A DNA stretch of 64,000 bases, taken from contig OZ360239.1 of assembly GCA_977017645.1 (NCBI GenBank), forward strand, positions 50,282,001 through 50,346,000, in the 5' to 3' direction. The notes beneath the pieces are model-generated. The model worked only from the letters and a program-made list of their open reading frames with translations, was not told where the DNA came from and made no database searches. Positions 1 to 64,000 of the stretch are shown here, piece by piece (positions within the stretch are counted from its first letter, which is position 1; every line of letters starts with the position of its first letter). This stretch comes from Torpedo marmorata (Eukaryota). Made by a program: the position numbers and the translations under genes.

Positions 1-600
1 GTGCTAGGTTTAATGCTGTCCAGGAGAAGTATGATGTGTTGTTCTTCAAGTTCTCAATTGGCCTCACCCTGAGGTCAATGGTTGAGGGAGTTAAAATTGT
101 TGGCTACAGGAAGCTCAAGTTTAGACCCAAAAACAGAGCACAGGGGTTGGGCAAAGTAGTCACCCAATCTGAATTAGGTCCCACCGATGTAGAGGAGGCT
201 AAATCAGGTACACAGAATGCTGGAGACGCAGATAATTTCTTATCTGCATAGTTCCCTGCCTCACCTGGAAGGTCTGTTTATGGCCCTGGATGGAGGTGAG
301 GGAAGAGATGTTGGGACAAATTTTGCAATTTCTACCTTTACAACGGGAAGTACTTAAGGAACTTGGTGGGTGGGGAGGAAAGGGCAGATTAGGGGGTCTC
401 AGAGAGTCATCCCTGAAAAAGCAGATAGGGATGGAGGTGGGGGGGGGGGCGATATGTGGCTGTTGGTGGGATCCCACTGAACATGGCAGAAGTGTTGGAG
501 GATAATTTGTGTTGGGTATAGGGACTGTGGGGTGGTAAGTGAGGACAAGAGGGACTCTGTCCTTGTTCTGCCTGGAGGGAGGTGAAGTAAGGGAAGAAGT
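1..600 (-). mobile_element. Degenerate Penelope-like element fragment (GIY-YIG end), cut by the window edge
   Basis: Reverse strand of 10-65 reads ELEEQHIILLLDSIK, matching KLEEQHLIFRLGTLQ of the intact element at 11237-12917; the rest resembles the 60580-61470 copy. Confidence 0.6.
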
Positions 601-624
601 ATGAGAAAATTGGTACTGTTTCCA

Positions 625-905
625 TCTCTTCTTTACCTATTCTATACTTCTTTTCTATAACTTTTCTTCCCCTCCCTGCTCGCAGTGGTTTCTTCCTCCA
701 TCTGTTTCTCCACCTCCTATACCTTCTGCCCTATATTATTATCACTTCTGGGCTCCTCTTCCAGATTTTTCCCACTTTATTTATATAATTTTATCTATTT
801 TATCTTAGTCCTGACAAAGTGTTCAGACTCAAAACATTCACTGACTATTTCTACCATTGGATGCTGTCTGACTTGCTGAGTTCCTCCAGCAATTCTGTGT
901 CTGCT
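625..905 (+). mobile_element. Old Penelope pLTR remnant
   Basis: Pyrimidine-rich tract followed by cctgacaaag...caaaacatt...tgacttgctgagttcctccagca, similar to pLTR 3' ends elsewhere in the window. Confidence 0.5.
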
Positions 906-991
906 CACTACTTCCATTGTTCCTGGTCAATTGACAGAAACTTTGTCTTACCCACCCCAAAGCATCTACTGTTCTATGTAGTGAGAGTGTT

Positions 992-1075
992 TGCATAATT
1001 TATCTGTAAATGAGGTTACTTTAACACTGCTTTCACTGCATAATTTATCTGTAAATGAGGTTACTTTAACACTGC
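992..1075. repeat. Direct tandem duplication, 39-bp unit at 45-bp period
   Basis: tgcataatttatctgtaaatgaggttactttaacactgc at 992-1030 and 1037-1075. Confidence 0.9.
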
Positions 1076-1772
1076 ATTCACCTCAAGGCTGTGATACCTG
1101 TGATCATTCCAGCCATGATTTTTTACAGTTACAGCTGTGTGGTCATGAACGATGGGAAAGTCAGTGCTTTGTTACTTGTTATTAATTTCCTTCTCACGCC
1201 CAAGGCACACTGCCCTCTATTATTCAACTTATACACCAACCTATCTAACATATACGGTAGTTGTTAATTCTATCATTTTTGTTTCATGTCTTCTTTTCCT
1301 CACTTTCTCCTATTTATTTATAGATGTATATATTAAGACAATGCATCCAGTATACACATTGGTCTGTTACTCTCTGGGCAGAAACAGCATTAGAGTATCA
1401 TCACACGTTAGATAGTATATTTAAAAACATTGGCAAAGCAATCTTAAAAAGAGGGGAAAATGCAGTCACTGGCTACTGACTTCTGAGGAAGGCTTAACAA
1501 TAATTTCTTATCTGCATGGTTCCCTGAACAAACAACAATTGAGCTTTGAATAATTTGAGGCACAGATGGGCAAAGCCCAGATGAAAAAGGCAGGTTTTAA
1601 GGGCCATTTTAATAAAAGAAAAGAGAGCCAGGGATGATGAGATATTTAATTCCAGAATTTAGTGCCATGGCAGCTGAAGATATGGCCACCAATGGTGCAG
1701 CAATTAAAAGCAAAGAAAAAGAAGTTATCTCAAGAAAGAATGTTATAAGAATGTAAAAGTTTATAAACATAG

Positions 1773-2373
1773 TGTAGCGACTACCATCCATAAAAAAGCC
1801 GCTCGGAGGCTAAGTAGGCTTTTTACTGTGACACGTTAGAACAAATTCTTATCGAAGTCCAGACGCGTTTTAAAGCTGTTTATTATTGAACACGAAAGGA
1901 CTTGATAACGATAACTGTAACGTCCGTGATAATGGTAACGTCTGTGCTAACGATAACTGTAACGACTAACGTAACGTCCATGTAACGGTCAACAGAAAAT
2001 ATCGGAGCCCTACTCACCCACCGTCTCCCGCCATACCAGTCAACGCGGGCTAACTACACTCCAACCACGCACAACCCCAGCGCATGCACCAACTCCCAGT
2101 GAATGGCGCATGCTCACTGGCGAAAACGCTGGCCCAGGCTGAAACCGCTCACTGCCGGGGCCGAGCCAAGCGCACATGCGCCGCCACACTCTCTCTCTTT
2201 CTCTCTCTCTCGAGCCCCCCCCTCCACCTGTTAAACGGTGCCGGCCGTCGCGCATGCGGCCAATGGGCGGAGGGTGAGAGTGAGCGTCTTCGCGCAGCCT
2301 CCGGACCCCGGGACACCACCAACGCCTGCAGACAAACCAAGAAACGGTAAACAACGGGCCTTTGGCTCTTACA
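1773..2373 (-). repeat. 3' LTR of BEL-1 (601 bp)
   Basis: Starts tgtagcgactacc and ends ggctcttaca; homologous to 9063-9623 plus 10288-10323; CpG-rich. Confidence 0.95.
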
Positions 2374-2387
2374 CCGGCCCCTAATTA
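2374..2387 (-). promoter_or_regulatory. Polypurine tract of BEL-1
   Basis: Sense strand TAATTAGGGGCCGG abuts the 3' LTR; identical to the tract of BEL-2 at 54611-54624. Confidence 0.8.
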
Positions 2388-2605
2388 TTATGTCTCAATA
2401 ATAATTACACAATTATAAATACCAATCAAATACAGTAAATTTCAATATTATGTAGATCTTCTTTCTTCATAGGCCAGAGGTTACCAGCACATGGCCTTGA
2501 AAAGAGTGACCTTTACCACCATTCTGGACCAGTAAAGTCTGTAGTCTGTGTAGTGAGCAAGGGGCAAGGTCCAAAAAACAACAAAATAAAGTCAGTTGGG
2601 GCTTG

Positions 2606-5600
2606 TCAAAGTTCCTCTGTCTCCTGTAGAAGGCAGACTTTGTTGATGGGTCTGTTCAGAAAGCCGGTTTTGGTCTTGATCCGAACATGACGTACAAGTC
2701 CCTTTTTGTCCAGAATGGTCTCAACAATTTTTCCAGTTAGCCAGGAGTTTCGAGGCGTTGAATCATCCATGATGAACACGATGTCTCCTGGTGTGAAGTT
2801 GCATCTGATGTTAGACCATTTTTGTCGTTCCTGCAGTTGGGGGAGATATTCTTTAATCCATTTTTTCCAGAACAAGTCCGACATATACTGAACTTGCCTC
2901 AACCTGCGACGAGCATATATGTCTTCCTTCTGAAACTGCCCTGGTAGCATCGATGGCATAGTCTTAAGGAGCAGAAGATAGTTCGGAGTAAGAGCTTCAA
3001 AGTCATTTGGATCTGTAGAAGCCTTGGTGATTGGACGACTGTTGAGGATAGCCTCAGCTTCACATAAAACTGTGTGGGACCCTCCTTGTCAAGACTTTGC
3101 ACATTTAGGGTGGAATTGAGAACCTTTCGCACTGATCTAATTCATCTTTCCCATACACCTCCATGGTGTGAGCCAGCAGGGGGATTGAAGATCCAATTGA
3201 TTCTTTTCTGGAGCAGTGTATTATGGATTTGACCCTGATTCCAGCTTTCAATCGCCTCCCTCAACTCGCGCTGAGCTCCCACAAAATTGGTGCCATTGTC
3301 AGATCGTAGTTCTTTCACTTGACCACGTCTAGCTGTAAAATGCCAAAGGGCATTGATGAAAGAGTCTGTATCAAGTGATGATGCCACTTTGATGTGAATT
3401 GCTCTTACAGCTAAACATGTGAAAAGAACACCATAGCGCTTCACAACACTCCTTCCACGTTTCACTTCAAAGGGTCCAAAATAATCGACTCCAACATATG
3501 TGAAGGGAGGTTCATCAGGAGAGACTCTGTTCAGGGGCAAATCTGCCATCTGCTGTTGTCCAGGAGTAGCATTTATACGCCGACAAACAACACATTTCGA
3601 CACAATTTTTCTGATTGACACAGTGGCGTAGTCTGGATAACATATGGTTGCGACCACCATGACCCACATCTTCATGAACATGTCGAAGAATTAGATCAGA
3701 AATGTGAAAATCTTTGGTCAGTGTGACAGGATGTTTCATCTCTTCTGGCATTGCTGCTCTGCTAAGTCGCCCACCAACTCTTAATACATCATTTTCCAGA
3801 ATGGGGTTGTGTTTACAAATGTGGCTAGTCTTCTTAACATTCATTCTTTTTCTCAGACTTGAGATTTCACCTGCAAATCTCTTCTTCTGGCAAAAGCAGA
3901 TTATCTCCATTTCAGCATTAGCCAGTTCGTCAACTGTGAGACCACTGTTTTCCTAAGTCTCAAGATTTCCTGTCTCCTTTTGTGGCAGACCTCTGTGCTG
4001 GATGTCATCTGGATGAAGCTGAGCAAGAACACCGCTTGCTTGTTTCCTCTTTCTGCTACGATACAGAAGCAGTCCTTTAAGTCTGAGCATCCACACTACT
4101 GCCCTTTTCAAATGAGTCCATGATTAGAAGTATTTGATTAAGCAGGTTACTGGATCCACTTCTTCAGATTTAAGAGACCTTTGGTGAGATTTCTTCCAAT
4201 CCATCAGGATTTTGAGGCCACTCTTCCTGAGGCCGAAGTAGAAACTGAGGCCCGTACACCCATATTTCTTTCTTCAGAAAAGATTTGACTTTCAAACCTC
4301 GGGAACCCATGTCTGCTGGATTGTTAACTGTGTTAACATATCTCCACTGTAGTGCATGTGAGACTTTGTCAATTTCAGCAACTCTGTTGGCCACGAAAGT
4401 TCGGAACCTTGTGGTCTTATTGTTGATGTATTTGAGCACAGAGGTGCTATCGGTCCAAAATATGGAGTCTGCTAGTTCCATCTGCAGCTCTTTTCTCCAC
4501 ACTGTGTCCATTCTGCTCGTCATGGTGGCAGCAGTCAACTCCATTCGAGGGATAGTGACTGGCTTTAATGGAGCCACTCTTGCTTTTCCCATCACATACC
4601 CACAATGTGCCTGACCATGGTTATTATGCAGTAACAGGTAACTAACAGTTCTGTAACCGTCCTCACACGCATCAGCAAAATGATGCAGTTGAGCAGATGT
4701 CACCGTTCCAAAGTTTGTGGGTTTGAAGCATCTGTCAACCTTGAAGTCTTCCAGCTTATGAAGATCCTGAATCCAACACATCCATTCCTGTACAATGGAG
4801 TCTGGTATCGTATCATCCCAACCAATCCTTTTCCTACAAAAATCTTGCAGGATCTTCTTGGCAGTCAGGACTACTGGTGCCAATATTCCTAGAGGGTCAT
4901 ATATCGAACTGACTGTTGAAAGAATCCCCCTTCTTGTGAGGAATTGGTCTTTCCGATGATTTTGAACTTAAAAACGTCAAGACTGAACACACCATTGTAT
5001 ACCTAACACCCTCTCCACAGGAAGGTTGTCATGGTCCAAGTCCAGATTCTTCATTTCTTTTGCTCTCTCTGTTTCAGGTATGGCAGCCAACACATGACGA
5101 CTGTTACTTATCCACTTAGTAAGTAGAAAGCCTCCCTTGAATCAAATCACTCGTAGTTCATGATAAAGAGCTATTGCATCTTCTTCTAAAGCTGCTGAAG
5201 TGAGGCAGTCATCCACATAGAAGTTGTTCATGATGGTGCTTACAGCTTGAGGGCTAAACTGTTTCATATTGTCCTCAGCACAATTCCTAAGGGCAAAGTT
5301 CACACAACTTGGAGATGAAGTTGCTCCAAATAGATGCACTGTCATTCTGTATTCCACCATGTTCTGACTGTCGTCTCCATCAGGCCACTAGAGGAACCGT
5401 AACAAGTCACGGTCTTCATTTGATACTTTCACCTGGTGGAACATTGCTTCAATGTCTGCAGTGATGACAACAGGTTCTTTACGGAATCTAGTCAAGACTC
5501 CTATCAATGTACTGGTCAGGTCTGGCTGCTGTAAGAGCTGATAATTTAGTGAAACTCCCTGAAATGCCGCTCCACAGTCAAACACCACTCGAAGTTTTTT

Positions 5601-6560
5601 CTTTTGTGGGTGCAAACCCCATGGTGTGGTAGATACCATTTTTTGCCATCGCTACGTTCCAAGACACCATCTGGTACTTTCTCTGTACAATATAACCTTT
5701 GGATATCATGTCAGACATGAAGTTGGTGTAGTCCGATTGAAAGGAAGAATCCCTCTTGAATCTTCTCTTTAGGTTCAGTGTACGTTGTTCAGCAACACTT
5801 TTATTGTCAGGCATGCATATTTCTCTTTCCTTTAAAGGTAATCCAATGCAATCGAGTAGCTTGGCCGAGTTTAATACTAAATCCAAGAATTGCTTGTCTT
5901 CTCTTGAAGGTTCTTGGTCGTCACTTGAGGCACTCAGGAAAGTCAGTCCTGAACTGCTGTTCCCACAGCTCATCAAGTTTCACAACTGATATCCTGTTGA
6001 CACTTGTCGCTGACTGCTCCTGAGCATTGTCGTTTTTTCCTCCTAATGGTCCATTAATCGTCCAACCAAGCATGGTTTTGACAGCGTAAGGTCTGTCTCC
6101 CACATCCATATTACATCTAGTGGTTCCAGAGCCTTTGGTACATCTGAGCCAATCAGCAACTCTATCTCAGAGCCAATTTCAGGTAGATGAACATTCCTTA
6201 GATGAGACCACTGATCAATATCGTTTTGATGTGGGATGTTTCCTTTGTGCACAGACATAGTCTTTTGAGTGTATATGCCTGGGAGATCACAAAAATCACT
6301 GCTGTCCAGTCCAGCGACCTCTAGGCCTGAAGCAATGCTGGTTTCAACGACTTTCCTTTGACCTGTAGTTCTCAATAGAATCCTTGACCTTCTTCCCTAA
6401 AGATTAAGCTTATTCATTAGCCCGACTGTGCAAAATGATGCAGTGCTACCTGGGTCAAGAAATGCATAAATATGCACTGTTGCATTCCTCTTCCTGGCCT
6501 TGGCTTGTACAGGCACTATTGAGAGTTTGCAGTTATCTTCACCGGCCCCAGTAAGACCAC
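2606..6560 (-). pseudogene. pol: BEL/Pao pol (protease, RT, RNase H, integrase), broken by frameshifts and stops
   Basis: ORFs 6397-6693 (AFLDPGSTASF protease), 5388-5639 ([18 protein letters not shown]), 5142-5360 (HLFGATSSP, NFYVDD), 4170-4883 (QLHHFADA, IPRMEL, FWTDS), 3142-3910 (GVDYFGP, SDNGTNF, GGVWER), 2606-2959 (YLPQLQERQKW). Confidence 0.92.
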
Positions 6561-8623
6561 TTGTTAGAACGGAGGCAACAGCACTGTTTTCAGCTGCTTT
6601 CTTTATTTCTGCTTGCTCCTTTTCCATTTCCTTCTTTGGTGGATATGCAGCATTCTGGGATGCTTTAAACTGCATATGTTGCAGCTGAGTCACTTCCTGC
6701 AGTTTTTGCTGATGTGTCCTTTACACAAACAGCCAAAACACAGTCCATTTTCTTTTAGGAAAGCGATTTTCTTACTATGTGCCCTCTTTTCCAACCGTGG
6801 ACACATCTCAAAGCATGTCCACCTCCACAGAACAAACAGCTCTGCACAGCAGGCAAACTCTCCTTTTCCTTAGTTCCTTTATCATTTTCCTTATCTGCAA
6901 CTTTCACCGTGGTGGCAAAGATTCTTCCTTTCATTCTTGGATGAGGCTGTGACTTGGACCTCCTTGCATCTTTGCTCACTGTTGGAGTGCCTTTCATACC
7001 TCCAAATACTGGATCTGTTGCAATCTGCACTTGCCATTCAAGGAAATCCACCATATTCTTAAAGGTAGCTCTTTCATTGCATTTTGCCTGGAAATCACAG
7101 GCCACAGTTCTCCATATATCCCTCAGCCGGTAGGGCAACTTCCTTATGATGACTAGCATATTAGCAGGCATGTCAAGCTCATTCATGTAGTTGATATCTT
7201 CCATGGCATTACAACATCCTCTTAGAAAGAGGGCGTATGCTTGTAGAGCCTTTGTGTCATCCGGTTTTATTGACGACCATGAAAGAGCCTTCTCCATATA
7301 AGCTGTAGCAATTTTATGCTCGTTGCCAAAATGCTCCTGTAATAAAGACTTAGCCTTCCTGAATCCTCTGTCCGAGGCCAAATGTTTGCAACACCTTACA
7401 GGTTCCCTTGGCTGTCCTCTTGTGTACTGTTCCAGATAATAGAGACAATCTCTGGGGTTTTTGTTCTTGCTTTCAATACTGTGTTCAAAGGATTTAATGA
7501 ACGCTTGGTACTGAAGTGGGTCACCATCAAAAACTTGAATCTCCTTCTTGGGCATGGAAGAGAGACACTGTAGCTGGATTAATAATGTAGTGATTTCATT
7601 TTGCCTTTCCATGGCTGAGAATACGTCAAATCTGTTCACCGTTGCTTGTAGCAGGTAATGTAGCTGGAGATGTCACGTGACCGTTCACCCGGATTTCTGA
7701 TGCTTGACTGGAGTGTCATGGGAGCTGTGGTGAGAGATTGGATTTGAGCTACAGCTTTGTCTGCGGTTGTTATTATTGATGTTTGTGGATTGGTAACACC
7801 GTGCTTTGGGAGGATTTGTCCATGTGAATGCATGTCTTGTAACTGTGGTACAAAAGGATCTGCCTTAGCATTGTGTTTTCTTTTCCTGTTGTCCTTTCTC
7901 AAAATATGACTCCATACCATCAGACACTTCAGATAAGTTACTTCGAACACTGGATTCCTTTGAGGCTCCTAGTACCTTCACTTTAGCCATAGTAGCAGCA
8001 ATATTTGCTTCCAGCTCCAGCTGCTACTTTTTCCTCCTTAGCTACTCCTCCTGCTCTTCCAAGGCATATTTATCCTTAAGAAATTTTTGTCGTACAACAA
8101 GAGCAGCCATTTCAGCCTCAGCCTTTATACGTGCAGATGTAGTACTGGACACTCTGGAGCTTGATCCAGAAGAACTTTGTTTGCTTCTCCTGCTTCCAAC
8201 ATTTGACACACTGTCACCTGGTTCTATTTCATCCTGCATGTCAGATGTTGCCTTAATATTTGACACTTTCTCCAGTTTGAATTGCACATCCTTTGCATTT
8301 TCATCCTCTTCACCACCATTTTATGACACACCTTAAGCCATTTCCATGTTTCTGACTTTAAATTCAGTCGATGTCTTCTGCAGTGGTTTTACAGGGTCTT
8401 CATTCCCATCAACCAAAGCCACCTCTTCTTCTATTGCCTGTTTCAGCCTCGCAATGAGAACGCTTTTGACACCACTTATATCTAGGTTCCGCCGCTTCAG
8501 TTCTGATTTGAGATCTGTGATTCCCATGTCTGTGATACATTGCGCCTCAGCGGCAACACCGTCAGCAGTGGTGGCGGCAGCACCAAGCACGCACAACACA
8601 AGCCAAAAATCAACCGTCCCCAA
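6560..8623 (-). pseudogene. gag: BEL/Pao gag with N-terminal SAP domain, disrupted
   Basis: ORF 6755-7639 (FDGDPLQYQAF, LEQYTRGQP, KLPYRLR; DUF1759-like) with Cys/His knuckles at about 6640-6850; ORFs 8042-8287 and 8333-8623 are in one frame, separated only by stops. Confidence 0.85.
8423..8536 (-). other. SAP domain resembling SLTM/SAFB N-terminus, at the start of BEL-1 Gag
   Basis: [38 protein letters not shown] fits the SAP consensus (L..L...L..RGL...G.K..L..RL) and closely matches SLTM as recalled from memory. Confidence 0.85.
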
Positions 8624-9043
8624 TGGACAAGCGGCAGCACATCCAAACTGTTTTCAAACTTGCAACAAATACACAGAAGGAATCCACAAACGTAATCCTA
8701 CCGCTTCTGATGGCTGTGATGCACTGCTGTCAACTAGCAAGTTTCCACCGCGGCAGCAGTCAATAATATCGCTGTGATTCTCGGCAAATGACTCTACCAG
8801 CGTGTATGTAGGACATTCTGCTCTAGGGTTAGAAGCCCTGGATCCCTCTGTGGCCGATGCTCAGACCAATGGAGGCGATTTGCTGTCAGTGGCCTGCGCT
8901 CGGCATTTCCAACATGGCCACCATATTGTTTTCAGTATCGCTCCAAACCGAAGAGGGGAAAGAGTCCAAATGTTCCAACAATGTCCATTCAATCCAAAAC
9001 TCCAAGATTCAAGGCGTCCATGCAGTTCTGTCGTAGATGCGAC

Positions 9044-9057
9044 TATTTTCTGTTGAC
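9044..9057 (-). promoter_or_regulatory. Non-canonical PBS-position sequence of BEL-1, complementary to its own LTR
   Basis: Sense GTCAACAGAAAATA, 5 nt downstream of the 5' LTR, with no TGG; exact reverse complement of LTR segment 9279-9292. Confidence 0.75.
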
Positions 9058-9062
9058 TAATA

Positions 9063-10323
9063 TGTAGCGACTACCATCCATATAAAAGCCGCTTGAAGGC
9101 TAAGTAGGCTCTTTACTGTGACGCGTTAGATCAAATTCATATCGAAGTCCAAATGCATTTTAAAACTTTATTATTGAACACGAAAGGACTTGATAACGAT
9201 AACTGTAACGTCCATGATAAAAGTAACGTCTGTGCTAACGATAACTGTAACGACTAACGTGGTAACGTCCATGTAACGGTCAACAGAAAATATTGGAGCC
9301 CTACTCACCCACCGTCTATCCCGCCATACCAGTCAACGCGGGCTAACTACTCTCCAACCGCGTACAACGCCTGTGCATGCGCCAACCCCCAGTGATTGGC
9401 GCATGCTCACTGGTGAAAACGCTGGCCCAGGCTGAAACCGATCGCTGCCGGGGCTGAGCAAAGCGCGCGTGCGCCGCCACGTTCTCTCTCTTTCTCTCGA
9501 GCCCCCCCTCCACCCGATAAATGGTGCCGGCCGTCGCGCATGTGGCCAATGGGCAGAGGGGGAGAGTCAGCGTCTTTGCGCAGCCTCCGGACCCCGGGAC
9601 ACCGCCAACGCCTGCAGCCAAACTGTAGCGACTTCGTCCAATAAAAATAGTCGCTTGGAGGCTAAGTTAGGTGTTTGTCTGCGACGCGTTTTCATTAATT
9701 TACCAACAAAGTCCAAAACGTTCAAAAACCTTTATTTACCTTTGACTTGCAGTAATCTTCGATGACTTTAATATAAACAGTTCTTGAAATGATGTAAAAC
9801 GATGTAAAAAGGTTATAAAACGATCTAAAACGTGTATTAAACGATGTTAAAACGTGTTAAACGATGTCAAACGTGTTCCAAACGATGTCAAAACGGTTGA
9901 CAGGAATTGTCGACACCTAACTCACCCTCCTCAGATTTCCAACCGACGACTCGCGTGGGGGAACCTGTATTTAAACGCGCAGATCCCACCCGCGCATGCT
10001 CCGTTGTGCACGCGCTGGCCCCGGCCCCAACCGTTCGCTGCTGGGGCTGAGCCAACCGCGCATGCATCTACCTAGTCCATGGCGCATGCGCACTGATGTG
10101 GTGCCGGCCCCGGCTGAAGCCGCCGCTGCCGAGCCAACCACGCATGCGCCGCCACGCTCCAGCTCCGTGAGCGGTGGCGGCACTCGCGCATTGCGGCCTA
10201 CGGGAGAGGCCTACGGACCCCGGGACACCTCCGGCGCCCGTGGCCAAAACAGCAGGAAAGTAGGGAGCCTATGGCTCTTACACAAACCAAGAAACGGTAA
10301 ACAACGAGCCTTTGGCTCTTACA
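9063..10323 (-). repeat. 5' LTR of BEL-1, split by a nested solo LTR
   Basis: 9063-9623 and 10288-10323 together match the 3' LTR. Confidence 0.92.
9624..10282 (-). mobile_element. Solo LTR of a related BEL/Pao family (659 bp)
   Basis: tgtagcgact...ggctcttaca termini shared with BEL-1 but a divergent interior; 5-bp TSD CAAAC (9619-9623 / 10283-10287). Confidence 0.9.
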
Positions 10324-11343
10324 CATAGGAATACTAATCCTTGGGTGTAATTCCAGTTACAATTTGTTAAATTGCTAACATTCAAAAGATTAATTTATTA
10401 CAATGCAGTTGACCAAAACATGTTGGTGCTGACCACACCTTAAGGTGATTGAAATCCATGCCTTAACCTGAAATGCTGAAATAATAAACTGCAAGTTATC
10501 TGTTTGAACTATCTTATGTGGATCAGCATGATTAATGAAACAATAAACCACTCAAAATCATGTTGTTCATTTAAATAGTTTTACAATAGTGGACCAAGAG
10601 AAAATAGCATTTATGAAGGTTCATCATGATAAAAATTGAGAAGCAATATAAGAATGTAGAAATGTAAAGTGTAGAATTGTTAAAGTAAAAATAGTCATTG
10701 AACAATAAGTAATTCAGTTCTACATGTGCTCACATGCAATTCACGTTATTAAACAGTTAACTTGAAAGTTATAAATTTGGCTCTTCTGTTTTCAGCATTT
10801 TTCAGCCATCACCAATGTGAAGAGCTTGAAGGGTGCCACATAGAACCTTCAAATGGTCAAGACAGGGAACTTGCCCAATGGGAGATTTGTTAACATTGCG
10901 AAGCCTCCATTACAATAAGTTTGAGGCACAGTGAATTCCACTGTTTTATAATCTTGGTGTTGTACTTGACCTGAGAAAAGTATAGGAAACAAGCATCAAT
11001 GCCTTGACTTGGATATTTATTTTCACTTCTGTGACAACACCAAACTTAATCATCTCAGCTCATTTGAAACCAGATCCATGCTTCTGATATCATAGACTGG
11101 ATTATACCATTGCAATTTACATCATTTTAAGGTAATACAATCTTTTTCTGCTTGAACTCTGGTTCCATTTTCCCATTCAGTTCTCACGCATGTGCGAGCT
11201 GGCCCATGTTTGTTGGGCATAAACTTAATTTTGGTAAACACGAAAATCTGTAGACACCGTGGTAGAAGTAAAAAACACAAAAGCTGGAGAACTCAGCAGG
11301 TCAAACAGTGTCTTTTATTTAGCAAAGGTAGAAATACATAACC

Positions 11344-12626
11344 TGGACCAAAGACCCGACCAGTCACCCTCTACCACCACCCTCCTCCGCCTGGCAGAAC
11401 TTGTCCTTACTCTCAATAACTTCTCCTTCAACTCATCCCACTTCCTCCAAATCAAAGGAGTAGCCATGGGTACCCGCATGGGTCCCAGCTACGCCTGCCT
11501 GTTTGTGGGCTTTGTGGAGCAATCCATGCTGCAAGCCTACACAGGCAACACCCCTCATCTCTTCCTCCGGTATATCGACGACTACATCGGGGCTGCCTCA
11601 TGCACCCACGATGAGCTTGTCAACTTCATCCACTTCGCATCCAACTTTCACCACGATCTCAAACTCACCTGGTCCATCTCCGATAACACTCTCCCCTTCC
11701 TGGATCTCTCTGTCTCCATCTCGGGAGACAAGCTTTCCACCGACATTTACTACAAACCCTCCAACTCCCACAACTATCTGGACTACACATCCTCACACCC
11801 TGTCCCCTGCAAGCACTCCATCCCCTTCTCTCAATTTCTCCGCCTTCGCCGCATCTGTTCCCAAGATGAGGTGTTCCCCTCCAGATCTTCTGAAATGTCT
11901 GCCTTTTTCCACAAACGTGGCTTCCCCTCCACCACCATCAACTCAGCCCTCACCCGCATCTCCTCCATTTCCCGCTCATCTGCCCTGGCCCCCTCTGCCC
12001 CCAGACGCAACAAACATAGAATACCCCTCATCCTCACCTACCACCCCACCAGCCTCCGCATCCAACACATTATCCGCCGGAATTTCCGGCACTTGCTGCA
12101 GGATCCCACCACCAGACACATTTTTCCTTCTCTTCCCCTCTCGGCCTTCCGTAGGGACCGCTCCCTCCGCGATTCACTCGTGCACTCGTCCCTCCCCACC
12201 CATCGCACCCCCGGAACCTTCCCCTGTGCCCGCAGGAGGTGCAACACCTGCGCCCACACCTCCCCCCTCACCACGGTCCAGGGCCCCAAACAGGCCTTTC
12301 AAGTGAAACTACACTTCACTTGTACATCCAGAGGACTTATTTACTGCATCCGGTGCTCCCTTTGTGGCTTTCTATACATTGGAGAGACCGGTCGTAGATT
12401 GGGAGACCGCTTTGCTGAGCACCTCCTCTCCGTCCGCAACAACAGCGACTTCCCAGTAGCCAACCATTTCAATTCTGGGTCACACTCCCACACTCACATG
12501 TCTGTCCATGGCCTCATGTACTATCCCACCCAGACTACCCGCAAATTGGAGGAACAACATCTCATATTCCGTCTCGGCACTCTCCAGCCAGATGGAATTA
12601 ACATTGACTTTTCTGCTTTCCACTAA
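11344..12626 (+). CDS. Penelope RT plus GIY-YIG endonuclease (5'-truncated, open frame)
   Basis: ORF 11259-12626: GVAMGTRMGPSYA, RYIDD, LPFLD, Cys linker CARRRCNTC, LIYCIRC..C..YIGETGRRLGDRFAEH, VANHFN, GINID. The first 28 or so codons are read from the inverted pLTR. Confidence 0.9.
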
Positions 12627-12810
12627 ACCTGCTTGTTGTTCCCTTCCCCTCCCCCTCACCTGTCCTTCCTGTTTTTTTCCACCCAACCAGCCATCCCTCC
12701 TCCCCCTCTTTGCTGCTGTCCCCTCCCTCCTTTCTCCACCTATCATCTCCTGCCTTTCCCACCCCCCTTCCCCCCTCACTCCTTTGTTCGGACGTCTGCC
12801 GGCATTTTCT

Positions 12811-12850
12811 CATACTTTGATGAAGGGCTCAAGCCTGAAACGTCGGTTAT
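12811..12850 (+). ncRNA. Minimal hammerhead-ribozyme-like motif in Penelope pLTR
   Basis: catact-TTGATGA-a-GGGC-tcaa-GCCT-GAAAC-GTC-ggttatg; related copies near 20165, 22076, 37303 and 60680-60716 (minus). Confidence 0.6.
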
Positions 12851-13064
12851 GTATTTCTACCTTTGCTACATAAAAGACACTGTTTGACCTGCTGAGTTCT
12901 CCAGCTTTTGTGTTTTTAACTTAATTTTGGTACTCTTAAACCATGAATGATTCATTCTGACAATTTTTCAAGACTTCTGCGTTTCTTAATTCTGGGCTTT
13001 TGCGCATCCCTATTTTCATTAATTCCCTGCTGTTGATCATGTCTTCAGGTCCTTTGGTCTAAAG

Positions 13065-13315
13065 CAGCCATTCTCAACCTTTTTGGCAATGGCTCCCCTA
13101 GGACATGACTCAACATTTATGGGCCCCATTCCCTGTGAAGCTGTCAAGTTTTGGTTTCTTCCGTTCTTCTCTCCTACAGACTATATAAAAAATATAACAA
13201 ATATTTATATTACGTGAGGTGAAAAGAAAACAAGGCTTTTACTTAAATGTGCTGTTGCCCCCCCAGGAGCAGAGAGGGGGTTGCGGGTGAGTATGGCTCC
13301 CGTTGAGAATGACTG
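13065..13315. mobile_element. hAT-Charlie-type MITE (251 bp)
   Basis: 14-bp TIR cagccattctcaac / gttgagaatgactg (one mismatch); 8-bp TSD GTCTAAAG (13057-13064 / 13316-13323). Confidence 0.9.
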
Positions 13316-14003
13316 GTCTAAAGCACCTGATCTCTTTGCCTTCCTACTCTACTCCCTTAAGATGCTCACTGAAGCCTAACTCTGACAAAGCCTTTGTCAT
13401 CTGTCCCATTGGCTCCTTAAGTGGCTTGATGTAAACATTTGTTTCATGAAGGTCCTATTTAAGCTGTCATTTAAGTCTCCAGTTTAAGATGTTTCACCTT
13501 TTATATAAATGCAAGTTGATTTTGTTGAGAAGTGGAATTCTCCCTCTTTTGGTCACTAACACCCAACATCTATGCAGGATGTCACAGCTGGAATCACTCT
13601 GCAGTGACCTTCTCTCTGCAAAATTATCAGTAAAATATTTATCAATGTTTGCAATCAGATAATACAGAACAAACATACAATAAAACTGTAATTAGAGAGA
13701 AAACTGTTGACAGTGTGAAGAGGTGAAGACTGTTGTAGAATTGTAAGATTCGTTTTTTCTGGAGATTAGTGGAGAATGGTAGAACATTCTCTCATTAAAA
13801 TCACCAAACTAACAGTGTAGTAACTCCATTGTTGATGCCAGTACCAACCTTACAGAGTTAGGGTTAGGAGTACTTCATATTGCATCTGTGAGATTTTTTT
13901 CTATTCCCACTTCTACCACTCTTTTACAATTCTAAGTGTCTTTGCCCGTTAGTTTGGAATTAAGCACAGTTATATAATGAAATGGTATTTTGAATCATTG
14001 TAA

Positions 14004-14342
14004 TGTAGCGTGAGCTACACAGAATTCTGAAGAACAACACACAGTCGGTGGGTTGCAAGCAAGACTGTTTAATCGGGTCTCGCAGCCTTGGCTTTTAAGC
14101 AGGGCTGCGAGCTTAATTGCTGTCGTTTACATGACCGTTGCCGCTTAATCGCTGTCATCTACATGACAACGGGAGCTGTACATTACAATGGTAACTTTCC
14201 AGGGTCTCCTGTCCTTCTTCTCCTGGTTGAAGAAGGAAGGGGGACGATGCCATCTTTGCGCTGGCACCTGCTATTGCCACGTGTACTTGTGCGGCCGCCA
14301 TCGCGGGCACCGGTTCACTTGCCCAGAGCGGGTACTGCTACA
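14004..14342 (-). repeat. 3' LTR of the Gypsy element (339 bp)
   Basis: tgtagcgtgagc...gctaca; matches 18091-18397 plus an extra 32-bp repeat unit. Confidence 0.92.
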
Positions 14343-17300
14343 CATCCCCCCCCAGAACTGGTGTTAGAGTCTCTCGGTTGTTGGGGAGGCTGGCCCCTGC
14401 CTCTGGGTGCCTGTAGTTCAATAGGTTGAGTTAAGTCCATGTGTGCTGGTTTTAAATGGTCTGTCGTGAAACATTCTTCTTTATCCCCAATGTCCAATAT
14501 GAAGGTGGAGCCGTTATTTTTAACTACCCGGAAAGGGCCTTCGTAAGGCCGTTGTAGTGGTGCCCTGTGTGGTCCCCTTCTGACGAACACATACTCACAG
14601 CTCCGCAGGTTGTTGGGGATGCGCTCGGGCCGCTGTCCACGTTGCGACGTGGGGATCGGTGCTAGCTTGCCGAGTTGCTCGCGGAGTCTGTTGAGCATCT
14701 CTGCTGTGCTGGCATCTTGCCCCCTTGGGGCAGGTAGGAATTCCCCTGGTATCACCAGGGGGGTTCTGTAGACCAATTCTGCCGACAAGGTATTGAGGTC
14801 TTCTTTAGGCGCTGTGCGGATCCCCAGGAGGACCCACGGCAGCTCGTCCACCCAATTTGGACCGTCTAGGCGGGCCATTAGAGAGGCTTTTAGGTGGCGG
14901 TGGAAGCGTTCCACTAAACCATTGGATTGTAGGTGGTAAGCCTTCGTTTTGTGGAGCTGTGTGCCCAGCAAGTTGGCCATGGCTGCCCACGGGGCTGATG
15001 TAAATTGGGCCCCCCTGTCTGAGGTAATGTGGGCTGGCACCCCAAAGCATGCGACCCACGTGGTGATAAGAGCTCTGGTACAGGTTTCGGTGGTGATGTC
15101 CGCGAGAGGGACTGCCTCGGGCCAGCGAGTGAAACGGTCCACCATGGTGAGGAGGTATCGCGCTCCTCTGGAGATGGGTAGGGGGCTTACCAGGTCTACG
15201 TATGTGGTCAAATCGCCTGGTCGTTGGCTCAAATTTTTGTGGCTGGGTCTTTGTGTGGTTTTGGACTTTTGAGGTCTGGCACTGCACGCAGTTCTTGGCC
15301 CATTCGGTGACTTTCTTGCGGAGACCGTGCCAGACGAATTTACTGGAAATAAGTTTAGCGGTAGTTCTGATGGACGGGTGGGATAAGCCGTGAATGGAAT
15401 CGAAAACCTGCCTCTGCCACGTGGCTGGGACAATGGGTCGGGGGTGGCCTGTTGAGACATCACATAGGAGAGTTTGCTCACCTGTGCCGATGGCGATGTC
15501 CTGTAGTTGCAGCCCGGTGGTCGCAGTTCTGAAACAGTGCGTCTCTTCATCAGCCTGCTGCGCCTCTGCCAGGGTGGTGTAGTCAATCCCTTGGGCTAAG
15601 GCTTGGATAGTTGGCTGGGATAGTGCATCCGCTACAGCGTTGTCCTTTCCTGAGACATGCTGAATCTGTGTCGTGAACTCAGATATGTAGGACAATTGGC
15701 GCTGTTGGCAGGCTGACCAGGGGTCGGAGACTTTCGAGAACACAAAAGTGAGCGGTTTGTGGTCATTGAAGGCAGTGAATGTTCTACCTGCCAGAAAGTA
15801 TCGAAAGTGCTGTATGGCCAGGTACAGTGCTAGTAGCTCCAGGTCGAAGGTGCTGTATTTAAGTTCGGGTGGCCGTAAATGTCTACTGAAAAAGGCCAAG
15901 GGTTTCCAGCTGCCTTCACTAAACTGCTCCAGTACCCCGCCGACTGCCGTGTTTGAAGCGTCCACCGTGAGGGAGGTTGGCACGTCGGTTCTGGGGTGAA
16001 CAAGCATCGTGGCATCAGCCAGGGCCTCTTTGGCTTTGTTAAAAGCCGCAGTGGATTCCACGTCCCAAACCAGCACTTTGACTTTGCCAGCCATGAGAGT
16101 GAAAAGCGGACGCATGATGCGGGCTGCTGCTGGCAGGAACCTGTGATAAAAATTGACCATCCCCACGAACTCCTGGAGGCCCTTGACAGTGGACGGTCGG
16201 GGGAATTTGCGAACCGCGTCCACTTTGTCGGGTAGGGGAGTTGCGCCATGGCGTGTGATCCTATGGCCCAGGAAGTCAATTGTGGAGAGGCCGAACTGGC
16301 ATTTGGCCAGGTTGACTGTAAGGCCGAATTGGTTTAGGCTGTTGAACAGCTGGCGGAGGTGTGCTATGTGCTCCTGGCGGGTTTTACTGACGATAAGTAT
16401 ATCATCCAAGTAAATGAAAAGGAAGTCCAAATCCCGCCCTTCCGCATCCATTAAGCATTTGAATGTTTGGGCTGCGTTCTTTAGCCCGAATGGCATGCGG
16501 AGGAATTCAAACAGGCCAAAAGGGGTTATGATGGCTGTTTTGGGCACATCCTCCTGTAGCACGGGGATTTGGTGATAACCTCGGATGAGGTCGACCTTTG
16601 AGAATATAGTCGCCCCGTGCAGGTTGGCCGCGAAGTCCTGAATGTGGGGTACAGGTTAGCGGTCGGGAGTGGTGGCTTAATTAAGCCTGCGGTAGTCACC
16701 GCATGGCCTCCACCCGCCGGATGCTTTTGGCACCATGTGCAGTGGGCTTGCCCAGGGACTATCAGAGCGCCTGATTATCCCTAAGGCCTCCATCCTGCTA
16801 AACTCCTCTTTGGCTAGTCGGAGGTTATCCGGGGGCAAACGGCGTGCGCGGGCGTGGAGCGGTGGGCCCTGGGTGGTGATGTGGTGCCTGACGCCGTGCT
16901 TGGGCATCTCTGCTGTGAACTTGGGGTCGGAAATCGACGGGAAATCAGCGAGCAAGCGGGTGAAATCGTCCTCTGGCTGCGCTACGGAGCTCAGCTGGGT
17001 GGAGTGGTGATTGAATTTTTGCAGGGCAAAGGATTGGAAGGTCCGTGCGTGGACCAGCCGCTTACCCTGCAGGTCTACCAGTAAGCTGTGTGCCCTGAGG
17101 AAGTTGCCCCTAGGATGGGCAGCCACACGTTTGCGAGCATGAACTCCCACGAGAAATGGCTGTCGCTGAACCGGAGGTATGCCGTCCTCGGGCCGAATGT
17201 CGGAATGGAGCTGCCGTTGGTGGCCCGCAGCGCGTGTCCCTGTGACTGGATCCTGGTTTCATACGGTGTCGGGGGAATAATGCTGATTTCAGCTCCTGTG

Positions 17301-17446
17301 TCCGCGAGGAACCACCGTCCGGAATTCTTGTCCCTGACATACAGTAGGCTGTCTCTGTGGCCATCCGTCGTAGCTACTAGCGACAGCTGGCCTTGTCGTT
17401 TCCCGTAAACTTGCAGAGGGACCTGCACTGGTGGTAGAAACACCAA
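14343..17446 (-). pseudogene. pol: Gypsy pol (protease, RT, RNase H, integrase with GPF motif)
   Basis: FLADTGAEIS; SPWASPLHMVPK..WRPCGDYRRLN; MPFGLKNA, YLDDIL; VDASN..GGVL, YSTFDLEL, DHKPL, NAVADALS; HPSI..CVQCQ; VDRFTRW, TSDRG, SNGLVERFHR, YEGPF. Confidence 0.93.
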
Positions 17447-18051
17447 TCGAGGTTGGCGTTGTCGCTGCTGCTACCGTGGGCTGTGCGTTCGGTGGGATGA
17501 GCAGGGTTGGGGTGTTGGGTTTTTGGTTTGACCACTTGGTCGACCATTGTCTGACTCACCCTTCCTGCTTCCCAGAGAGTGTCCGCTCGAGTTGCCACCG
17601 TCCTGGGCGTGGAGAAATCCGCCTCTGCGACTGCCAGGCGCACGTTGAGTGGCATCATCTCTAAGAAGACCTGCTCGAAGAAAAGGCACGTGTGGCCTCC
17701 TGTGAGGGCCAGCATCTCGTCCATGAACTGTGTGGCCGATTTGTCTCCCAGCCCGTCCAGCCGCAGGAAGCGGGCACCCTGCTCCCGTCGCAAAAGCCCG
17801 AAAGTGTTCATCAACAGGGCTTTGAAAGCGGGGTATTTACCCTCCTCCGGTGGTCAGTGCAGGAAATCTTCCACCCGTGCGGCTGCATCCTCTCCGAGTG
17901 AGCTGACCACATGGTAGTACTTGGTGGCATCTCCGGTGATGCTGCGGAGTGCAAACTGTGCTTCTGCCTGATCGAACCACACATGGGGTCGGTGGGTCCA
18001 GAAGGTCGGCAGCTTGACGGCGACTGCGCTGATGGCTGTGGAGTCGGTCAT
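17377..18051 (-). pseudogene. gag: Gypsy gag, frameshifted
   Basis: MTDSTAISAVAVKLPTFWTHRPHVWFDQAEAQF...KYYHVVSSL, continuing in ORF 17377-17814 (GLGDK, WCFYH...C). Confidence 0.88.
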
Positions 18052-18076
18052 TGTAGGTCCAAATTCGTTTGGACTT

Positions 18077-18089
18077 GTCGGGGTTACCA
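18077..18089 (-). promoter_or_regulatory. Primer-binding site complementary to tRNA-Trp 3' end
   Basis: Sense TGGTAACCCCGAC versus the tRNA-Trp PBS TGGTGACCCCGAC (one mismatch), 1 nt from the 5' LTR. Confidence 0.85.
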
Positions 18090-18090
18090 A

Positions 18091-18397
18091 TGCAGCGTGA
18101 GCTACACATAATTCTGAAGAACAACACACAGTCGGTGGGTTGCAAGCAAGACTGTTTAATCGGGTCTCACAGCCCTGGCTTTTAAGCAGGGCTGTGAGCT
18201 TAATTGCTGTCGTTTACATGACAATGGGAGCTGTACATTACAATGGGAACTTTCCCGGGTCTCCTGTCCTTCTTCTCCTGGCTGAAGAGGTAGGGTGGTC
18301 GGTGCCATCTTTGCGCCGGCCCCTGCTGTTGCCACGTGTACTTGCGCGGCCGCCATTGTGGGCACCAGTTCGCTTGCCCAGAGCGAGTACCGCTACA
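18091..18397 (-). repeat. 5' LTR of the Gypsy element (307 bp)
   Basis: tgcagcgtgagc...gctaca, adjacent to the PBS. Confidence 0.92.
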
Positions 18398-18717
18398 GTA
18401 AGATACTTATTGCAATTCACAACTTAACAACTATTTTCTGACCAATGAAATATGTAATTAATTCTGAACTGCAAAGTTAAATGCAGATTTTTATTACATG
18501 ATAATAAAGGAACCTTGAGATGTAATTATGTTTGCAGGTCATAGATATTAAAATAAAGTTTAAAGGACAGTGAAAAAAACACTTGTTTTATACTTTTGAC
18601 CATGTTTATTGTATAGTAGGTATTTGTTTTTGGCAGTACATTTGAGAAAGTTATCATGCAGGGATAACCTGCGTCAAAGTTGATTCAGCAGATTGATGTT
18701 GTGGTACATTAATGTCA

Positions 18718-19138
18718 AAATCAGGATCAGGTTTATTGTCATGAACGTGTCATGAAATTTGTTGTTTTGTGGCAGCAATATTGTGCAGAGCAAGATGCAA
18801 AAATTACTATACATTATAATTTCATAAATACAAGATTTAAAAATAAATAACTAGTGCTAAAAAGTGAAGAAGTGAGGTGGTGTCCATAGGTTCATTGTCT
18901 GTTCAGAAATCTGATTGTCGAGGGGAACAAGTTGTTTTTGTAATGTTGAGTGTGTGTCTTCAGGCTCCTGTACCTTCTCCCTGGTGATAGCAATGAGAAA
19001 AGGGCATGACCTGGATGGTGAGAGTCCTTGATGATAGATGCTGCTTTCTTGAGGCACTGCCTCTTAAAGATGTCATTAATGGAGGGAAGACTAATACCCA
19101 TGATGGCGCTAGCAGAGTTTACAACCCTTTGTAGCCTG
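18718..19138 (-). mobile_element. Rex1/Babar LINE 3' fragment
   Basis: RLQRVVNSASAIMG..LPSI..CLKKAASIIKD.HHPGH.LF.LL..GRRYRS...FP.TIR.LN, plus gacaataa tail. Confidence 0.8.
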
Positions 19139-20885
19139 TTCCTTGAGTAGACTGTACGTCTCCAAATGCTCATAGATCCTATCCTTAAGAATCCTCTCCA
19201 ATAGTTTGCACACCACTGACGTAAGACTCACCGGTCTATAATTCCCAGGATTCTCCCTATTACTCTTTTTAAACAAGGGGACTACATTTGCCATTCTCCA
19301 ATCCTCCGGCACCTCCCCTGCGGCCAACGAGGATTCAAAGATCATAGCTACTACCCCAGCTATCTTTTCTCTCACTTCCCACAGCAACCTGGGGTATATC
19401 GCATCTGGCCCCGGGGACTTATCAATCTTGATGTTTTTAAGAAGATCCAACACTTCCTCTTCCTTAATCTCCACATTGTCCAGCACACAGGCCTGTTCAA
19501 TTTCGACCTCACCCTGATCAAGGTCCTTTTCTCTTGTGAATACTGACGCAAAGTATTCATTTAGGACCTCCCCAACCTCCTCTGCCTCCAGGTACATGTT
19601 GCCTCCTTTATCCTTTAGTGGCCCCACCTTCATTCTCGTCATCTTTCTGTTCTTCACATACGCATAGAATGCCTTGGGGTTCTCCTTAATCCTACATGCC
19701 AAGGCCTTCTCATACCCCCTTCGAGCTATCCTAAGTCCTTTCTTAAGCTCCTTCCTGGCTACCATATATTTATCATGAGCCCTTCCTGTTTCCTGCTTTC
19801 TATATCTAACATATGCTTCCTTCTTCCTCTTGACTAGTTGCCTGACCTGTTTCGTCAGCCACGGTTCCCTTTTCCTACCATCTTTTCCTTGTCCCAGTGG
19901 GACAAACCTATCTTGAACCCTGCACAAGTGGTCCCTAAACTTCCTCCACTTTACTTCTGTGCTTTCACCCTTAAACATCTGTTTCCAATTTACTCTCGCT
20001 AGTTCCTGCCTCATCCCTTCATAATTAGCCCTTCCCCAGTTAAGCACTTTCCCATTTTGTCTGTTTTTATCCTTTTCCATAGCTATGCTGAAGCTAAGGG
20101 AGTTGTCGGCAGGCGTTTTCTCATACTTCATCAAAGTATGAGAAAGCGCCTGCCGGCATTTTCTCATACTTTGATGAAGGGCTCAAGCCCGATACGTCGG
20201 TTATGTATTTCTACCTTTGCTACATAAAAGACACTGTTTGACCTGCTGAGTTTCTCCAGCATTTGTGTTTTTTACTTCAACCACAGTGTCTACAGATTTT
20301 CGTGTTTTACTTCTAAGGGAGTTGTGGTCACTGTCACCAAAATGCTCCCCCACTGAGACGTCCGCCACCTGACCAGGTTCATTACCTAGAACCAGATCCA
20401 GTATGGCCTCTCCTCTCGTCGGCCGGTCCACATACTGTGTCAGGAATCCTTCTTGAACACACCTGACAAATTCAGCCCCATCTATCCCTCTTGCAGTCAA
20501 GAGGTGCCAGTCAATATTAGGGAAGTTGAAATCACCCATAACTACAACCCTGTATTTCCCACACCATTCCAAAATCTGCCTGCTTATCTGCTCCTTGGTG
20601 TCCTGAGGGCTATTTGGGGGCCTATAGACTACTCACAGCACAGTGATGGCTCCCTTCCTCTTTCTGACTTCCACCCACACCGATTCAGTGGACACTCCCT
20701 CTGCAGTGTCCTCCCTTTCTATAGCCGTAATACTATCCCTGACCAGTAATGTTACTCCCCCCCCCTTTTCTACCTCCCATCCTATTCTTTTTAAAACACC
20801 TGAACCCCGGTACCTGCATCAGCCAATCTTGCTCTTCCTCCAGCCAAGTTTCAGTAATGGCCACAACATCGTAGTTCCACGTACT
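19139..20885 (-). mobile_element. CR1 LINE ORF2 fragment (APE endonuclease to start of RT)
   Basis: VMGDFNFPNIDW, PTRGEAILDLV, GDSDHN, KSPGPD, VPEDWRMANVVPLFKK, NYRPVSLTS. Confidence 0.9.
20107..20312 (+). mobile_element. Penelope pLTR-only insertion with 5' fold-back
   Basis: 13-bp TSD CTAAGGGAGTTGT (20094-20106 / 20313-20325) inside CR1; nearly identical to 12795-12917. Confidence 0.88.
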
Positions 20886-21613
20886 GATGACCGTTCATAA
20901 ATTTCTGTTAAAATGAATACAAAAATCTCAAGAACTATTTTTTGAAAGTGCCTATCTTGTAACCATACAGCTCAAGAACACTGGATTATCATTATTTCCC
21001 ACCGTACAACCAAAGCAAAGTTGAGCAAATGTTAAAGTTAGGTTTCTTATTTGAGTACATAATCAATCGACACTAGGAAAATCAATTGAATGCAAATTAT
21101 AATACTTTAATTTTTTGGAGATCCTTCTCATAAAGATTTTAAATTAAATTAAAATCAGAGGTTAAAGTGTGCCATGCAACAATGTTGTCACTTAACTTTT
21201 CTGTTTGATCATTGTACTCCTCGACCTATGACCGTAATTGGGACCGAAGGATTAGTCATAACTCGGATTGGTCGTAAGTCAGATTCACCCTACCGCGCAT
21301 GTCTTAACGAGGTCTTAAAGCAATTTTTCAAAAACATTTTCAACAAATGAACCTTTAATGAAGAATCTCAACATATGTACAGCACAGTACCTTGAATAAA
21401 GATACTCAACATATGAACTTCAAGTAAATAATAAAGAATCTCAACATATATACAGTACTTTTAATACAAAATATGTACTGTACCTGTAAAGTAGTTTTGA
21501 TAAAGATTGTCAACATTTGAACTATAATCGGAAGTCTCTTCATCTGAACTTGATCCCATCACTGCACTTGTACTGGTACTTGGCTGTGGTTCCTCACAGT
21601 CTTCTCCTTCTTC

Positions 21614-22187
21614 TCCGGTGCTCCCTTTGTGGCTTTCTCTACATCGCAGAGACTGGTCGTAGATTGGGAGATCGTTTTGCTGAGCACCTCCTTTCCGTCT
21701 GCAACAACAGCGACCTCCCAGTAGCCAGCCATTTCAATTCCGAGTCACACTCCCACACTCACATGTCTGTCCATGGCCTTACGTACTATCCCACCCAGAC
21801 TACCTGCAAATTGGAGGAACAACATCTCATTTTCCGTCTGGGCACTCTCCAGCCAGATGGCATTAACATTGACTTTTCTGCTTTCCACTAAACCTGCTTG
21901 TCTTTTCCTTCCCCTCCCCCTCACCTGTCCTTCCAGTTTTTTTCCACCCACCCAGCCATCCCTCCTCCCCCTCTTTGCTGCTGTCCCCTCCCTCCTTTCT
22001 CCACCTATCATCTCCTGCCTTTGCCACCCCCCTTCTCCCCCTCACTCTTTTGTTCGGATGCCTGCCGGCATTTTCTCATACTTTGATGAAGGGCTCAAGC
22101 CCAAAACGTCAGTTATGTATTTCTACCTTTGCTACATAAAAGACACTGTTTGACCTGTTGAGTTTCTCCAGCATTTGTGTTTTTTTC
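21614..22187 (+). mobile_element. Penelope 3' fragment (GIY-YIG end plus pLTR)
   Basis: Close copy of 12349-12917; 10-bp TSD CTCCTTCTTC (21604-21613 / 22188-22197). Confidence 0.9.
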
Positions 22188-22280
22188 CTCCTTCTTCATG
22201 GGTTGATGGGCAGGGGGTTGATGAAGGACATTTGAAGAACATTCGTTTGCACTGTTTGTTTCTTTTTTTCATCGTAAATT

Positions 22281-22457
22281 TGACAATAGACAATAGGTGC
22301 CATTCGGCCCTTCGAGCCAGCACCGCCACTCACTGTGATAATGGCAGTACCCCGTTCCTGCCTTCTCCCCATATCCCGTGACTCCGCTATCTTTACGAGC
22401 TCTATCTAACTCTTTCTTGAAAGCATCCAGAGAATTGGCCTCCACTGCCTTCTGAGG
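22281..22457 (-). mobile_element. CR1 3'-end fragment
   Basis: PQKAVEANSLDAFKKELD..GYGEKAG and (CTATTGT)n tail as at 41277-41300. Confidence 0.8.
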
Positions 22458-25400
22458 TGGAATGCGACAACTGTAGACTGCGTGCAATATTATTGACCTT
22501 TCTACCTTGGTCATGTTGGTTAATGGCTTTCAGTTTTACCTCCAAAGTTATGGTTTTCCTCAGTCTCTTAGCAGCTCTATCAGCAAGGGATATGTTTTTC
22601 TTCTTGCTTGCTATGTTTCTAGTGCGCCTACAGAATGGCGACTGCGCACATGGCCCTATGCGCAGACGCGTTTTTAAAAAAAAAAAAAGAAAAAATTGGT
22701 CGTATGTACGGGTGGACCTAACTCTTGGAGGTCGAGGTCTATGTGTACTCTAATAGTGCTTCTGATATATGCTGAATTAAGATAACAAGAGAGAAAATAT
22801 GGTCATGTGTTGGGCCGTATTATGCTTGTCCTGGCACAGTTCTCATGCTTAGTCTCTCATATTAGCTGCACTTCATTTCAATTGTCCTGTGGGTTCGACT
22901 ATGTTGTGTCCTCACTAAAGCATCCATCCCACAAGGTGAAGCTGTATGTCAGCAATGACTTGATGTCAAAGTGGATTCTTTGTCTTTGTCTCTACCCTGT
23001 TCTGATCACTACTAATCTGCAAATCAGAGACAATAAAATAGTTCAAAAGGATCTAAATAATGAAGTAACTAAAATATTTAAAAAGATACAACCATGCTTC
23101 TGCTAGAAATGAATTAAAACATGAATATTAAGCAAGGAAAATGAACACACTCATCTGCTTATCATTTCAATCAAGGGGCTTTATTCAAATTTGAATGATA
23201 TTGTGCTACAAATGCCAGCCATGGCTTTAAGAGGCCAGATGTAAAGTGCATGCACGACATGCCTGAGAGCATTTGTAAGTTCATTGGCAGAAGGGCAGAT
23301 TTGGTGTACTGTGAAACTACCAGCTGAAGATAAGTATGATCTGGCCAATACTAGTGGCCTTGCAAGAATGATAACCTCTTTTATGACTACTTATCCAGCC
23401 ATGCTCAGTCATTTTGCTACATAATATATTTGTAGCAATAATAATTATGACAAAACATATTTTTAATATTTATTTGGAATGACCACATTACAAATTGAAT
23501 GCCCAAATTCCAGCAGCCTAGAAATGTCTGAAACCTGTCTATTTTTGTAAAGATTTCATGTGCTGCTCAGTAAAATGAAATTTGAAGTCATTGTTCAAAA
23601 ACGGAGACATTTCAGCAGGCATTAGTTCTGGATAGCATCAGTTTTCACATTTTATTTACAGTGGCATGCTGGTCGATTTCCCATGCTCAGTTGGCCTGAA
23701 AGATCCTGAATCCCACCCAACCAAACTCAAAACTGCCTTACCTCTGCTACTCCTTTCAAAACTTCGTCATCATGGTCTAAAATCCATGAAAATCTGAAAT
23801 GGGACAAAGCCTTTGTTTAGATATTGCTGGTAGGATCTGTCACTTATGAAGTTATATGTCATTAGTTTGTTGTAAGTTGTAGGAAGACATAAAACAAAGG
23901 GAAATTGGAATAGGAAGATATCTGAGGTGAAAAAGGTGGATGTGCGTCCACTTATAACAATGGAAATTGTTGCAATATTTTCACTTCCACATATTGTGAA
24001 TTTGAGAAATTCATGAACAGAAGTATCTATTGTGTGTGCTGTTCATGTAGTATTCATTGCAATTTTAAAAATGGAATGCAAGTACTTTTGAAAGAATAAA
24101 GGCAATGATAATAGAAAAGGGTTGATTTTCAGAAATGATGATTAGGTCCAAATCTCAGTGCAGAATGGGGATGCAGAATGAAGTATTCTCAATTTATTTG
24201 AATTTATGTAATGTGCCAATTCCAGCAGAGATCTCACCATAGGATTTTATACTGAGGAGAATGATCACAATTGCCAGGAAGAGACCATTTCTCTGATGAT
24301 GTTTTGAAAGTGCATCATTCTTGTCTAACTTGATTAGTCCAATAATAACTGAACAAAATCAATACATTGAAAAATACACATAAATAGTAATAGGATAGTG
24401 ATCTTTAATTCTGAGCAAAATGGTGAATACAGTTTACTTCTTCTCACAGTATGTATGTTTTCAATGCAAGGAATACTTCAGCAATGCAGCTGAAGGTCAC
24501 ACGTTGAACTTTTGTCAAACATTGTCAGTTCTATTAATAATAGTAAAATAAAGCAGACTCTTTAAAGCAGGGCAGGGCATCAAAATCCATGAGAGAAGAA
24601 TAAAAGTAAAGATCCATCTTTTCCTTTTAAGGTGATACAAACTGAAACAATAGAAAAGAGGAATAGATTAGCTTTAATTAAATAAATTAGTGAGAAATAG
24701 CTATTGCAACAGTTTAAAAACAATTGACTGAAGCTATATTTCAGTTCTGATAGACAACTTGAAATGATAGCAAGAGGGCATGGGATACTTAAGAAAATGA
24801 AAAAAAAATCCATTCACATTAAGTAGAAATTTTTGGCATTATTGAATTCAGATGTTATAATGGCAGTAAAGAAAGCTACACTTATTTAAAAAATGTGTTT
24901 ATTCAAGTTTGTAATATATTTGTAGAGATTAAAATAATAACAGAATTATTCATTGGCTTCTGCTTGTGAATGACAGCCAAAGTCAAAATATCTATCAATA
25001 AATTAATCTTAGTCTTTAAACCTCCCCCGCCCAACACAACTGGAATGTTAATTCAGGTTGGATCTGATTACATGGCATTGCAAATTCTAGAAATTGCTTG
25101 ATGTTTGTGTATGAAAGGGAGTGAGGGTCAGCATCAATTCTATCATGAAATACATCACAATAAACTGAATTCTGTCTTCAACATTTGGCCACAAGCATAC
25201 ACTGTCCAGCAGGGGTCACTGAATCATGATCAGGAATTGGAAACCCTCAGTGTTCCTTTGGAGGCCTGGGATATTTAGAGGAATTGTCGAACTGCTTTGT
25301 CTAATCTCAGCTAATTTAGCACAGATTGCACCCAAGACTAAACATGTTGGCATAGTGCAGTTTCACTATATTCATCTGCCAATGAAATTACTGGTTACTT

Positions 25401-26530
25401 CCAGTTTTGCATCAGAAAAGTTCTTAATTCTGTAATATGCCACAATAATTGTTTTCTGGGTTTCATATCTGAACAAAAGGTGCCGATTATTATTTTGATA
25501 CTTGCTTCAATAAGCATCTGGCAGAGAGATTATCGTCTTACATTCTTTGCTTCATATTTTATATTTCTGTAACAGGAATTAAATTTATACTAAATCTCTA
25601 ATCTAGCAACATATGTGGTTTTACTCATGCCTCTATCCATTCTTCCCTTTAATAAATTTGATTTGTAGCTGTAGTCTGAAGACCACAATATGTGACAATG
25701 TTAATTGTCCATCAGGCAAAGAGATCAAGATCTTGGACTGGTATGCGATGTCTGATTCATGGGTAAACAGATTCTTCACTCTGGTTTGCTATTCTAGATG
25801 ATTTTACTCATGGAGATGTTTCATTTTATGTTAAGCAAGAGCATTCATGTTGACATTCTGCATTTAGTATGAGAAGAAACATCTGGAACAAGTTTAATTC
25901 AAAATGGCAAGCTTGTAGTTTGTCCTCTGCTTCAAGAGAAGATAATTTAAAAATGAGTGTGCTGTAGCTGCTCTCTGCGAAGTTAGTATTGCTGATCTGC
26001 TGATCATCTGAGCTATGTCCACATTGACATGTCTGCCCCTTGTGATTCTCGTTGGCTATAGGATTAGGTTTTGGGCATTCAAACAGGTATCACTAAGAAT
26101 AATCATTTGTAAAGTTCCTATAATGTGGAAATAGTTGAGTTCTTTTCTTTTATTATCATTTATCCAGAAGAGTAATACACTAGAAATTAAGCATTGATTT
26201 TTGATATTTCTCTGTATTTCTCCAAATTGATACATTGTAGAATAATCTCTATTCCTGGTCTTTTATCATCTTGCAAGGTACCTGCATTATTTAGTTTCAG
26301 GGTATCAATAAACTGAACTGTCACTGAGAGTACCATCTCTATGATCAAAGTTTCCTGCATTTCAGTTTCCCAATGGAGGTGCAATTCTGTCATCACTTGT
26401 GTAATCAATTGTGTTTCCAAGAATACATGTAAGAAGGAAGAAACCAAAATGCACCGTAACTTTGGTAAAGTTGTGGACACCTTGGAAAAAATAGATGGCA
26501 TCTGCTTTCTGGAGTTTACGAATCTGTTTT

Positions 26531-27371
26531 AAAAAAAATATATTTTATTTTAAATTTTTAAATCACACAATACATAGTATAAAATGCAAAATTATCAAAA
26601 TACATGTGATACATTTTCACCCTCCCTCCCCTCCATAACCCTCCCACCCCTACTAATCTACTAAAATAGAAAAGAAAGAAAGAAAAAGATAAAATAAGGA
26701 GAATGTCAATCTAAAAAAGAACAACTATAAACTAATTTTATTGTGGAGGATAGGTTCACCAGTCAGATCTGATATCCAGAGATCTTCAAATCCTTAAACC
26801 AACAGTTTTTATATATGGGCTCCATATTTTCAAAAATAAATGACATTTATTACGTAAATTATAAGTAATTTTTTCAAGTGGTATAGCTGAACGAAGTTCT
26901 GCATGCCATCTTTCTAACCCTAAATCTACATCAGATTTCCATGTAATAGCAATGCATTTCTTAGAAACAGCTAAAGCAATTCGCAAAAATTCTATTTGAT
27001 ACATACCGGTATTTAATTTCATCTTAATACTAATTCTTTTAATATCTCCAAACAAAAATATCATAGGGTCCATTGGGAGTGTAATTCTTAATACTTTGTC
27101 TAAAAACTTTTTAACTTTCAACCAAAAATCATATATCTTTGGACAAAGCCATGTAGAATGTACAAAAGAACCTTCCTCTCTATTACATCTAAAACATAAA
27201 CCAGATAATGTCAGATTAAATTTCTTTAATTTTTTAGGTGTTAAATATAATTGATGAAAAAAATTATATTGCACTAGTCTATATCTAACGTTAATAATCT
27301 TCGTCATACTTTGTTTACATAATTCTTTCCAATGTTCTCCATCTATTGTTACATTCAGATCTGATTCCCAT
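26531..27371 (-). mobile_element. L1-clade LINE 3' fragment (copy 1)
   Basis: ORF2 C-terminus with CCHC motif CFRC...HSTWLCP; G-rich 3' UTR and AATAAA; 16-bp TSD TTTACGAATCTGTTTT (26515-26530 / 27372-27387). Confidence 0.9.
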
Positions 27372-28337
27372 TTTACGAATCTGTTTTGATATCTTCGCCC
27401 CTGCAGAAATTCACATGCAAATTTTTTGAGACTGTCAACACTTCAGACTATCTGTCCTGAAGTTTGTGATGCTCATTTGTTATTCTTTATGGCCAACATA
27501 ACATCCAGTAAATATGCTGCATAAAGCACTATTGGTCAGTATTTCTATTTCAGATATTATCTATCATAATTGTAAAATGAGCACGCAATCAAATATGTGA
27601 AAACCGATTAATATGGAGAAATCGGTTCTCTTGGCAATGGTCCAAAGTATGGATTTCTGTTTAATTTCCAAGCCCCGCTTGACAATTCTCCATGAGTGCC
27701 CCTAACCATACAAGATGAAAAAATGTATTCTGATATGTTTGTTTAACAATGTTTCATAAATTTTGGCTCTGCTTGTCAGCAATTTGATGCTGTAACTCAT
27801 GGTCTCTGCCAGTAAAAACAGCTCTGACATTCCTTCTGGTAGAATGACATTTGTGTTTATGGTCATTCTCTTCAGCACAATTTTGTTACGCACGCAGCCT
27901 AACTAGAAAAAGCAAATACTTGAACTATAAACAGACAACTGATCAAATTCAATATATTTATCGTAGCATTTAATATAAGAGGAGCGAGCTACTTGTGCGA
28001 TCTGAGGTTTATTGTACAACCACAGAACTGAGTGGGGTCAAACAAGGGACATGGCATTTACTGTCATTTATGCTGCTGTATTGGTGCAAGTGTTATGGTG
28101 GTATAAAGTGTCTGATCATGTTATGTTGCTATGACTGCATAGTACTTAATTATAACGGAAAATAAAATCATTTTTTAAATTTAAGGCTTGCTCTTGCTAT
28201 GGATGGACTCAGATTCTGGACCACTCTGTAACTTTTATAACAACTGCAAACAATTTTATAGCTGTATGTGTGTTTTATACCTGGACTGGGAAGGTTGCCT
28301 TTATGAGGAAAGGTTGGGCTTCAACCTTCTGGAACTT

Positions 28338-29208
28338 AAGATTCTATTATTGTCATGTAATAAAACAGATGTAATATTATATGAAATTGCATTTAGTCTG
28401 CCATAAGGCAGACAAAGATTCACCATCAGCAGAAATTGCCCAGTGTCCCTTATAGTCAGAGAAAGAGAAGCAAAAGAGAGTCCCTTCAGAGTCACTGAGT
28501 GTCCGTGGATTCACCTCCTGTGCTCCCGTAGCCTTTGCAGCCACACAGACTTCAGTCCAAACCATTGGCAACCCGAGCTCCAGATCCAAATCTCCAACAT
28601 GATCAGGAAGCCTTCAGCACCCAATGCCCTTCGGGAGCCCCTCCCGCCTTTGGAACCCCCTCGTATCCCAGTTCTGATCTCTGGTACTCCTTCAACCAGT
28701 CTCGAGCAAGTCTCCAGCTGTCCGCAGCCTGGTGTGAGTCCTTTTACCGCAAGTTGCCAGCAGGCCACAGCCTGCATGGGTTCCTTGCTTCGAGTCAACC
28801 ACAGCCTGCTGCCTATGTATTCTTCTGCCACAGAACTCCTCAATGGTCCACCGTCATGGTCACCGTCCCATACGATCTTCTCTTCTGCTTCTCCTTACCA
28901 AATGGGGGTTGTTCTCCCCATTTTCTGGTGCCCTGTGCCAGTCCTTTTCTTCCGAGGGGGGTCTGCAACCCCTCGAGGCCACTGCTAGCATAAGTGTCGC
29001 CATCTTGGGCCCATACCCCAATGTCGCAGGATTTTAAAATAAAACACTTTCAGCTCCTTTAATAGGCCGTCTAAAGTCTGTACGGAACAGTCCGTAGTTG
29101 GACTGGGTGAGAGAACTCTGTGGAGGAGCGCTGTATCTCCGCTACCCGCTCTCCCCAGGTTCGCACCAGCGGCAGCGCTGTCGCAGTAGCAGCTCCGGCA
29201 GTGCTGCC
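28338..29208 (-). mobile_element. Unclassified non-coding retroposon with LINE-type 3' tail, inserted in a CR1 relic
   Basis: GC-rich body; 3' tail GTCTGCC-TTAT-GGCAGAC...AATTTCAT...TGACAATAAT; flanks rejoin as CR1 sequence (ctggaactt | aagaagatgaaagggg). Confidence 0.55.
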
Positions 29209-29874
29209 AATTTTTTTTTTTTTAAGAAGATGAAAGGGGATTTGATTGAAATATATGAGACCCTGAGGGTGGATGTGGAGTGTTTCCTATTGTGAGAGAA
29301 TGTTGTACAGTACTTGGGTTACATTTTATAAATAGATGTCACCTGTTTAAGACAGATGAGGTGCTTTTTTTCTCTTTGCGGTTCACTCTTCTTCTGAGGG
29401 TGGTAGTGCAGTATCCTTGGATATTTTTAAGGTTTCTTGATTAACAAGCCATTTGGAAGATTACCTTGGACAGATGGAGATGTGGGGTTGATGTAACAAT
29501 CAACCTTGATCTTAAATGGTGGAGCAGAAAGGAAGGGTACGTCGTCTTCTCTTGCTCCTAATTTGTATGTTTGAAAATAATGTTAAGGTAGAAGATCAGC
29601 TATGACCGTGTTTATTGGCAGAGTAGACACCCACTTCATATTTTCTTTGCTACATCGAAGGAGGGCATTCTACTCATCAAGTCCATGCCAGCTCTTAAAG
29701 CAATCCCATCAAATTTCTTATGAATTTAGGTTCTTATGTTAAGAGTAATCATGAACAATGTTCATCTTAAGGGTGGTCAAAGGCCAAATCATTGCCATTA
29801 TATAGACAGAAATAATAACCAATGTGTGTACATTAAAGAGAGGAAAAGTTGTGCTTTTTCCCTACTTATTAACT

Positions 29875-30350
29875 TTAAGTTTATTTGTCACAAAATACCA
29901 AGTACAGTGTGAAGGATTATTCTGTGAACAGGATCTCAGGTTATCTCTAAATAACACGCAGCTGTGTAAAGAACACAATTTAAAGAGTATCGGATTACAA
30001 TGAAAAGGAAGATCACTCGGCATCAAGCAAGGTCTGCATGATAGTACTGCAACAGGGTTCATTCAGGAGACTGACAGCTGCAGGGAAGCAACTGTTTTTA
30101 AAGCCAGTTGCTGCATGTTATCACACTCTCTGATGGTTGGAGGGAGAAGAGAGTGTATCCTGGTGTGATGGGTCTTTCAATATGTTGGCTGCCTTTCCTC
30201 GGCAGCGGGAGATATAGCTGGAGTCCATGGAGAAGACGGAAGTTTGTGTGATGTTCTGAGTAGAGGTATTGGTGTGCTTTCTTGACCATTGCATCAACAT
30301 GCTTGTCCCACATCAGTTCATTGGAGATATTTATTCCTGAGATGGCAAAC
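29875..30350 (-). mobile_element. Rex1/Babar LINE 3' fragment, internally deleted
   Basis: WDKHVDAMVKKAHQYLY and HPGY.LFS motifs; same subfamily as 42720-43810. Confidence 0.7.
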
Positions 30351-30807
30351 TGCACTCCATGTTACAATAGAAAAACATGAAGATCAAAATAAAAGACTTA
30401 ACTGGATTACACAATATATTTTCCCTCTGGACAAAGAAAGTCACATTTTTTAACAGTCAAAATTTTGTAATTCGAATGAAATACAATTATATTTTAAGCA
30501 AAACATTTTCTTATACAGAAGAATGAAAGTGAATACACAGTTCATTATTTGGGATATGTGCTTTACTGGCAAGGCCACCATTTATTAGAATGTAATAATT
30601 GTTGTACAGTTGAATGGCTAACAAGGTCATTTTGATGGGCATTTAAGATGCAATCACATTGCTGAGGGCCACAGTCTGATACTGGCCAGACTGGGTGAGG
30701 ATAACAGACTTCCATTCCCTGAAAAAAACATTCCTGAAGAGCAGGGGGTTATTCAACGTCATGGTTACTTGCATATGAAAATTGCCTTAGGATTTCATGA
30801 ATCATGC

Positions 30808-31160
30808 TGGTGGTGCAGTGCAGCAGTGGGTGCTGCTGCCTCATGCCTCCAGGAATAGGAGTTCAGTCCTGACATTAAGTGATGCATGCATCGAATTTGT
30901 ACATTCTTTGTGGGACCATGTGATTTTACTCTGAATCCTCCAGTTTCCCAACCCCCCAACCCATCCTAAAAACATGCAAGTAGATTAGTTAGCTGCTGCA
31001 CATTACACTTTTGCACAGGTTAACAAAAAATGAATCAAAGGGGATCTGATGTGTTTGTAGGAGATAGAATACAGTGAAATAAGAGTGGAAATGGGACTAA
31101 TGGGATTACTTCCCTGTGAGCTAGCATGGATTTGATGGGTCAAGTGGCCTCCTGTATCAT
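30808..31160 (+). mobile_element. Degenerate tRNA-derived V-SINE (HE1-like)
   Basis: A/B-box-like head, degenerate V-core (gaatttgtacattct...ctccagtttccca...catcctaaaaacatgc) and CR1-type tail (gatgggtcaagtggcctcct). Confidence 0.6.
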
Positions 31161-31662
31161 TTTAATACATATGATGAAGTTTCTAATTTTCTATTATCAA
31201 CTGTAGTTCTATTTTTAGATACAATGTAAACTTATTTTAAGGATATTGGTTTCTTCATTTCTAAAAATGTTTTGCTGTTTAATTCTAAAAATAAACCCAT
31301 TGCAATCCTCAAGGTCACAGTGGAAGGATGTTTAATGGAATTAAGTAATCAAAATCCTAACCTAGCAAGCAGTGTTTACATTGAGTTTAGGAGCAGCACT
31401 AAAACCTCACATTTTTTTGCTTCCTCTTTGAGCAGTGTCCAAGCCATAGAGTTTGCAATAGTCAAACAAAGCTCAAAAGTTAATTCAGGATTATCCAAAT
31501 CTTTATTAGCAATCTACAGAAATTATGCATTTAGTTAACTCATCATAGCTGTCTTCGGGGTAGTGTCCCATCTAAATGTACACTGACATGGTTATTGTGA
31601 GAAATATTATGCAGCAGCTCTGACACATTGGCGCAGCAACCTGGTTCGTAATTCAATCTGTT

Positions 31663-31880
31663 CACACAGAAGTGCTGGAGAAACTCAGCAGGTCATGCAG
31701 CATCCATAGAAAGCAAAAGGCAGTTGAAATTTTGGGCCTTGAACCCTTCTTCAGGCGTGCTGAAAATTCAGCAGATGCCCAAATAAGAAGGTGGGGGGGA
31801 GGGGAAGGGGGAGGAGCAAAGGCTAGCAGGTGTTAGGTGGATTCAGGTGGGAGGGGGAAGAAGAAAAAGGATATTAGAGG
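31663..31880 (-). mobile_element. Penelope pLTR remnant
   Basis: gtgctggagaaactcagcaggtca...gggccttgaacccttcttcagg, reverse of the pLTR/hammerhead region. Confidence 0.65.
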
Positions 31881-32090
31881 TGAAAGGGGGAATCTATTCA
31901 CCATGTTGGCATGGTATTGGTAATTAGTTAGATAGTTAAAGTGGTATATTTTTAGCTTTTGCTATATAATCATGCAACAGCATTTTTGTTTACAGTCACT
32001 TTACAACAGTAACTTGTGTTCTAGAAGTGGCTATAAGCACTCTGTGGGTGCAAATGTTGCGCATAAAAACATTTTTTTTGTTCTTGCTAA

Positions 32091-33535
32091 GAACTTCAAA
32101 TTCCTGGGTGTTAACATCTCTGAAGGCCTTCACGTCGATGCAATCACAAAGAAGGCTTGCCAGCGGCTATACTTCGTGAGGAGTTTGAGGAGATTTGGTA
32201 TATCACTAAAGACTCTTGCAAATTTCTACCTTGGAGAGCATTCTGATTGGTTGCATTACTGCCTGTTATGGAGGTGCCAGTGCACAGGATAGGAAAAGAC
32301 TACCGAGAGTTGTGAACTCAGCCAGCACCATCCTGGGCATCAGTCATCACTCCGTTAAGGATGTCTCAAGAAAGCAGCCTCAATCATCAAGGAACTTCAC
32401 CACACAGTCCATGCCCTCTTTACACTGCTACCATGAGGAAGGAGGTACAGGAGCCTGAAGACAAACACCCAACGGTGCAAAAACAGCTTCTTCCCCTCTG
32501 CCATCAGATTTCTGAATGGACAATGAACCACAGACACTATCTCACTTTCTCTACTTTTTGTACAAATTTATTTATTTTTAAAAATTAATTTCAGAAATTC
32601 ATAAATCAAGATTAAATTGGGAAAAAGATTTGAATATAACAATAGATGAAAAACACTGGAAAAAATGATGTAAACAAAGTATGACGAAGATTATTAATGT
32701 TAGATATAGATTGGTGCAATATAATTTTTTTCATCAACTATATTTAACACCTAAAAGACTAAAGAAATTTAATCCGACATTATCTGGTTTATGTTTTAGA
32801 TGTAATAAAGAGGAAGGTTCTTTTGTACATTCTACATGGTTTTGTCCAAAAGTTTATGATTTTTGGTTGAAAGTTAAAAACTTTTTAGATAAAGTATTAG
32901 GAACTACACTTCCAATGGATCCTATGATATTTTTGTTTGGAGATATTGAAGGAACCAGTGTTGGAGTGAAATTGAATATGTACCAGACGGAGTTTTTGCG
33001 TGTTGCTTTGGCCGTTTCTAAGAAATGTATTGCCACTACATGGAAGTCGGATGTAGATTTGGGGTTGGAAAGATGGCACGCAGAATTGCGTTCTTGCATA
33101 CCACTCGAAAAAATTACATATAATTTACGTGATAAGTATCATTTCTTTTTGGAAGTATGGAGCCCATATATAAAAATTGTGGGTTTAAGGATTTGAAGAT
33201 CTCTGGTCATCGGGTCTGGCTGGCGAGCCTATCCTTCACAATAAGATCAGTTTATAGTTGTTCTTTTTAGATTGACATTCTCCTTCCTCTATCCTTTTCT
33301 TCTTCTTTCTTTCTTTTCGGGAGGGTTAGGGTGGGGGGGAGGGGGGGGGGTGAAAATGTATCACATGTAATTTGAGGAATTTGCGTTTTAAACTGTGTAT
33401 TGTGTGATTTAAAAATTTTAAATAAAATATTTAAAAAAAATAAAATAAAATTAATTTCAGCATTATTTGCACCTGTAATGCTGCCGCAAAACAACGAATT
33501 TCATGACATGGTCATGACAATAAATTTTGATTCGG
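32091..33535 (+). mobile_element. Rex1/Babar LINE 3' fragment split by an L1 insertion
   Basis: FKFLGVNISE..KKACQRLYFVRSLRRFG..ANFY; tail resumes after 33460 (gaatttcatgac...atgacaataaa). Confidence 0.8.
32595..33446 (+). mobile_element. L1-clade LINE 3' fragment (copy 2)
   Basis: ORF 32681-33196 similar to copies 1 and 3; A-rich tail; 14-bp TSD AAAATTAATTTCAG (32581-32594 / 33447-33460). Confidence 0.9.
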
Positions 33536-34957
33536 ACTTTTGTTCTTGTTTATTTACAAATATTTACAAGTATTGTCATTTTAATTGTAAGTTTGTTGAT
33601 TTAAAAGTAGCAAGGAAAATGTATTTTCCCCTGATTTTGAATAAAATACATTTCTTCTCTACTTTGTCATACAGGTATTTCATATTTTCTGTTAACTATG
33701 TCTACTTTTCAATTTAAATTTCTACTTCAAATTATTGATTAATAATCTCTCAATTGGAACTGTTAAGACACATATAATGCTCTTTCATTCTCTTATCTTA
33801 TATTTTCCTCTGACGTGGAGGGAGACCATTTGGCCCGTTGAATCCAGCTAGTCCAAGGTACAGTTCTTGGTCGACATCACATCTTTATTGGAATTGTGAC
33901 TTAAATTCAATTTTTCAGGGTTTTTTCATGCTTGTGCCATCATAATGAAATATATATAATTGCATCAGAATTTGTGAATTTGTTTAGATACACCCCAAAG
34001 TTGTTTTAATGTTAATTGAGCCATTTTTCATATAACAATATTGACCATAAAATAACTGGGAGATTCAATTTAATTAATTATTTTGAAATAACTGCAGGAA
34101 AAGCATATATAACCTGAAATGTATTTTTCTTTTCTAATGATTTTTAGGACTGCTGCACATTTTGTTATCTTACATTTTTCCTTCTGTGGATTTCCGTTTG
34201 TGCAGGAACCATTGTTTCCGGCAAACAGAATTTAAGATATTCTCTCAGGAAATAAGATCATTGTATGTTCAGAATCGCCCAGTTGTGAATCTTGTGGCAT
34301 TTAGTTGCAAAGGTGTCTCTTTTGTTTAGCATTTTTTAAGTTTAAAAATCTGTTATTTACTTTATTCTCTGTCATTTTCTGCACAAACTACTTTTTTACA
34401 ATTAGACTTCAATTCATATAAATTTAAAAACCTTTGCATCCAACATGCAACAATTGATTAAAAGTATTGCTTCTTGTACCAATAGATAATATATTTAATT
34501 GAAAGGAAATTGAATAGAAAACATTTGCAATTTGAGCACAAAGGCACAACCAACTATGCTATTCTGAATTTATGCTTACATTTACAAACCCTTGCTGATA
34601 AAGTGGCATTAAATTATAAAGACACCAAGTACTGCTTTATGAATATTTTAATTATGAGGATAAAAGCACAAGTCCTAATAGTTTGAGTAATAAGAACAGC
34701 AAAGTGCCTCTGTGGCCTCTCAGGTACAGACTTAATTCCAATTAGATAAAGTGCACCGGATGTCAAGACGGAGAGAGGTCCCTATACCTAGTTATAAGAG
34801 GAATAATAATTTATCATTTTAAAGTGAGTATCATTTTCAATTAATGAAAAATAGCAAAATTATCATGCAGTGCAACTAATCTGTTTTGAACTTGTATTGA
34901 ACTGTATAGTAAAGATGCTGATTGTGGTTGCGATGAGAAATTATCTAAACATATTTC

Positions 34958-35433
34958 CATAAGACCATAACACAATAAGACATAGGAGCAGAAATAGGCT
35001 ATTCAGCCCATCAAGTCTGCCCCACCATTTAATCATAAGCTGATTGATTTTCCACTCAGCCCCACTACCTGGCCTTCTCCTCATAACCTTTGATGCCCTG
35101 GCTAATCAAGAACCTATCAATCTCTGCCTTAAATACACCCAATGACCTGGCCTCCACTACCACTGGTGGCAACAAATTCCACAGATTTACCACCTTCTGG
35201 CTGAAGAAATTCCTCCGCATCTCTGTTCTAAGCAGACACCCTTCAATCCTGAAGTTGTGCCCTCTTGTCCTAGACTCTCCCACCATGAGGAAACAACCTT
35301 TCAAACTCTTCTCTGTCCATGCCTTCAACATTCAAAATGTTTCAATGAGATTCCCCCTCATTCTCTTAAATTCCAATGAGGAAAGGCCAAGAGCTGTCAA
35401 ATGCTCCTCTTATGATAACCCTTTCATTTCTGG
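34958..35433 (-). mobile_element. CR1 3'-end fragment
   Basis: VGESRTRGHN.RI...RTEMRRNFFSQKVVNLWN.LP..VVEA.SL..FKAEID. Confidence 0.85.
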
Positions 35434-36296
35434 ACTTAGAGTTAAAGTTTATTCCATGACTGTAATGGTGTTTTATCCCTTTTAAAGAATTAGCGATAAA
35501 ATAGGGCACCTTAAATATCAACAGTGTCATTTATGTGTGGAACCATGGGAGATGGGTGAGGCCTTAAATGAGTATTTTTCATGTGTTTACTGTGGAGAAA
35601 GACCTGGAGGCAATGGAACTTTGGAAGTAAATAGCAGGTCATGGAGGTGCTGGAGGTCTTCATGTGCATAAAAATAGATAAGATCCTGGGGCCTGATCAA
35701 ATGTATCCCAGGACGTTATGGGAAGCAAGGGAAGAAATTCCTGGCAGGGATATTTGCATCATCATTAAACACAGGTGAGGAGTCAGAAGACTGGAGGGTG
35801 GCTAATGTCGAGCCTTAATTAAAAAGGCTGCAAGAACAAGTTTGCAAACTACAGGCCAGAGAGTTTAAAGCCAGTCTTGAGTAAGTTACTGGAGGGGATT
35901 CTGAGAGAAAGGATCTACCTGCATTTTGAAAAGCAAGGACTGATTAGGGGTAGTCAGCATGGCTTTGTGGGTTGGAAATTATGTCTCATGATGTTTTAGA
36001 AGAGGTGACAAAGAAGATTAATGACAGCATGGTGATACTCATTGTTACCGAGAATAAGCAAGGACTCACATGGTAGGCTGGTCATGAAGATCAGATCACG
36101 AGGGATCCAGGGTGAGCTGGCCAATTGGATACAGAATTGGCTTGATGGCAGGAGACAGTGTGTTAGTGGAAGGTTGTTGCTCAGATTAGAGGCCTGTGAC
36201 CAATTGTGTGCCACAGGGATCAATGCTGGGTCTACTGTTGTTTGTCATCTATATTAATGACTTGGTTGAGAATGTAATTAGCATGATTTGTAAGTT

Positions 36297-37017
36297 CAGA
36301 ATCAAAATCAGGTTCATTGTCAGGAACATATGTCACAAAATTTATTGTTTTGCAGCAGCAGTATTGTGTATTACAGTTGCAAAATTGCAATAAATGATGG
36401 TTCTGTAAATACAATATTTAAATATAAAAAATTTGTGCAATAAGAGAAAAAAAGTGAGGTAGTCTCTATACGTTCATTGTCTGTTCAGACATCTGATGGC
36501 AGAGGGAAAGAAGCTGTTTTTGTAATGTTGGGTGTGCGTCTTCAAGCTCCTGAACCTTCTTCCTGATGGTAGCAGTGAGAAAAAGGCATGGTCTGGGTGG
36601 TGAGGGTCCCTGAAGATAGAGGCTGCTTTCTTGAGACACCGTCTCTTAAAGATGTCCTTAATGAAGTGAAGGCGAATGCCCATGTTGGTGCTGGCCATGT
36701 TTACAACCCGCTGTAACCTTTGCAAGAGTCTTTGGTGACATACCCAATCTCCTCAAACTCCTAACGAAATATAGCCACTGGCGAGCCTTCTTCATGATTG
36801 TATCAACATGGAGGCCCCAGGACAGATCTTCAGAGATGTTGACACACAGGAATTTGAATCTTTGCCCTCTCCACTGCTGACCCCTCGAAGTCCACAATCA
36901 ATTCTTTAGTTTTGCTAATGTTGATTGTAAGGTTGTTGTTGTGACACCACTCAACTAGCTAATTTTTCTCACTCCTGTACGCTTCCTCATTGCCGTCTGT
37001 AATTCTGCCAGCAACCA
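36297..37017 (-). mobile_element. Rex1/Babar LINE 3' fragment
   Basis: ORFs 36474-36725 and 36658-36897 (KKARQWLYFVRSLRR, HPDH..FSLLPSGRR); gacaat tail. Confidence 0.82.
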
Positions 37018-37174
37018 TTGCAAATAACACCAAAATTGATGGTATAATGGAAAGTAAAGAAGGTTATTTAAGATTACAACAGGATCAATATGAACTGGAA
37101 AAGTGGGCCAAGGAATTGTGGATGAAATTGAAATCTGATTTTGATAGGTTAAACCAGAGCAGGACTTACACAGA

Positions 37175-37410
37175 AGTAAAACTCGTAAGTCTGTAGACAT
37201 CGTGGTTGAAGTAAAAACACAATGCTGGAGAAACTCAGCTGGTCAAACATGACCAGCTGGTCAAATGGGCGATTTTGTTCTGGCGACTGCTGCCATTGTT
37301 TCATACCTTGATGAAGATCTCAAGCTCGAAACGTTGGTTATATATCTTTATCTTTGCTATATAAAGTACACTGTTTGACCAGCTGAGTTTCTCCAGCATT
37401 GTGCTTTTAC
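37175..37410. mobile_element. ORF-less Penelope mini-element made of two inverted pLTR pieces
   Basis: Inverted pLTR end, palindrome tgaccagctggtca, then forward pLTR; about 15-bp TSD caggacttaca(c/t)aga (37160-37174 / 37411-37425). Confidence 0.75.
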
Positions 37411-38100
37411 CAGGACTTACATAGAGAATAGTTGGGCCCTGGGGAGTGTTGTAGAACAGAGACTTTGGGGTACAGGCTCATAGTTCCATGAAATTGGCGA
37501 CGCAGGAAGCCAGAGCCGTGAAGAAGGCGTTTAGAATGCTTGCCTTCTAGTTTGGGTTCAAGTTTGTTTGTCATGAGATTGTACCAGTACAACCCACCAT
37601 GCAGAACAGTGCAAACACACGTACAGACATAACACATCTACAGGCAAACAATGCATCTACACAGTACATATGTACATGTATTAAAATAAATATTATTAAT
37701 AAATAGAGTTACAGAAAGTTGTTTTAGCAGTCATTTAGTAGTCTCACTGTGGGAAGAAGCTGTTCCTCAGCCTGGAGGTTCTGGCTCTAATACTTCTGTA
37801 TCTTTTTCCCGATGGGAGTAGCTGGAAGATGCTGTCTGTGGGGTCCTCCCTGATTTTGCGAGCCCTCTTTAAACAATAATCCCGTTAAATCATATCGATG
37901 GTGGGGAGGGAGAACCCAGTGATCCTCTCTGGTGCTTTTATTTTCTCCGATCCAATGCTCTATAGCAGGGGTGGTCAACTTTTTAATTTTTAATTTAGAC
38001 ATACAGCATGTTAACAGGCCATTTTGGCCCACGAGTACGTAACAGGGGTGCAGGTTAATTGGGTGGCATGGACTCATGGGCCGAAATGGCCTGTTACTGT

Positions 38101-41100
38101 TACTGGGGGAGACAAGACAAGACCTCTACAGGAGGGATGGTTTACACCTGAATGCAAAGGGGGCCAATTTACTGGCAGTTAGGTTTAATAATGCTGTTGG
38201 ATTTGATTTAAACTAATTTGGCAGGGGGAAGGGAACAGGACTGATAGGGAAGCAGATAGGAGAGTGAATATAGGGGTGGTTCCGATAGATGGTGAAACCA
38301 TAAGGAAAAGGGGAACTAAAAGTGATAGGAGAGTAGGGGCAAGTGCATCAGGAACAAAGGTGGAGGGAGAAGGGAGATATGGTATCAAGGTATTGTATAT
38401 GAATGCACGGAGTGTAAGGAATAAAATGGATGAGCTTGAGGCGCAAATGGCAATGGGAGGTTATGACATTATCGGAGTAACGGAGACATGGCTGCAGGAG
38501 GGACAGGATTGGGAAATAAATGTTCCAGGGTACACGTCCTATAGAAAGGACAGAAAGTTAGGAAGAGGTGGTGGGGTAGCTCTGTTGGTAAGTAATGAAG
38601 TTCAGGCGTTTGAAAGGAAAGACATTGAAACAGGTGGGCTAGAGTCTGTTTGGATAGAATTAAGAAATTGCAAAGGCATGAAGACCATAATGGGGGTAAT
38701 TTACAGGCCTCCGAAAAGTAGCTCAGATATAGGAAGTAGTATAAATCAGGAATTAAGAGTGGCATGTCAAAGTGGTAGCAATACGGTAGTTATGGGGGAC
38801 TTCAACATGAAGGTGGACTGGGAAAATCAGACGGGGGCAGGAAAACAAGAGAGTGAGTTTATAGAATGTCTACGAGACACATTCTTGGAGCAGCTAGTGG
38901 AGGAACCTACCAGGGGAAGTCGATTCTGGACTTGGTGCTGTGCAGCGACGCAGAGTTAATAAGTGACCTCGAAGTAGGGGTGCCATTAGGGAATAGTGAC
39001 CATGGTATGGTTACTTTTGATCTGCAATTGGAAAGGGAAAAAGAAAGGAAGTCGGAAGCATCTATACTGCAGTTAAATAAAGGGGATTATGCAGCTATGA
39101 GGGAGGAGCTAACCAAAATAAAATGGAAAGATACACCAGCTGGGAGGACAACTGGGGAAAAATGGCAGGTATTTTTGGACATTTTTCACAGGATTCAGGA
39201 CAAATTCATTCCAAAGTGGAGGAAAGGCTCAAGGAGATGCAAATGGCAGCCGTGGCTAACTAATGAAATAAAGTGCATTATCAAGTCCAAAGGGAGTAAG
39301 TATAAGATAGCGAAGCAGAGTGGGAAGCTAGAGGATTGGGAAACCTTCAAAGAACATCAGAGGGTAACTAAGAAAGTCATACGAGAGGGGAAAATGAAGT
39401 ACGAGAGGAAATTAGCAAATAATATAATAGAGGATAGCAAAAGCTTTTTTAAATATGTGAAGAGGAAGAAATTGGTTCGGTCTAAAATTGGTCCATTAAG
39501 AATGGAAAAGGGTGGAATTATTACTGGAAACAAGGAAATGGCTGAGGAATTTAACAAGTACTTTGCATCTGTCTTCACCAAGGAGGATATAGGTTATGGT
39601 CAGTTAGGGGGTAGTGGTCATGCGGTATCAAGAGACTTGGGGAACTTTCCTCGGGAAGTAGGGAATCTGATAGATATCCGGATCCAGAAGCAGGAGGTTG
39701 TGAGTAAATTGTTGGGACTGAGGGCTGATAAATCCCCAGGGCCTGATGGGCTGCATCCCAGGGTGCTTAAAGAGGTTGCTCTGGAAATTGTGGAGGCACT
39801 GGTCGACATTTTCCAAAGCTCCATAGATTCGGGGGAGGTCCCTGTGGATTGGAGAGTGGCTGATGTGGTGCCGCTTTTTAAGGAGGGAGGGAGAAAACGG
39901 GAAATTATAGACCGGTCAGCCTGACGTCAGTGGTGGGGAAGATATTGGAATCTATCATAAAAGGAGTAATAGCAGAACACTTAGGCAGAAATAATAGTAT
40001 AAGGGCTAGTCAGCATGGATTCCTTAAGGGTAAGTCATGCTTGACTAACCTTCTGGAATTTTTCGAAGATGTGACAAAGAGGGTGGACTTGGGAGAGCCA
40101 GTGGATGTGGTGTATTTGGACTTCCAGAAGGCCTTTGATAAGGTACCGCACGGGAGACTAGTGGGCAAGATCAGGGAGCATGGTATTGAAGGTAAGGTGC
40201 TGACATGGATAGGAAATTGGTTAAGAAATAGGAAACAAAGGGTTGGGGTAAGCGGGTCTTTTTCAGGATGGCAGGATGTGACGAGTGGAGTGCCGCAGGG
40301 ATCGGTGTTGGGTCCTCAGTTGTTTGTCATTTATGTAAATGATTTGGATGATGGGATTATTAATAACATGAGCAAATTTGCAGATGACACTAAACTGGGT
40401 GGCGGTGTAAAGTGTGAAGAGGATGTCAGGAAAATGCAGAGGGACTTGGACAGGTTGGGGGAGTGGGCTGAAGAATGGAAGATGAAGTTCAATGTGAGCA
40501 AATGTGAGGTTATCCATTTTGGGGGCAGTAATAGGAAAGCTGAGTATTATTTAAATGGAGACAAGCTAGGGAGTGGGGAAGTGCAAATGGATCTGGGTGT
40601 ACTTTTTCACCGGTCACTGAAGGCTAACATGCAGGTTCAGAAAGCTGTGAAGAAGGCAAATGGCATGTTGGCTTTCATAAAGAGGGGATTGGAGTATAGG
40701 AGCAGGGACGCCCTTCTGCAGTTGTACAGGGCCCTGGTGAGACCCCACCTGGAGTATTGCGTCCATTTCTGGTCTCCAAATTTGAGGAAGGACATACTAG
40801 CTATAGAGGGTGTGCAGCGCAGATTTACAAGGTTAGTTCCAGGGATGGCAGGGTTGACATATGCTGAAAGGTTAGAAAAACTGGACTTATATCCGATGGA
40901 GTTTAGAAGGATGAGGGGGGACATGATTGAGGTATACAAAATTATCAAGGGGATAGACAGGGTGAAGTCGGATTACTTGTTCCCAATGACGAGGACTAGA
41001 GGGCATAGTTTAAGAATACAGGGAAGGCCCTTTAGGACGGAGATGAGGAAAATTTTTTTTACCCAGAGAAGTGTGAATTTGTGGAATGCTCTGCCACAGA

Positions 41101-41300
41101 GGGTGGTAGAGGCAGATTCGCTGATTATGTTCAAAAGAGAGTTAGATAAGACTCTAGTGGGCAGAGGAGTTAAGGGTTATGGGGATAAGGCTGGTAAGTG
41201 GTACTGATAGTAGTGATCAGCCATGATCTGTAAAATGGCGGTGCTGGCTCGACGGGCCGAAGGGCCTACTCCAGCTCCTATTGTCTATTGTCTATTGTCT
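38101..41300 (+). mobile_element. Young CR1 LINE, 5'-truncated within ORF1
   Basis: ORF1 esterase end (DLYRRDGLHLNAKGANLLA, stop at about 38216), near-complete ORF2 and (CTATTGT)n tail. Confidence 0.93.
38390..41207 (+). pseudogene. CR1 ORF2 (APE endonuclease plus RT), two frameshifts
   Basis: ORFs 38264-38959 (YMNARS, VTETW, GVIYRPP, GDFN), 38866-39924 (SDH, KSPGPDG) and 39930-41207 (QHGF, LDFQKAFD, GVPQGSVLGP, FADD). Confidence 0.92.
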
Positions 41301-42719
41301 AAAAGATTGGCCACCCCAGCTCTATAGCAGCAGTACCACACTATGATGCAGTCAGCCAGAACTCTCTTGAAAGAGCTCCTGTAGAAAGTTGGCAGTCTCA
41401 GGAAGTGCAGTCACTGTTGCGCCTTCCTGACAAGTGAGGAGATGTTGTGTGTCCAGGATAGGTCACTTCTTAAATGAACACCAAGGAACTTGGTGCTCTC
41501 CAATCTCTCCACTACCGAGCTATTAATGTGCAGTGGATGGTGGTCGTCCCTGGTCTTCCTGAAGTCCACAATCATCTCTTTTGTCTTGTCCATGTTGAGA
41601 GTCAGGTTGTTATTCTCGCACCATATCACGAGATTTTCCACCTCTTCTCTGTAGCGCGATTCATCGGTGTTGTTGATGAGGCCAACTACTGTCATGTCAC
41701 CTGCAAACTTGATGACTCTGTTGGAGCTGGATCCAGCATTGCAATCACGGATCTGTAGTGTGAACAGGAGCAGGCTGAGGTGCGCCAGTGCTCAGCGTGA
41801 TGGTGCTTAACGATCTGCTGTCAACCCAGACAGATTGCAGACTTTCTGTTAGGAAGTACAGAATCCAGTTACAGAGAAGGGTGTTGAGTCCCAGCGAGGA
41901 CAGCTTCTCCACCAGCCTCTGGGGTATATAAAACATCGAGCTGAAGACAATAAACTGCAGCCTGGTGTATGAGGCGTCGTTTTCCAGGTGGGTCAGGACA
42001 GAGTGGAGGGACAAGGCTATAGCATCGTTAGTGGAACGGTTCATCTGTAGGCAAATTGAAATGGGTCCAGCGTCTCTGGGAGGTGCGCTTTGCTACGTTC
42101 CATCACCAGATGCTCGAAGCATTTCATAATGGTGGAGGTCAGTGCCACTGTGCAGTATTGCGTACAGGAGGAGGGACGTCATATTGCAACTGTACAAGAT
42201 GTTGGTAAGACAGCACTTGGAGTATTGGGCACAGTTTTTGTCACCCAGCAATAGGAAAAATATTATTAAGCTGGAGAGGTTAAAGAAAAGATTCATAGGA
42301 ATGTTCCTCGAATATAGGCTTGAATTATAAGGAGAAGTTGGATAGGCTGGGACCTTTAACGAGACATAAAATCACAAAAGACAGAGATAAGGTAAGTAAC
42401 TATGGCCTTTTTCCCAGGGTAGGGGAATTTAAAACTAGAAGGTGTGAGGAGAAAGATGGGTATAAGCAATCAGCTGCCAGAGAAGTGGTAGAAGCGGGGA
42501 CAATTGTGACATTCAAAAGCCATTTAGACAAGAACATGGATAGGAAACGTTTAGAGGGATATGGGGCAAATGCAGGGAAATGGGACTAGCTTGGTTGGCA
42601 TGCACAAGTGGGGCCAAAGAGCTTGTTTCTCTGCTGTAGGAATCTATGACTCTATTATGTTTGGGAGTTTAATTCTAACCCATGAGCAAAAAATAATGCA
42701 TAGATAATAGTTCTCAATT

Positions 42720-43810
42720 GAATTTGTTTATTTGTCACAAAATACCTACTACAGTGAGAAAAATGAACAGAACAACAGGTTATTTCTAACATTACATGCA
42801 GTCATGTAAAAAGCACAATTTACAGAGCATAGGATTACAATGGAAAAGAAGTTCATTTAGCACCAAGGAAGGGCAGCATGATAACACTGTTGTGAGTTTC
42901 ATTCAGAAGCCTGATGGGTGCAGGGAAGAAACTGTGTTTAAGCCTGTTGGAATGTGCTTTTGCACTCTTGAGCCTTCTCCCTGATGGGAGGAGGGAGAAG
43001 AGAGTATATCCTGGTATGATGAGTCTTTCAGTACGTTGGTTGCCTTTCTGAGGCAGAAAGAGATGCAATGGAGTCTATGGAGGGGAGAAAAGTTTGTGTT
43101 GTGTTCTGAGCTGCATTCACTATCTTCTGTAGCTTCTTCAGATCTTGAGCAGATTTGCTCCCATACCATGCTGCAATGCATTCAGCAAGTATGCTTTCGA
43201 TGGTGCACGTGTAAAAATTGTTGAGGGACAAGGGGTACATGTCGAACTTTCTTGGTCTTCTAAGAAGTAGAGGCATTGGTGAACTTTCTTGACCATTGAG
43301 TCAACATGCTTGCCTCGGATCAGGTCACTGGAAATGTCTGTTCCCAAGAACTTGAAGCTGTCTACTCCTTCAACTTCAGTGGCATTAATATGGGTAGAGG
43401 TGTGGACTCTTCGCCCTCTCCTGAAGTCAGTGATCATCTCCTTCATCTTATTGACATTGGGAGAGAACTTGTTATCTTGGCACCATGACACTAGACTTCC
43501 AATCTCTTTCCTGTAGTCTCTCATCGTAATTTGATACCCAGTCCACAACTGTGATGTTGTCAGCAAATTTGAAGATAGAGTTGGAATGGTATTTAGCTGT
43601 ACGGTCGTGGGTCTAGAGAGAGTATAGTAGGGGACTGAACACTCATCTTTGAGGAGTGCCAGTGTTAAGTGTGATTATGGAGGAGATGTTGTTACCCATC
43701 TTCACTGATTGCAGTTTGTTAAACAGGTAGTCAAGGATACAGTTGCAGAAGGAGGCATTGAGGCTTGGATCCAGAAGTTTGGGAATAAATTTTCTCAGGA
43801 CTATTGTTTT
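42720..43810 (-). mobile_element. Rex1/Babar LINE 3' fragment
   Basis: KMKEMITDFRR, FKFLGT, KKVHQ.LYFL, NFYTCTIESIL..CI..WYG, LLPSGRR. Confidence 0.85.
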
Positions 43811-44559
43811 GAAGAATTTAATTGTTTATTATCACATGTACCATGATACAGTGAAACACTTTATTTTGCATGCTGTTCAGGCAATTCAATCCATACTTGA
43901 GTATAAACCTGGCATTTACAAGGTGGAAAGCCTCATGCTGTTGATGGAGGAACATTATTATTTGGCAAAATTGTACAAAACTCATGGCAAAATGATAGGT
44001 TGTTAATGAAAATCATGTGGATTTATTAAAAACAGATCACATGTTGCTGATTTATGTATGGAGTTCCAGAAAGTTTATGATGATGTACAACATTATAGAT
44101 TTATTAGCAAAACTGAAACCCGTGAGGTTAATGAGACTGTGATTGCAAGGATACAACATTGACTGAGAGAAAGAAAATGCAATGGGAAGTGGTGACTATC
44201 TCAATTTCAAATGATATTATTACACAGTGGTGTCACTCAAGGGTTGGTGTTAGTGCGTTTTAAAACCTGCATGGATATATAGAGCGTGTATTCAAGTTTT
44301 ATTTGATGCCACCAATGTTTTATAAAATTGCAATGGCTTTCTTTAATGCCTACCAAATATATATGAGATTCCTGGGGCACAATTCTGAAGAAAAACCTAG
44401 AGGTGTCAGGAAGTTCATCTTTGCATGATGATTATTCACAATGAATTAGATATAAATTTAAATTTAGACATACCTCTCATGAAGGGAAAATCCAATCATC
44501 CCTTAAAAATATCTGACAATCTATAGTTTTCTTCAATAAACTTGATTGTGTATTTTTTT

Positions 44560-46490
44560 ATGTATTCATTTTTTGGAACATGAATATCACTGGCTAGGCC
44601 ACCAATTATTACCCATTCGTAATACCCCTTTAAAGATAATGTTAAGAATGGAAATTATAACCAATGCAGTTATTCTGATATAGGTACTCCTATATTTCTA
44701 TTGACTAAGGAGTTCCTGTATTTAAACTCAGTGATGATTAAGAAATAACAACATATTTCCAAGGCACAGTGGTGTGCAACATGGAGTGGAATCTATCGGT
44801 GATGGTGTTCGCATGAGTTTGCTGCCATGCCCTTTTGGATGGTAGAGGATGTTGGCTGGGAGGTGCCAGCAGATGAGTTTGGAGAACGGAACACAGAGCA
44901 CTGACAGTGGAGGGAATGAATGTTTTGTGGGGTGTTTGGGGTGTCAAACAAGTAGGCTGCTTTGCCCCAGATTGAAGTCCTTGAGTGCTTTTGGAGTTGA
45001 ACTCATCCTGGCATGATGATAGAACTCCATCATTCTCCTGACTTGCATCTTGTAGAAGGTGGAAAGGTATTGGGATATTAGATATGGACTATATAATAGT
45101 GGAGACTGCTTCTGATCTGACCATTCCACAGCATGTAAATGACTAACACAGATGATTTTCTGATTAGTGATGATTCACAAGATGTTGACCATAGACTTGC
45201 TGATGATTATTTCATTGAATATGAAAATTAGGCTGTTGGAAATGCTGATTGCGGCATTGTCACTTTTAAGGTGTAAATGCTACTTGCCACTAATCACATT
45301 GTCTCTAGGTGACAAATGGTCTCTAGGGCTTCCTATATGAAGGCAGATACCACTGAGGAGCTGTGAATGGAATTGAACATTGTACAATCATAAGAAAACA
45401 TCCCTACTTTGGACCTCATAATGGAATGAAAGTCATTGAAGAAACAACTGAAATGAGTTTGGCTTAGGACCAATCAATTTCCTTACTAGCCATGGTTCCA
45501 GCTATTGAGGTTTTTCCTCCCTTTTACCACTGACTGCAGTTTTATTGAGTCTTCTTGATGCTCTGTTTGGTCAAATGTTGCCTTTGTATCAACAATAGTA
45601 AATCTCACCTCATTTCTGGGTTAATTGAACTATATTTGGACTAAAGCTCTTGAGTCTAAAGCTGAGAAGTCCTTGCAAAATCCAACTTGAATTTGGGCAG
45701 GTTATTGGGGAAGAAATACCACTGTCAATGAGCTTCCCTTACTTTGCTGATGCTTGACAATAGACTGATTAGCTGACAATTAACTGAATTGGACATGTCT
45801 TGCTTTATTTGAGCAAGATATACAGTACCAAGGTACCTGTTGGGAAGATACATGTGATGTAATTATACTGGAATAACTTGGCTAGAGTGGCTATTTTGGA
45901 GCACAACTTCAGAGATGCAATGGAGTGATGTCTTACCATTTCTTAATTTCATTGGGAGAGAATTGAACCAGCTGAAAACAGGGATTTGTGATGGTGGGAA
46001 TCTCTGGATGAGACCAAGATGTATCATCTACTTCACTCTTGTAGTTGCAGTCATTCTTTGGCAAACAATTATTGGTTCCACATTGTTTAAGATGGGGTTG
46101 TTGTTGTAACTTTTCATGTTTGCTGTCTGCCTACCATTATTCACTGTTCTACAAAGGTTTTATCTTAAATGTTGGTTGTGTGATGGCTTAGCTCTACCAA
46201 TCTGCTGAATTTACAGTTTAGGATTTGCGTGTTATTGCCTCATCAGCATACCTCATTTGGACAATCCTGGCCAATCCTGACAATTCCATATTTGAATAAA
46301 GGTTAGTCTCTGTGCTTGATGGCAATCACAGAATAATGAATATGCTTGGCAAAGTGATTATATACTGTCGTGGAGTGTAATCAGTTTGTGGTTTATAATG
46401 CCTTGTGGATGCTAAGATTTGAATGGTAGATCTGTTCCAAAGTGGTAATCCCACACCATGTTAAGAAGGTGTCCTTGACACAAAGATGGA
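44560..46490 (-). mobile_element. Ancient, heavily degenerate LINE of uncertain clade
   Basis: 3'-end motif cactggctaggccaccaattattacccat (also seen near 30560) followed by decayed LINE-like sequence; no open frame. Confidence 0.4.
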
Positions 46491-46637
46491 AATTCATCTC
46501 AAGTTCAAGTTTATTATCATCCGATTGCACAAGTACAACCCGACGAAACAGCGTTCTCCGGTCCTCGGTGCAAAGCATGCAGGCACACAACCAGACATAA
46601 CACACATACAGACAAACAATACATACGCAGGACAAAT

Positions 46638-48480
46638 ATAGAACATAGAACAATACAGCACAATACAGACCCTTCGTCATTCGATATATTCCTACCAAAA
46701 AAAAGTACCAAACCCTTCCTACCTCGCAACCCTCTATATTTTTCATTCATGTGCCTGTCTAAGAATCTCTTAAATGCCCCTAATGTTTCAGCCTCCACCA
46801 CCATCCCTGGCAAGGCATTCCAGGCACCCACAACTCTCTGTGTAAAAAGCTTACCCCTGATATCTCCCCAAAACTTTCCTCCCTTCACTTTATACATATG
46901 TCCTCTGGTGTTTGCTATTCCTGCCCTGGGAAAAAAGGTGCTTGCTGTCCACCCTGTCTATGCCTCTCAGAATCTAGTAGACCTCTATTATGTCTCCTCT
47001 CATCCTTCTTTGCTCCAAAGTGAAAAGTCCCAGCTCTGCTAACCTTGCCTCATAAGAATTATTTTCCAATCCAGGCAACATCCTGCTAAATCTCCTTTGC
47101 ACCCTCTCCATAGCTTCCACATCCTTCCTATAATGAGGTGACTAGAACTGAACACAATACTCTAAGTGTGGTCTCACCAGAGATTTGTAGAATTGCAACA
47201 TGACCTCACGATTCTTGAACTCAAAGGTAAAGGTATAGCCAGTCCTGTGCCTGCTTAGCTTCCGAGATCAGACAATCCCAGTCGTATTCAGGCTATTGGT
47301 GCAGTCATCCCCTGTTAATAAAGCCCAACATCCCACAAGCCTTCTAACTATCCTATCAACTTGTGCGGCCACCTTGAGAGATGCATGGATTTGGTCCCCA
47401 AGGTCCCTCTGTTCATCCACACTCTTTAGTATCTGACCATTAACCTTGTACTCAGCCTTCTGATTTGACCTTACAAAATGTCTAATTTGTGGGTGGCCTC
47501 AACTTGGCAGTACATGAGGCCATGGACAGCCATGTCAGTGTGGCATTGGGGTGCAGAACTGAAATGTTTGGCTACTGGGAGGTTCTTGCTGCTGCAGCAG
47601 ACAGAGTGAAGGTGCTCAATGAAGCGATTTACAAGATATTATTTCCCCTCCAGTTCAGGTGCAGCCCGTCCTTTTTGTACAGGTCAGACCTTCCCCAGAA
47701 GAGAACCCAATGATCCACAAATCTGAACCCCTGCCCCCTGCACCAACTCTTCAGCCATGTATTCATCTGCCACAATTTCCTATTCCTACCCTCACTGGCG
47801 CGTGGCACAGGCAGCAATCCCGAGATTACCACCCTTGAGGTCCTGCTTTTTAACTTCTTTCCTAACTCCCCATATTCCCTCTTCAGGACTTCATCCTTAC
47901 TCCTATGTCATTGGTCCCCACGTGGACCTCGACATTTGGCTGCTCACCCTCCCGCCTGAGAATGCTGTTGGCTCGATCAAAGACGTCCCTGACCCTGGCA
48001 CCTGGGAGGCAACATACCATCCTGGAGCCTCGATCTCCTTCACAGAATCTCCTATTGTTCACCTAACCAACAAATCTCCTCTTCTCCCCCCTTCCCTTCT
48101 GAGCCGAAGGGCCAGACTCTGTGCCAGAGACCTCTATGACTTTTCCCTGTTAGATCGTTCCCCCCCCAGCAGTATCCAAAACGGTATACTTAGTGTTGAG
48201 GGGAATAGCCACAGGGGTGCTCTGCACTGTCTGCCTATTCCCCTTTCCTCTCCCACATTCCCCTTCCCTCTCCTAACAGTCACCAAGCTACCTGCCTCCT
48301 GTCATTTGGGGGGTGGCTGTCTCCCTGAAGATCCTGTCTATCACTGCTCCAGTTCCTGAACTCGATCTCCAAGGAGCTGCAGCTGGATGCACCTCTTGCA
48401 GGTGTAGTCATCAGGGACAATTATGCTGTCTCAGATTTCCCACATCGGAGCATTCCACTGCCCTTGCTGCCATCTCCATT
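46638..48480 (-). mobile_element. CR1 pieces: 3' end, Penelope fragment and ORF1 esterase region
   Basis: 3' end 46638-47485 (FTQRVVGAWNALP); GIY-YIG-like piece at about 47490-47630; ORF1 at about 47635-48480 (VISGLLPVPRAS..NTWLKSWC..FWGRSDLYKKDGLHLN). Confidence 0.75.
47224..47304 (-). pseudogene. 5S rRNA-derived short retrocopy with (ACCTTT)n tail
   Basis: Reverse strand ...CCTGAATACG...GTCTGATCTCGGAAGCTAAGCAGG.C..G.CTGG.TA-TACCTTTACCTT; the 24-nt core is the conserved 5S box-A region; it interrupts CR1 sequence cleanly. Confidence 0.75.
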
Positions 48481-49439
48481 AACTATTCTTTGTTTATATG
48501 CAAAGATCTTATACATATACAAAATATACATATATAAAAATAAATAAATAAATATTGCTTAGTAAAGATTAGTGTCTTGGATGGTTAGTGTGAGCATTTC
48601 CTTTGGTCGTTCAGCATTCTCACTGCCCATGGGAAGAAACTGTTTCTCAGCCTGGTGGTGCTGGCTCTGGTACTCCAGTATCTCTTTTCCGACGGGAGTA
48701 GTTGAAAGATGCTGTGTGCAGGGTGGTAGGGGTCGTCAACGATTTTGCACGTCCTCTGCAGACAACGATCCCAGTAGATCACGTCGATGGGGGGAAGGGA
48801 GACCCCAGAGATCATCTCTGTCACTCTTATGGTCCTGTAGATTGACCTCCGATCCAATTCTCTACAGCAACCGTACCACACTGTGATACTGTTATAACAT
48901 ACCATAAGGACTGTTATGAGGTTGAGGTTACTTTTGCCAATACTATCATGTATAGATGAATTTCAGTAAGTGGTTTGGTGATAACAAGATAAAGCTGATT
49001 TAGTAAAATTGTTGTTTTGCAGACCCAGTCTGGCAGCTATGTTCTTCAGGGCTTGCCCACCTCACTCTGTTGTGGTGCTACTGTTGATAGTGGATATTGA
49101 AGCTCTCCCATCCAGAATATATTCTATGTCACTGCTACTTTCACTGCTGATGATAAGAAACAAGATAGTGTGGGTTGTGGGAATGATGCAGATACGTGTA
49201 GTGCATTGGCAAGGACATGGAATTGGAATATAAAGTCAAATAATGGCAATTTTCTTTGGCAGAAAAAATGGAAAGGCAACGTATTTTTTTAAATAGTGGA
49301 TGACTGAAAGGAATTGGTGTTCAGAGGGAGCTGAGCATTCTTGTACTCAAATCACTGAAAGTCAGCAAGCAGTTAGAAGAGTAAATGGTATGTTGGCCAA
49401 TACTGCAAGAGAATTTGAGAACAAAACAGGAAACATTAT

Positions 49440-49966
49440 TGTAAGAGCCAAAGGCTCGGTTCTTACCTTAATCGCGGCGTTCTGATGGTCTCAGCGGGTG
49501 TCGGAGGACTCACGGAGATTAGTAGGCCGTGCTAGGACTATTGACTACTCTGCGCATGCGCAGGAGTGCCGATGAGTGCATGCGCAGTGGGGAGGTGGCT
49601 GGAGCATGCGCGGTGGAGCATGCACGCGAATCGGGAAAGAAGTATAAAAAAAACATGGCGACGTAGAGGAGGGTGAGCGAGATCATCATAGTTTTCATTG
49701 ACCGTTATTAATGACGTTATAAAGGATCGTTTTAAAGGAACGTTATTAAGAATCGTTATTAAGCATCGTTATCAAGGATTGTTATCAAGGATTGTTTATA
49801 TTTCGTTAAAGAAGATATTTAAGTTATTGAAGATTGCTACAAGTCATCATGTGTTAATAAACATTTTGAACATATTGGATTTTGTTAGTAAATTAATTGA
49901 AATGTGTCAAGAACAAGTGTCTCACCGAGCCTCCAAGTGACTATTTATTGGATTGAAGTCACTACA
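49440..49966 (+). repeat. 5' LTR of BEL-2
   Basis: tgtaagagcc...gtcactaca; TATA box at 49643, AATAAA at about 49856, GCGCATGCGC motifs. Confidence 0.93.
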
Positions 49967-49971
49967 ATTTA

Positions 49972-49984
49972 GTCAATGAAAACT
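49972..49984 (+). promoter_or_regulatory. Non-canonical PBS-position sequence of BEL-2, complementary to its own LTR
   Basis: GTCAATGAAAACT, 5 nt after the LTR; exact reverse complement of 49690-49702 AGTTTTCATTGAC. Confidence 0.75.
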
Positions 49985-50424
49985 TATTGTTTGGAACAGA
50001 AAATTGAAGAATAGAAGATAGAATAAGCTCTCTGTGCTTTGGATTGATATTTAAAATAAGATGGTGGCCATCTTGGAAATGCCTCGAGTGAGGGGCAGTT
50101 TGTAATCAACATCCATCTGCCATGAGTAACAGCCAGAGAAGGATTCAGAGCTTCTAATCTTATAGTAAAGTATCCTATAAATACGTTGGTGAAACCATTT
50201 CTTGAAAATCAGTGATATTATTGACGGATGCTGCGGTGGAAACTCATTTGTTAATAGCAGCATATTACAACCATCTGAAGCGGTAGGCATAAGTCTATGG
50301 ATTCCTTCTGTGTATCTTTGGCAAGTTTGAGCACAGTTTGGATTTGCTGCCGCTAGTCCTTTGGGGACTGTTGATATGGCTAGAGTTGTGCATTCTCGAC
50401 GGACGGTGGAACAAGACGAGGAAA

Positions 50425-53236
50425 ATGGCCGCAGCAGCCGCTGATGTTGCTGTTGAGGAACAACTTATTGAAGACATGAATGTTGTGGATCTCAAAGAAG
50501 AATTGAGGTGACGGAAACTAGACACAAGTGGAAATAAAAATGTTCTCATTGCAAGACTGAAGCTGGCAAAAGTAGAAGAGGCGGCGGCTTCAGTTGATGG
50601 GAATGAAGACATTGCAAACTCATTGCAGAAGACAACGACTGAACATGAAGACAGCAACATGGAAATGGTTGAAGATGTGTCACCAAATGGTGATGAAGAA
50701 AATGAAGGGGATGAAGATGCAAAGGATGTACAATTTGAATTGGAGAAAGAGGTAAGTAAGAAGACAACATCTGACCTGCAGGACGAAATACAAGCAAGTG
50801 ACAGTGTGTCAAATGTTGAAAGCAGGAGAAGAAAACAAAGTTCTTCTGGTTCAAGCTCAAGAGTTTCTCGTACTTCAAGTTCTGCATCGTCAAGTACAAA
50901 GATTGAAGCTAACTTGGCTGCTCTTCTTGCACAACAAAATTCCCTTAAGGATAAACATATTTTAGAAGGACAGGAGGAGCAGCTAAGGCAAAAGGAGGAG
51001 CAGCGAAAGCAGCAGCTAAGGCAGAACCAGGAGCAGCTAAGGCAGCAGCTAAGGCAGAACCAGGAGCAGCTAAGGCAAAAGGAGGAGCAGCTAAGGCAGC
51101 AGCTAAGGCAGAACCAGGAGCAGCTAAGGAGCTGGAAGCAAATATTGCTATTGCCAGGGCCAGAGTGAAGGTACTAGAAGGCTCAATGGTATTGGTGCTC
51201 GGAGTAAATTATCTAAAGTGTATGATAATAAGAAGTCATATTTTAAAAAAGAGCTGTAGGAAAAGAAACCAGCAAAAAAAGGCAGATATTTTAGTACAAC
51301 GGGTACTTGCAAATACAAGGACAAATTCTCCAAGAGCATGGTGTTATCGAGTCACATGTACCAGTGGTAACATCCGAAGACAAAGCTGCGGCTTGGGTTT
51401 GGTCAAACGCCGCAGATCCTTTGGCATTAGAGTCAAGCATCAGAAATACGGGAGAAACTACACCAGTGAGGTTTCCAGATACATTACCTGTTACAAGAGG
51501 CGGTGAATGGAGCAATGTATTATCAGCCATGGGAAGACAAAATGAAATTGCTGCATCATTAATTCAGTTACAGTCTCTCTCTACTTTGCCCAAGAAAGAG
51601 ATACAAACTTTTGATGGTGATCCACTTCAGTTCATGAGATCTTTTAGACGCTATATTGAAAATAAGTGTCAAGACCCTGAAGAATGTCTTTATTATTTGG
51701 AAATGTTTACAAAAGGACAGCTAAGGGAACTTGTAAAGAGTTGTCAACATAGGTCTTTGGATTAGACAGAGCTAAGTCTTTACTAGAACAGCATTTTGGC
51801 AACAAGCATCAAATTGCTTTAGCTTATATGAATAAAGCTCTTAAATGGACATCAATAAAACCGAATGATTTAAAAGCTCTACAAGCATACAGTCTCTTTT
51901 TAAGAGGATGTTGTAATGCCATGGAAGATATCAATAATATTTGTGAGCTTGATCTGCCTGGTAATATGCGAATCATCTTAGATAAATTACCTTACAAGAT
52001 GTGTGATAGATGGAGAAATTTAGCTTGTGTTTTCCAAGAAAAATACGATCAAAGAGCTACCTTAAAGGATTTGGTAGATTTTCTTGAATGACAAGTGTAC
52101 ACTGAAACAGATCCAATATATGGAAATACCAGAGACAATTCAATGGGGAACAAAGATGTAAGGTGGTCTAACTCACAGCCTAGTCCGAAATTGAAAAGGA
52201 GTACTTTTGTTACAGCTGTGTCAGTTATAAATAAAGAAAAAGATAAAGTAAATAAGGAAAAGGAGAGTTTGCCTAAGAGAAAAGTTGTTTGTTCTGTAAA
52301 GGTGGACATGCTTTGGAAATGTGTTTAAGGTTGGAAAAGAAGGAACATATTGAGAAGATCGCTTTCTTAAAGGAAAACGATGTTTTAGCTGTCTGTGTAA
52401 AGGGCACATCAGTAAAAATTGCGAGAAGTGAATTAACGGTAACATATGCAATTTGAAGCATCGTAGAATGTTGCATATACATCAAAGAAACAAGGAATTG
52501 GAAAAGGAGCAAACAGAAACAAAGGAAACATCAGACAAGTGGTCTTACTAGGGCCGGTGTGGATAACTGCAAACTTTCAATAGTGCCTGTACAAGTCAAG
52601 ACCAAGAAAGGGAATGCAACAGTACATACATATGCATTTCTCGACCCAGGCAGCACTGCATCTTTTTGCACGGTGGGACTAGTTAACAAAATTAATCTTC
52701 AAGGAAGAAGGTCAAGGATTATGTTGAAAACCATGGGACAAGAAAAGGTCGTTGAAACCAGCATTGTTTCAGGCTTAGAGGTTGCTGGATTGCATGACAA
52801 AGAATTTTATGATCTTCCAAGTTTATACACTCAGAAGACTATGCCTGTGCACGAAGGAAACATTCCGCATCAAAATGATATCCCTCATTTGTCTTATCTG
52901 TGGAAGGTTTATTTACCTGAAGTTAATTCTGAGGTAGAGATGCTGATTGGTTCAAATGTACCAAAAGTTTTGGAACCACTAAAAGTAATACGGAGTAGAG
53001 GGAATGAACCTTACGCTGTTAGAACCAAGTTTGGTTGGACAATCAATAGACCATTAGAAAGAAATAATGATATTGCACAGGAACAGTTAGCGATAAATGT
53101 TAACAGGATTTCAGTTGTGAAATTTGATGAGTTAAGGGAGCAGCAAAAGACTGTAAATAAGAAAGTCAGTTTTGAACAAAAGAAAACAGATCAATGTGAA
53201 AATCAATCAAAGGTATTTAAAACAACATTGAAATAA
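50425..53236 (+). pseudogene. gag: BEL-2 gag-protease with N-terminal SAP domain, disrupted
   Basis: ATG at 50425 (aaaATGG): MAAAAADVAVEEQLIEDMNVVDLKEELR*RKLDTSGNKNVLIARLKLA, in frame with ORF 50623-51168; DUF1759-like 51307-52091; protease AFLDPGSTASF in 52559-53236. Confidence 0.85.
50969..51132 (+). repeat. In-frame minisatellite coding (E/Q)QLRQ repeats
   Basis: Repeated gagcagctaaggcag / cagaaccag units; BEL-1 has a single EEQEE-L unit at this position. Confidence 0.85.
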
Positions 53237-54390
53237 TTATTTTCATCAGAAATGGATGATAATGAAGTATTAGAAGATGTTGCAAATAATACTAGTGAGT
53301 ATTCCTGTGTAATTGAATCTGAGGCAGGAATAAAGCAAATGACTGAGAACAAATGTGAAAGTAGATTTTGTAGCTGAGGTTACAGCAGACAAGGTAAATA
53401 AAGAAATGTTGCAACATGATGCAAAACTGGCGAACGCAGAAAATTGTGCTGATACAATAAAGAAGCATGTGACTGATAATTTAATGCAATTGAATTCAGA
53501 GAACAAAATGTTGAAAAGGGAATTGGAAATATTGGATAATCATGAAAACAGTAAACAAAGATTTAATTGTAAATAAAATTCGCAAAGTCAGAAAGTTGAA
53601 GAAAAGAATAACTGCTGAAGAAATAAATAGTTATTGAGGAAAGAGATTCAGCATTATCAAGATATAAAAGGTTGGAGGAAGAGATTCATCTTTTGAAAGA
53701 GAACAAGTTATTGGTTAATAACACAAAACAGCTGACTACAGAAAACAATCAAGAATATAAATTGAAGGTTCAGCTACTAACAATGCAGAAAGAAAGTGAT
53801 ATTGCATTGCAGCAATGTAACAAGCAAGATGAAGAAATTCAAACATTGCAAGTTTACCATAGTGGGATTGACAATAGAAGTATCAATATATCACATGATA
53901 TTTTCACTTCAAATCAAGTTATTAATTTCTCGGAAGAAAATGAGACTGAATCGAAAGTTGCGAAATTCAATATGGAATTGAAGGAAAAAGCAATAGAAAC
54001 CACAGTGGTTGAAAAGACTGCAGTTTTAGTTAAAGGAATTTGTATGAGCCATAAGTGGAACCTGTCTACTTATTTACAGAAGGTTTCTACAAATGTTGTG
54101 GATGTTGATGAGTTTGAAGAACTAATATTGTTTGAATATTATCTTTGTATGATCAACTGTGGAAAAGAAAGAAAAGGATGAGCAAATCTGTTGCAAGAAA
54201 GGTTAAAGAGACTCGTTTATTAAAATCGAGAGGATCAGATAAATATTCAAAATCTGGTTCTGAAAGTTCATATTATTCCTATGAGAAACGACATGCTGAA
54301 GAAGTACCTCATGTTAAATTCAAAAGGAAAACAGTATCTATTTTGTCTGAGGAAGATTTGAGGTTTACTGGTCGACGTTTTAACTCAAAG
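53145..54390 (+). pseudogene. AT-rich, coiled-coil-coding cargo replacing pol in BEL-2
   Basis: E/K/Q/L-rich ORF pieces 53355-53576, 53672-54181 and 54145-54414 with no RT or integrase motifs; BEL-1 homology stops after NRISVVKFDEL.EQQ and resumes at gaactttga. Confidence 0.6.
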
Positions 54391-54624
54391 ATTCTGGAGA
54401 TAAAAGAACTTTGATAAATACAAACTGACTGTATTTTGTTGTTTTTGTATACTACACAGGTTACAGAATTTATTGATCCAGAGTGATGGTAAACTCTGGT
54501 CTTATGAAGAAATAAGAAAGAAGATTTGTATATTATTTGAATGTTATATGATTATTGTTATTTGTAATTGATTGTGTAATTATTATTTCAGACATTACGT
54601 CTCATTATAATAATTAGGGGCCGG

Positions 54625-55153
54625 TGTAAGAGCCAAAGGCTCGGTTCTTACCTTTATCGCGGCGTTCCGATGGTCTCAGCGGGTGTCGGAGGAGTCACGG
54701 AGATTAGTAGGCCATGCTAGGCCTATTGACTACTCTGCGCATGCGCGGGAGTGCCGACAGGCGCATGCGCAGTGGGGAGGTGACTGGAGTATGCGCGGTG
54801 GAGTATGCGCGGAGGAGCATGCACGTGAATCGGGAAAGAAGTATAAAAAAAAACATGGCGACGTAGAGGAGGGTGAGTGAGATCGTCATAGTTTTCATTG
54901 ACCGTTATTAAAGACGTTATAAAGGATCGTTTTAAAGGAACGTTATTAAGACTCGTTATTAAGCATTGTTATCAAGGATTGTTTATATTTCGTTAAAGAA
55001 GATATTTAAGTTATTGAAGATTGCTACAAGTCATCATGTGTTAATAAACATTTTGAACATATTGGACTTTGTTAGTAAATTAATTGAAATGCGTCAAGAA
55101 CAAGTGTCTCACCTAGCCTCCAAGTGACTATTTATTGGATTGAAGTCACTACA
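54625..55153 (+). repeat. 3' LTR of BEL-2
   Basis: Matches 49440-49966; preceded by TAATTAGGGGCCGG. Confidence 0.93.
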
Positions 55154-56518
55154 ATTATGTTTCAATTATATAGAACCTTAGTAAGACTGGTTCTTAAATA
55201 TCTTCCTTGTTTGGTCTCCCAACTCAAGTAAGGATATATATGATAGATGAAATGTAGCAAAGGATCACCATACTGATTCTTTTAGTGACTTTTTTGTGAG
55301 GAGAGATAAAGGCCCTGTAAAGTCTAAGGTTTAGAAGAATGGGAGATGCTGTCACTGAAATGCACAAAATTGTCACAGGGCTTGACAAGGTGGATGCTAA
55401 GTTGTTTCCCTAGGCTGGAATGCCTCGAGCCTGTGATCACAGTATAAAATAAGGCACCAGCCAATCAGGAATGAGATGAAAATAGTTTCATTCACCCAGA
55501 GTGTTGGAATTCTCCATCCAGAAGGACTTCAAAGTTGCAGTCACTGAGCATGTTCTAGACAGAAATCAACAAATATTTTGACATTAAGGGAATCAGTGAT
55601 ATAAAATCTATGCAGGAAGTGGTTCTGAGGTAAAAGATCAACTGTGATTTTTTTTGAATGTCTGAGCAGGTACGAGGGGCTGAATGGACTTCTCCTGTCT
55701 CTATTTTTGTATGTTTATATTCCAGGTTTGCTCAATATGACACTGAATTATCAGTTGTGAGAGGTTGGAAATAGGTAATTAGGAGAAGGTTTTCTTGCTC
55801 ATGTTTGCCCTGACACCATGGGACTTCCATGAGGCCTCGTCATTTTTCAGGATTCTCAGGTCAATTCCTTCCTGTGAACAAGTATCTGTATTGCCCCCTC
55901 TGGTGGGACAGGATGTAACCAAGTATCTTGAATGAGGAATCTGGCATCTTGCCTATAGGATATAATTCTAAGTAGGCATATTAGATTGGTGATTAACTTG
56001 CCTTTTGGGATAGTCATCACTTTAGACACGTTCCCTGATGTTTGTGAGGACAGGGAACAACTTTTCCATATTGAAACTGATTGTTTTGATTAATTCCTAA
56101 TGGTCTTTCTGATTTTTTTTTTGTTACACAACCAAGGTCAGCGTGGAGTCATGCATTTATCAACCCTAATCTAGCTTAATTCACAAAGAACTATTTAAGT
56201 TGAAAGCTCCAATTTTCCATCTGATCATATGCATTGCAAAATGTGATTAATTTGGCATCTACATTTTATTTTGACTGAAATACTGTACCATGAAAAATCC
56301 ATAGTAATCAGCGTCGGGTAGGAAGCATATCCATGATGGTATGATTAATGTGCTTTCACTGCATTCTGAGAAAAATATAAGCAGAATAAAAGCAGAATTT
56401 GCACACCATTAATTGGTCTTTCATTCTGATGAAAGAGAAACTGGTAGTTTATTTTCAACCCAAGGAGGGATAGGATTGTTGAGAAGATAAAAAATTTCAA
56501 TGAAGAATGTGAAGGAAA

Positions 56519-57710
56519 TCTCTCGAAGAATGCCTCTGTATCAAAATAATCTTATCCCATTTACTGTTGATAATTATTTATTTAAAATTTGGTTCCAAAA
56601 GGGAATTAAGGAAATAAATGATTGTTTTGAAGCGGGTAAATTTATTATGTTTCAAAGAATGAAGGATAAGTTTAATGTAGCAAATAATACAATCCTTGCT
56701 TACTATCAAATCAGAGCATTTTTAGTTGAAAGGTTGGGCCATAGTTTGATTTTACCAAGACAGACGGAATTGGAATTATTAGTTACTACTGGAGGTGTTC
56801 CTAAATTTATTTCTCAAATGTATGTATAGATTGTTACAGAAAAAATTGCCTAAGCCAGGAATTCACAAATCAAGATTAAAGTGGGAAGCAGATTTGAATG
56901 TAACAATAGATGAAGAACACTGGAGGGAATTATGTAAACAAAGTATGACAAAGATTATTAATGTTAGATATAGATTGGTGCAATATAATTTTTTTCATCA
57001 ATTATATTTAACATCTAAAAGACTAAAGAAATTTAATCCGACATTATCTGGTTTATGTTTTAGATGTAATAGTGAGGAAGGTTCCTTTGTACATTCTACA
57101 TGGCTTTGTCCAAAGATGCAGGATTTCTGGTTGAAAGTTAAAAAGTTTTTGGACAAAGTATTAAGAATTACACTCCCAATGGATCCTATGATATTTTTGT
57201 TTGGAGATATTAAAGGAACCAGTGTTAAAATGAAATTAGATATGTATCAAACAGAATTTTTACGTATTGCTTTGGCCGTTTCTAAGAAATGTATTGCCAT
57301 TACATGGAAATCAGATGTAGATTTAGGGTTAGAAAGATGGCATGCTGAATTGCGTTCATGTATACCACTTGAAAAAATTACTTATAATTTACGTAATAAA
57401 TATCATTTCTTTTTGAAAATATGGAGCCCATATATAAAAACTGTCGGTTTAAGGATTTGAGGATCTACACATATTGGATCTGACTGGCGGACCTGTGTTC
57501 CACTATAAAATTAGGTTATAGTAGTTTTGTTTAGAGTGATATTCTCCTTACTTTATCTTTTTCTTCTCTCTTTCTTTCTTTTCGGGAGGGTTAGGGAGGG
57601 GAGGGAGGGAGGGAGGAAGGGGGGTGAAAATGTATCACATGTAAATTGATAACTTTGCAGTTTAAGCTATGTACTGTGTGATTTAAAATTTTAAATAAAA
57701 TATTAAAAAA
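56519..57710 (+). mobile_element. L1-clade LINE 3' fragment (copy 3, longest)
   Basis: ORFs 56500-56829 and 56795-57460 with CCHC motif; A tail; 16-bp TSD AAGAATGTGAAGGAAA (56503-56518 / 57711-57726). Confidence 0.92.
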
Positions 57711-58504
57711 AAGAATGTGAAGGAAAAAAGTGCATATTGAAAATCCCCTGAAGGAAATGCTTTTATTGGAATGCAGAGTCTGATTCTGAGTGCGTTGTTT
57801 ATTTCCAATTGCCTGCAGCTCTGAATGGGCTGAAAATGTGCCATAACCTATAAGCTAGTTTCAGCTCCTGATCATTTTGAAGTTGTTCTTTCGTGTTGGC
57901 TGCTAGAAAGGGTACTGCATAATCCTGGAGATATAACAGGAAACAAAAACATACATTTTTATAAAATTTTGTCTCTAGCCAGGAGGTTCCGAAGTGCTTT
58001 AGAGCCAGTATAATTTTATTTTGACGTGAATTCACTGTTGTAGGCTGTCTTGAAACTAAATGAACTTGAAAGTTGGACGTGACAAAATTCTGCTATATGC
58101 CAGTTTTAGACTCATGCCAGTCACCATGTGACAAATAAAGGTTTCTGCACAAAATGTGGATCAACCACTTTTTTGGAGTTGGACAGATTCAAAGGTCTAG
58201 AAACTCAGTTATGTAGCACTGGTTTTGTTTATAAACTCTGCAGGAGAATGGACAATTTGCTGATAATTTGATGACAACCTGCAGTCATATAATTGTAGTA
58301 CTATTCAAACTGAGGAGTATGGGGAAAGAAATAAATGCACATTGTGTAATCACATATGGACAATGTACATCATGCTAAGCTAGCTGGGATCCATGTGTCT
58401 AATGCACCATGTGAAATGCACATAGGAACTCCCATCTTAGCAGCAGGAAGAACCACCAGCCACCATCACCACCCTTACCCAACACACTACCATTACCACC
58501 TAGT

Positions 58505-58697
58505 GCTCAGTGGTTAGAGCACTGGTCTTGTAAACCAGGGGTTGCGAGTTTATTCCTCACTGGGGCCTCATTTCTGTAAGGTGCGCTGGACAAAGTAGCG
58601 ACTCTCTGTCTTCCTTAAGGTAGACAAAGTTAAAGAATTTCATGTATGTTACATTCTAAATGTAGTATTATGTGACAATAATGGAACCTTTACCTTT
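58505..58697 (+). mobile_element. tRNA-Thr(TGT)-derived SINE, 5'-clipped
   Basis: 58505-58568 GCTCAGTGGTTAGAGCACTGGTCTTGTAAACCAGGGG..GCGAGTT...CCTC.CTGGGGCCT matches tRNA-Thr(TGT) lacking the 5' acceptor strand and with a mutated T-loop; followed by a LINE-type tail ending ACCTTTACCTTT. Confidence 0.8.
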
Positions 58698-59383
58698 ATT
58701 TAAACAAATATTGAGTTATGTTCACTTTGAGTAGATCAGGTCATTCATTAGGGTTCTACAGTGTTATATTTATCAAGAAATGTAGGAAATCCTGAGGAAG
58801 AAGGATGTTGTTCCTCACCACATTGAGGAAGATCGAGACACTGGGCCCCAGCATGACTGGGAAGAAGAGTGAGCCCAAAGGAAAGCACTCCTTACATGAA
58901 GGGGCCAAAGGAGGAGGAGAAGGAGGATTCTGGCAAGACCTCAGCTCCATTAATGTCCTTAACTGTCCCCTCTGAGTTTTCCTATAGGTCATTCACTTGT
59001 TTTAAGCCCTGTGTAAAAACACAATGGTTAAAAAAATAGTCAGACTGAATTTTGACCCAGTAAAGGCATACTCACCCACCATGCGCACTGCTATATAACT
59101 GGAGGGATCAAGCTTGGGACTTAACTTTGGCTCTAGCCAACTGAATTCTCACAGCACCAGATCAAATATCAGAAGAGGAACATCCTGTTGATTATCATTT
59201 ACTGTACTCTCTCAGCAATTCTTTGTATTAAATGCTGTTATGAAGAAGCACCAAGAATACAAAATGTCTATTTCCAAATGTAGTTTGGCAGCACTGGCAC
59301 TGACCAACCTGATTAAGTTCTGAAGGACACAGTAGCTGGCCTGGTGCTGGAAAAGCAATAGGAATAATAAACGTACTTCACTC

Positions 59384-60275
59384 TGTTACAAATTCAAACC
59401 AGCAACGACAGAAGACGCAATGCAAACGGGGTAAAATTGAAATTATTATTTATTAAACACAAGTAAACATATAATTTCACAACAATTAACCCCACTATAA
59501 ACATCTATAAACTCTATTCTTATCTAAAAGGTGTGTGTGTGTGTATAAAGCCCAGACCATTACAGTCTGTGCCCAACCCTTATGTAAAAATGGAAAAACT
59601 TTCCCCAAAAAACCCCAGGTCAGTCATAAAAAACAAGTCAGTCAAAAAAAAAGGATAATACAGTCTACAAAATCCACTCTCTAAGTTCAGGCTTCAAATT
59701 CAGCTGTGTCTGGTAGAAGTACTTCTGAATGAACGTTGGAGAGAGACAATGAATGTTTATGCTTACAAATACTTGTTTTCTTCTCTGATGACGTCCCCTT
59801 CTTGTAGGTTCATAAGGATTGCAAGTTCCAGATCAGTATACCACTGATTTAGGCGTATGCTTGAATCTCACAGCTAGTCTCGCTGATCTCACGCCTGTTC
59901 TCCACAGAAGTTGCTTTTTCTCAGAATTTCTCTGAGAAAGGAGGCCATGTGCTATCCTGTCAGTATTTTCTCTGACTTTGCACACGCCTGGATTTGGCTG
60001 TGTCTTGTAGCCTTGCAACTCACAACTCTGTGCTTTGCAGAGATCTGCCCCTGCTTTTTGCAGAAGTGAAACAAATGTATCTTGTCTAGTCTGTCTCTCT
60101 CTCTGGCCTCTCTCTGTCTGGGTACACCAAGAGTGCAACAATGTATCTTGTCTGGGTACACCAAGTAGCTGGGGAAGTTAACTCTTTCAGTACCTGGCCC
60201 CAGTGTATACTCCAAAAGACTACATCCTTCCTGCTGACCGTCCGCAGTCCAAATGGTCAGTCATGGTCCACAACA
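59384..60275. mobile_element. Probable solo LTR (892 bp), Gypsy/ERV type
   Basis: TGTT...AACA termini; 4-bp TSD ACTC (59380-59383 / 60276-60279); reverse-strand AATAAA near 59450. Confidence 0.65.
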
Positions 60276-60579
60276 ACTCTCTACTTAAACAAGGACGTCT
60301 GCAGATTCTGGGGTCGAGTGCAATACACAAATGTGCTGAAGAAACTTAGCAGGTCACACGCTTCGGGCCTTGGTCCTTTTTCGCCCTCTACTTAATGGAA
60401 ATGCATGTGTTTAAGATAGTATTGGTAGGCATAACAATTGCACAATCTTTGTGGAGAAAAGGTACGCTCTTTGCACCGAGGATAGTTCTATTGTGTGATG
60501 TGAGATTATCATTGTGCTAAATGGGACAGATTCTGAGCAGTTCCGTCAACTCAAAACTGGGTCCTATGAAGTATTAAAC

Positions 60580-61470
60580 AAGAAAGTCTGCAGACGCTGT
60601 GGTCATAGTTTAGACAAAAATGCTGGAGAAACTCAGCAAGTCATGCAGCGTTCTTTATGTAGCAAAGATAAAGATACATAATCAACATTTCAGGCATGAG
60701 CCCTTCATCAAGGTACGAGCAAAAAGCAGACAGGCGCCTGAATAAAATGGTGGGGGGAGGGGCAAGGGGAGGAGCACAGACCCACAGGCAAGAGGTCATA
60801 GGTGGATATGGGTTGGAGGGCATAAGAAGAAAAAGCTGAGAAGTGATAGGGGTGATAAGTGATTGCTCTCTGAATGGAGAAGGAAAGGGGTGGAGACCTG
60901 GACGAAAGGAGACTGCGGGATGGGGAAGAGAAGGAGACATGGGGAGTAGCATAATGGAAACCAGAGAAGTTAATGTTAATTCCATCCAGTTGGAGAATAC
61001 CCAGATAGAATATTAGGTGTTTCTTCTGCAATTTACAGATAGCTTCAGTTTGGCAGTTCACAAGGCCGTGGAAAGTCATGTTGGCGCAGGAGTGGGGCGC
61101 GGAATTGAAATGGTTTGGCACTGGGAGATCTCCGCCATTGTTGCGGACAGAGGGAAGGTGCTCAACTATATGATCTCCCAGTCTACACCAAGTCTCTCTG
61201 ATGTAGAAAAGGCCACAAGGGCAGCACTGGATGCAGTAGAAGACCCCTGCACATTCACGTGAAGTGTTGCTTCACTTGAAAAGACTGTTTGGGGCCTGGA
61301 ATTGTGGTGAGGGAGAAGGTGTGGACACAAGTGTAGCACTTCCTGTGGTCATGGGGGTAGGTACCAAGGGGGCGATTAGTGGGAAGGGATTGTTGAAGTA
61401 GGGAGTCACGGAGGAAGCCAACCCTGCAGAAGGCGGAGATGTGAAGATATATCTGGTGGTGGGATCTGCG
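60580..61470 (-). mobile_element. Penelope 3' fragment (GIY-YIG plus pLTR)
   Basis: ORF 60708-61121 (PNHFNS..HS..HLIFYLG.LQ.DGININFS) and pLTR with hammerhead-like motif. Confidence 0.85.
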
Positions 61471-61949
61471 AAGTATTGTGAGTCAGAGCTGAGAATTGCA
61501 ATATATTATAATCCGTAACCTAATTTCCCAACCTATCCACCACTCTACGGTATCATCAAGTACAAGACTATTTCTGGTGCAAAGAGGAGTGTAGAGAATG
61601 CCAATTCTATGATTACATAAAAATGAGGAGCCAATTTGGTAGAGCTACAACTTATGTATGGTAATCATGCAGTTGTCAAAACTAAACCATCACTGCCTTT
61701 TCCTGAGGCCCCCACCATCACAGGATCTAGTTTTCAGTAAATTCAATTCACTTCATATGATGTCATGAGACGGCTGTATCTGAAGGCCTTGAGACCAGAC
61801 AATATCCACCTGCGCTACTGAAAACCTTTGCTTCAAAACTAGCTATTCCTCTTGCCAAGCTGTTCTAGATAGAATGACACAAGATAGAAAATTGACCAAC
61901 TATGCTCTGCTCACAAAAAGTTTGATAAATCCAGTCTGAACCATTAAAA

Positions 61950-63140
61950 TACTTAGATCCTAGCACTAATCCTTGAGGCATTCCACTAGTAATAATTTGC
62001 AAACCTGAAAATTACCAATTTATTGCAGCTCTTGTTCACATCGATGTTATCCTCAATCAAAAAATAACTTTTGTCTTGCACAGTCACTTATTGTGTGACA
62101 TCTTCTTGGATGCATTTTGTAAATAAAAAAAAATCTATTCATTGTTGGCTGTTTATCTATCTTGAAAGATAGATCCTCAAAGAATTCTAATAAATTTGTT
62201 AAACACAATTTTTCCTTTTCACAAAACAATGCAATCATATTTACTCAATCAAATCCTGATTTTTGTAAGCACCCTGTTATCATATCTTAAAATTAACTGT
62301 CCTGTGGTTTCTTGTTTACTCTCCACTTCCTATTTTGAATAGTTGCGTTATATTGTCCATATTTGTTCATGTGCTCTCTGTCATATCCCTTGTAATATTC
62401 TCTTGCATTTTCACAATTATTGATGTCCTCTGGCTTTAGACTCCGCTACCTTGAGAAAAAAAACTGCGACCATTCACCTTAGCTCTATCCCTCATGATTT
62501 TATATGCCTCTATATGGTCACCCCTCAGCTTCCTACGCTCCAGAGAAAAAAAGTTCTAGCCTATCAAGTCTCTCCTTATAACTCAAGCCCTCCAGTCCTG
62601 GTAACATACTTGTGAATCTTTTTCTACCCTTTCAGGGTTAATGACATCCTTCCTTTAGTAAGACGACCAGAACTGCACACCATGCACCAAGTGTGGCCTT
62701 ACCTACATCTTGTACAACTGTAACATGACATTCCAACTCCTGTGCTCAATGCCTTGACTGATGAAGTCAAACCAGTATCATTGTATTGTGCCATTCTTGC
62801 TCTTGTCTTGAAAACATCTCATAATGGCCAACATTTTCACAATTATACTAAATCTAAATTGCTTGAACATCTGATTTCAGTAACTAGTATGCAACGATAC
62901 CCAGATTCTTTTCTGCATTAACATTTTCCAATTTCTCACCACTTATACAATATTATTTCTGCTTTAGTGACTAAAGTAGATGACTTCATATTTCTATGTT
63001 ATACTGAATCTGCCATGTATTTGCCCACTCAATCAACTTGTCTTAATCATCTTGAAGCCATTTTGTATCCCTTTTCATATCGAGTATCATGCGTTTATCA
63101 AATTTAGAAATAGTACATTTAGTTTCTTCATCCAAATCAC
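61950..63140 (-). mobile_element. Old CR1 relics
   Basis: LCLTNLLEFFED (62053-62238) and CR1 3' coding sequence at about 62430-62770. Confidence 0.6.
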
Positions 63141-64000
63141 AAATGTGAGGTTACAATATGATAAGCAAGTTAAAATTGCATTCTTCATGAATGCACGGGT
63201 ATATCAGGTTAATAAAATTGAAATTTTGTAATGCCATGAGATTGGTCATTATAGCACAAAAAGAGACAACTTTTAGGCTAGATCAGGATAAAAGCTGTAT
63301 ACCATATTTGCAGTATATGCATGAGATAATATGTGGAAAAGAGGTGAAGCCAGAGAATTAAAGATTTTACAATAAAAAGGAGGCAGCATAGGCAGACATT
63401 TAGATAGAATGACTTCAATAATCAAAAATAGATTGGATTAAAAAGAAAATAACTTGCCAAGAAAAAGAAGAGGTTTCCAGGACTGATTTTAAAAACTAGT
63501 ATGTTCTCATCCTGTCAAAGAAATAGTTCAGTATCCCATTACTCCAAAATGAGACAAGAACATAGGCAATGTACTGGCAGAGGAACATATTGAAAGCAGC
63601 TGCCATAATATTATTATGTTGAATATAATGTTGATAGATGACACTGGATTAGAAAATCTAATTTCAATAAATTAAAACTTGATAACAGAAAACAAAATAT
63701 GAAAATGGTGGATATCTCAGACAGGAAAAAATATAGACACTTTGGAAGCACTCACCATCCTTGGAGGGATGAAGGTAGGGCAGAAGTTTTAGATCTTATG
63801 ACAATCCCTTAGGAAGAAGAAGGAAACAGATTAAATAAATTAGAAGGAAAAATTGGCAGGTAAAACTATCGTTGAAAAACAGGAACCATGTGTTTGGGAG
63901 TGAAACTAAATATTTTCCTGTAAGAAGTGGGAGTGTGGTTGTGTAAAGAGTTAGAAAAAGTTGGACTTCCTTGCACAAGAAAATTAGACTTTTACAAAGA

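Follow-up and report, generated by a model that had tools for sequence, protein, structure and literature searches.

Captured SLTM and FIP1-like mRNA pieces at the start of Gag in a BEL/Pao retrotransposon family of Torpedo marmorata

Where does the SAP domain that opens the Gag protein of a ray BEL/Pao retrotransposon come from, and does it do anything for the element? The question is raised by a 64,000-nt stretch of the 6.2-Gb genome of Torpedo marmorata (here, the window), for which a preliminary description, made from the sequence alone, had placed a SAP domain inside both long terminal repeats (LTRs) of a BEL/Pao element. That placement was borne out. Direct reading of the sequence reveals a full-length but decayed copy on the minus strand (copy 1, 1773–10323; subfamily A as defined below), flanked by a 5-bp target-site duplication (1768–1772 and 10324–10328), which was also read directly. 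The 3′ LTR is localized at 1773–2373 and the 5′ LTR at 9063–10323 (both minus strand), the latter being split by a related solo LTR (9624–10282) that is itself flanked by a 5-bp duplication. The LTR pair, with the TG...CA ends and short target-site duplication of an LTR retrotransposon, is 92.3% identical over 556 nt.

Copy 1 aligns to amino acids 169–2066 of the SAP-less BEL/Pao polyprotein P0178, which contains all three of the domains DUF1759, Peptidase_A17, and DUF5641. Native Gag, from ancestral residue 169 through the capsid-like DUF1759 (7103–7531), occupies 7103–8254, and the protease, reverse transcriptase (RT), RNase H region, and integrase occupy 2609–6636 (both minus strand), the latter stretch with stops and frameshifts. 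Across family copies, the Gag–protease–RT–RNase H–integrase composition is represented by DUF1759, Peptidase_A17, RT, and the integrase zinc finger. The SAP domain itself (PF02037; 8432–8536, minus strand), encoded within an open frame at 8336–8653 of the same strand, was confirmed by the Pfam profile with an E-value of 2.5e-10 and 40.1 bits (cut-off 23.9); in the family as a whole, scores range from 31.9 to 48.1 bits against the same gathering cut-off. The earlier statement that the domain is in frame with Gag is correct as regards the reading frame itself; copy 1, however, has two stop codons just past the SAP domain (8333–8335 and 8321–8323) and no start codon, as a 44-nt deletion took out the ATG along with most of the untranslated piece described below. 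Copy 1 is a dead element. A single natural open frame of 716 amino acids, running from the methionine through SAP to DUF1759, is found in a sibling copy (L031).

Two host mRNAs at the start of Gag

The preliminary description attributed the SAP domain to the 5′ end of an SLTM mRNA, giving 31 of 38 residues as identical to human SLTM. This count was reproduced on the alignment with human SLTM (P0045), to which the copy 1 peptide is identical at 32 of 42 positions. Ray SLTM proteins are the best public matches, with Narcine first at 88% (among the best 120 of 642), and a PDB search yielded distant SAP domains only. In the host genome the SLTM gene was located on G000:C68. The captured piece of copy 1 (8422–8581, minus strand) consists of a UTR remnant, exon 1 (to 8438), and 16 nt of exon 2 (8437–8422), with 109/123 and 16/16 nt, respectively, identical to the host. 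In the copy L043, the match begins 38 nt before the ATG, runs through the last base of exon 1, and comprises 168 of 189 nt (89%). Beyond exon 1, the element contains exon 2 sequence for exactly 16 nt, with the 1,184-nt intron missing; the exon junction named in the preliminary description is real, and the captured piece crosses it. The spliced junction together with the captured UTR shows an mRNA source. The SAFB paralogues were ruled out as donors, one of them matching the element DNA at 66 of 93 nt (71%, over a shorter stretch) and the other not at all; some C-type residues are SAFB-like, yet the adjoining DNA and the UTR track SLTM. Capture of the SLTM mRNA 5′ end is thus strongly supported by the UTR, the exon junction, and the 89% vs. 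71% DNA identity.

The acidic stretch noted after the SAP domain is present as well, but it is not generic: it derives from a FIP1-like gene and is thus a further piece of captured host sequence. The 40 residues following SAP are identical at 35 positions to a stingray FIP1-like protein, and the stretch has conserved counterparts in further rays and in a shark. The host FIP1-like gene lies on G000:C47, where the matching stretch covers three exons. In copy 1, the captured mRNA piece (8301–8430, minus strand) contains the end of exon 2, the whole of exon 3 (8405–8330), and 29 nt of exon 4; it is identical to the host at 113 of 120 nt and carries the two stops of copy 1. Both FIP1-like junctions, 2|3 and 3|4, are crossed without introns (25/26, 75/79, and 27/29 nt identical), so that, counting SLTM 1|2, donor introns are absent at three junctions. 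The two pieces share a 9-nt microhomology (8430–8422, 8/9 nt identical), and host transcripts from public runs diverge from the element at positions 7813 and 7821 of L031, which bracket this overlap.

That the element captured pieces of host mRNA is, in our judgment, practically certain. The commonest letters of subfamily A differ from the host at only 5/138 nt of SLTM coding sequence, 3/38 nt of UTR, and 3/120 nt of the FIP1-like piece. Template switching by reverse transcriptase is a known mechanism for chimeras of LTR elements and mRNAs, as described in passages of PMC5131818. By this route, SLTM and FIP1-like mRNAs would be co-packaged and copied by template switching at short homologies, and the SLTM UTR with its ATG would become the translation start of the element.

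Some of the displaced sequence can still be recognized. Thirteen residues of the ancestral Gag N-terminus remain (8267–8305, minus strand); they correspond to amino acids 55–67 of the SAP-less protein P0121, with 9/13 identical, a match weak alone (E 0.086). Relative to P0121 and P0178, ancestral residues 1–54 and about 68–168 are gone; the chimera displaced about 150 Gag residues, including the old start. An Atlas search with the lost N-terminal domain had a best score of 0.88 and no named match.

Subfamilies, relatives, and further captures

Copies selected by SAP similarity formed a set of 70 distinct members after dropping eight re-fetched loci and three near-identical duplicates. Both the SLTM and the FIP1-like pieces are present in all 70, so the domain is no peculiarity of copy 1, an outcome that would have counted against the original proposal. 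A multiple alignment, which was disturbed by insertions and served for grouping only, splits them into the host-like subfamily A (32 copies), subfamily B (7), and the diverged subfamily C (31). Thirty copies picked by capsid similarity included 15 members of a further subfamily, D, as well as seven with full SAP and eight with neither within the flank; longer stretches added one D and one SAP-bearing copy, while a third turned out by coordinates to be the same element as L013. Subfamily D retains the UTR, ATG, and leader, and has lost SAP through a shared in-frame deletion of 147 nt; the view that a clean deletion between 4-nt microhomologies made its junction was considered and given up. Of the 16 D copies examined, 2 still have RT, RNase H, and integrase. 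D-type junctions were also found in public runs under three other organism labels. Two runs presumed to be RNA contain contigs of the element, an observation neutral as to its expression.

Exact matches to 21-mer markers in the genome number 55 for A, 65 for B, 1,982 for C, and 235 for D, with none for the controls; D thus exceeds its parent A. The markers are present in 13/32, 6/7, 22/31, and 12/16 of the sampled copies, respectively, which suggests roughly 135 A, 75 B, 2,800 C, and 310 D copies, with calibration sets biased toward well-preserved copies. LTR pairs are mostly 88–96% identical in every subfamily, and A and D are equally old, at 2.9% and 3.0% from their commonest letters. On G000 C2 and C5, the A and D copies lie mostly at higher coordinates (all 16 D matches on C2 are past 119 Mb), and the C copies appear to be spread more evenly. 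No SAP-less parent was detected in the genome among 94 candidates with the query used, and none of the 30 capsid-picked copies matched the parent before residue 131. Likewise, the same chimera was absent from the best 120 of 642 and the best 120 of 561 (393–1253 aa) matches in public protein sets.

SAP domains also begin the Gag of distant BEL/Pao elements. Among 150 Gag relatives screened with a small SAP profile, 12 have an N-terminal match (P0308, P0298, P0294, P0248, P0281, P0318, P0327, P0242, P0255, P0265, P0299, and P0305); of these 12, Pfam placed seven above the cut-off and four below it, with no match for one. For the remaining relatives the screen consisted of the small profile, with Pfam applied to 19 proteins. 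In a capsid tree of 84 rows, from which fragments with too little N-terminus were excluded, the 12 SAP-like Gags form a single clade (support 99/93), and the ray elements share a clade with the SAP-less P0178 and the cichlid protein P0122 (100/95), the latter being their closest named relative. The separate clade and the SAP-less nearest relatives imply that SAP was joined to BEL Gag at least twice. The distant clade (P0308, P0248, P0327, P0242, P0255, P0265, P0299, and others) shares with the ray family not only a SAP domain that starts Gag but also the Ser-rich or coiled-coil stretch and DUF1759 that follow it; it differs in that its donor is not traceable and the FIP1-like piece was not seen. 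In several of its members, SAP is followed by an acidic Gly-Asp-Pro tail resembling the one behind SAP in SAFB and SLTM, a hint of an older capture from the SAFB family. That the ray elements lie close to an element of a bony fish points to a possible horizontal arrival of the family.

The window contains a second, non-autonomous family member of subfamily C (copy 2; 49440–55153, plus strand), with LTRs at 49440–49966 and 54625–55153 and a 5-bp duplication. It has Gag and protease, and lacks RT, RNase H, and integrase. Its SLTM-derived start, leader, and SAP (50425–50580, plus strand) are diverged, with a stop at 50509–50511, and the FIP1-like piece comes next. The place of pol is taken by a mosaic of host sequences (53666–54393, plus strand), with MIPOL1 at 53666–53863 and 53894–54040 and Elongin A at 54322–54393. 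The MIPOL1 pieces have their best matches in a ray and a shark, at about 61%; the Elongin A remnant is weak in copy 2 and clear in siblings (PF06881). In copy 2 and its kin, the mosaic is in frame and follows the protease. These captures, like the FIP1-like piece and the SAP-less lineage, had been overlooked in the preliminary description.

Among unbiased C copies, 13 of 20 have the mosaic and one has RT and RNase H; most of the large expansion is the non-autonomous Gag-protease form, which would borrow pol from helper elements. Seen more broadly (window 53150–54400), the mosaic comprises a piece of about 130 amino acids without a named match, pieces of MIPOL1 whose order is rearranged, and Elongin A; an Atlas search with the first 135 amino acids of this pol replacement found no match. 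It was also observed in L034, L035, L039, L041, L042, L045, L166, and L172. The mosaic is joined to B-, C-, and D-type fronts, which implies recombination between subfamilies.

Selection and possible roles of the SAP domain

Inside each subfamily, dN/dS is close to 1, the value expected of decaying copies. For the SAP domain compared between A and C, the estimate is 0.41 (95% CI 0.15–1.01), with 0.51 in the unbiased C sample and 0.74 when CpG codons are left out; the comparison across copies proposed earlier is therefore weak for the domain as a whole, its interval reaching 1.01, and stronger for the site pattern of the core. Of the core positions, defined from 11 unrelated BEL SAPs, 0/11 changed between A and C, compared with 10/22 of the others (Fisher p 0.007), and the core has four synonymous and no non-synonymous changes. 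The capsid, taken as a control, behaves like SAP (4/37 vs. 41/111 changed, p 0.0017). Of the SLTM-derived coding sequence, 37 of 138 nt changed in C, and C-type SAPs score 42.6–48.1 bits on Pfam, against 45.3 bits for host exon 1.

The FIP1-like piece has 16 non-synonymous changes and one synonymous change between A and C (p 0.04 vs. neutrality, p 0.007 vs. SAP). Given this excess, it acts as a linker that changes freely or adaptively, and positive selection on this linker (8301–8430 and its C homologues) is possible. In the capsid tree, the C branch is long (0.53 vs. 0.08–0.19) though C insertions are about the age of A, which implies a much faster evolution of the C lineage.

On balance, we lean toward the captured SAP being an accessory, non-essential grip of Gag on DNA or chromatin. 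The folded domain would hold Gag, or an N-terminal cleavage product of it, on the element's own cDNA or on chromatin. Binding of AT-rich DNA by the SAP domain of SAF-A is described in PMC9114059; the ray domain would bind DNA in the same way, giving a modest gain. Conservation of the core from A to C, the Pfam score kept by C-type domains, and the separate origin of an N-terminal SAP on Gag in the distant clade speak for such a grip. Against it stands subfamily D, which lacks SAP, has some pol-bearing copies, is of A's age, and outnumbers A by 235 to 55 marker matches. The family also takes up mRNAs repeatedly (MIPOL1, Elongin A), and hence one more capture requires no special benefit. As D may be complemented in trans by SAP-bearing Gag, its success lowers the case for a SAP function and does not exclude one.

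The preliminary description had proposed a chromatin tether for integration and a test for biased insertion sites. No AT-rich bias was found: the GC content of flanks of up to 300 nt is 0.411 for 40 SAP-bearing copies and 0.393 for eight D copies (p 0.47), a small sample of old insertions, with the LTR start located in 48 of 100 loci. The tether is thus plausible in view of the conserved core, but it is dispensable in D and left no such bias. We regard with somewhat more doubt than belief a stronger version, in which a newly arrived BEL/Pao element turned the SAP of SLTM into a chromatin tether on Gag, re-inventing the architecture of the other clade, and the SAP branch came to have about ninefold more copies than the SAP-deleted branch. 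If true, the SAP-keeping and SAP-deleting branches would constitute a natural knock-out pair.

The most serious competitor, which we consider rather unlikely, is that the useful gain was the SLTM 5′UTR and start codon, SAP being a passenger whose core is kept because a misfolded N-terminus harms Gag. It would account for the fact that D, holding the UTR, ATG, and leader without SAP, was at least as successful as A in spreading, and it fits the loss of the ancestral start, the serial in-frame captures elsewhere in the family, the dN/dS of 0.74 without CpG codons, and the lack of a flank bias. It does not sit well with subfamily C, which at 1,982 matches is most of the family and has kept the SAP core despite 37/138 changed nucleotides, even though a clean SAP deletion was available; nor does it account for the Gag-SAP of an unrelated BEL clade.

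Still less probable is the proposal, made in the preliminary description, that SAP serves as a decoy for, or competitor of, SAFB-family restriction of element RNA. The donor does belong to the transposon-restraining SAFB proteins: according to PMC10901741, L1 transcripts are bound and suppressed by SAFB1, SAFB2, and SLTM, as are LTR/ERV transcripts in mouse cells. The element, though, took the DNA-binding SAP alone, and not the RRM or ER-rich regions listed in that paper; moreover, SAP diverged from its donor outside the core, D spread without it, and FIP1-like, MIPOL1, and Elongin A have no shown link to SAFB restriction. Finally, a generic SAP inherited from older BEL elements, or host exons derived from the element, can be given next to no credence, for although SAP-bearing BEL Gags exist, the spliced junctions and the capsid tree reject this reading, A is near-identical to the host, the host copies are intron-bearing and have conserved counterparts in further rays and in a shark (SLTM also in mammals), and the closest BEL relatives lack SAP.

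Known systems, priming, and neighbouring elements

Capture of mRNA by LTR elements, two-gene Pao chimeras, and SAP domains in other transposon classes are already known. LTR-mediated retroposition, as set out in passages of Tan et al. (2016; PMC5131818), includes the maize element Bs1 and the Pao element BATUMI, the latter with a 5′UTR fragment of one gene and a coding fragment of another. As in the ray family, partial spliced mRNAs of several parental genes there replace part of the element ORF, short shared sequences mark the switches, and further non-autonomous rounds follow. The products in those passages are described as acting like non-autonomous elements, unlike the ray copies with full pol; the ray family further differs from the cases given there by the in-frame position at the Gag N-terminus, the supplied start codon, the thousands of copies, and the conserved core. 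SAP domains of Zisupton DNA transposons and a Penelope-like element (PMC8557442) resemble the ray domain as accessory, putatively DNA-binding parts of a transposon protein; they belong to other transposon classes, and the relevant passage names no host donor.

Experimentally shown chromatin tethers include MLV p12, foamy virus Gag, and chromodomain integrases. By analogy with the retroviral Gag tethers, the putative ray module, small and chromatin-binding, would hold the integration complex on chromosomes; the retroviral tethers are established by experiment, whereas the ray SAP is a candidate tether and is dispensable in D. A literature search outside Repbase, Dfam, subscription-only articles, and supplementary files turned up neither a SAP domain on the Gag of BEL/Pao elements nor a captured SLTM piece, and the word "SAP" does not occur in the four main BEL/Pao survey papers; the SAP-Gag clade within BEL/Pao is apparently unreported.

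Accessory domains of retrotransposons are usually too old to be traced. Here, the donors, exon junctions, switch point, displaced domain, selection, and a deletion lineage are found together in one genome, which makes it testable how a captured host domain joins an element protein and whether integration is influenced by a SAP domain on Gag. Through this family, parts of at least four host genes, nuclear or regulatory in nature, have been carried to hundreds or thousands of sites.

In copy 1, the primer-binding position (9044–9057, minus strand) consists of 14 nt perfectly complementary to a site in the LTR (9279–9292), and copy 2 has a corresponding complementarity between the sequence just after 49966 and that at about 49690. 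The primer-binding position is not tRNA-like; a perfect complement of 13–16 nt, located 210–310 nt before the 5′ LTR end, was found in 21 of 59 rows, and the two covary between subfamilies. This pattern suggests candidate Tf1-like self-priming in the BEL/Pao family. The literature search yielded no paper clearly on self-priming in BEL/Pao, and passages of PMC554778 and PMC3601003 add nothing on priming.

Two further elements of the window were labelled by eye from their open reading frames: a Ty3/gypsy-type LTR element at about 14000–18400 (minus strand), with repeats at 14002–14342 and 18089–18397, and a Penelope-like RT with a GIY-YIG-type tail at 11238–12626 (plus strand).

Follow-up and report, generated by a model that had tools for sequence, protein, structure and literature searches.

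A decayed BEL/Pao LTR retrotransposon carried by the Torpedo marmorata genome very probably primes minus-strand DNA synthesis with a segment of its own LTR, that is, by self-primed reverse transcription, judging from its letters and those of its relatives. The element lies in a stretch of 64,000 nucleotides of contig OZ360239.1 (the window), and the segment, which we call the arm, is complementary to the primer-binding site (PBS) just past the 5' LTR. This self-complementarity is real, is not due to chance and extends across the lineage.

The element, of family B (Table 1), is flanked by the target-site duplication (TSD) CTATG (10324-10328 and 1768-1772) and has TG...CA LTR ends and a polypurine tract; because DUF1759 and Peptidase_A17 are encoded in its fragmented frames, it belongs to BEL/Pao. 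Its LTRs are 90% identical to each other, its RT-RH piece is 81% identical to that of an intact relative, and it reads as an old, broken copy. The 5' LTR stretches from 10323 to 9063 because a solo LTR of sister family A is nested inside it, 40 nt from its start and with a 5-bp TSD of its own; the arm of this nested LTR lies at 9896-9906. Nearly all relatives have CCGG right after the polypurine tract, at many loci as in the window, and the predicted primer cut likewise adjoins C-CG, so that an RNase H preference common to both sites is possible. The window also holds a Gypsy element (about 13980-18400, minus strand) with an ordinary TGG-type PBS after its 5' LTR, which served as a control, a frame at 11238-12626 (plus strand) with a weak GIY-YIG match, possibly a Penelope-like remnant, and LINE endonuclease and RT fragments at 38207-41207.

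Table 1. Features of the two BEL/Pao elements in the window and of the LTR nested in the first
Feature	Position	Strand	Basis or remark
Family-B BEL/Pao LTR retrotransposon, decayed	1773..10323	-	TSDs, LTR identity, Pfam domains, fragmented frames
5' LTR of family-B element, split by nested solo LTR	9063..10323	-	
Nested solo LTR, sister family A	9624..10282	-	own TSD GTTTG (10283-10287, 9619-9623)
Leader strand of predicted helix P0; also splice-donor-like, GG/GTGAGT	9296..9313	-	
Self-primer arm TATTTTCTGTTGAC	9279..9292	-	predicted cut after ...GAC (9279), before CG
AATAAA of 5' LTR, within the P1 and P0 loops	9167..9172	-	sequence
U5 strand of predicted helix P0	9095..9111	-	
Predicted U5 hairpin at LTR end (AGCGGCT with AGTCGCT)	9066..9093	-	sequence; part seen in fold
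Spacer TATTA, 5 nt, LTR end to PBS (0-7 nt in sister families)	9058..9062	-	
PBS GTCAACAGAAAATA, complementary to arm (helix P1)	9044..9057	-	sequence
gag fragment (DUF1759)	6755..7672	-	Pfam, E 1.6e-09
pol fragment (Peptidase_A17, BEL/Pao marker)	4170..4967	-	Pfam, E 1e-45
Polypurine tract AGGGG plus CCGG ahead of 3' LTR	2374..2382	-	
3' LTR of family-B element, with the same arm	1773..2373	-	
Arm AGTTTTCATTGAC of second BEL/Pao element (family C, about 49440-55156)	49690..49702	+	
PBS GTCAATGAAAACT of family-C element	49972..49984	+	13 bp with own arm AGTTTTCATTGAC; 0/100 shuffles

On the minus strand, the 5' LTR ends ...GTCGCTACA at 9063 and is followed by TATTA (9062-9058) and then by GTCAACAGAAAATA (9057-9044), so the sequence bears out the description of this junction in the earlier note, including the lack of a TGG. 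We checked the central claim of that note in the sequence as well: the 14 nt at 9044-9057 are the exact reverse complement of 9279-9292, whereas the longest duplex formed with 100 dinucleotide-shuffled LTRs averaged 5.3 bp and in none of the 100 reached 14. The loop of the stem, put at about 220 nt, measures 221 nt and does include the AATAAA (9172-9167). A proposed extension of the stem by 3 bp past a 1-nt bulge, using the allele of the 3' LTR, is present in this copy but is no family trait, as most other copies read ...AAAATA-GCC.

Searching the 6.2-Gb genome by DNA similarity, we obtained 41 scored matches and examined 30, of which 28 proved to be other 5' junctions of family B. At least 14 bp are kept in 19 of these, 13 bp in one, and the remaining eight carry private mismatches; none of the 28 starts with TGG. 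Since the copies were chosen by similarity to a query containing both arms, these counts speak to conservation and not to co-variation. Because the arm of the nested LTR is a different one, a matching PBS could be predicted for full family-A copies. Such copies read TTAA and then GTCGACAGGAA, which is complementary to their arm TTCCTGTCGAC, and 11 of 12 family-A junctions pair over at least 11 bp, with small indels or changes at the edge of the duplex in five of the 12. One family-A element (L057/L058) has a pair privately changed on both sides. Broken duplexes are found in 8 of the 28 family-B and 1 of the 12 family-A copies. Both LTRs of another family-A element (L036 and L042; G000:C5, about 41.34 Mb) carry a 43-nt extension in which the spacer is combined with 6 PBS nucleotides, an inverted polypurine-tract-like piece and a repeat of the LTR end, likely an aberrant product of reverse transcription.

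The second BEL/Pao element of the window, of family C, pairs with its own arm through yet other letters (Table 1). It has 5.2 kb between its LTRs and encodes gag and protease, by eye apparently without RT or integrase; several family-A LTR pairs are spaced similarly, at 5.2-5.5 kb, and may be non-autonomous. Further families came from 40 regions among the 150 Peptidase_A17 matches listed, 25 of which had a true LTR pair, 13 no LTR pair and two spurious pairs; none of the 25 with a true pair has a TGG site. These regions added families D (arm CTTTATTGAC), L064, L094, L063 and L099. A subfamily with an extra T in the arm (L114, L125, L126) has an extra A in the PBS; three copies (L109, L124, L098) are exceptions, with arm and PBS one base out of step. 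For one junction pattern of family D we counted 10,787 exact matches, against 0 for the control, so the lineage replicates well. Family D (L081-L100, L102-L130) is very young and very abundant, and identity within its LTR pairs reaches 100%. These LTRs have TA rather than CA as their last bases, and a right end that shifts by 0-7 nt between subfamilies, which suggests variable trimming by integrase; the family-A-type LTR that L094 carries on a Pol 95% identical to that of family D suggests an exchange of LTRs between families. Across sister families, two of them in the window, complementarity is thus kept with different letters through compensatory changes, and the tRNA-independent priming proposed in the earlier note gains support from self-complementarity with such family-specific co-variation.

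We weighed this reading against priming by a host tRNA, a tRNA half or another small RNA, for which the LTR arm would be a decoy or a copy. The ICTV profile gives tRNA-Arg or tRNA-Gly as primers for Belpaoviridae (PMC8742986), and half-tRNA primers are described for Copia lineages in the available text of PMC6317226. Among the 27 distinct tRNA genes compared (from 30 of 61 loci; seven amino acids only, with one Arg and one Gly), the best match to the window PBS is 6 nt long and internal to the tRNA, and the PBS of no element in a set of 28 matches over more than 8 nt; within this partial set, no tRNA fits better than the arm. The TGG-type PBS of the Gypsy element, our positive control, likewise found no matching tRNA among the 27 genes, so the set is too small to decide, and the case against tRNA priming is carried by the diversity of the PBSs and their matching to self. 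No single host RNA fits, because 15 different arm sequences each match the PBS beside their own LTR, and a change on both sides occurs even within a single copy. No junction examined has a TGG, and an Rfam search over 8900-10400 gave four weak matches, all far below threshold. A tRNA-primed BEL/Pao element that could serve as a negative control was not recovered among the elements examined. We regard a host-RNA primer as extremely improbable.

To this the wider relatives add both diversity and a different arrangement of the arm. Homologues at 57-82% identity occur in bony fishes, molluscs and one brittle star, where the source is named; viral contigs yielded no relatives. A metagenome scan covered 80 loci, 61 of which were excluded as too short, without an anchored LTR end or copies of one family (L189, L195). 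The other 19 were anchored, 10 by an LTR pair and nine by the inverted repeat alone, and these nine, being circular for the pairing test, were kept apart. In a cross-test of 28 elements, the mean duplex between a PBS and its own LTR is 9.75 bp long, against 6.0 bp with the other LTRs, and 1.9% of the off-diagonal cells reach at least 10 bp; 19 of the 28 elements reach 10 bp directly, nine of the 28 being circularly anchored. The elements present 15 distinct 10-nt arms. Pairs 1-2 (C-G, A-T) never vary in them, and each of pairs 3-10 occurs in two to four Watson-Crick types; as pairing among these arms is true by construction, the informative part is their diversity.

The nine elements that remain below 10 bp directly are all anchored by an LTR pair, and most have a predicted intron in the LTR, of the form GT(A)AG...pyrimidine-AG and 67-123 nt long. 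Across the predicted exon junction the duplex measures 15 bp in L156 (3' LTR), 12 bp in L159, L169 and L174 (3' LTR), 11 bp in L193, and 10 bp in L181 (5' LTR only) and in L184 with its copies L189 and L195; the intron of L184 was seen with a relaxed acceptor rule and missed by the strict one. The 8-bp junction duplex of L202 is not significant. For seven intron-type elements, shuffled PBSs match the observed junction duplex in 0-1 of 40 cases. In L178 the 3' LTR contains an uninterrupted arm of 11 bp, at which point the 5' LTR diverges at an acceptor-like AG; the two LTRs (145-326 and 6924-7103) differ exactly at the predicted splice acceptor, which may reflect natural intron loss or an assembly chimera. 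Taken together, 18 of the 19 elements whose LTR end was fixed independently of the inverted repeat form a duplex of 10-15 bp between the PBS and their own LTR, none of the 19 starts with TGG, and in seven of the 18 the arm exists only across the GT-AG junction of a predicted LTR intron, whose splicing is likewise a prediction. In a quick RT-RH tree with midpoint root, one branch (SH-aLRT 88) separates 16 contiguous from 10 intron-type elements; this allows, and does not show, a single origin, in whichever direction.

Two features of the junctions look like marks of priming. The distance from the LTR end to the duplex, fixed by the TSD in 15 of 27 copies and left unfixed in 12, is 0 nt in eight copies, 1 nt in one, 2 nt in four, and 6 nt and 7 nt in one copy each. 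In the eight copies at 0 nt the LTR is flush with base 1 of the PBS, so any primer must pair from the first G; the arm, for its part, has a conserved ...AC/C boundary at its 3' end. The second feature is position +11 of the PBS, which in 29 copies of the youngest D subfamily is G in 19, T in five, A in four and C in one. Lying just past the 10-bp duplex, +11 is the sole four-allele column of 964 and the most homoplastic, with 10 parsimony steps against 8 in the next column and a mean of 0.33. It differs in 126 of 208 pairs at less than 2% divergence and in none of the 10 closest pairs, counts in which pairs are not independent and +1 to +9 are fixed by the search pattern. Copying of the next arm base would yield an A at +11, and neither T nor C. 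Untemplated bases are known, from studies of retroviruses and Ty1, to be added at the ends of templates when strands are transferred. The earlier note had offered a second role for the stem, a block of premature polyadenylation; the flush LTR end and the hot spot at the edge of the duplex speak more for priming.

The arm probably does not stand at the very start of the RNA. TATA-like boxes occur 60-82 nt before the 3' end of the arm in 11 of 19 elements (none in the window copy) and, together with a co-varying helix between leader and U5, point to an arm inside the transcript and to a primer that probably lies some 20-40 nt into it, unlike in Tf1. This predicted helix, P0, joins, in families of the same genome, the 18 nt that precede the arm to a stretch of U5 located 35-55 nt from the LTR end. 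The two strands co-vary (TAGGTGT/ACACCTA in A, TAGATGT/ACATCTA in L094, GTGAGAT/ATCTCAC in D') and pair as GTAGGGCTC/GAGCC(T/C)AC in family B. P0 is better than all 200 shuffles in A, L094 and D'; it is weak in the window copy, where 25 of 200 shuffles are as good, and also fails to beat shuffles in most metagenome families, so that it is not general outside this genome. We considered whether GG/GTGAGT in the leader strand is mainly a splice donor and found no support for this, since P0 explains its conservation too and the motif is absent in L063, L099 and most metagenome families.

In nested folding, the arm:PBS helix P1 has a probability of at least 0.79 in 6 of 19 RNAs with the leader and of at least 0.8 in 9 of 18 without it. 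Such folding often drops P1, partly because P0 crosses it. In young family D, P1 is near 0 and the duplex reaches only -9.8 kcal/mol, so a pseudoknot or a chaperone would be needed. A U5 hairpin and short PBS-adjacent extensions were seen by eye; P0 has a topology unlike the Tf1 pretzel, and the folds are inconsistent. In our model we read the primer as a fragment with its leader, held by the two helices P0 and P1. The +11 hot spot suggests a primer of 10-12 nt and the TATA-like boxes and P0 suggest a longer leader; if only 10-12 nt of the longer form are copied, a second cut or a stall would be needed.

The same helices could serve regulation only, hiding the 5' AATAAA or acting as a switch for translation or packaging while something else primes. 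Both form only at the 5' end and both enclose the AATAAA, they compete in nested folds as a switch would, and the leader strand is splice-donor-like in families of this genome. A purely regulatory role nevertheless leaves no other primer site, does not account for the eight copies with a duplex from the first base past the LTR, and leaves unexplained the invariant AC end, the 0-7 nt register and the four-allele hot spot; moreover, the arm of intron-type elements needs splicing and sits some 90-150 nt away from the end of the LTR (L159, L169, L181, L193, L202). We consider it quite improbable as the whole explanation, and regulatory and priming roles are not exclusive. Alternatively, the arm might act in trans, the primer being supplied by a second genome copy, by short solo-LTR transcripts or by the 3' R of the same RNA. 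Solo LTRs and 3' LTRs all carry the arm, folding in cis often does not favour P1, and the few copies with arm and PBS out of step are what a primer from another copy would give. The co-change in L057/L058 and the tight matching within subfamilies, on the other hand, favour the same molecule or a packaged twin, and P0 ties the leader to the U5 of the 5' end, which leaves priming in trans very improbable.

We therefore return to self-priming by the 5' LTR, for which we propose the following course. Transcription would start some 30-50 nt before the 3' end of the arm, the arm would fold onto the PBS (P1), and the leader 5' of it would pair with U5 (P0, crossing P1). Retroviral tRNA primers are known to make extra contacts with U5, to which P0 may be likened. 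The RNA would then be cut after ...GAC, probably by the RNase H of the element, leaving a 3'-OH 5 nt from the LTR end; in Tf1 an RNase H cut frees the primer, and here such a cut is inferred solely from the conserved AC/C boundary. Strong-stop DNA would copy U5 and the part of R past the cut, everything before the cut, arm included, would be inherited from the 3' LTR, and the PBS would be rebuilt by copying 10-14 nt of primer. With the PBS rebuilt from the primer, mutations of the arm would pass to the PBS and an untemplated base would often remain at the edge of the duplex. Invertebrate-type relatives would obtain the arm by splicing out the LTR intron, and the window lineage looks like the intron-less form. 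We favour, with some reserve, a broader proposal: that a large BEL/Pao branch of aquatic animals has exchanged the tRNA primer for a tRNA-mimicking fragment of its own RNA, taken from the 5' end and held at the PBS as well as at U5; that in the ancestral form the spliceosome took an intron out of the 5' R to build this primer, the intron copy in the 3' R having to stay unspliced to be inherited; and that the fish-type lineage of the window fixed the spliced form once.

The element resembles Belpaoviridae in its Peptidase_A17, its DUF1759 and its 5-bp TSD. Belpaoviridae are described with an 18-nt PBS for tRNA-Arg or tRNA-Gly (PMC8742986); here such a site is absent, with no TGG and a best tRNA match of 6 nt in the partial set. 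The third Gag knuckle of the intact relative L089 is CX2-4CX3HX4H and not the CX4CX6HHX3C of Suzu, and by comparison with the Sinbad/Pao and Suzu patterns in the available text of PMC554778 the clade is probably Sinbad/Sailor, as judged from the knuckles of this relative and not of the window copy. Self-priming is described for Tf1/sushi elements (bioRxiv 10.1101/2022.12.06.519325 and PMC3601003, in the portions available), the former portion giving the Tf1 primer region as a three-duplex "pretzel". As in Tf1/Tf2 and Tf1/sushi, the window element has no tRNA site and a 10-14 nt LTR segment pairs with the PBS beside the LTR end, and as in Tf1/sushi extra helices may surround the central duplex; unlike them, it has BEL/Pao markers and not the Pol of a Ty3/gypsy chromovirus. 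In Tf1 the primer lies at the RNA 5' end and the extra helices use LTR sequence downstream of it. The arm of the window element, by contrast, is predicted to lie 20-40 nt into the RNA, with the upstream leader forming the strongest extra helix, and the Tf1 arrangement, in which the first 11 nt of the RNA serve as primer, probably does not apply. A spacer of 0-7 nt, LTRs that in some cases end in TA and relatives that split the arm with an intron are further differences. By analogy, then, we infer that the element works like Tf1 self-priming, outside the Tf1 group.

Self-priming has also been predicted in plants for Tcn1 (Gypsy) and TAR/Houba/Osr-1 (Copia), according to the available text of PMC6317226; there, as here, the prediction concerns members of otherwise tRNA-primed superfamilies, these being other superfamilies, so that BEL/Pao would be the third with the trait. 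The accessible portions of PMC5445492 and PMC5443660 mention self-priming only for Tf1 and that of PMC8220671 adds nothing on it; those of PMC554778 mention neither PBS nor tRNA, and those of PMC3118150 and PMC6238403 neither primer nor tRNA. We found no report of self-priming in BEL/Pao in the literature, although older primary papers, Repbase or GyDB may hold a mention.

BEL/Pao ranks among the major LTR superfamilies of animals; its replication is described as poorly understood, with tRNA priming assumed (PMC8742986). If a branch of it does prime itself, LTR elements would have dispensed with a tRNA primer independently for a third time. Such a branch would presumably escape control by tRNA supply and by 3'-tRNA fragments, and it would explain why PBS-based tools miss such elements. 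The 3' end of the arm, the +11 scar and the intron are precise targets at the RNA level. In the relatives, a primer built by splicing would tie retrotransposition directly to the splicing machinery of the host, and host splicing would then be a licence for reverse transcription.

Follow-up and report, generated by a model that had tools for sequence, protein, structure and literature searches.

The start of Gag in a lineage of BEL/Pao LTR elements of the ray Torpedo marmorata was probably replaced by spliced host mRNA, from SLTM and a FIP1-like gene, and the SAP domain captured in this way likely binds nucleic acid for the element. Sequence comparison of the element copies with the host showed spliced, sense, in-frame pieces assignable to four host genes in this one lineage. 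The window, that is, the whole stretch of DNA analysed, comprises 64,000 nucleotides of contig OZ360239.1 (assembly GCA_977017645.1, positions 50,282,001 to 50,346,000). The features of its two elements of this lineage, BEL-2 and BEL-1, are as follows.

49440..55153, plus strand: BEL-2, a non-autonomous BEL/Pao LTR element of family C, with TG...CA ends
49435-49439 and 55154-55158: 5-bp target-site duplication around BEL-2
49440..49966, plus strand: 5' LTR of BEL-2, with 20 mismatches in 545 columns against the 3' LTR
50388..50424, plus strand: diverged remnant of the SLTM 5' UTR (~35 nt, clear in family A; left edge approximate)
50425..50565, plus strand: coding part of SLTM exon 1, with the host start codon, an Ala-rich leader and the SAP core
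50464-50565, plus strand: SAP core, with a stop at 50509-50511 in the window copy
50566..50581, plus strand: first 16 nt of SLTM exon 2, a spliced junction that overlaps the switch to FIP1-like mRNA
50575..50705, plus strand: spliced FIP1-like mRNA piece forming an acidic linker, with the end of exon 2, the whole of exon 3 and the start of exon 4 (left edge approximate)
50706..52456, plus strand: BEL Gag, with a Ser-rich part, a coiled coil with a repeat expansion, the capsid (DUF1759) and Cys/His motifs; in the window copy, stops and frameshifts interrupt it
52457..53145, plus strand: aspartic protease region; homology to the autonomous BEL-1 stops at 53145
53146..53558, plus strand: foreign segment, source not found, common to families B and C and in frame
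53559..54023, plus strand: MIPOL1 exons, spliced, in permuted order, with the back-splice joint near 53857
54064..54392, plus strand: Elongin A (ELOA) exons, spliced; shorter in family C, two exons longer in family B
54625..55153, plus strand: 3' LTR of BEL-2, with a purine tract just before it
1772..9620, minus strand: BEL-1, a decayed full-length copy of the autonomous family A (5' end approximate)
8301..8568, minus strand: SLTM and FIP1-like pieces of BEL-1 (SLTM 8422-8568, FIP1-like 8301-8430)

With LTRs of ~530 nt and a total length of 5.7 kb, BEL-2 falls within the range of BEL/Pao elements (LTRs of 0.2-1.2 kb, elements of 4.2-10 kb). The window copy is dead: it carries the stop in SAP, its frame ends at 51166 after a frameshift, and the DUF1759 match in this broken copy is weak (E 0.017). 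The Gag coiled coil (50954-51129) contains an internal repeat expansion of seven overlapping copies in 12/21-nt steps, and the length of this repeat differs between element copies. BEL-1 has the order gag, protease, RT, RNase H region and integrase (PR-RT-RH-IN, as in BEL/Pao), with profile matches to DUF1759 (E 1.6e-9), Peptidase_A17 (E 1e-45), rve and DUF5641 (E 1e-28); its RT motif was read from the translation. The SAP of BEL-1 scores 40.1 bits with the Pfam profile, and its SLTM and FIP1-like pieces are 89-100% identical to the host exons. At 9620-9900, a BEL-2-like LTR end abuts the 5' LTR of BEL-1, which is without a normal start. The window also holds a Penelope-like GIY-YIG frame (11238-12626), a Gypsy-type LTR element (14002-18397), a LINE with endonuclease and RT (38207-41207) and three LINE 3' fragments (26544-27442, 32592-33438 and 56783-57712).

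A preliminary description of this DNA had proposed that a SAP-Gag fusion in BEL-2 begins at an ATG in good Kozak context and is hidden by a single decayed codon. The translation of 50425-50760, with its single stop at 50509-50511, was as described there, and the ATG (A at -3, G at +4) is the start codon of host SLTM. With X at the stop, this translation matches Pfam SAP (PF02037) at 44.8 bits (E 9e-12; cut-off 23.9). The domain is indeed masked by this stop, because the two halves scored separately gave E 8e-4 and no match. It proved to be decay and not a family trait: it is present in 14 of the 52 gapless family-C copies and absent from 38, and no other SAP column in these 52 copies has a stop. 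Since it occurs in a minority of copies and in each of two subfamilies (11 and 2 of 49 copies), it fits recurrent decay at a hot spot. All 77 of the stop-free copies scanned from families A-C scored over the Pfam cut-off. A structure prediction had been suggested as a check; the predicted model of a stop-free family-C N-terminus (pLDDT 81) shows the SAP helix pair (helices 20-29 and 38-54) in a helix-extended loop-helix fold, and its top Foldseek matches were SAP domains (rmsd 0.5-1.6), none of which reached E 0.001.

The best database matches of this SAP were ray and shark SLTM, and the host genes matched batoids best. In the host SLTM gene (contig C68), exons 1 and 2 are separated by an intron of 1.2 kb. 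Family-A copies match ~35 nt of the SLTM 5' UTR (38/44 copies anchored), followed by the start codon and exon 1, where 93.8 of the 102 nt of the SAP core agree with the host (42 gapless copies). After exon 1, the intron is skipped and the first 16 nt of exon 2 are matched, with 40 of 42 copies at ≥14/16; as controls, the intron matched at 5.9/16 and the next 24 nt at 7.9. Nucleotide identity to the host SAP is 92% in family A, 84% in B, 73% in C and ~60% in D, and the match to the host over the 102-nt core is 85.4 in B, ~74.4-74.7 in C and about 60 in D. In the tree, from which family D was left out, host SLTM is basal along with A; families B and C group together (100/99), and C is itself supported at 100/100. 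SAFB was considered as the donor of the family-C SAP and rejected: of 102 nt, the copies share 74.7 with SLTM and 53.8 with SAFB, and only 2 of the 11 changed columns carry the SAFB residue. By these alignments, the source of SAP is spliced host SLTM mRNA, captured once.

The sequence after SAP matched a ray FIP1-like protein in the protein search, and ~43 codons of it correspond to spliced FIP1-like mRNA. Exons 2-3-4 of the host FIP1-like gene (contig C47) match the linker at 90-100% in four family-A copies, and the joins in the element span two host introns of 1.5 and 5 kb. At the switch between SLTM and FIP1-like sequence, 11 of 16 letters are common to both. Downstream, Gag proper of the family-A frame is 65% identical to the database Gag P0121, the N-terminus of which is mostly absent from the element Gag. 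A single genome search with the N-terminus of the closest database Gag as query, run without a positive control, found no pre-capture relative. For P0124 and P0121, capsid identity to the family-A region is 84% (a grouper protein) and 81%, which is high between ray and teleost and suggests horizontal transfer of the ancestor.

The spliced junctions already refute capture at the DNA level, as introns are absent at every examined joint. We likewise give almost no credence to a processed pseudogene inserted in one element, or to an origin of the host exons from the element. The captured pieces stand in place of element sequence and show neither poly(A) nor a duplication, in line with the earlier statement that SAP is not an inserted pseudogene, and sharks and other vertebrates have conserved versions of the host segments; the FIP1-like segment, for example, is native to the host gene, as the shark orthologue has it.

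The captured start is widespread. An exact search of the 6.2-Gb genome with a 21-base SAP pattern gave 2367 matches (reversed control, 0). Exact-pattern counts were 47 for family A (48 minus the host gene), 61 for B, 2173 for C and 280 for D; such 21-base counts are lower bounds, and the reversed controls for A, B and C gave 0. The copy sample comprised 134 distinct copies (44 A, 31 B and 59 C) from 150 loci, half of them chosen as the closest matches to the two elements of the window and the other half as the first listed among the pattern matches, which makes for a non-random sample. At the position of the host start codon, an in-frame start is present in 40/44 A, 26/31 B and 52/59 C copies. 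Nine of the 134 copies are open for ≥330 codons from SAP, and four of these run into the capsid region, which places SAP in frame with Gag as the preliminary description had read it; SAP and DUF1759 scored in one frame in two of the three open frames scanned. That the capture is family-wide, as also claimed there, was borne out in 730 kb that had been fetched for the host genes and not for the element: all five Gag loci in it carry SAP, four whole and one truncated inside the domain. The same joints recur in dispersed copies on many contigs. In four public runs (of 15 listed), from four organisms and four studies, 184-853 contigs each span the whole stretch; the family is thus not private to the Torpedo marmorata assembly.

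The 730-kb check also revealed family D. Families A and D have pol, and a family-D locus matches a 2066-aa polyprotein along its length. RT was found in 5/10 family-A loci, many of which are interrupted by insertions, in 0/10 B loci and in 1/20 C loci, and the foreign segment in 8/10 B and 15/20 C loci. Lacking RT, RNase H and integrase, families B and C are non-autonomous derivatives. At L196:1028-5883, a family-C-type SAP is followed by protease, RT and RNase H sequence that is 78% identical to BEL-1; this one locus of 20 is possibly an autonomous partner or a recombinant. The presence of pol at one of 20 family-C loci means that the family history includes recombination or a further lineage. 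Median LTR-pair divergences of 0.080 (two A), 0.083 (six B) and 0.076 (nine C) are too noisy to order the families, and some of the dated pairs may be nested repeats. The family-D copies L304-L322 are 96-98% alike downstream and highly variable in the first SAP helix; rare variants in the first SAP half number 87 N to 19 S, which is partly a selection effect of the query.

The preliminary description had further held that SAP was under purifying selection while the families diverged. Our comparisons partly support this: the Pfam score was kept and dN/dS is 0.33-0.36 (host versus family C, 0.35; A versus C, 0.33), while the test of fixed against rare N/S changes was not significant (17 N/12 S fixed versus 192 N/77 S rare, p 0.20-0.21). 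The same test in family D was not significant either (p 0.34-0.42). Moreover, dN in SAP (0.23) is not below that in the rest of Gag (0.16-0.31). GC3 in SAP dropped from 0.56 to 0.36, equal to the element body, and third positions show eight GC-to-AT changes versus one AT-to-GC change; this loss of GC inflates dS. Fixed changes were no milder than rare ones by BLOSUM62 (p 0.40) and avoided the columns conserved between SLTM and SAFB weakly (5/22 versus 6/12, p 0.14). Shared indels speak for constraint, being in frame in three sets (4/4, 4/4 and 5/5, the first two being mostly the same events), against 21 of 80 single-copy indels; any sequence placed ahead of the capsid and behind the start codon is, however, forced to retain the frame.

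The profile scores are more telling. In family C, 11.6 of the 34 residues differ from the host, and the mean Pfam score is 44.9 bits (host, 46.9; family A, 39.2). Each copy-specific change lowers the score by 2.0 ± 0.4 bits (77 of 99 stop-free natural cores scanned). Eleven neutral changes would therefore predict 25 ± 9 bits, and family C extrapolates to 51 (z 2.8, p 0.003, in a rough test that ignores mutation bias). Family D keeps ~16 of the 34 host residues, and 13 of its 15 copies pass the Pfam cut-off, with the best at 49.5 bits. With this statistical support, we infer that the SAP fold was kept by selection. A borrowed SAP that kept its shape while diverging likely works for the element.

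The pieces might instead be passengers, kept just for the start codon and the open frame, which would serve Gag translation and protect the RNA from decay, with SAP having no binding role. This reading, which we consider unlikely, agrees with the non-significant N/S tests and the inflated dS, and with the closest fish relatives doing without SAP. It also agrees with the free change in other captured pieces: the neighbouring FIP1-like piece (50575-50705) has 17 non-synonymous and one synonymous change between A and C, which may reflect relaxed or positive selection, and MIPOL1 has a dN/dS of 0.8-1.1. A mere passenger, however, would not be expected to hold or raise its profile score through 11 fixed changes in family C and ~18 in family D. 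In addition, the dN/dS of SAP is the lowest of the five Gag parts compared between A and C (0.33 versus 0.53 in the capsid and 0.80, 1.26 and 5.0 in the others), and no in-frame SAP deletion occurs in the sampled families.

We therefore return to a SAP that binds nucleic acid. Retroviral Gags have chromatin-binding parts. By analogy, a functional SAP could tether Gag or the integration complex to nuclear chromatin, a role to which we give almost an even chance if the domain functions at all. Binding of the element RNA for packaging would be our second choice and, on the same premise, a rather doubtful one.

Families B and C keep Gag and protease and have a foreign segment in place of RT, RNase H and integrase. 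This segment contains MIPOL1 (14/14 database matches) and Elongin A. Four family-B copies carry spliced pieces that match host exons on contigs C40 and C41 at 87-97%. The MIPOL1 exons are permuted: a late exon runs up to its donor site and there gives way to an exon from further upstream in the gene, which begins at its acceptor; measured against the host, the two splice sites abut to within 3 nt. This back-splice joint, which is in frame, was present in 12/12 B and 17/17 C copies showing the exon end (18 and 23 copies examined). The permuted joint matches 18.2 (B) and 14.2 (C) of 20 positions, whereas the exon that comes next in linear order scores 3.8 and 3.7. This order is most simply explained by a circular RNA template; trans-splicing, or a chance switch at both exon boundaries, would also be compatible with it. 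The first part of the foreign DNA, 53146-53558, had no usable ESM Atlas match and no host flank in one sequencing run; it possibly represents a fifth mRNA capture.

In family C the Elongin A piece breaks off within the second exon, and family B continues through a stretch that matches residues 536-645 of 8OEV chain M (E 2e-40), within which we take the BC-box motif to lie. One might suppose that the host-derived RNAs and proteins act as mimics, which would blunt SAFB/SLTM-type surveillance or silence the parent genes, with the ELOA piece recruiting Elongin B/C. The family-B match would suit such a decoy, as would a dN/dS of 0.28 in one ELOA exon of family C (p 0.02, uncorrected). Against it, family C, the most expanded family, lost the BC-box part, ELOA exons 2-4 in family B have a dN/dS of 1.15 (from five changes), and SAP diverged from SLTM rather than remaining a mimic; we regard this explanation as very improbable. 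Some of the shared small gaps in the family-C Elongin A piece are not multiples of three. For MIPOL1 and the BC-box part, nothing convincing indicates selection at the protein level.

Taken as a history, and by analogy with Tan et al. 2016 (PMC5131818), the joints suggest that host mRNAs were co-packaged and copied in the particle by template switching during reverse transcription, with the SLTM piece giving Gag a new start codon. A later derivative would have lost RT, RNase H and integrase through switches onto back-spliced MIPOL1 RNA and Elongin A mRNA, and families B and C would then have moved in trans. In its fullest form, which we put forward only tentatively, the lineage rebuilt its Gag from host mRNAs and made the SLTM SAP its chromatin tether, and its most successful offshoot became a polyprotein from at least four host genes, one of them acquired via circular RNA.

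In the literature searched, consisting mostly of open-access papers, we found no report of a traced host-to-Gag capture of SAP or of the ray lineage. Family A resembles Belpaoviridae in its LTRs, Gag capsid and PR-RT-RH-IN order, whereas families B and C differ from them in lacking RT, RNase H and integrase; SAP is absent from the ICTV profile of Belpaoviridae (PMC8742986). The word 'SAP' has no occurrence in the available part of de la Chaux and Wagner (PMC3118150), nor has SLTM in that of bioRxiv 10.1101/2025.06.08.657570. SAP is described as an accessory domain of other transposons, namely Chlamys-1_pPol and Zisupton, in the accessible text of PMC8557442. The database BEL Gags P0338 and P0304 have SAP and then DUF1759 in one protein, as in the ray Gag. 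In all four of these cases, no host source of SAP has been traced, whereas the donor of the ray SAP has been. By capsid identity (33-40%), P0338 and P0304 rank 164 and 161 of 165, and the closest relatives (80-84%) are without SAP. Because the SAP-bearing Gags are distant and the closest relatives lack the domain, the ray SAP is an independent gain. A leading SAP unrelated to that of the ray, a recurrence that speaks for a role in the element, was found in 2 of 206 database Gag-like proteins, with 40 of 165 having an N-terminus long enough to show one, and none of the 64 closest database matches to the element Gag lists SAP. The distant BEL Gag P0339 shows a trace of SAP at its start. These comparisons suggest that BEL Gags gained a leading SAP more than once.

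Host-like accessory domains are common in transposon proteins, but as a rule neither their donor nor the steps can still be traced. In this case, the exons of the donor, the splice junctions and graded families (92%, 84%, 73% and ~60%) are all in one genome, and four natural SAP versions beside that of the host make the change from host to element domain testable. The thousands of SLTM, FIP1-like, MIPOL1 and Elongin A look-alikes will also confuse ray gene annotation; the Elongin A profile gave 148 matches.

The capture route, multi-parent chimeras and LTR-linked copies of circular RNA are already in print. Tan et al. 2016 (PMC5131818), in the part of the article available to us, describe LTR-mediated retroposition in animals, with one mosquito case flanked by a BEL element. 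As in the ray lineage, a spliced partial host mRNA replaces part of an element ORF, several parent genes are involved, and chimeras are copied further as a non-autonomous element. Tan et al. also describe microsimilarity at switch points, to which the 11 of 16 letters common to SLTM and FIP1-like sequence may correspond. Their chimeras are young retrocopies, considered for a place among new host genes. In contrast, the captured piece in the ray forms the Gag start in families with pol, exists in thousands of copies and persists across four families, down to ~50% protein identity. Maize Bs1, as presented in the same excerpt, is likewise an LTR element with several host mRNA pieces in one chimeric frame; it has three parents and 1-5 copies per species, compared to at least four parents, retained Gag and protease, and >2000 copies in the ray lineage. 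Mouse circRFWD2 copies, as described in the consulted part of Dong et al. 2016 (PMC4897178), share a reversed exon-exon junction, an association with LTRs and multiple copies (33 high-confidence). Their mechanism is called mysterious there, the LTRs being just enriched nearby, whereas the ray back-spliced piece is an in-frame part of a defined LTR element, with other captured pieces on either side, and so bears on the origin of circRNA pseudogenes.
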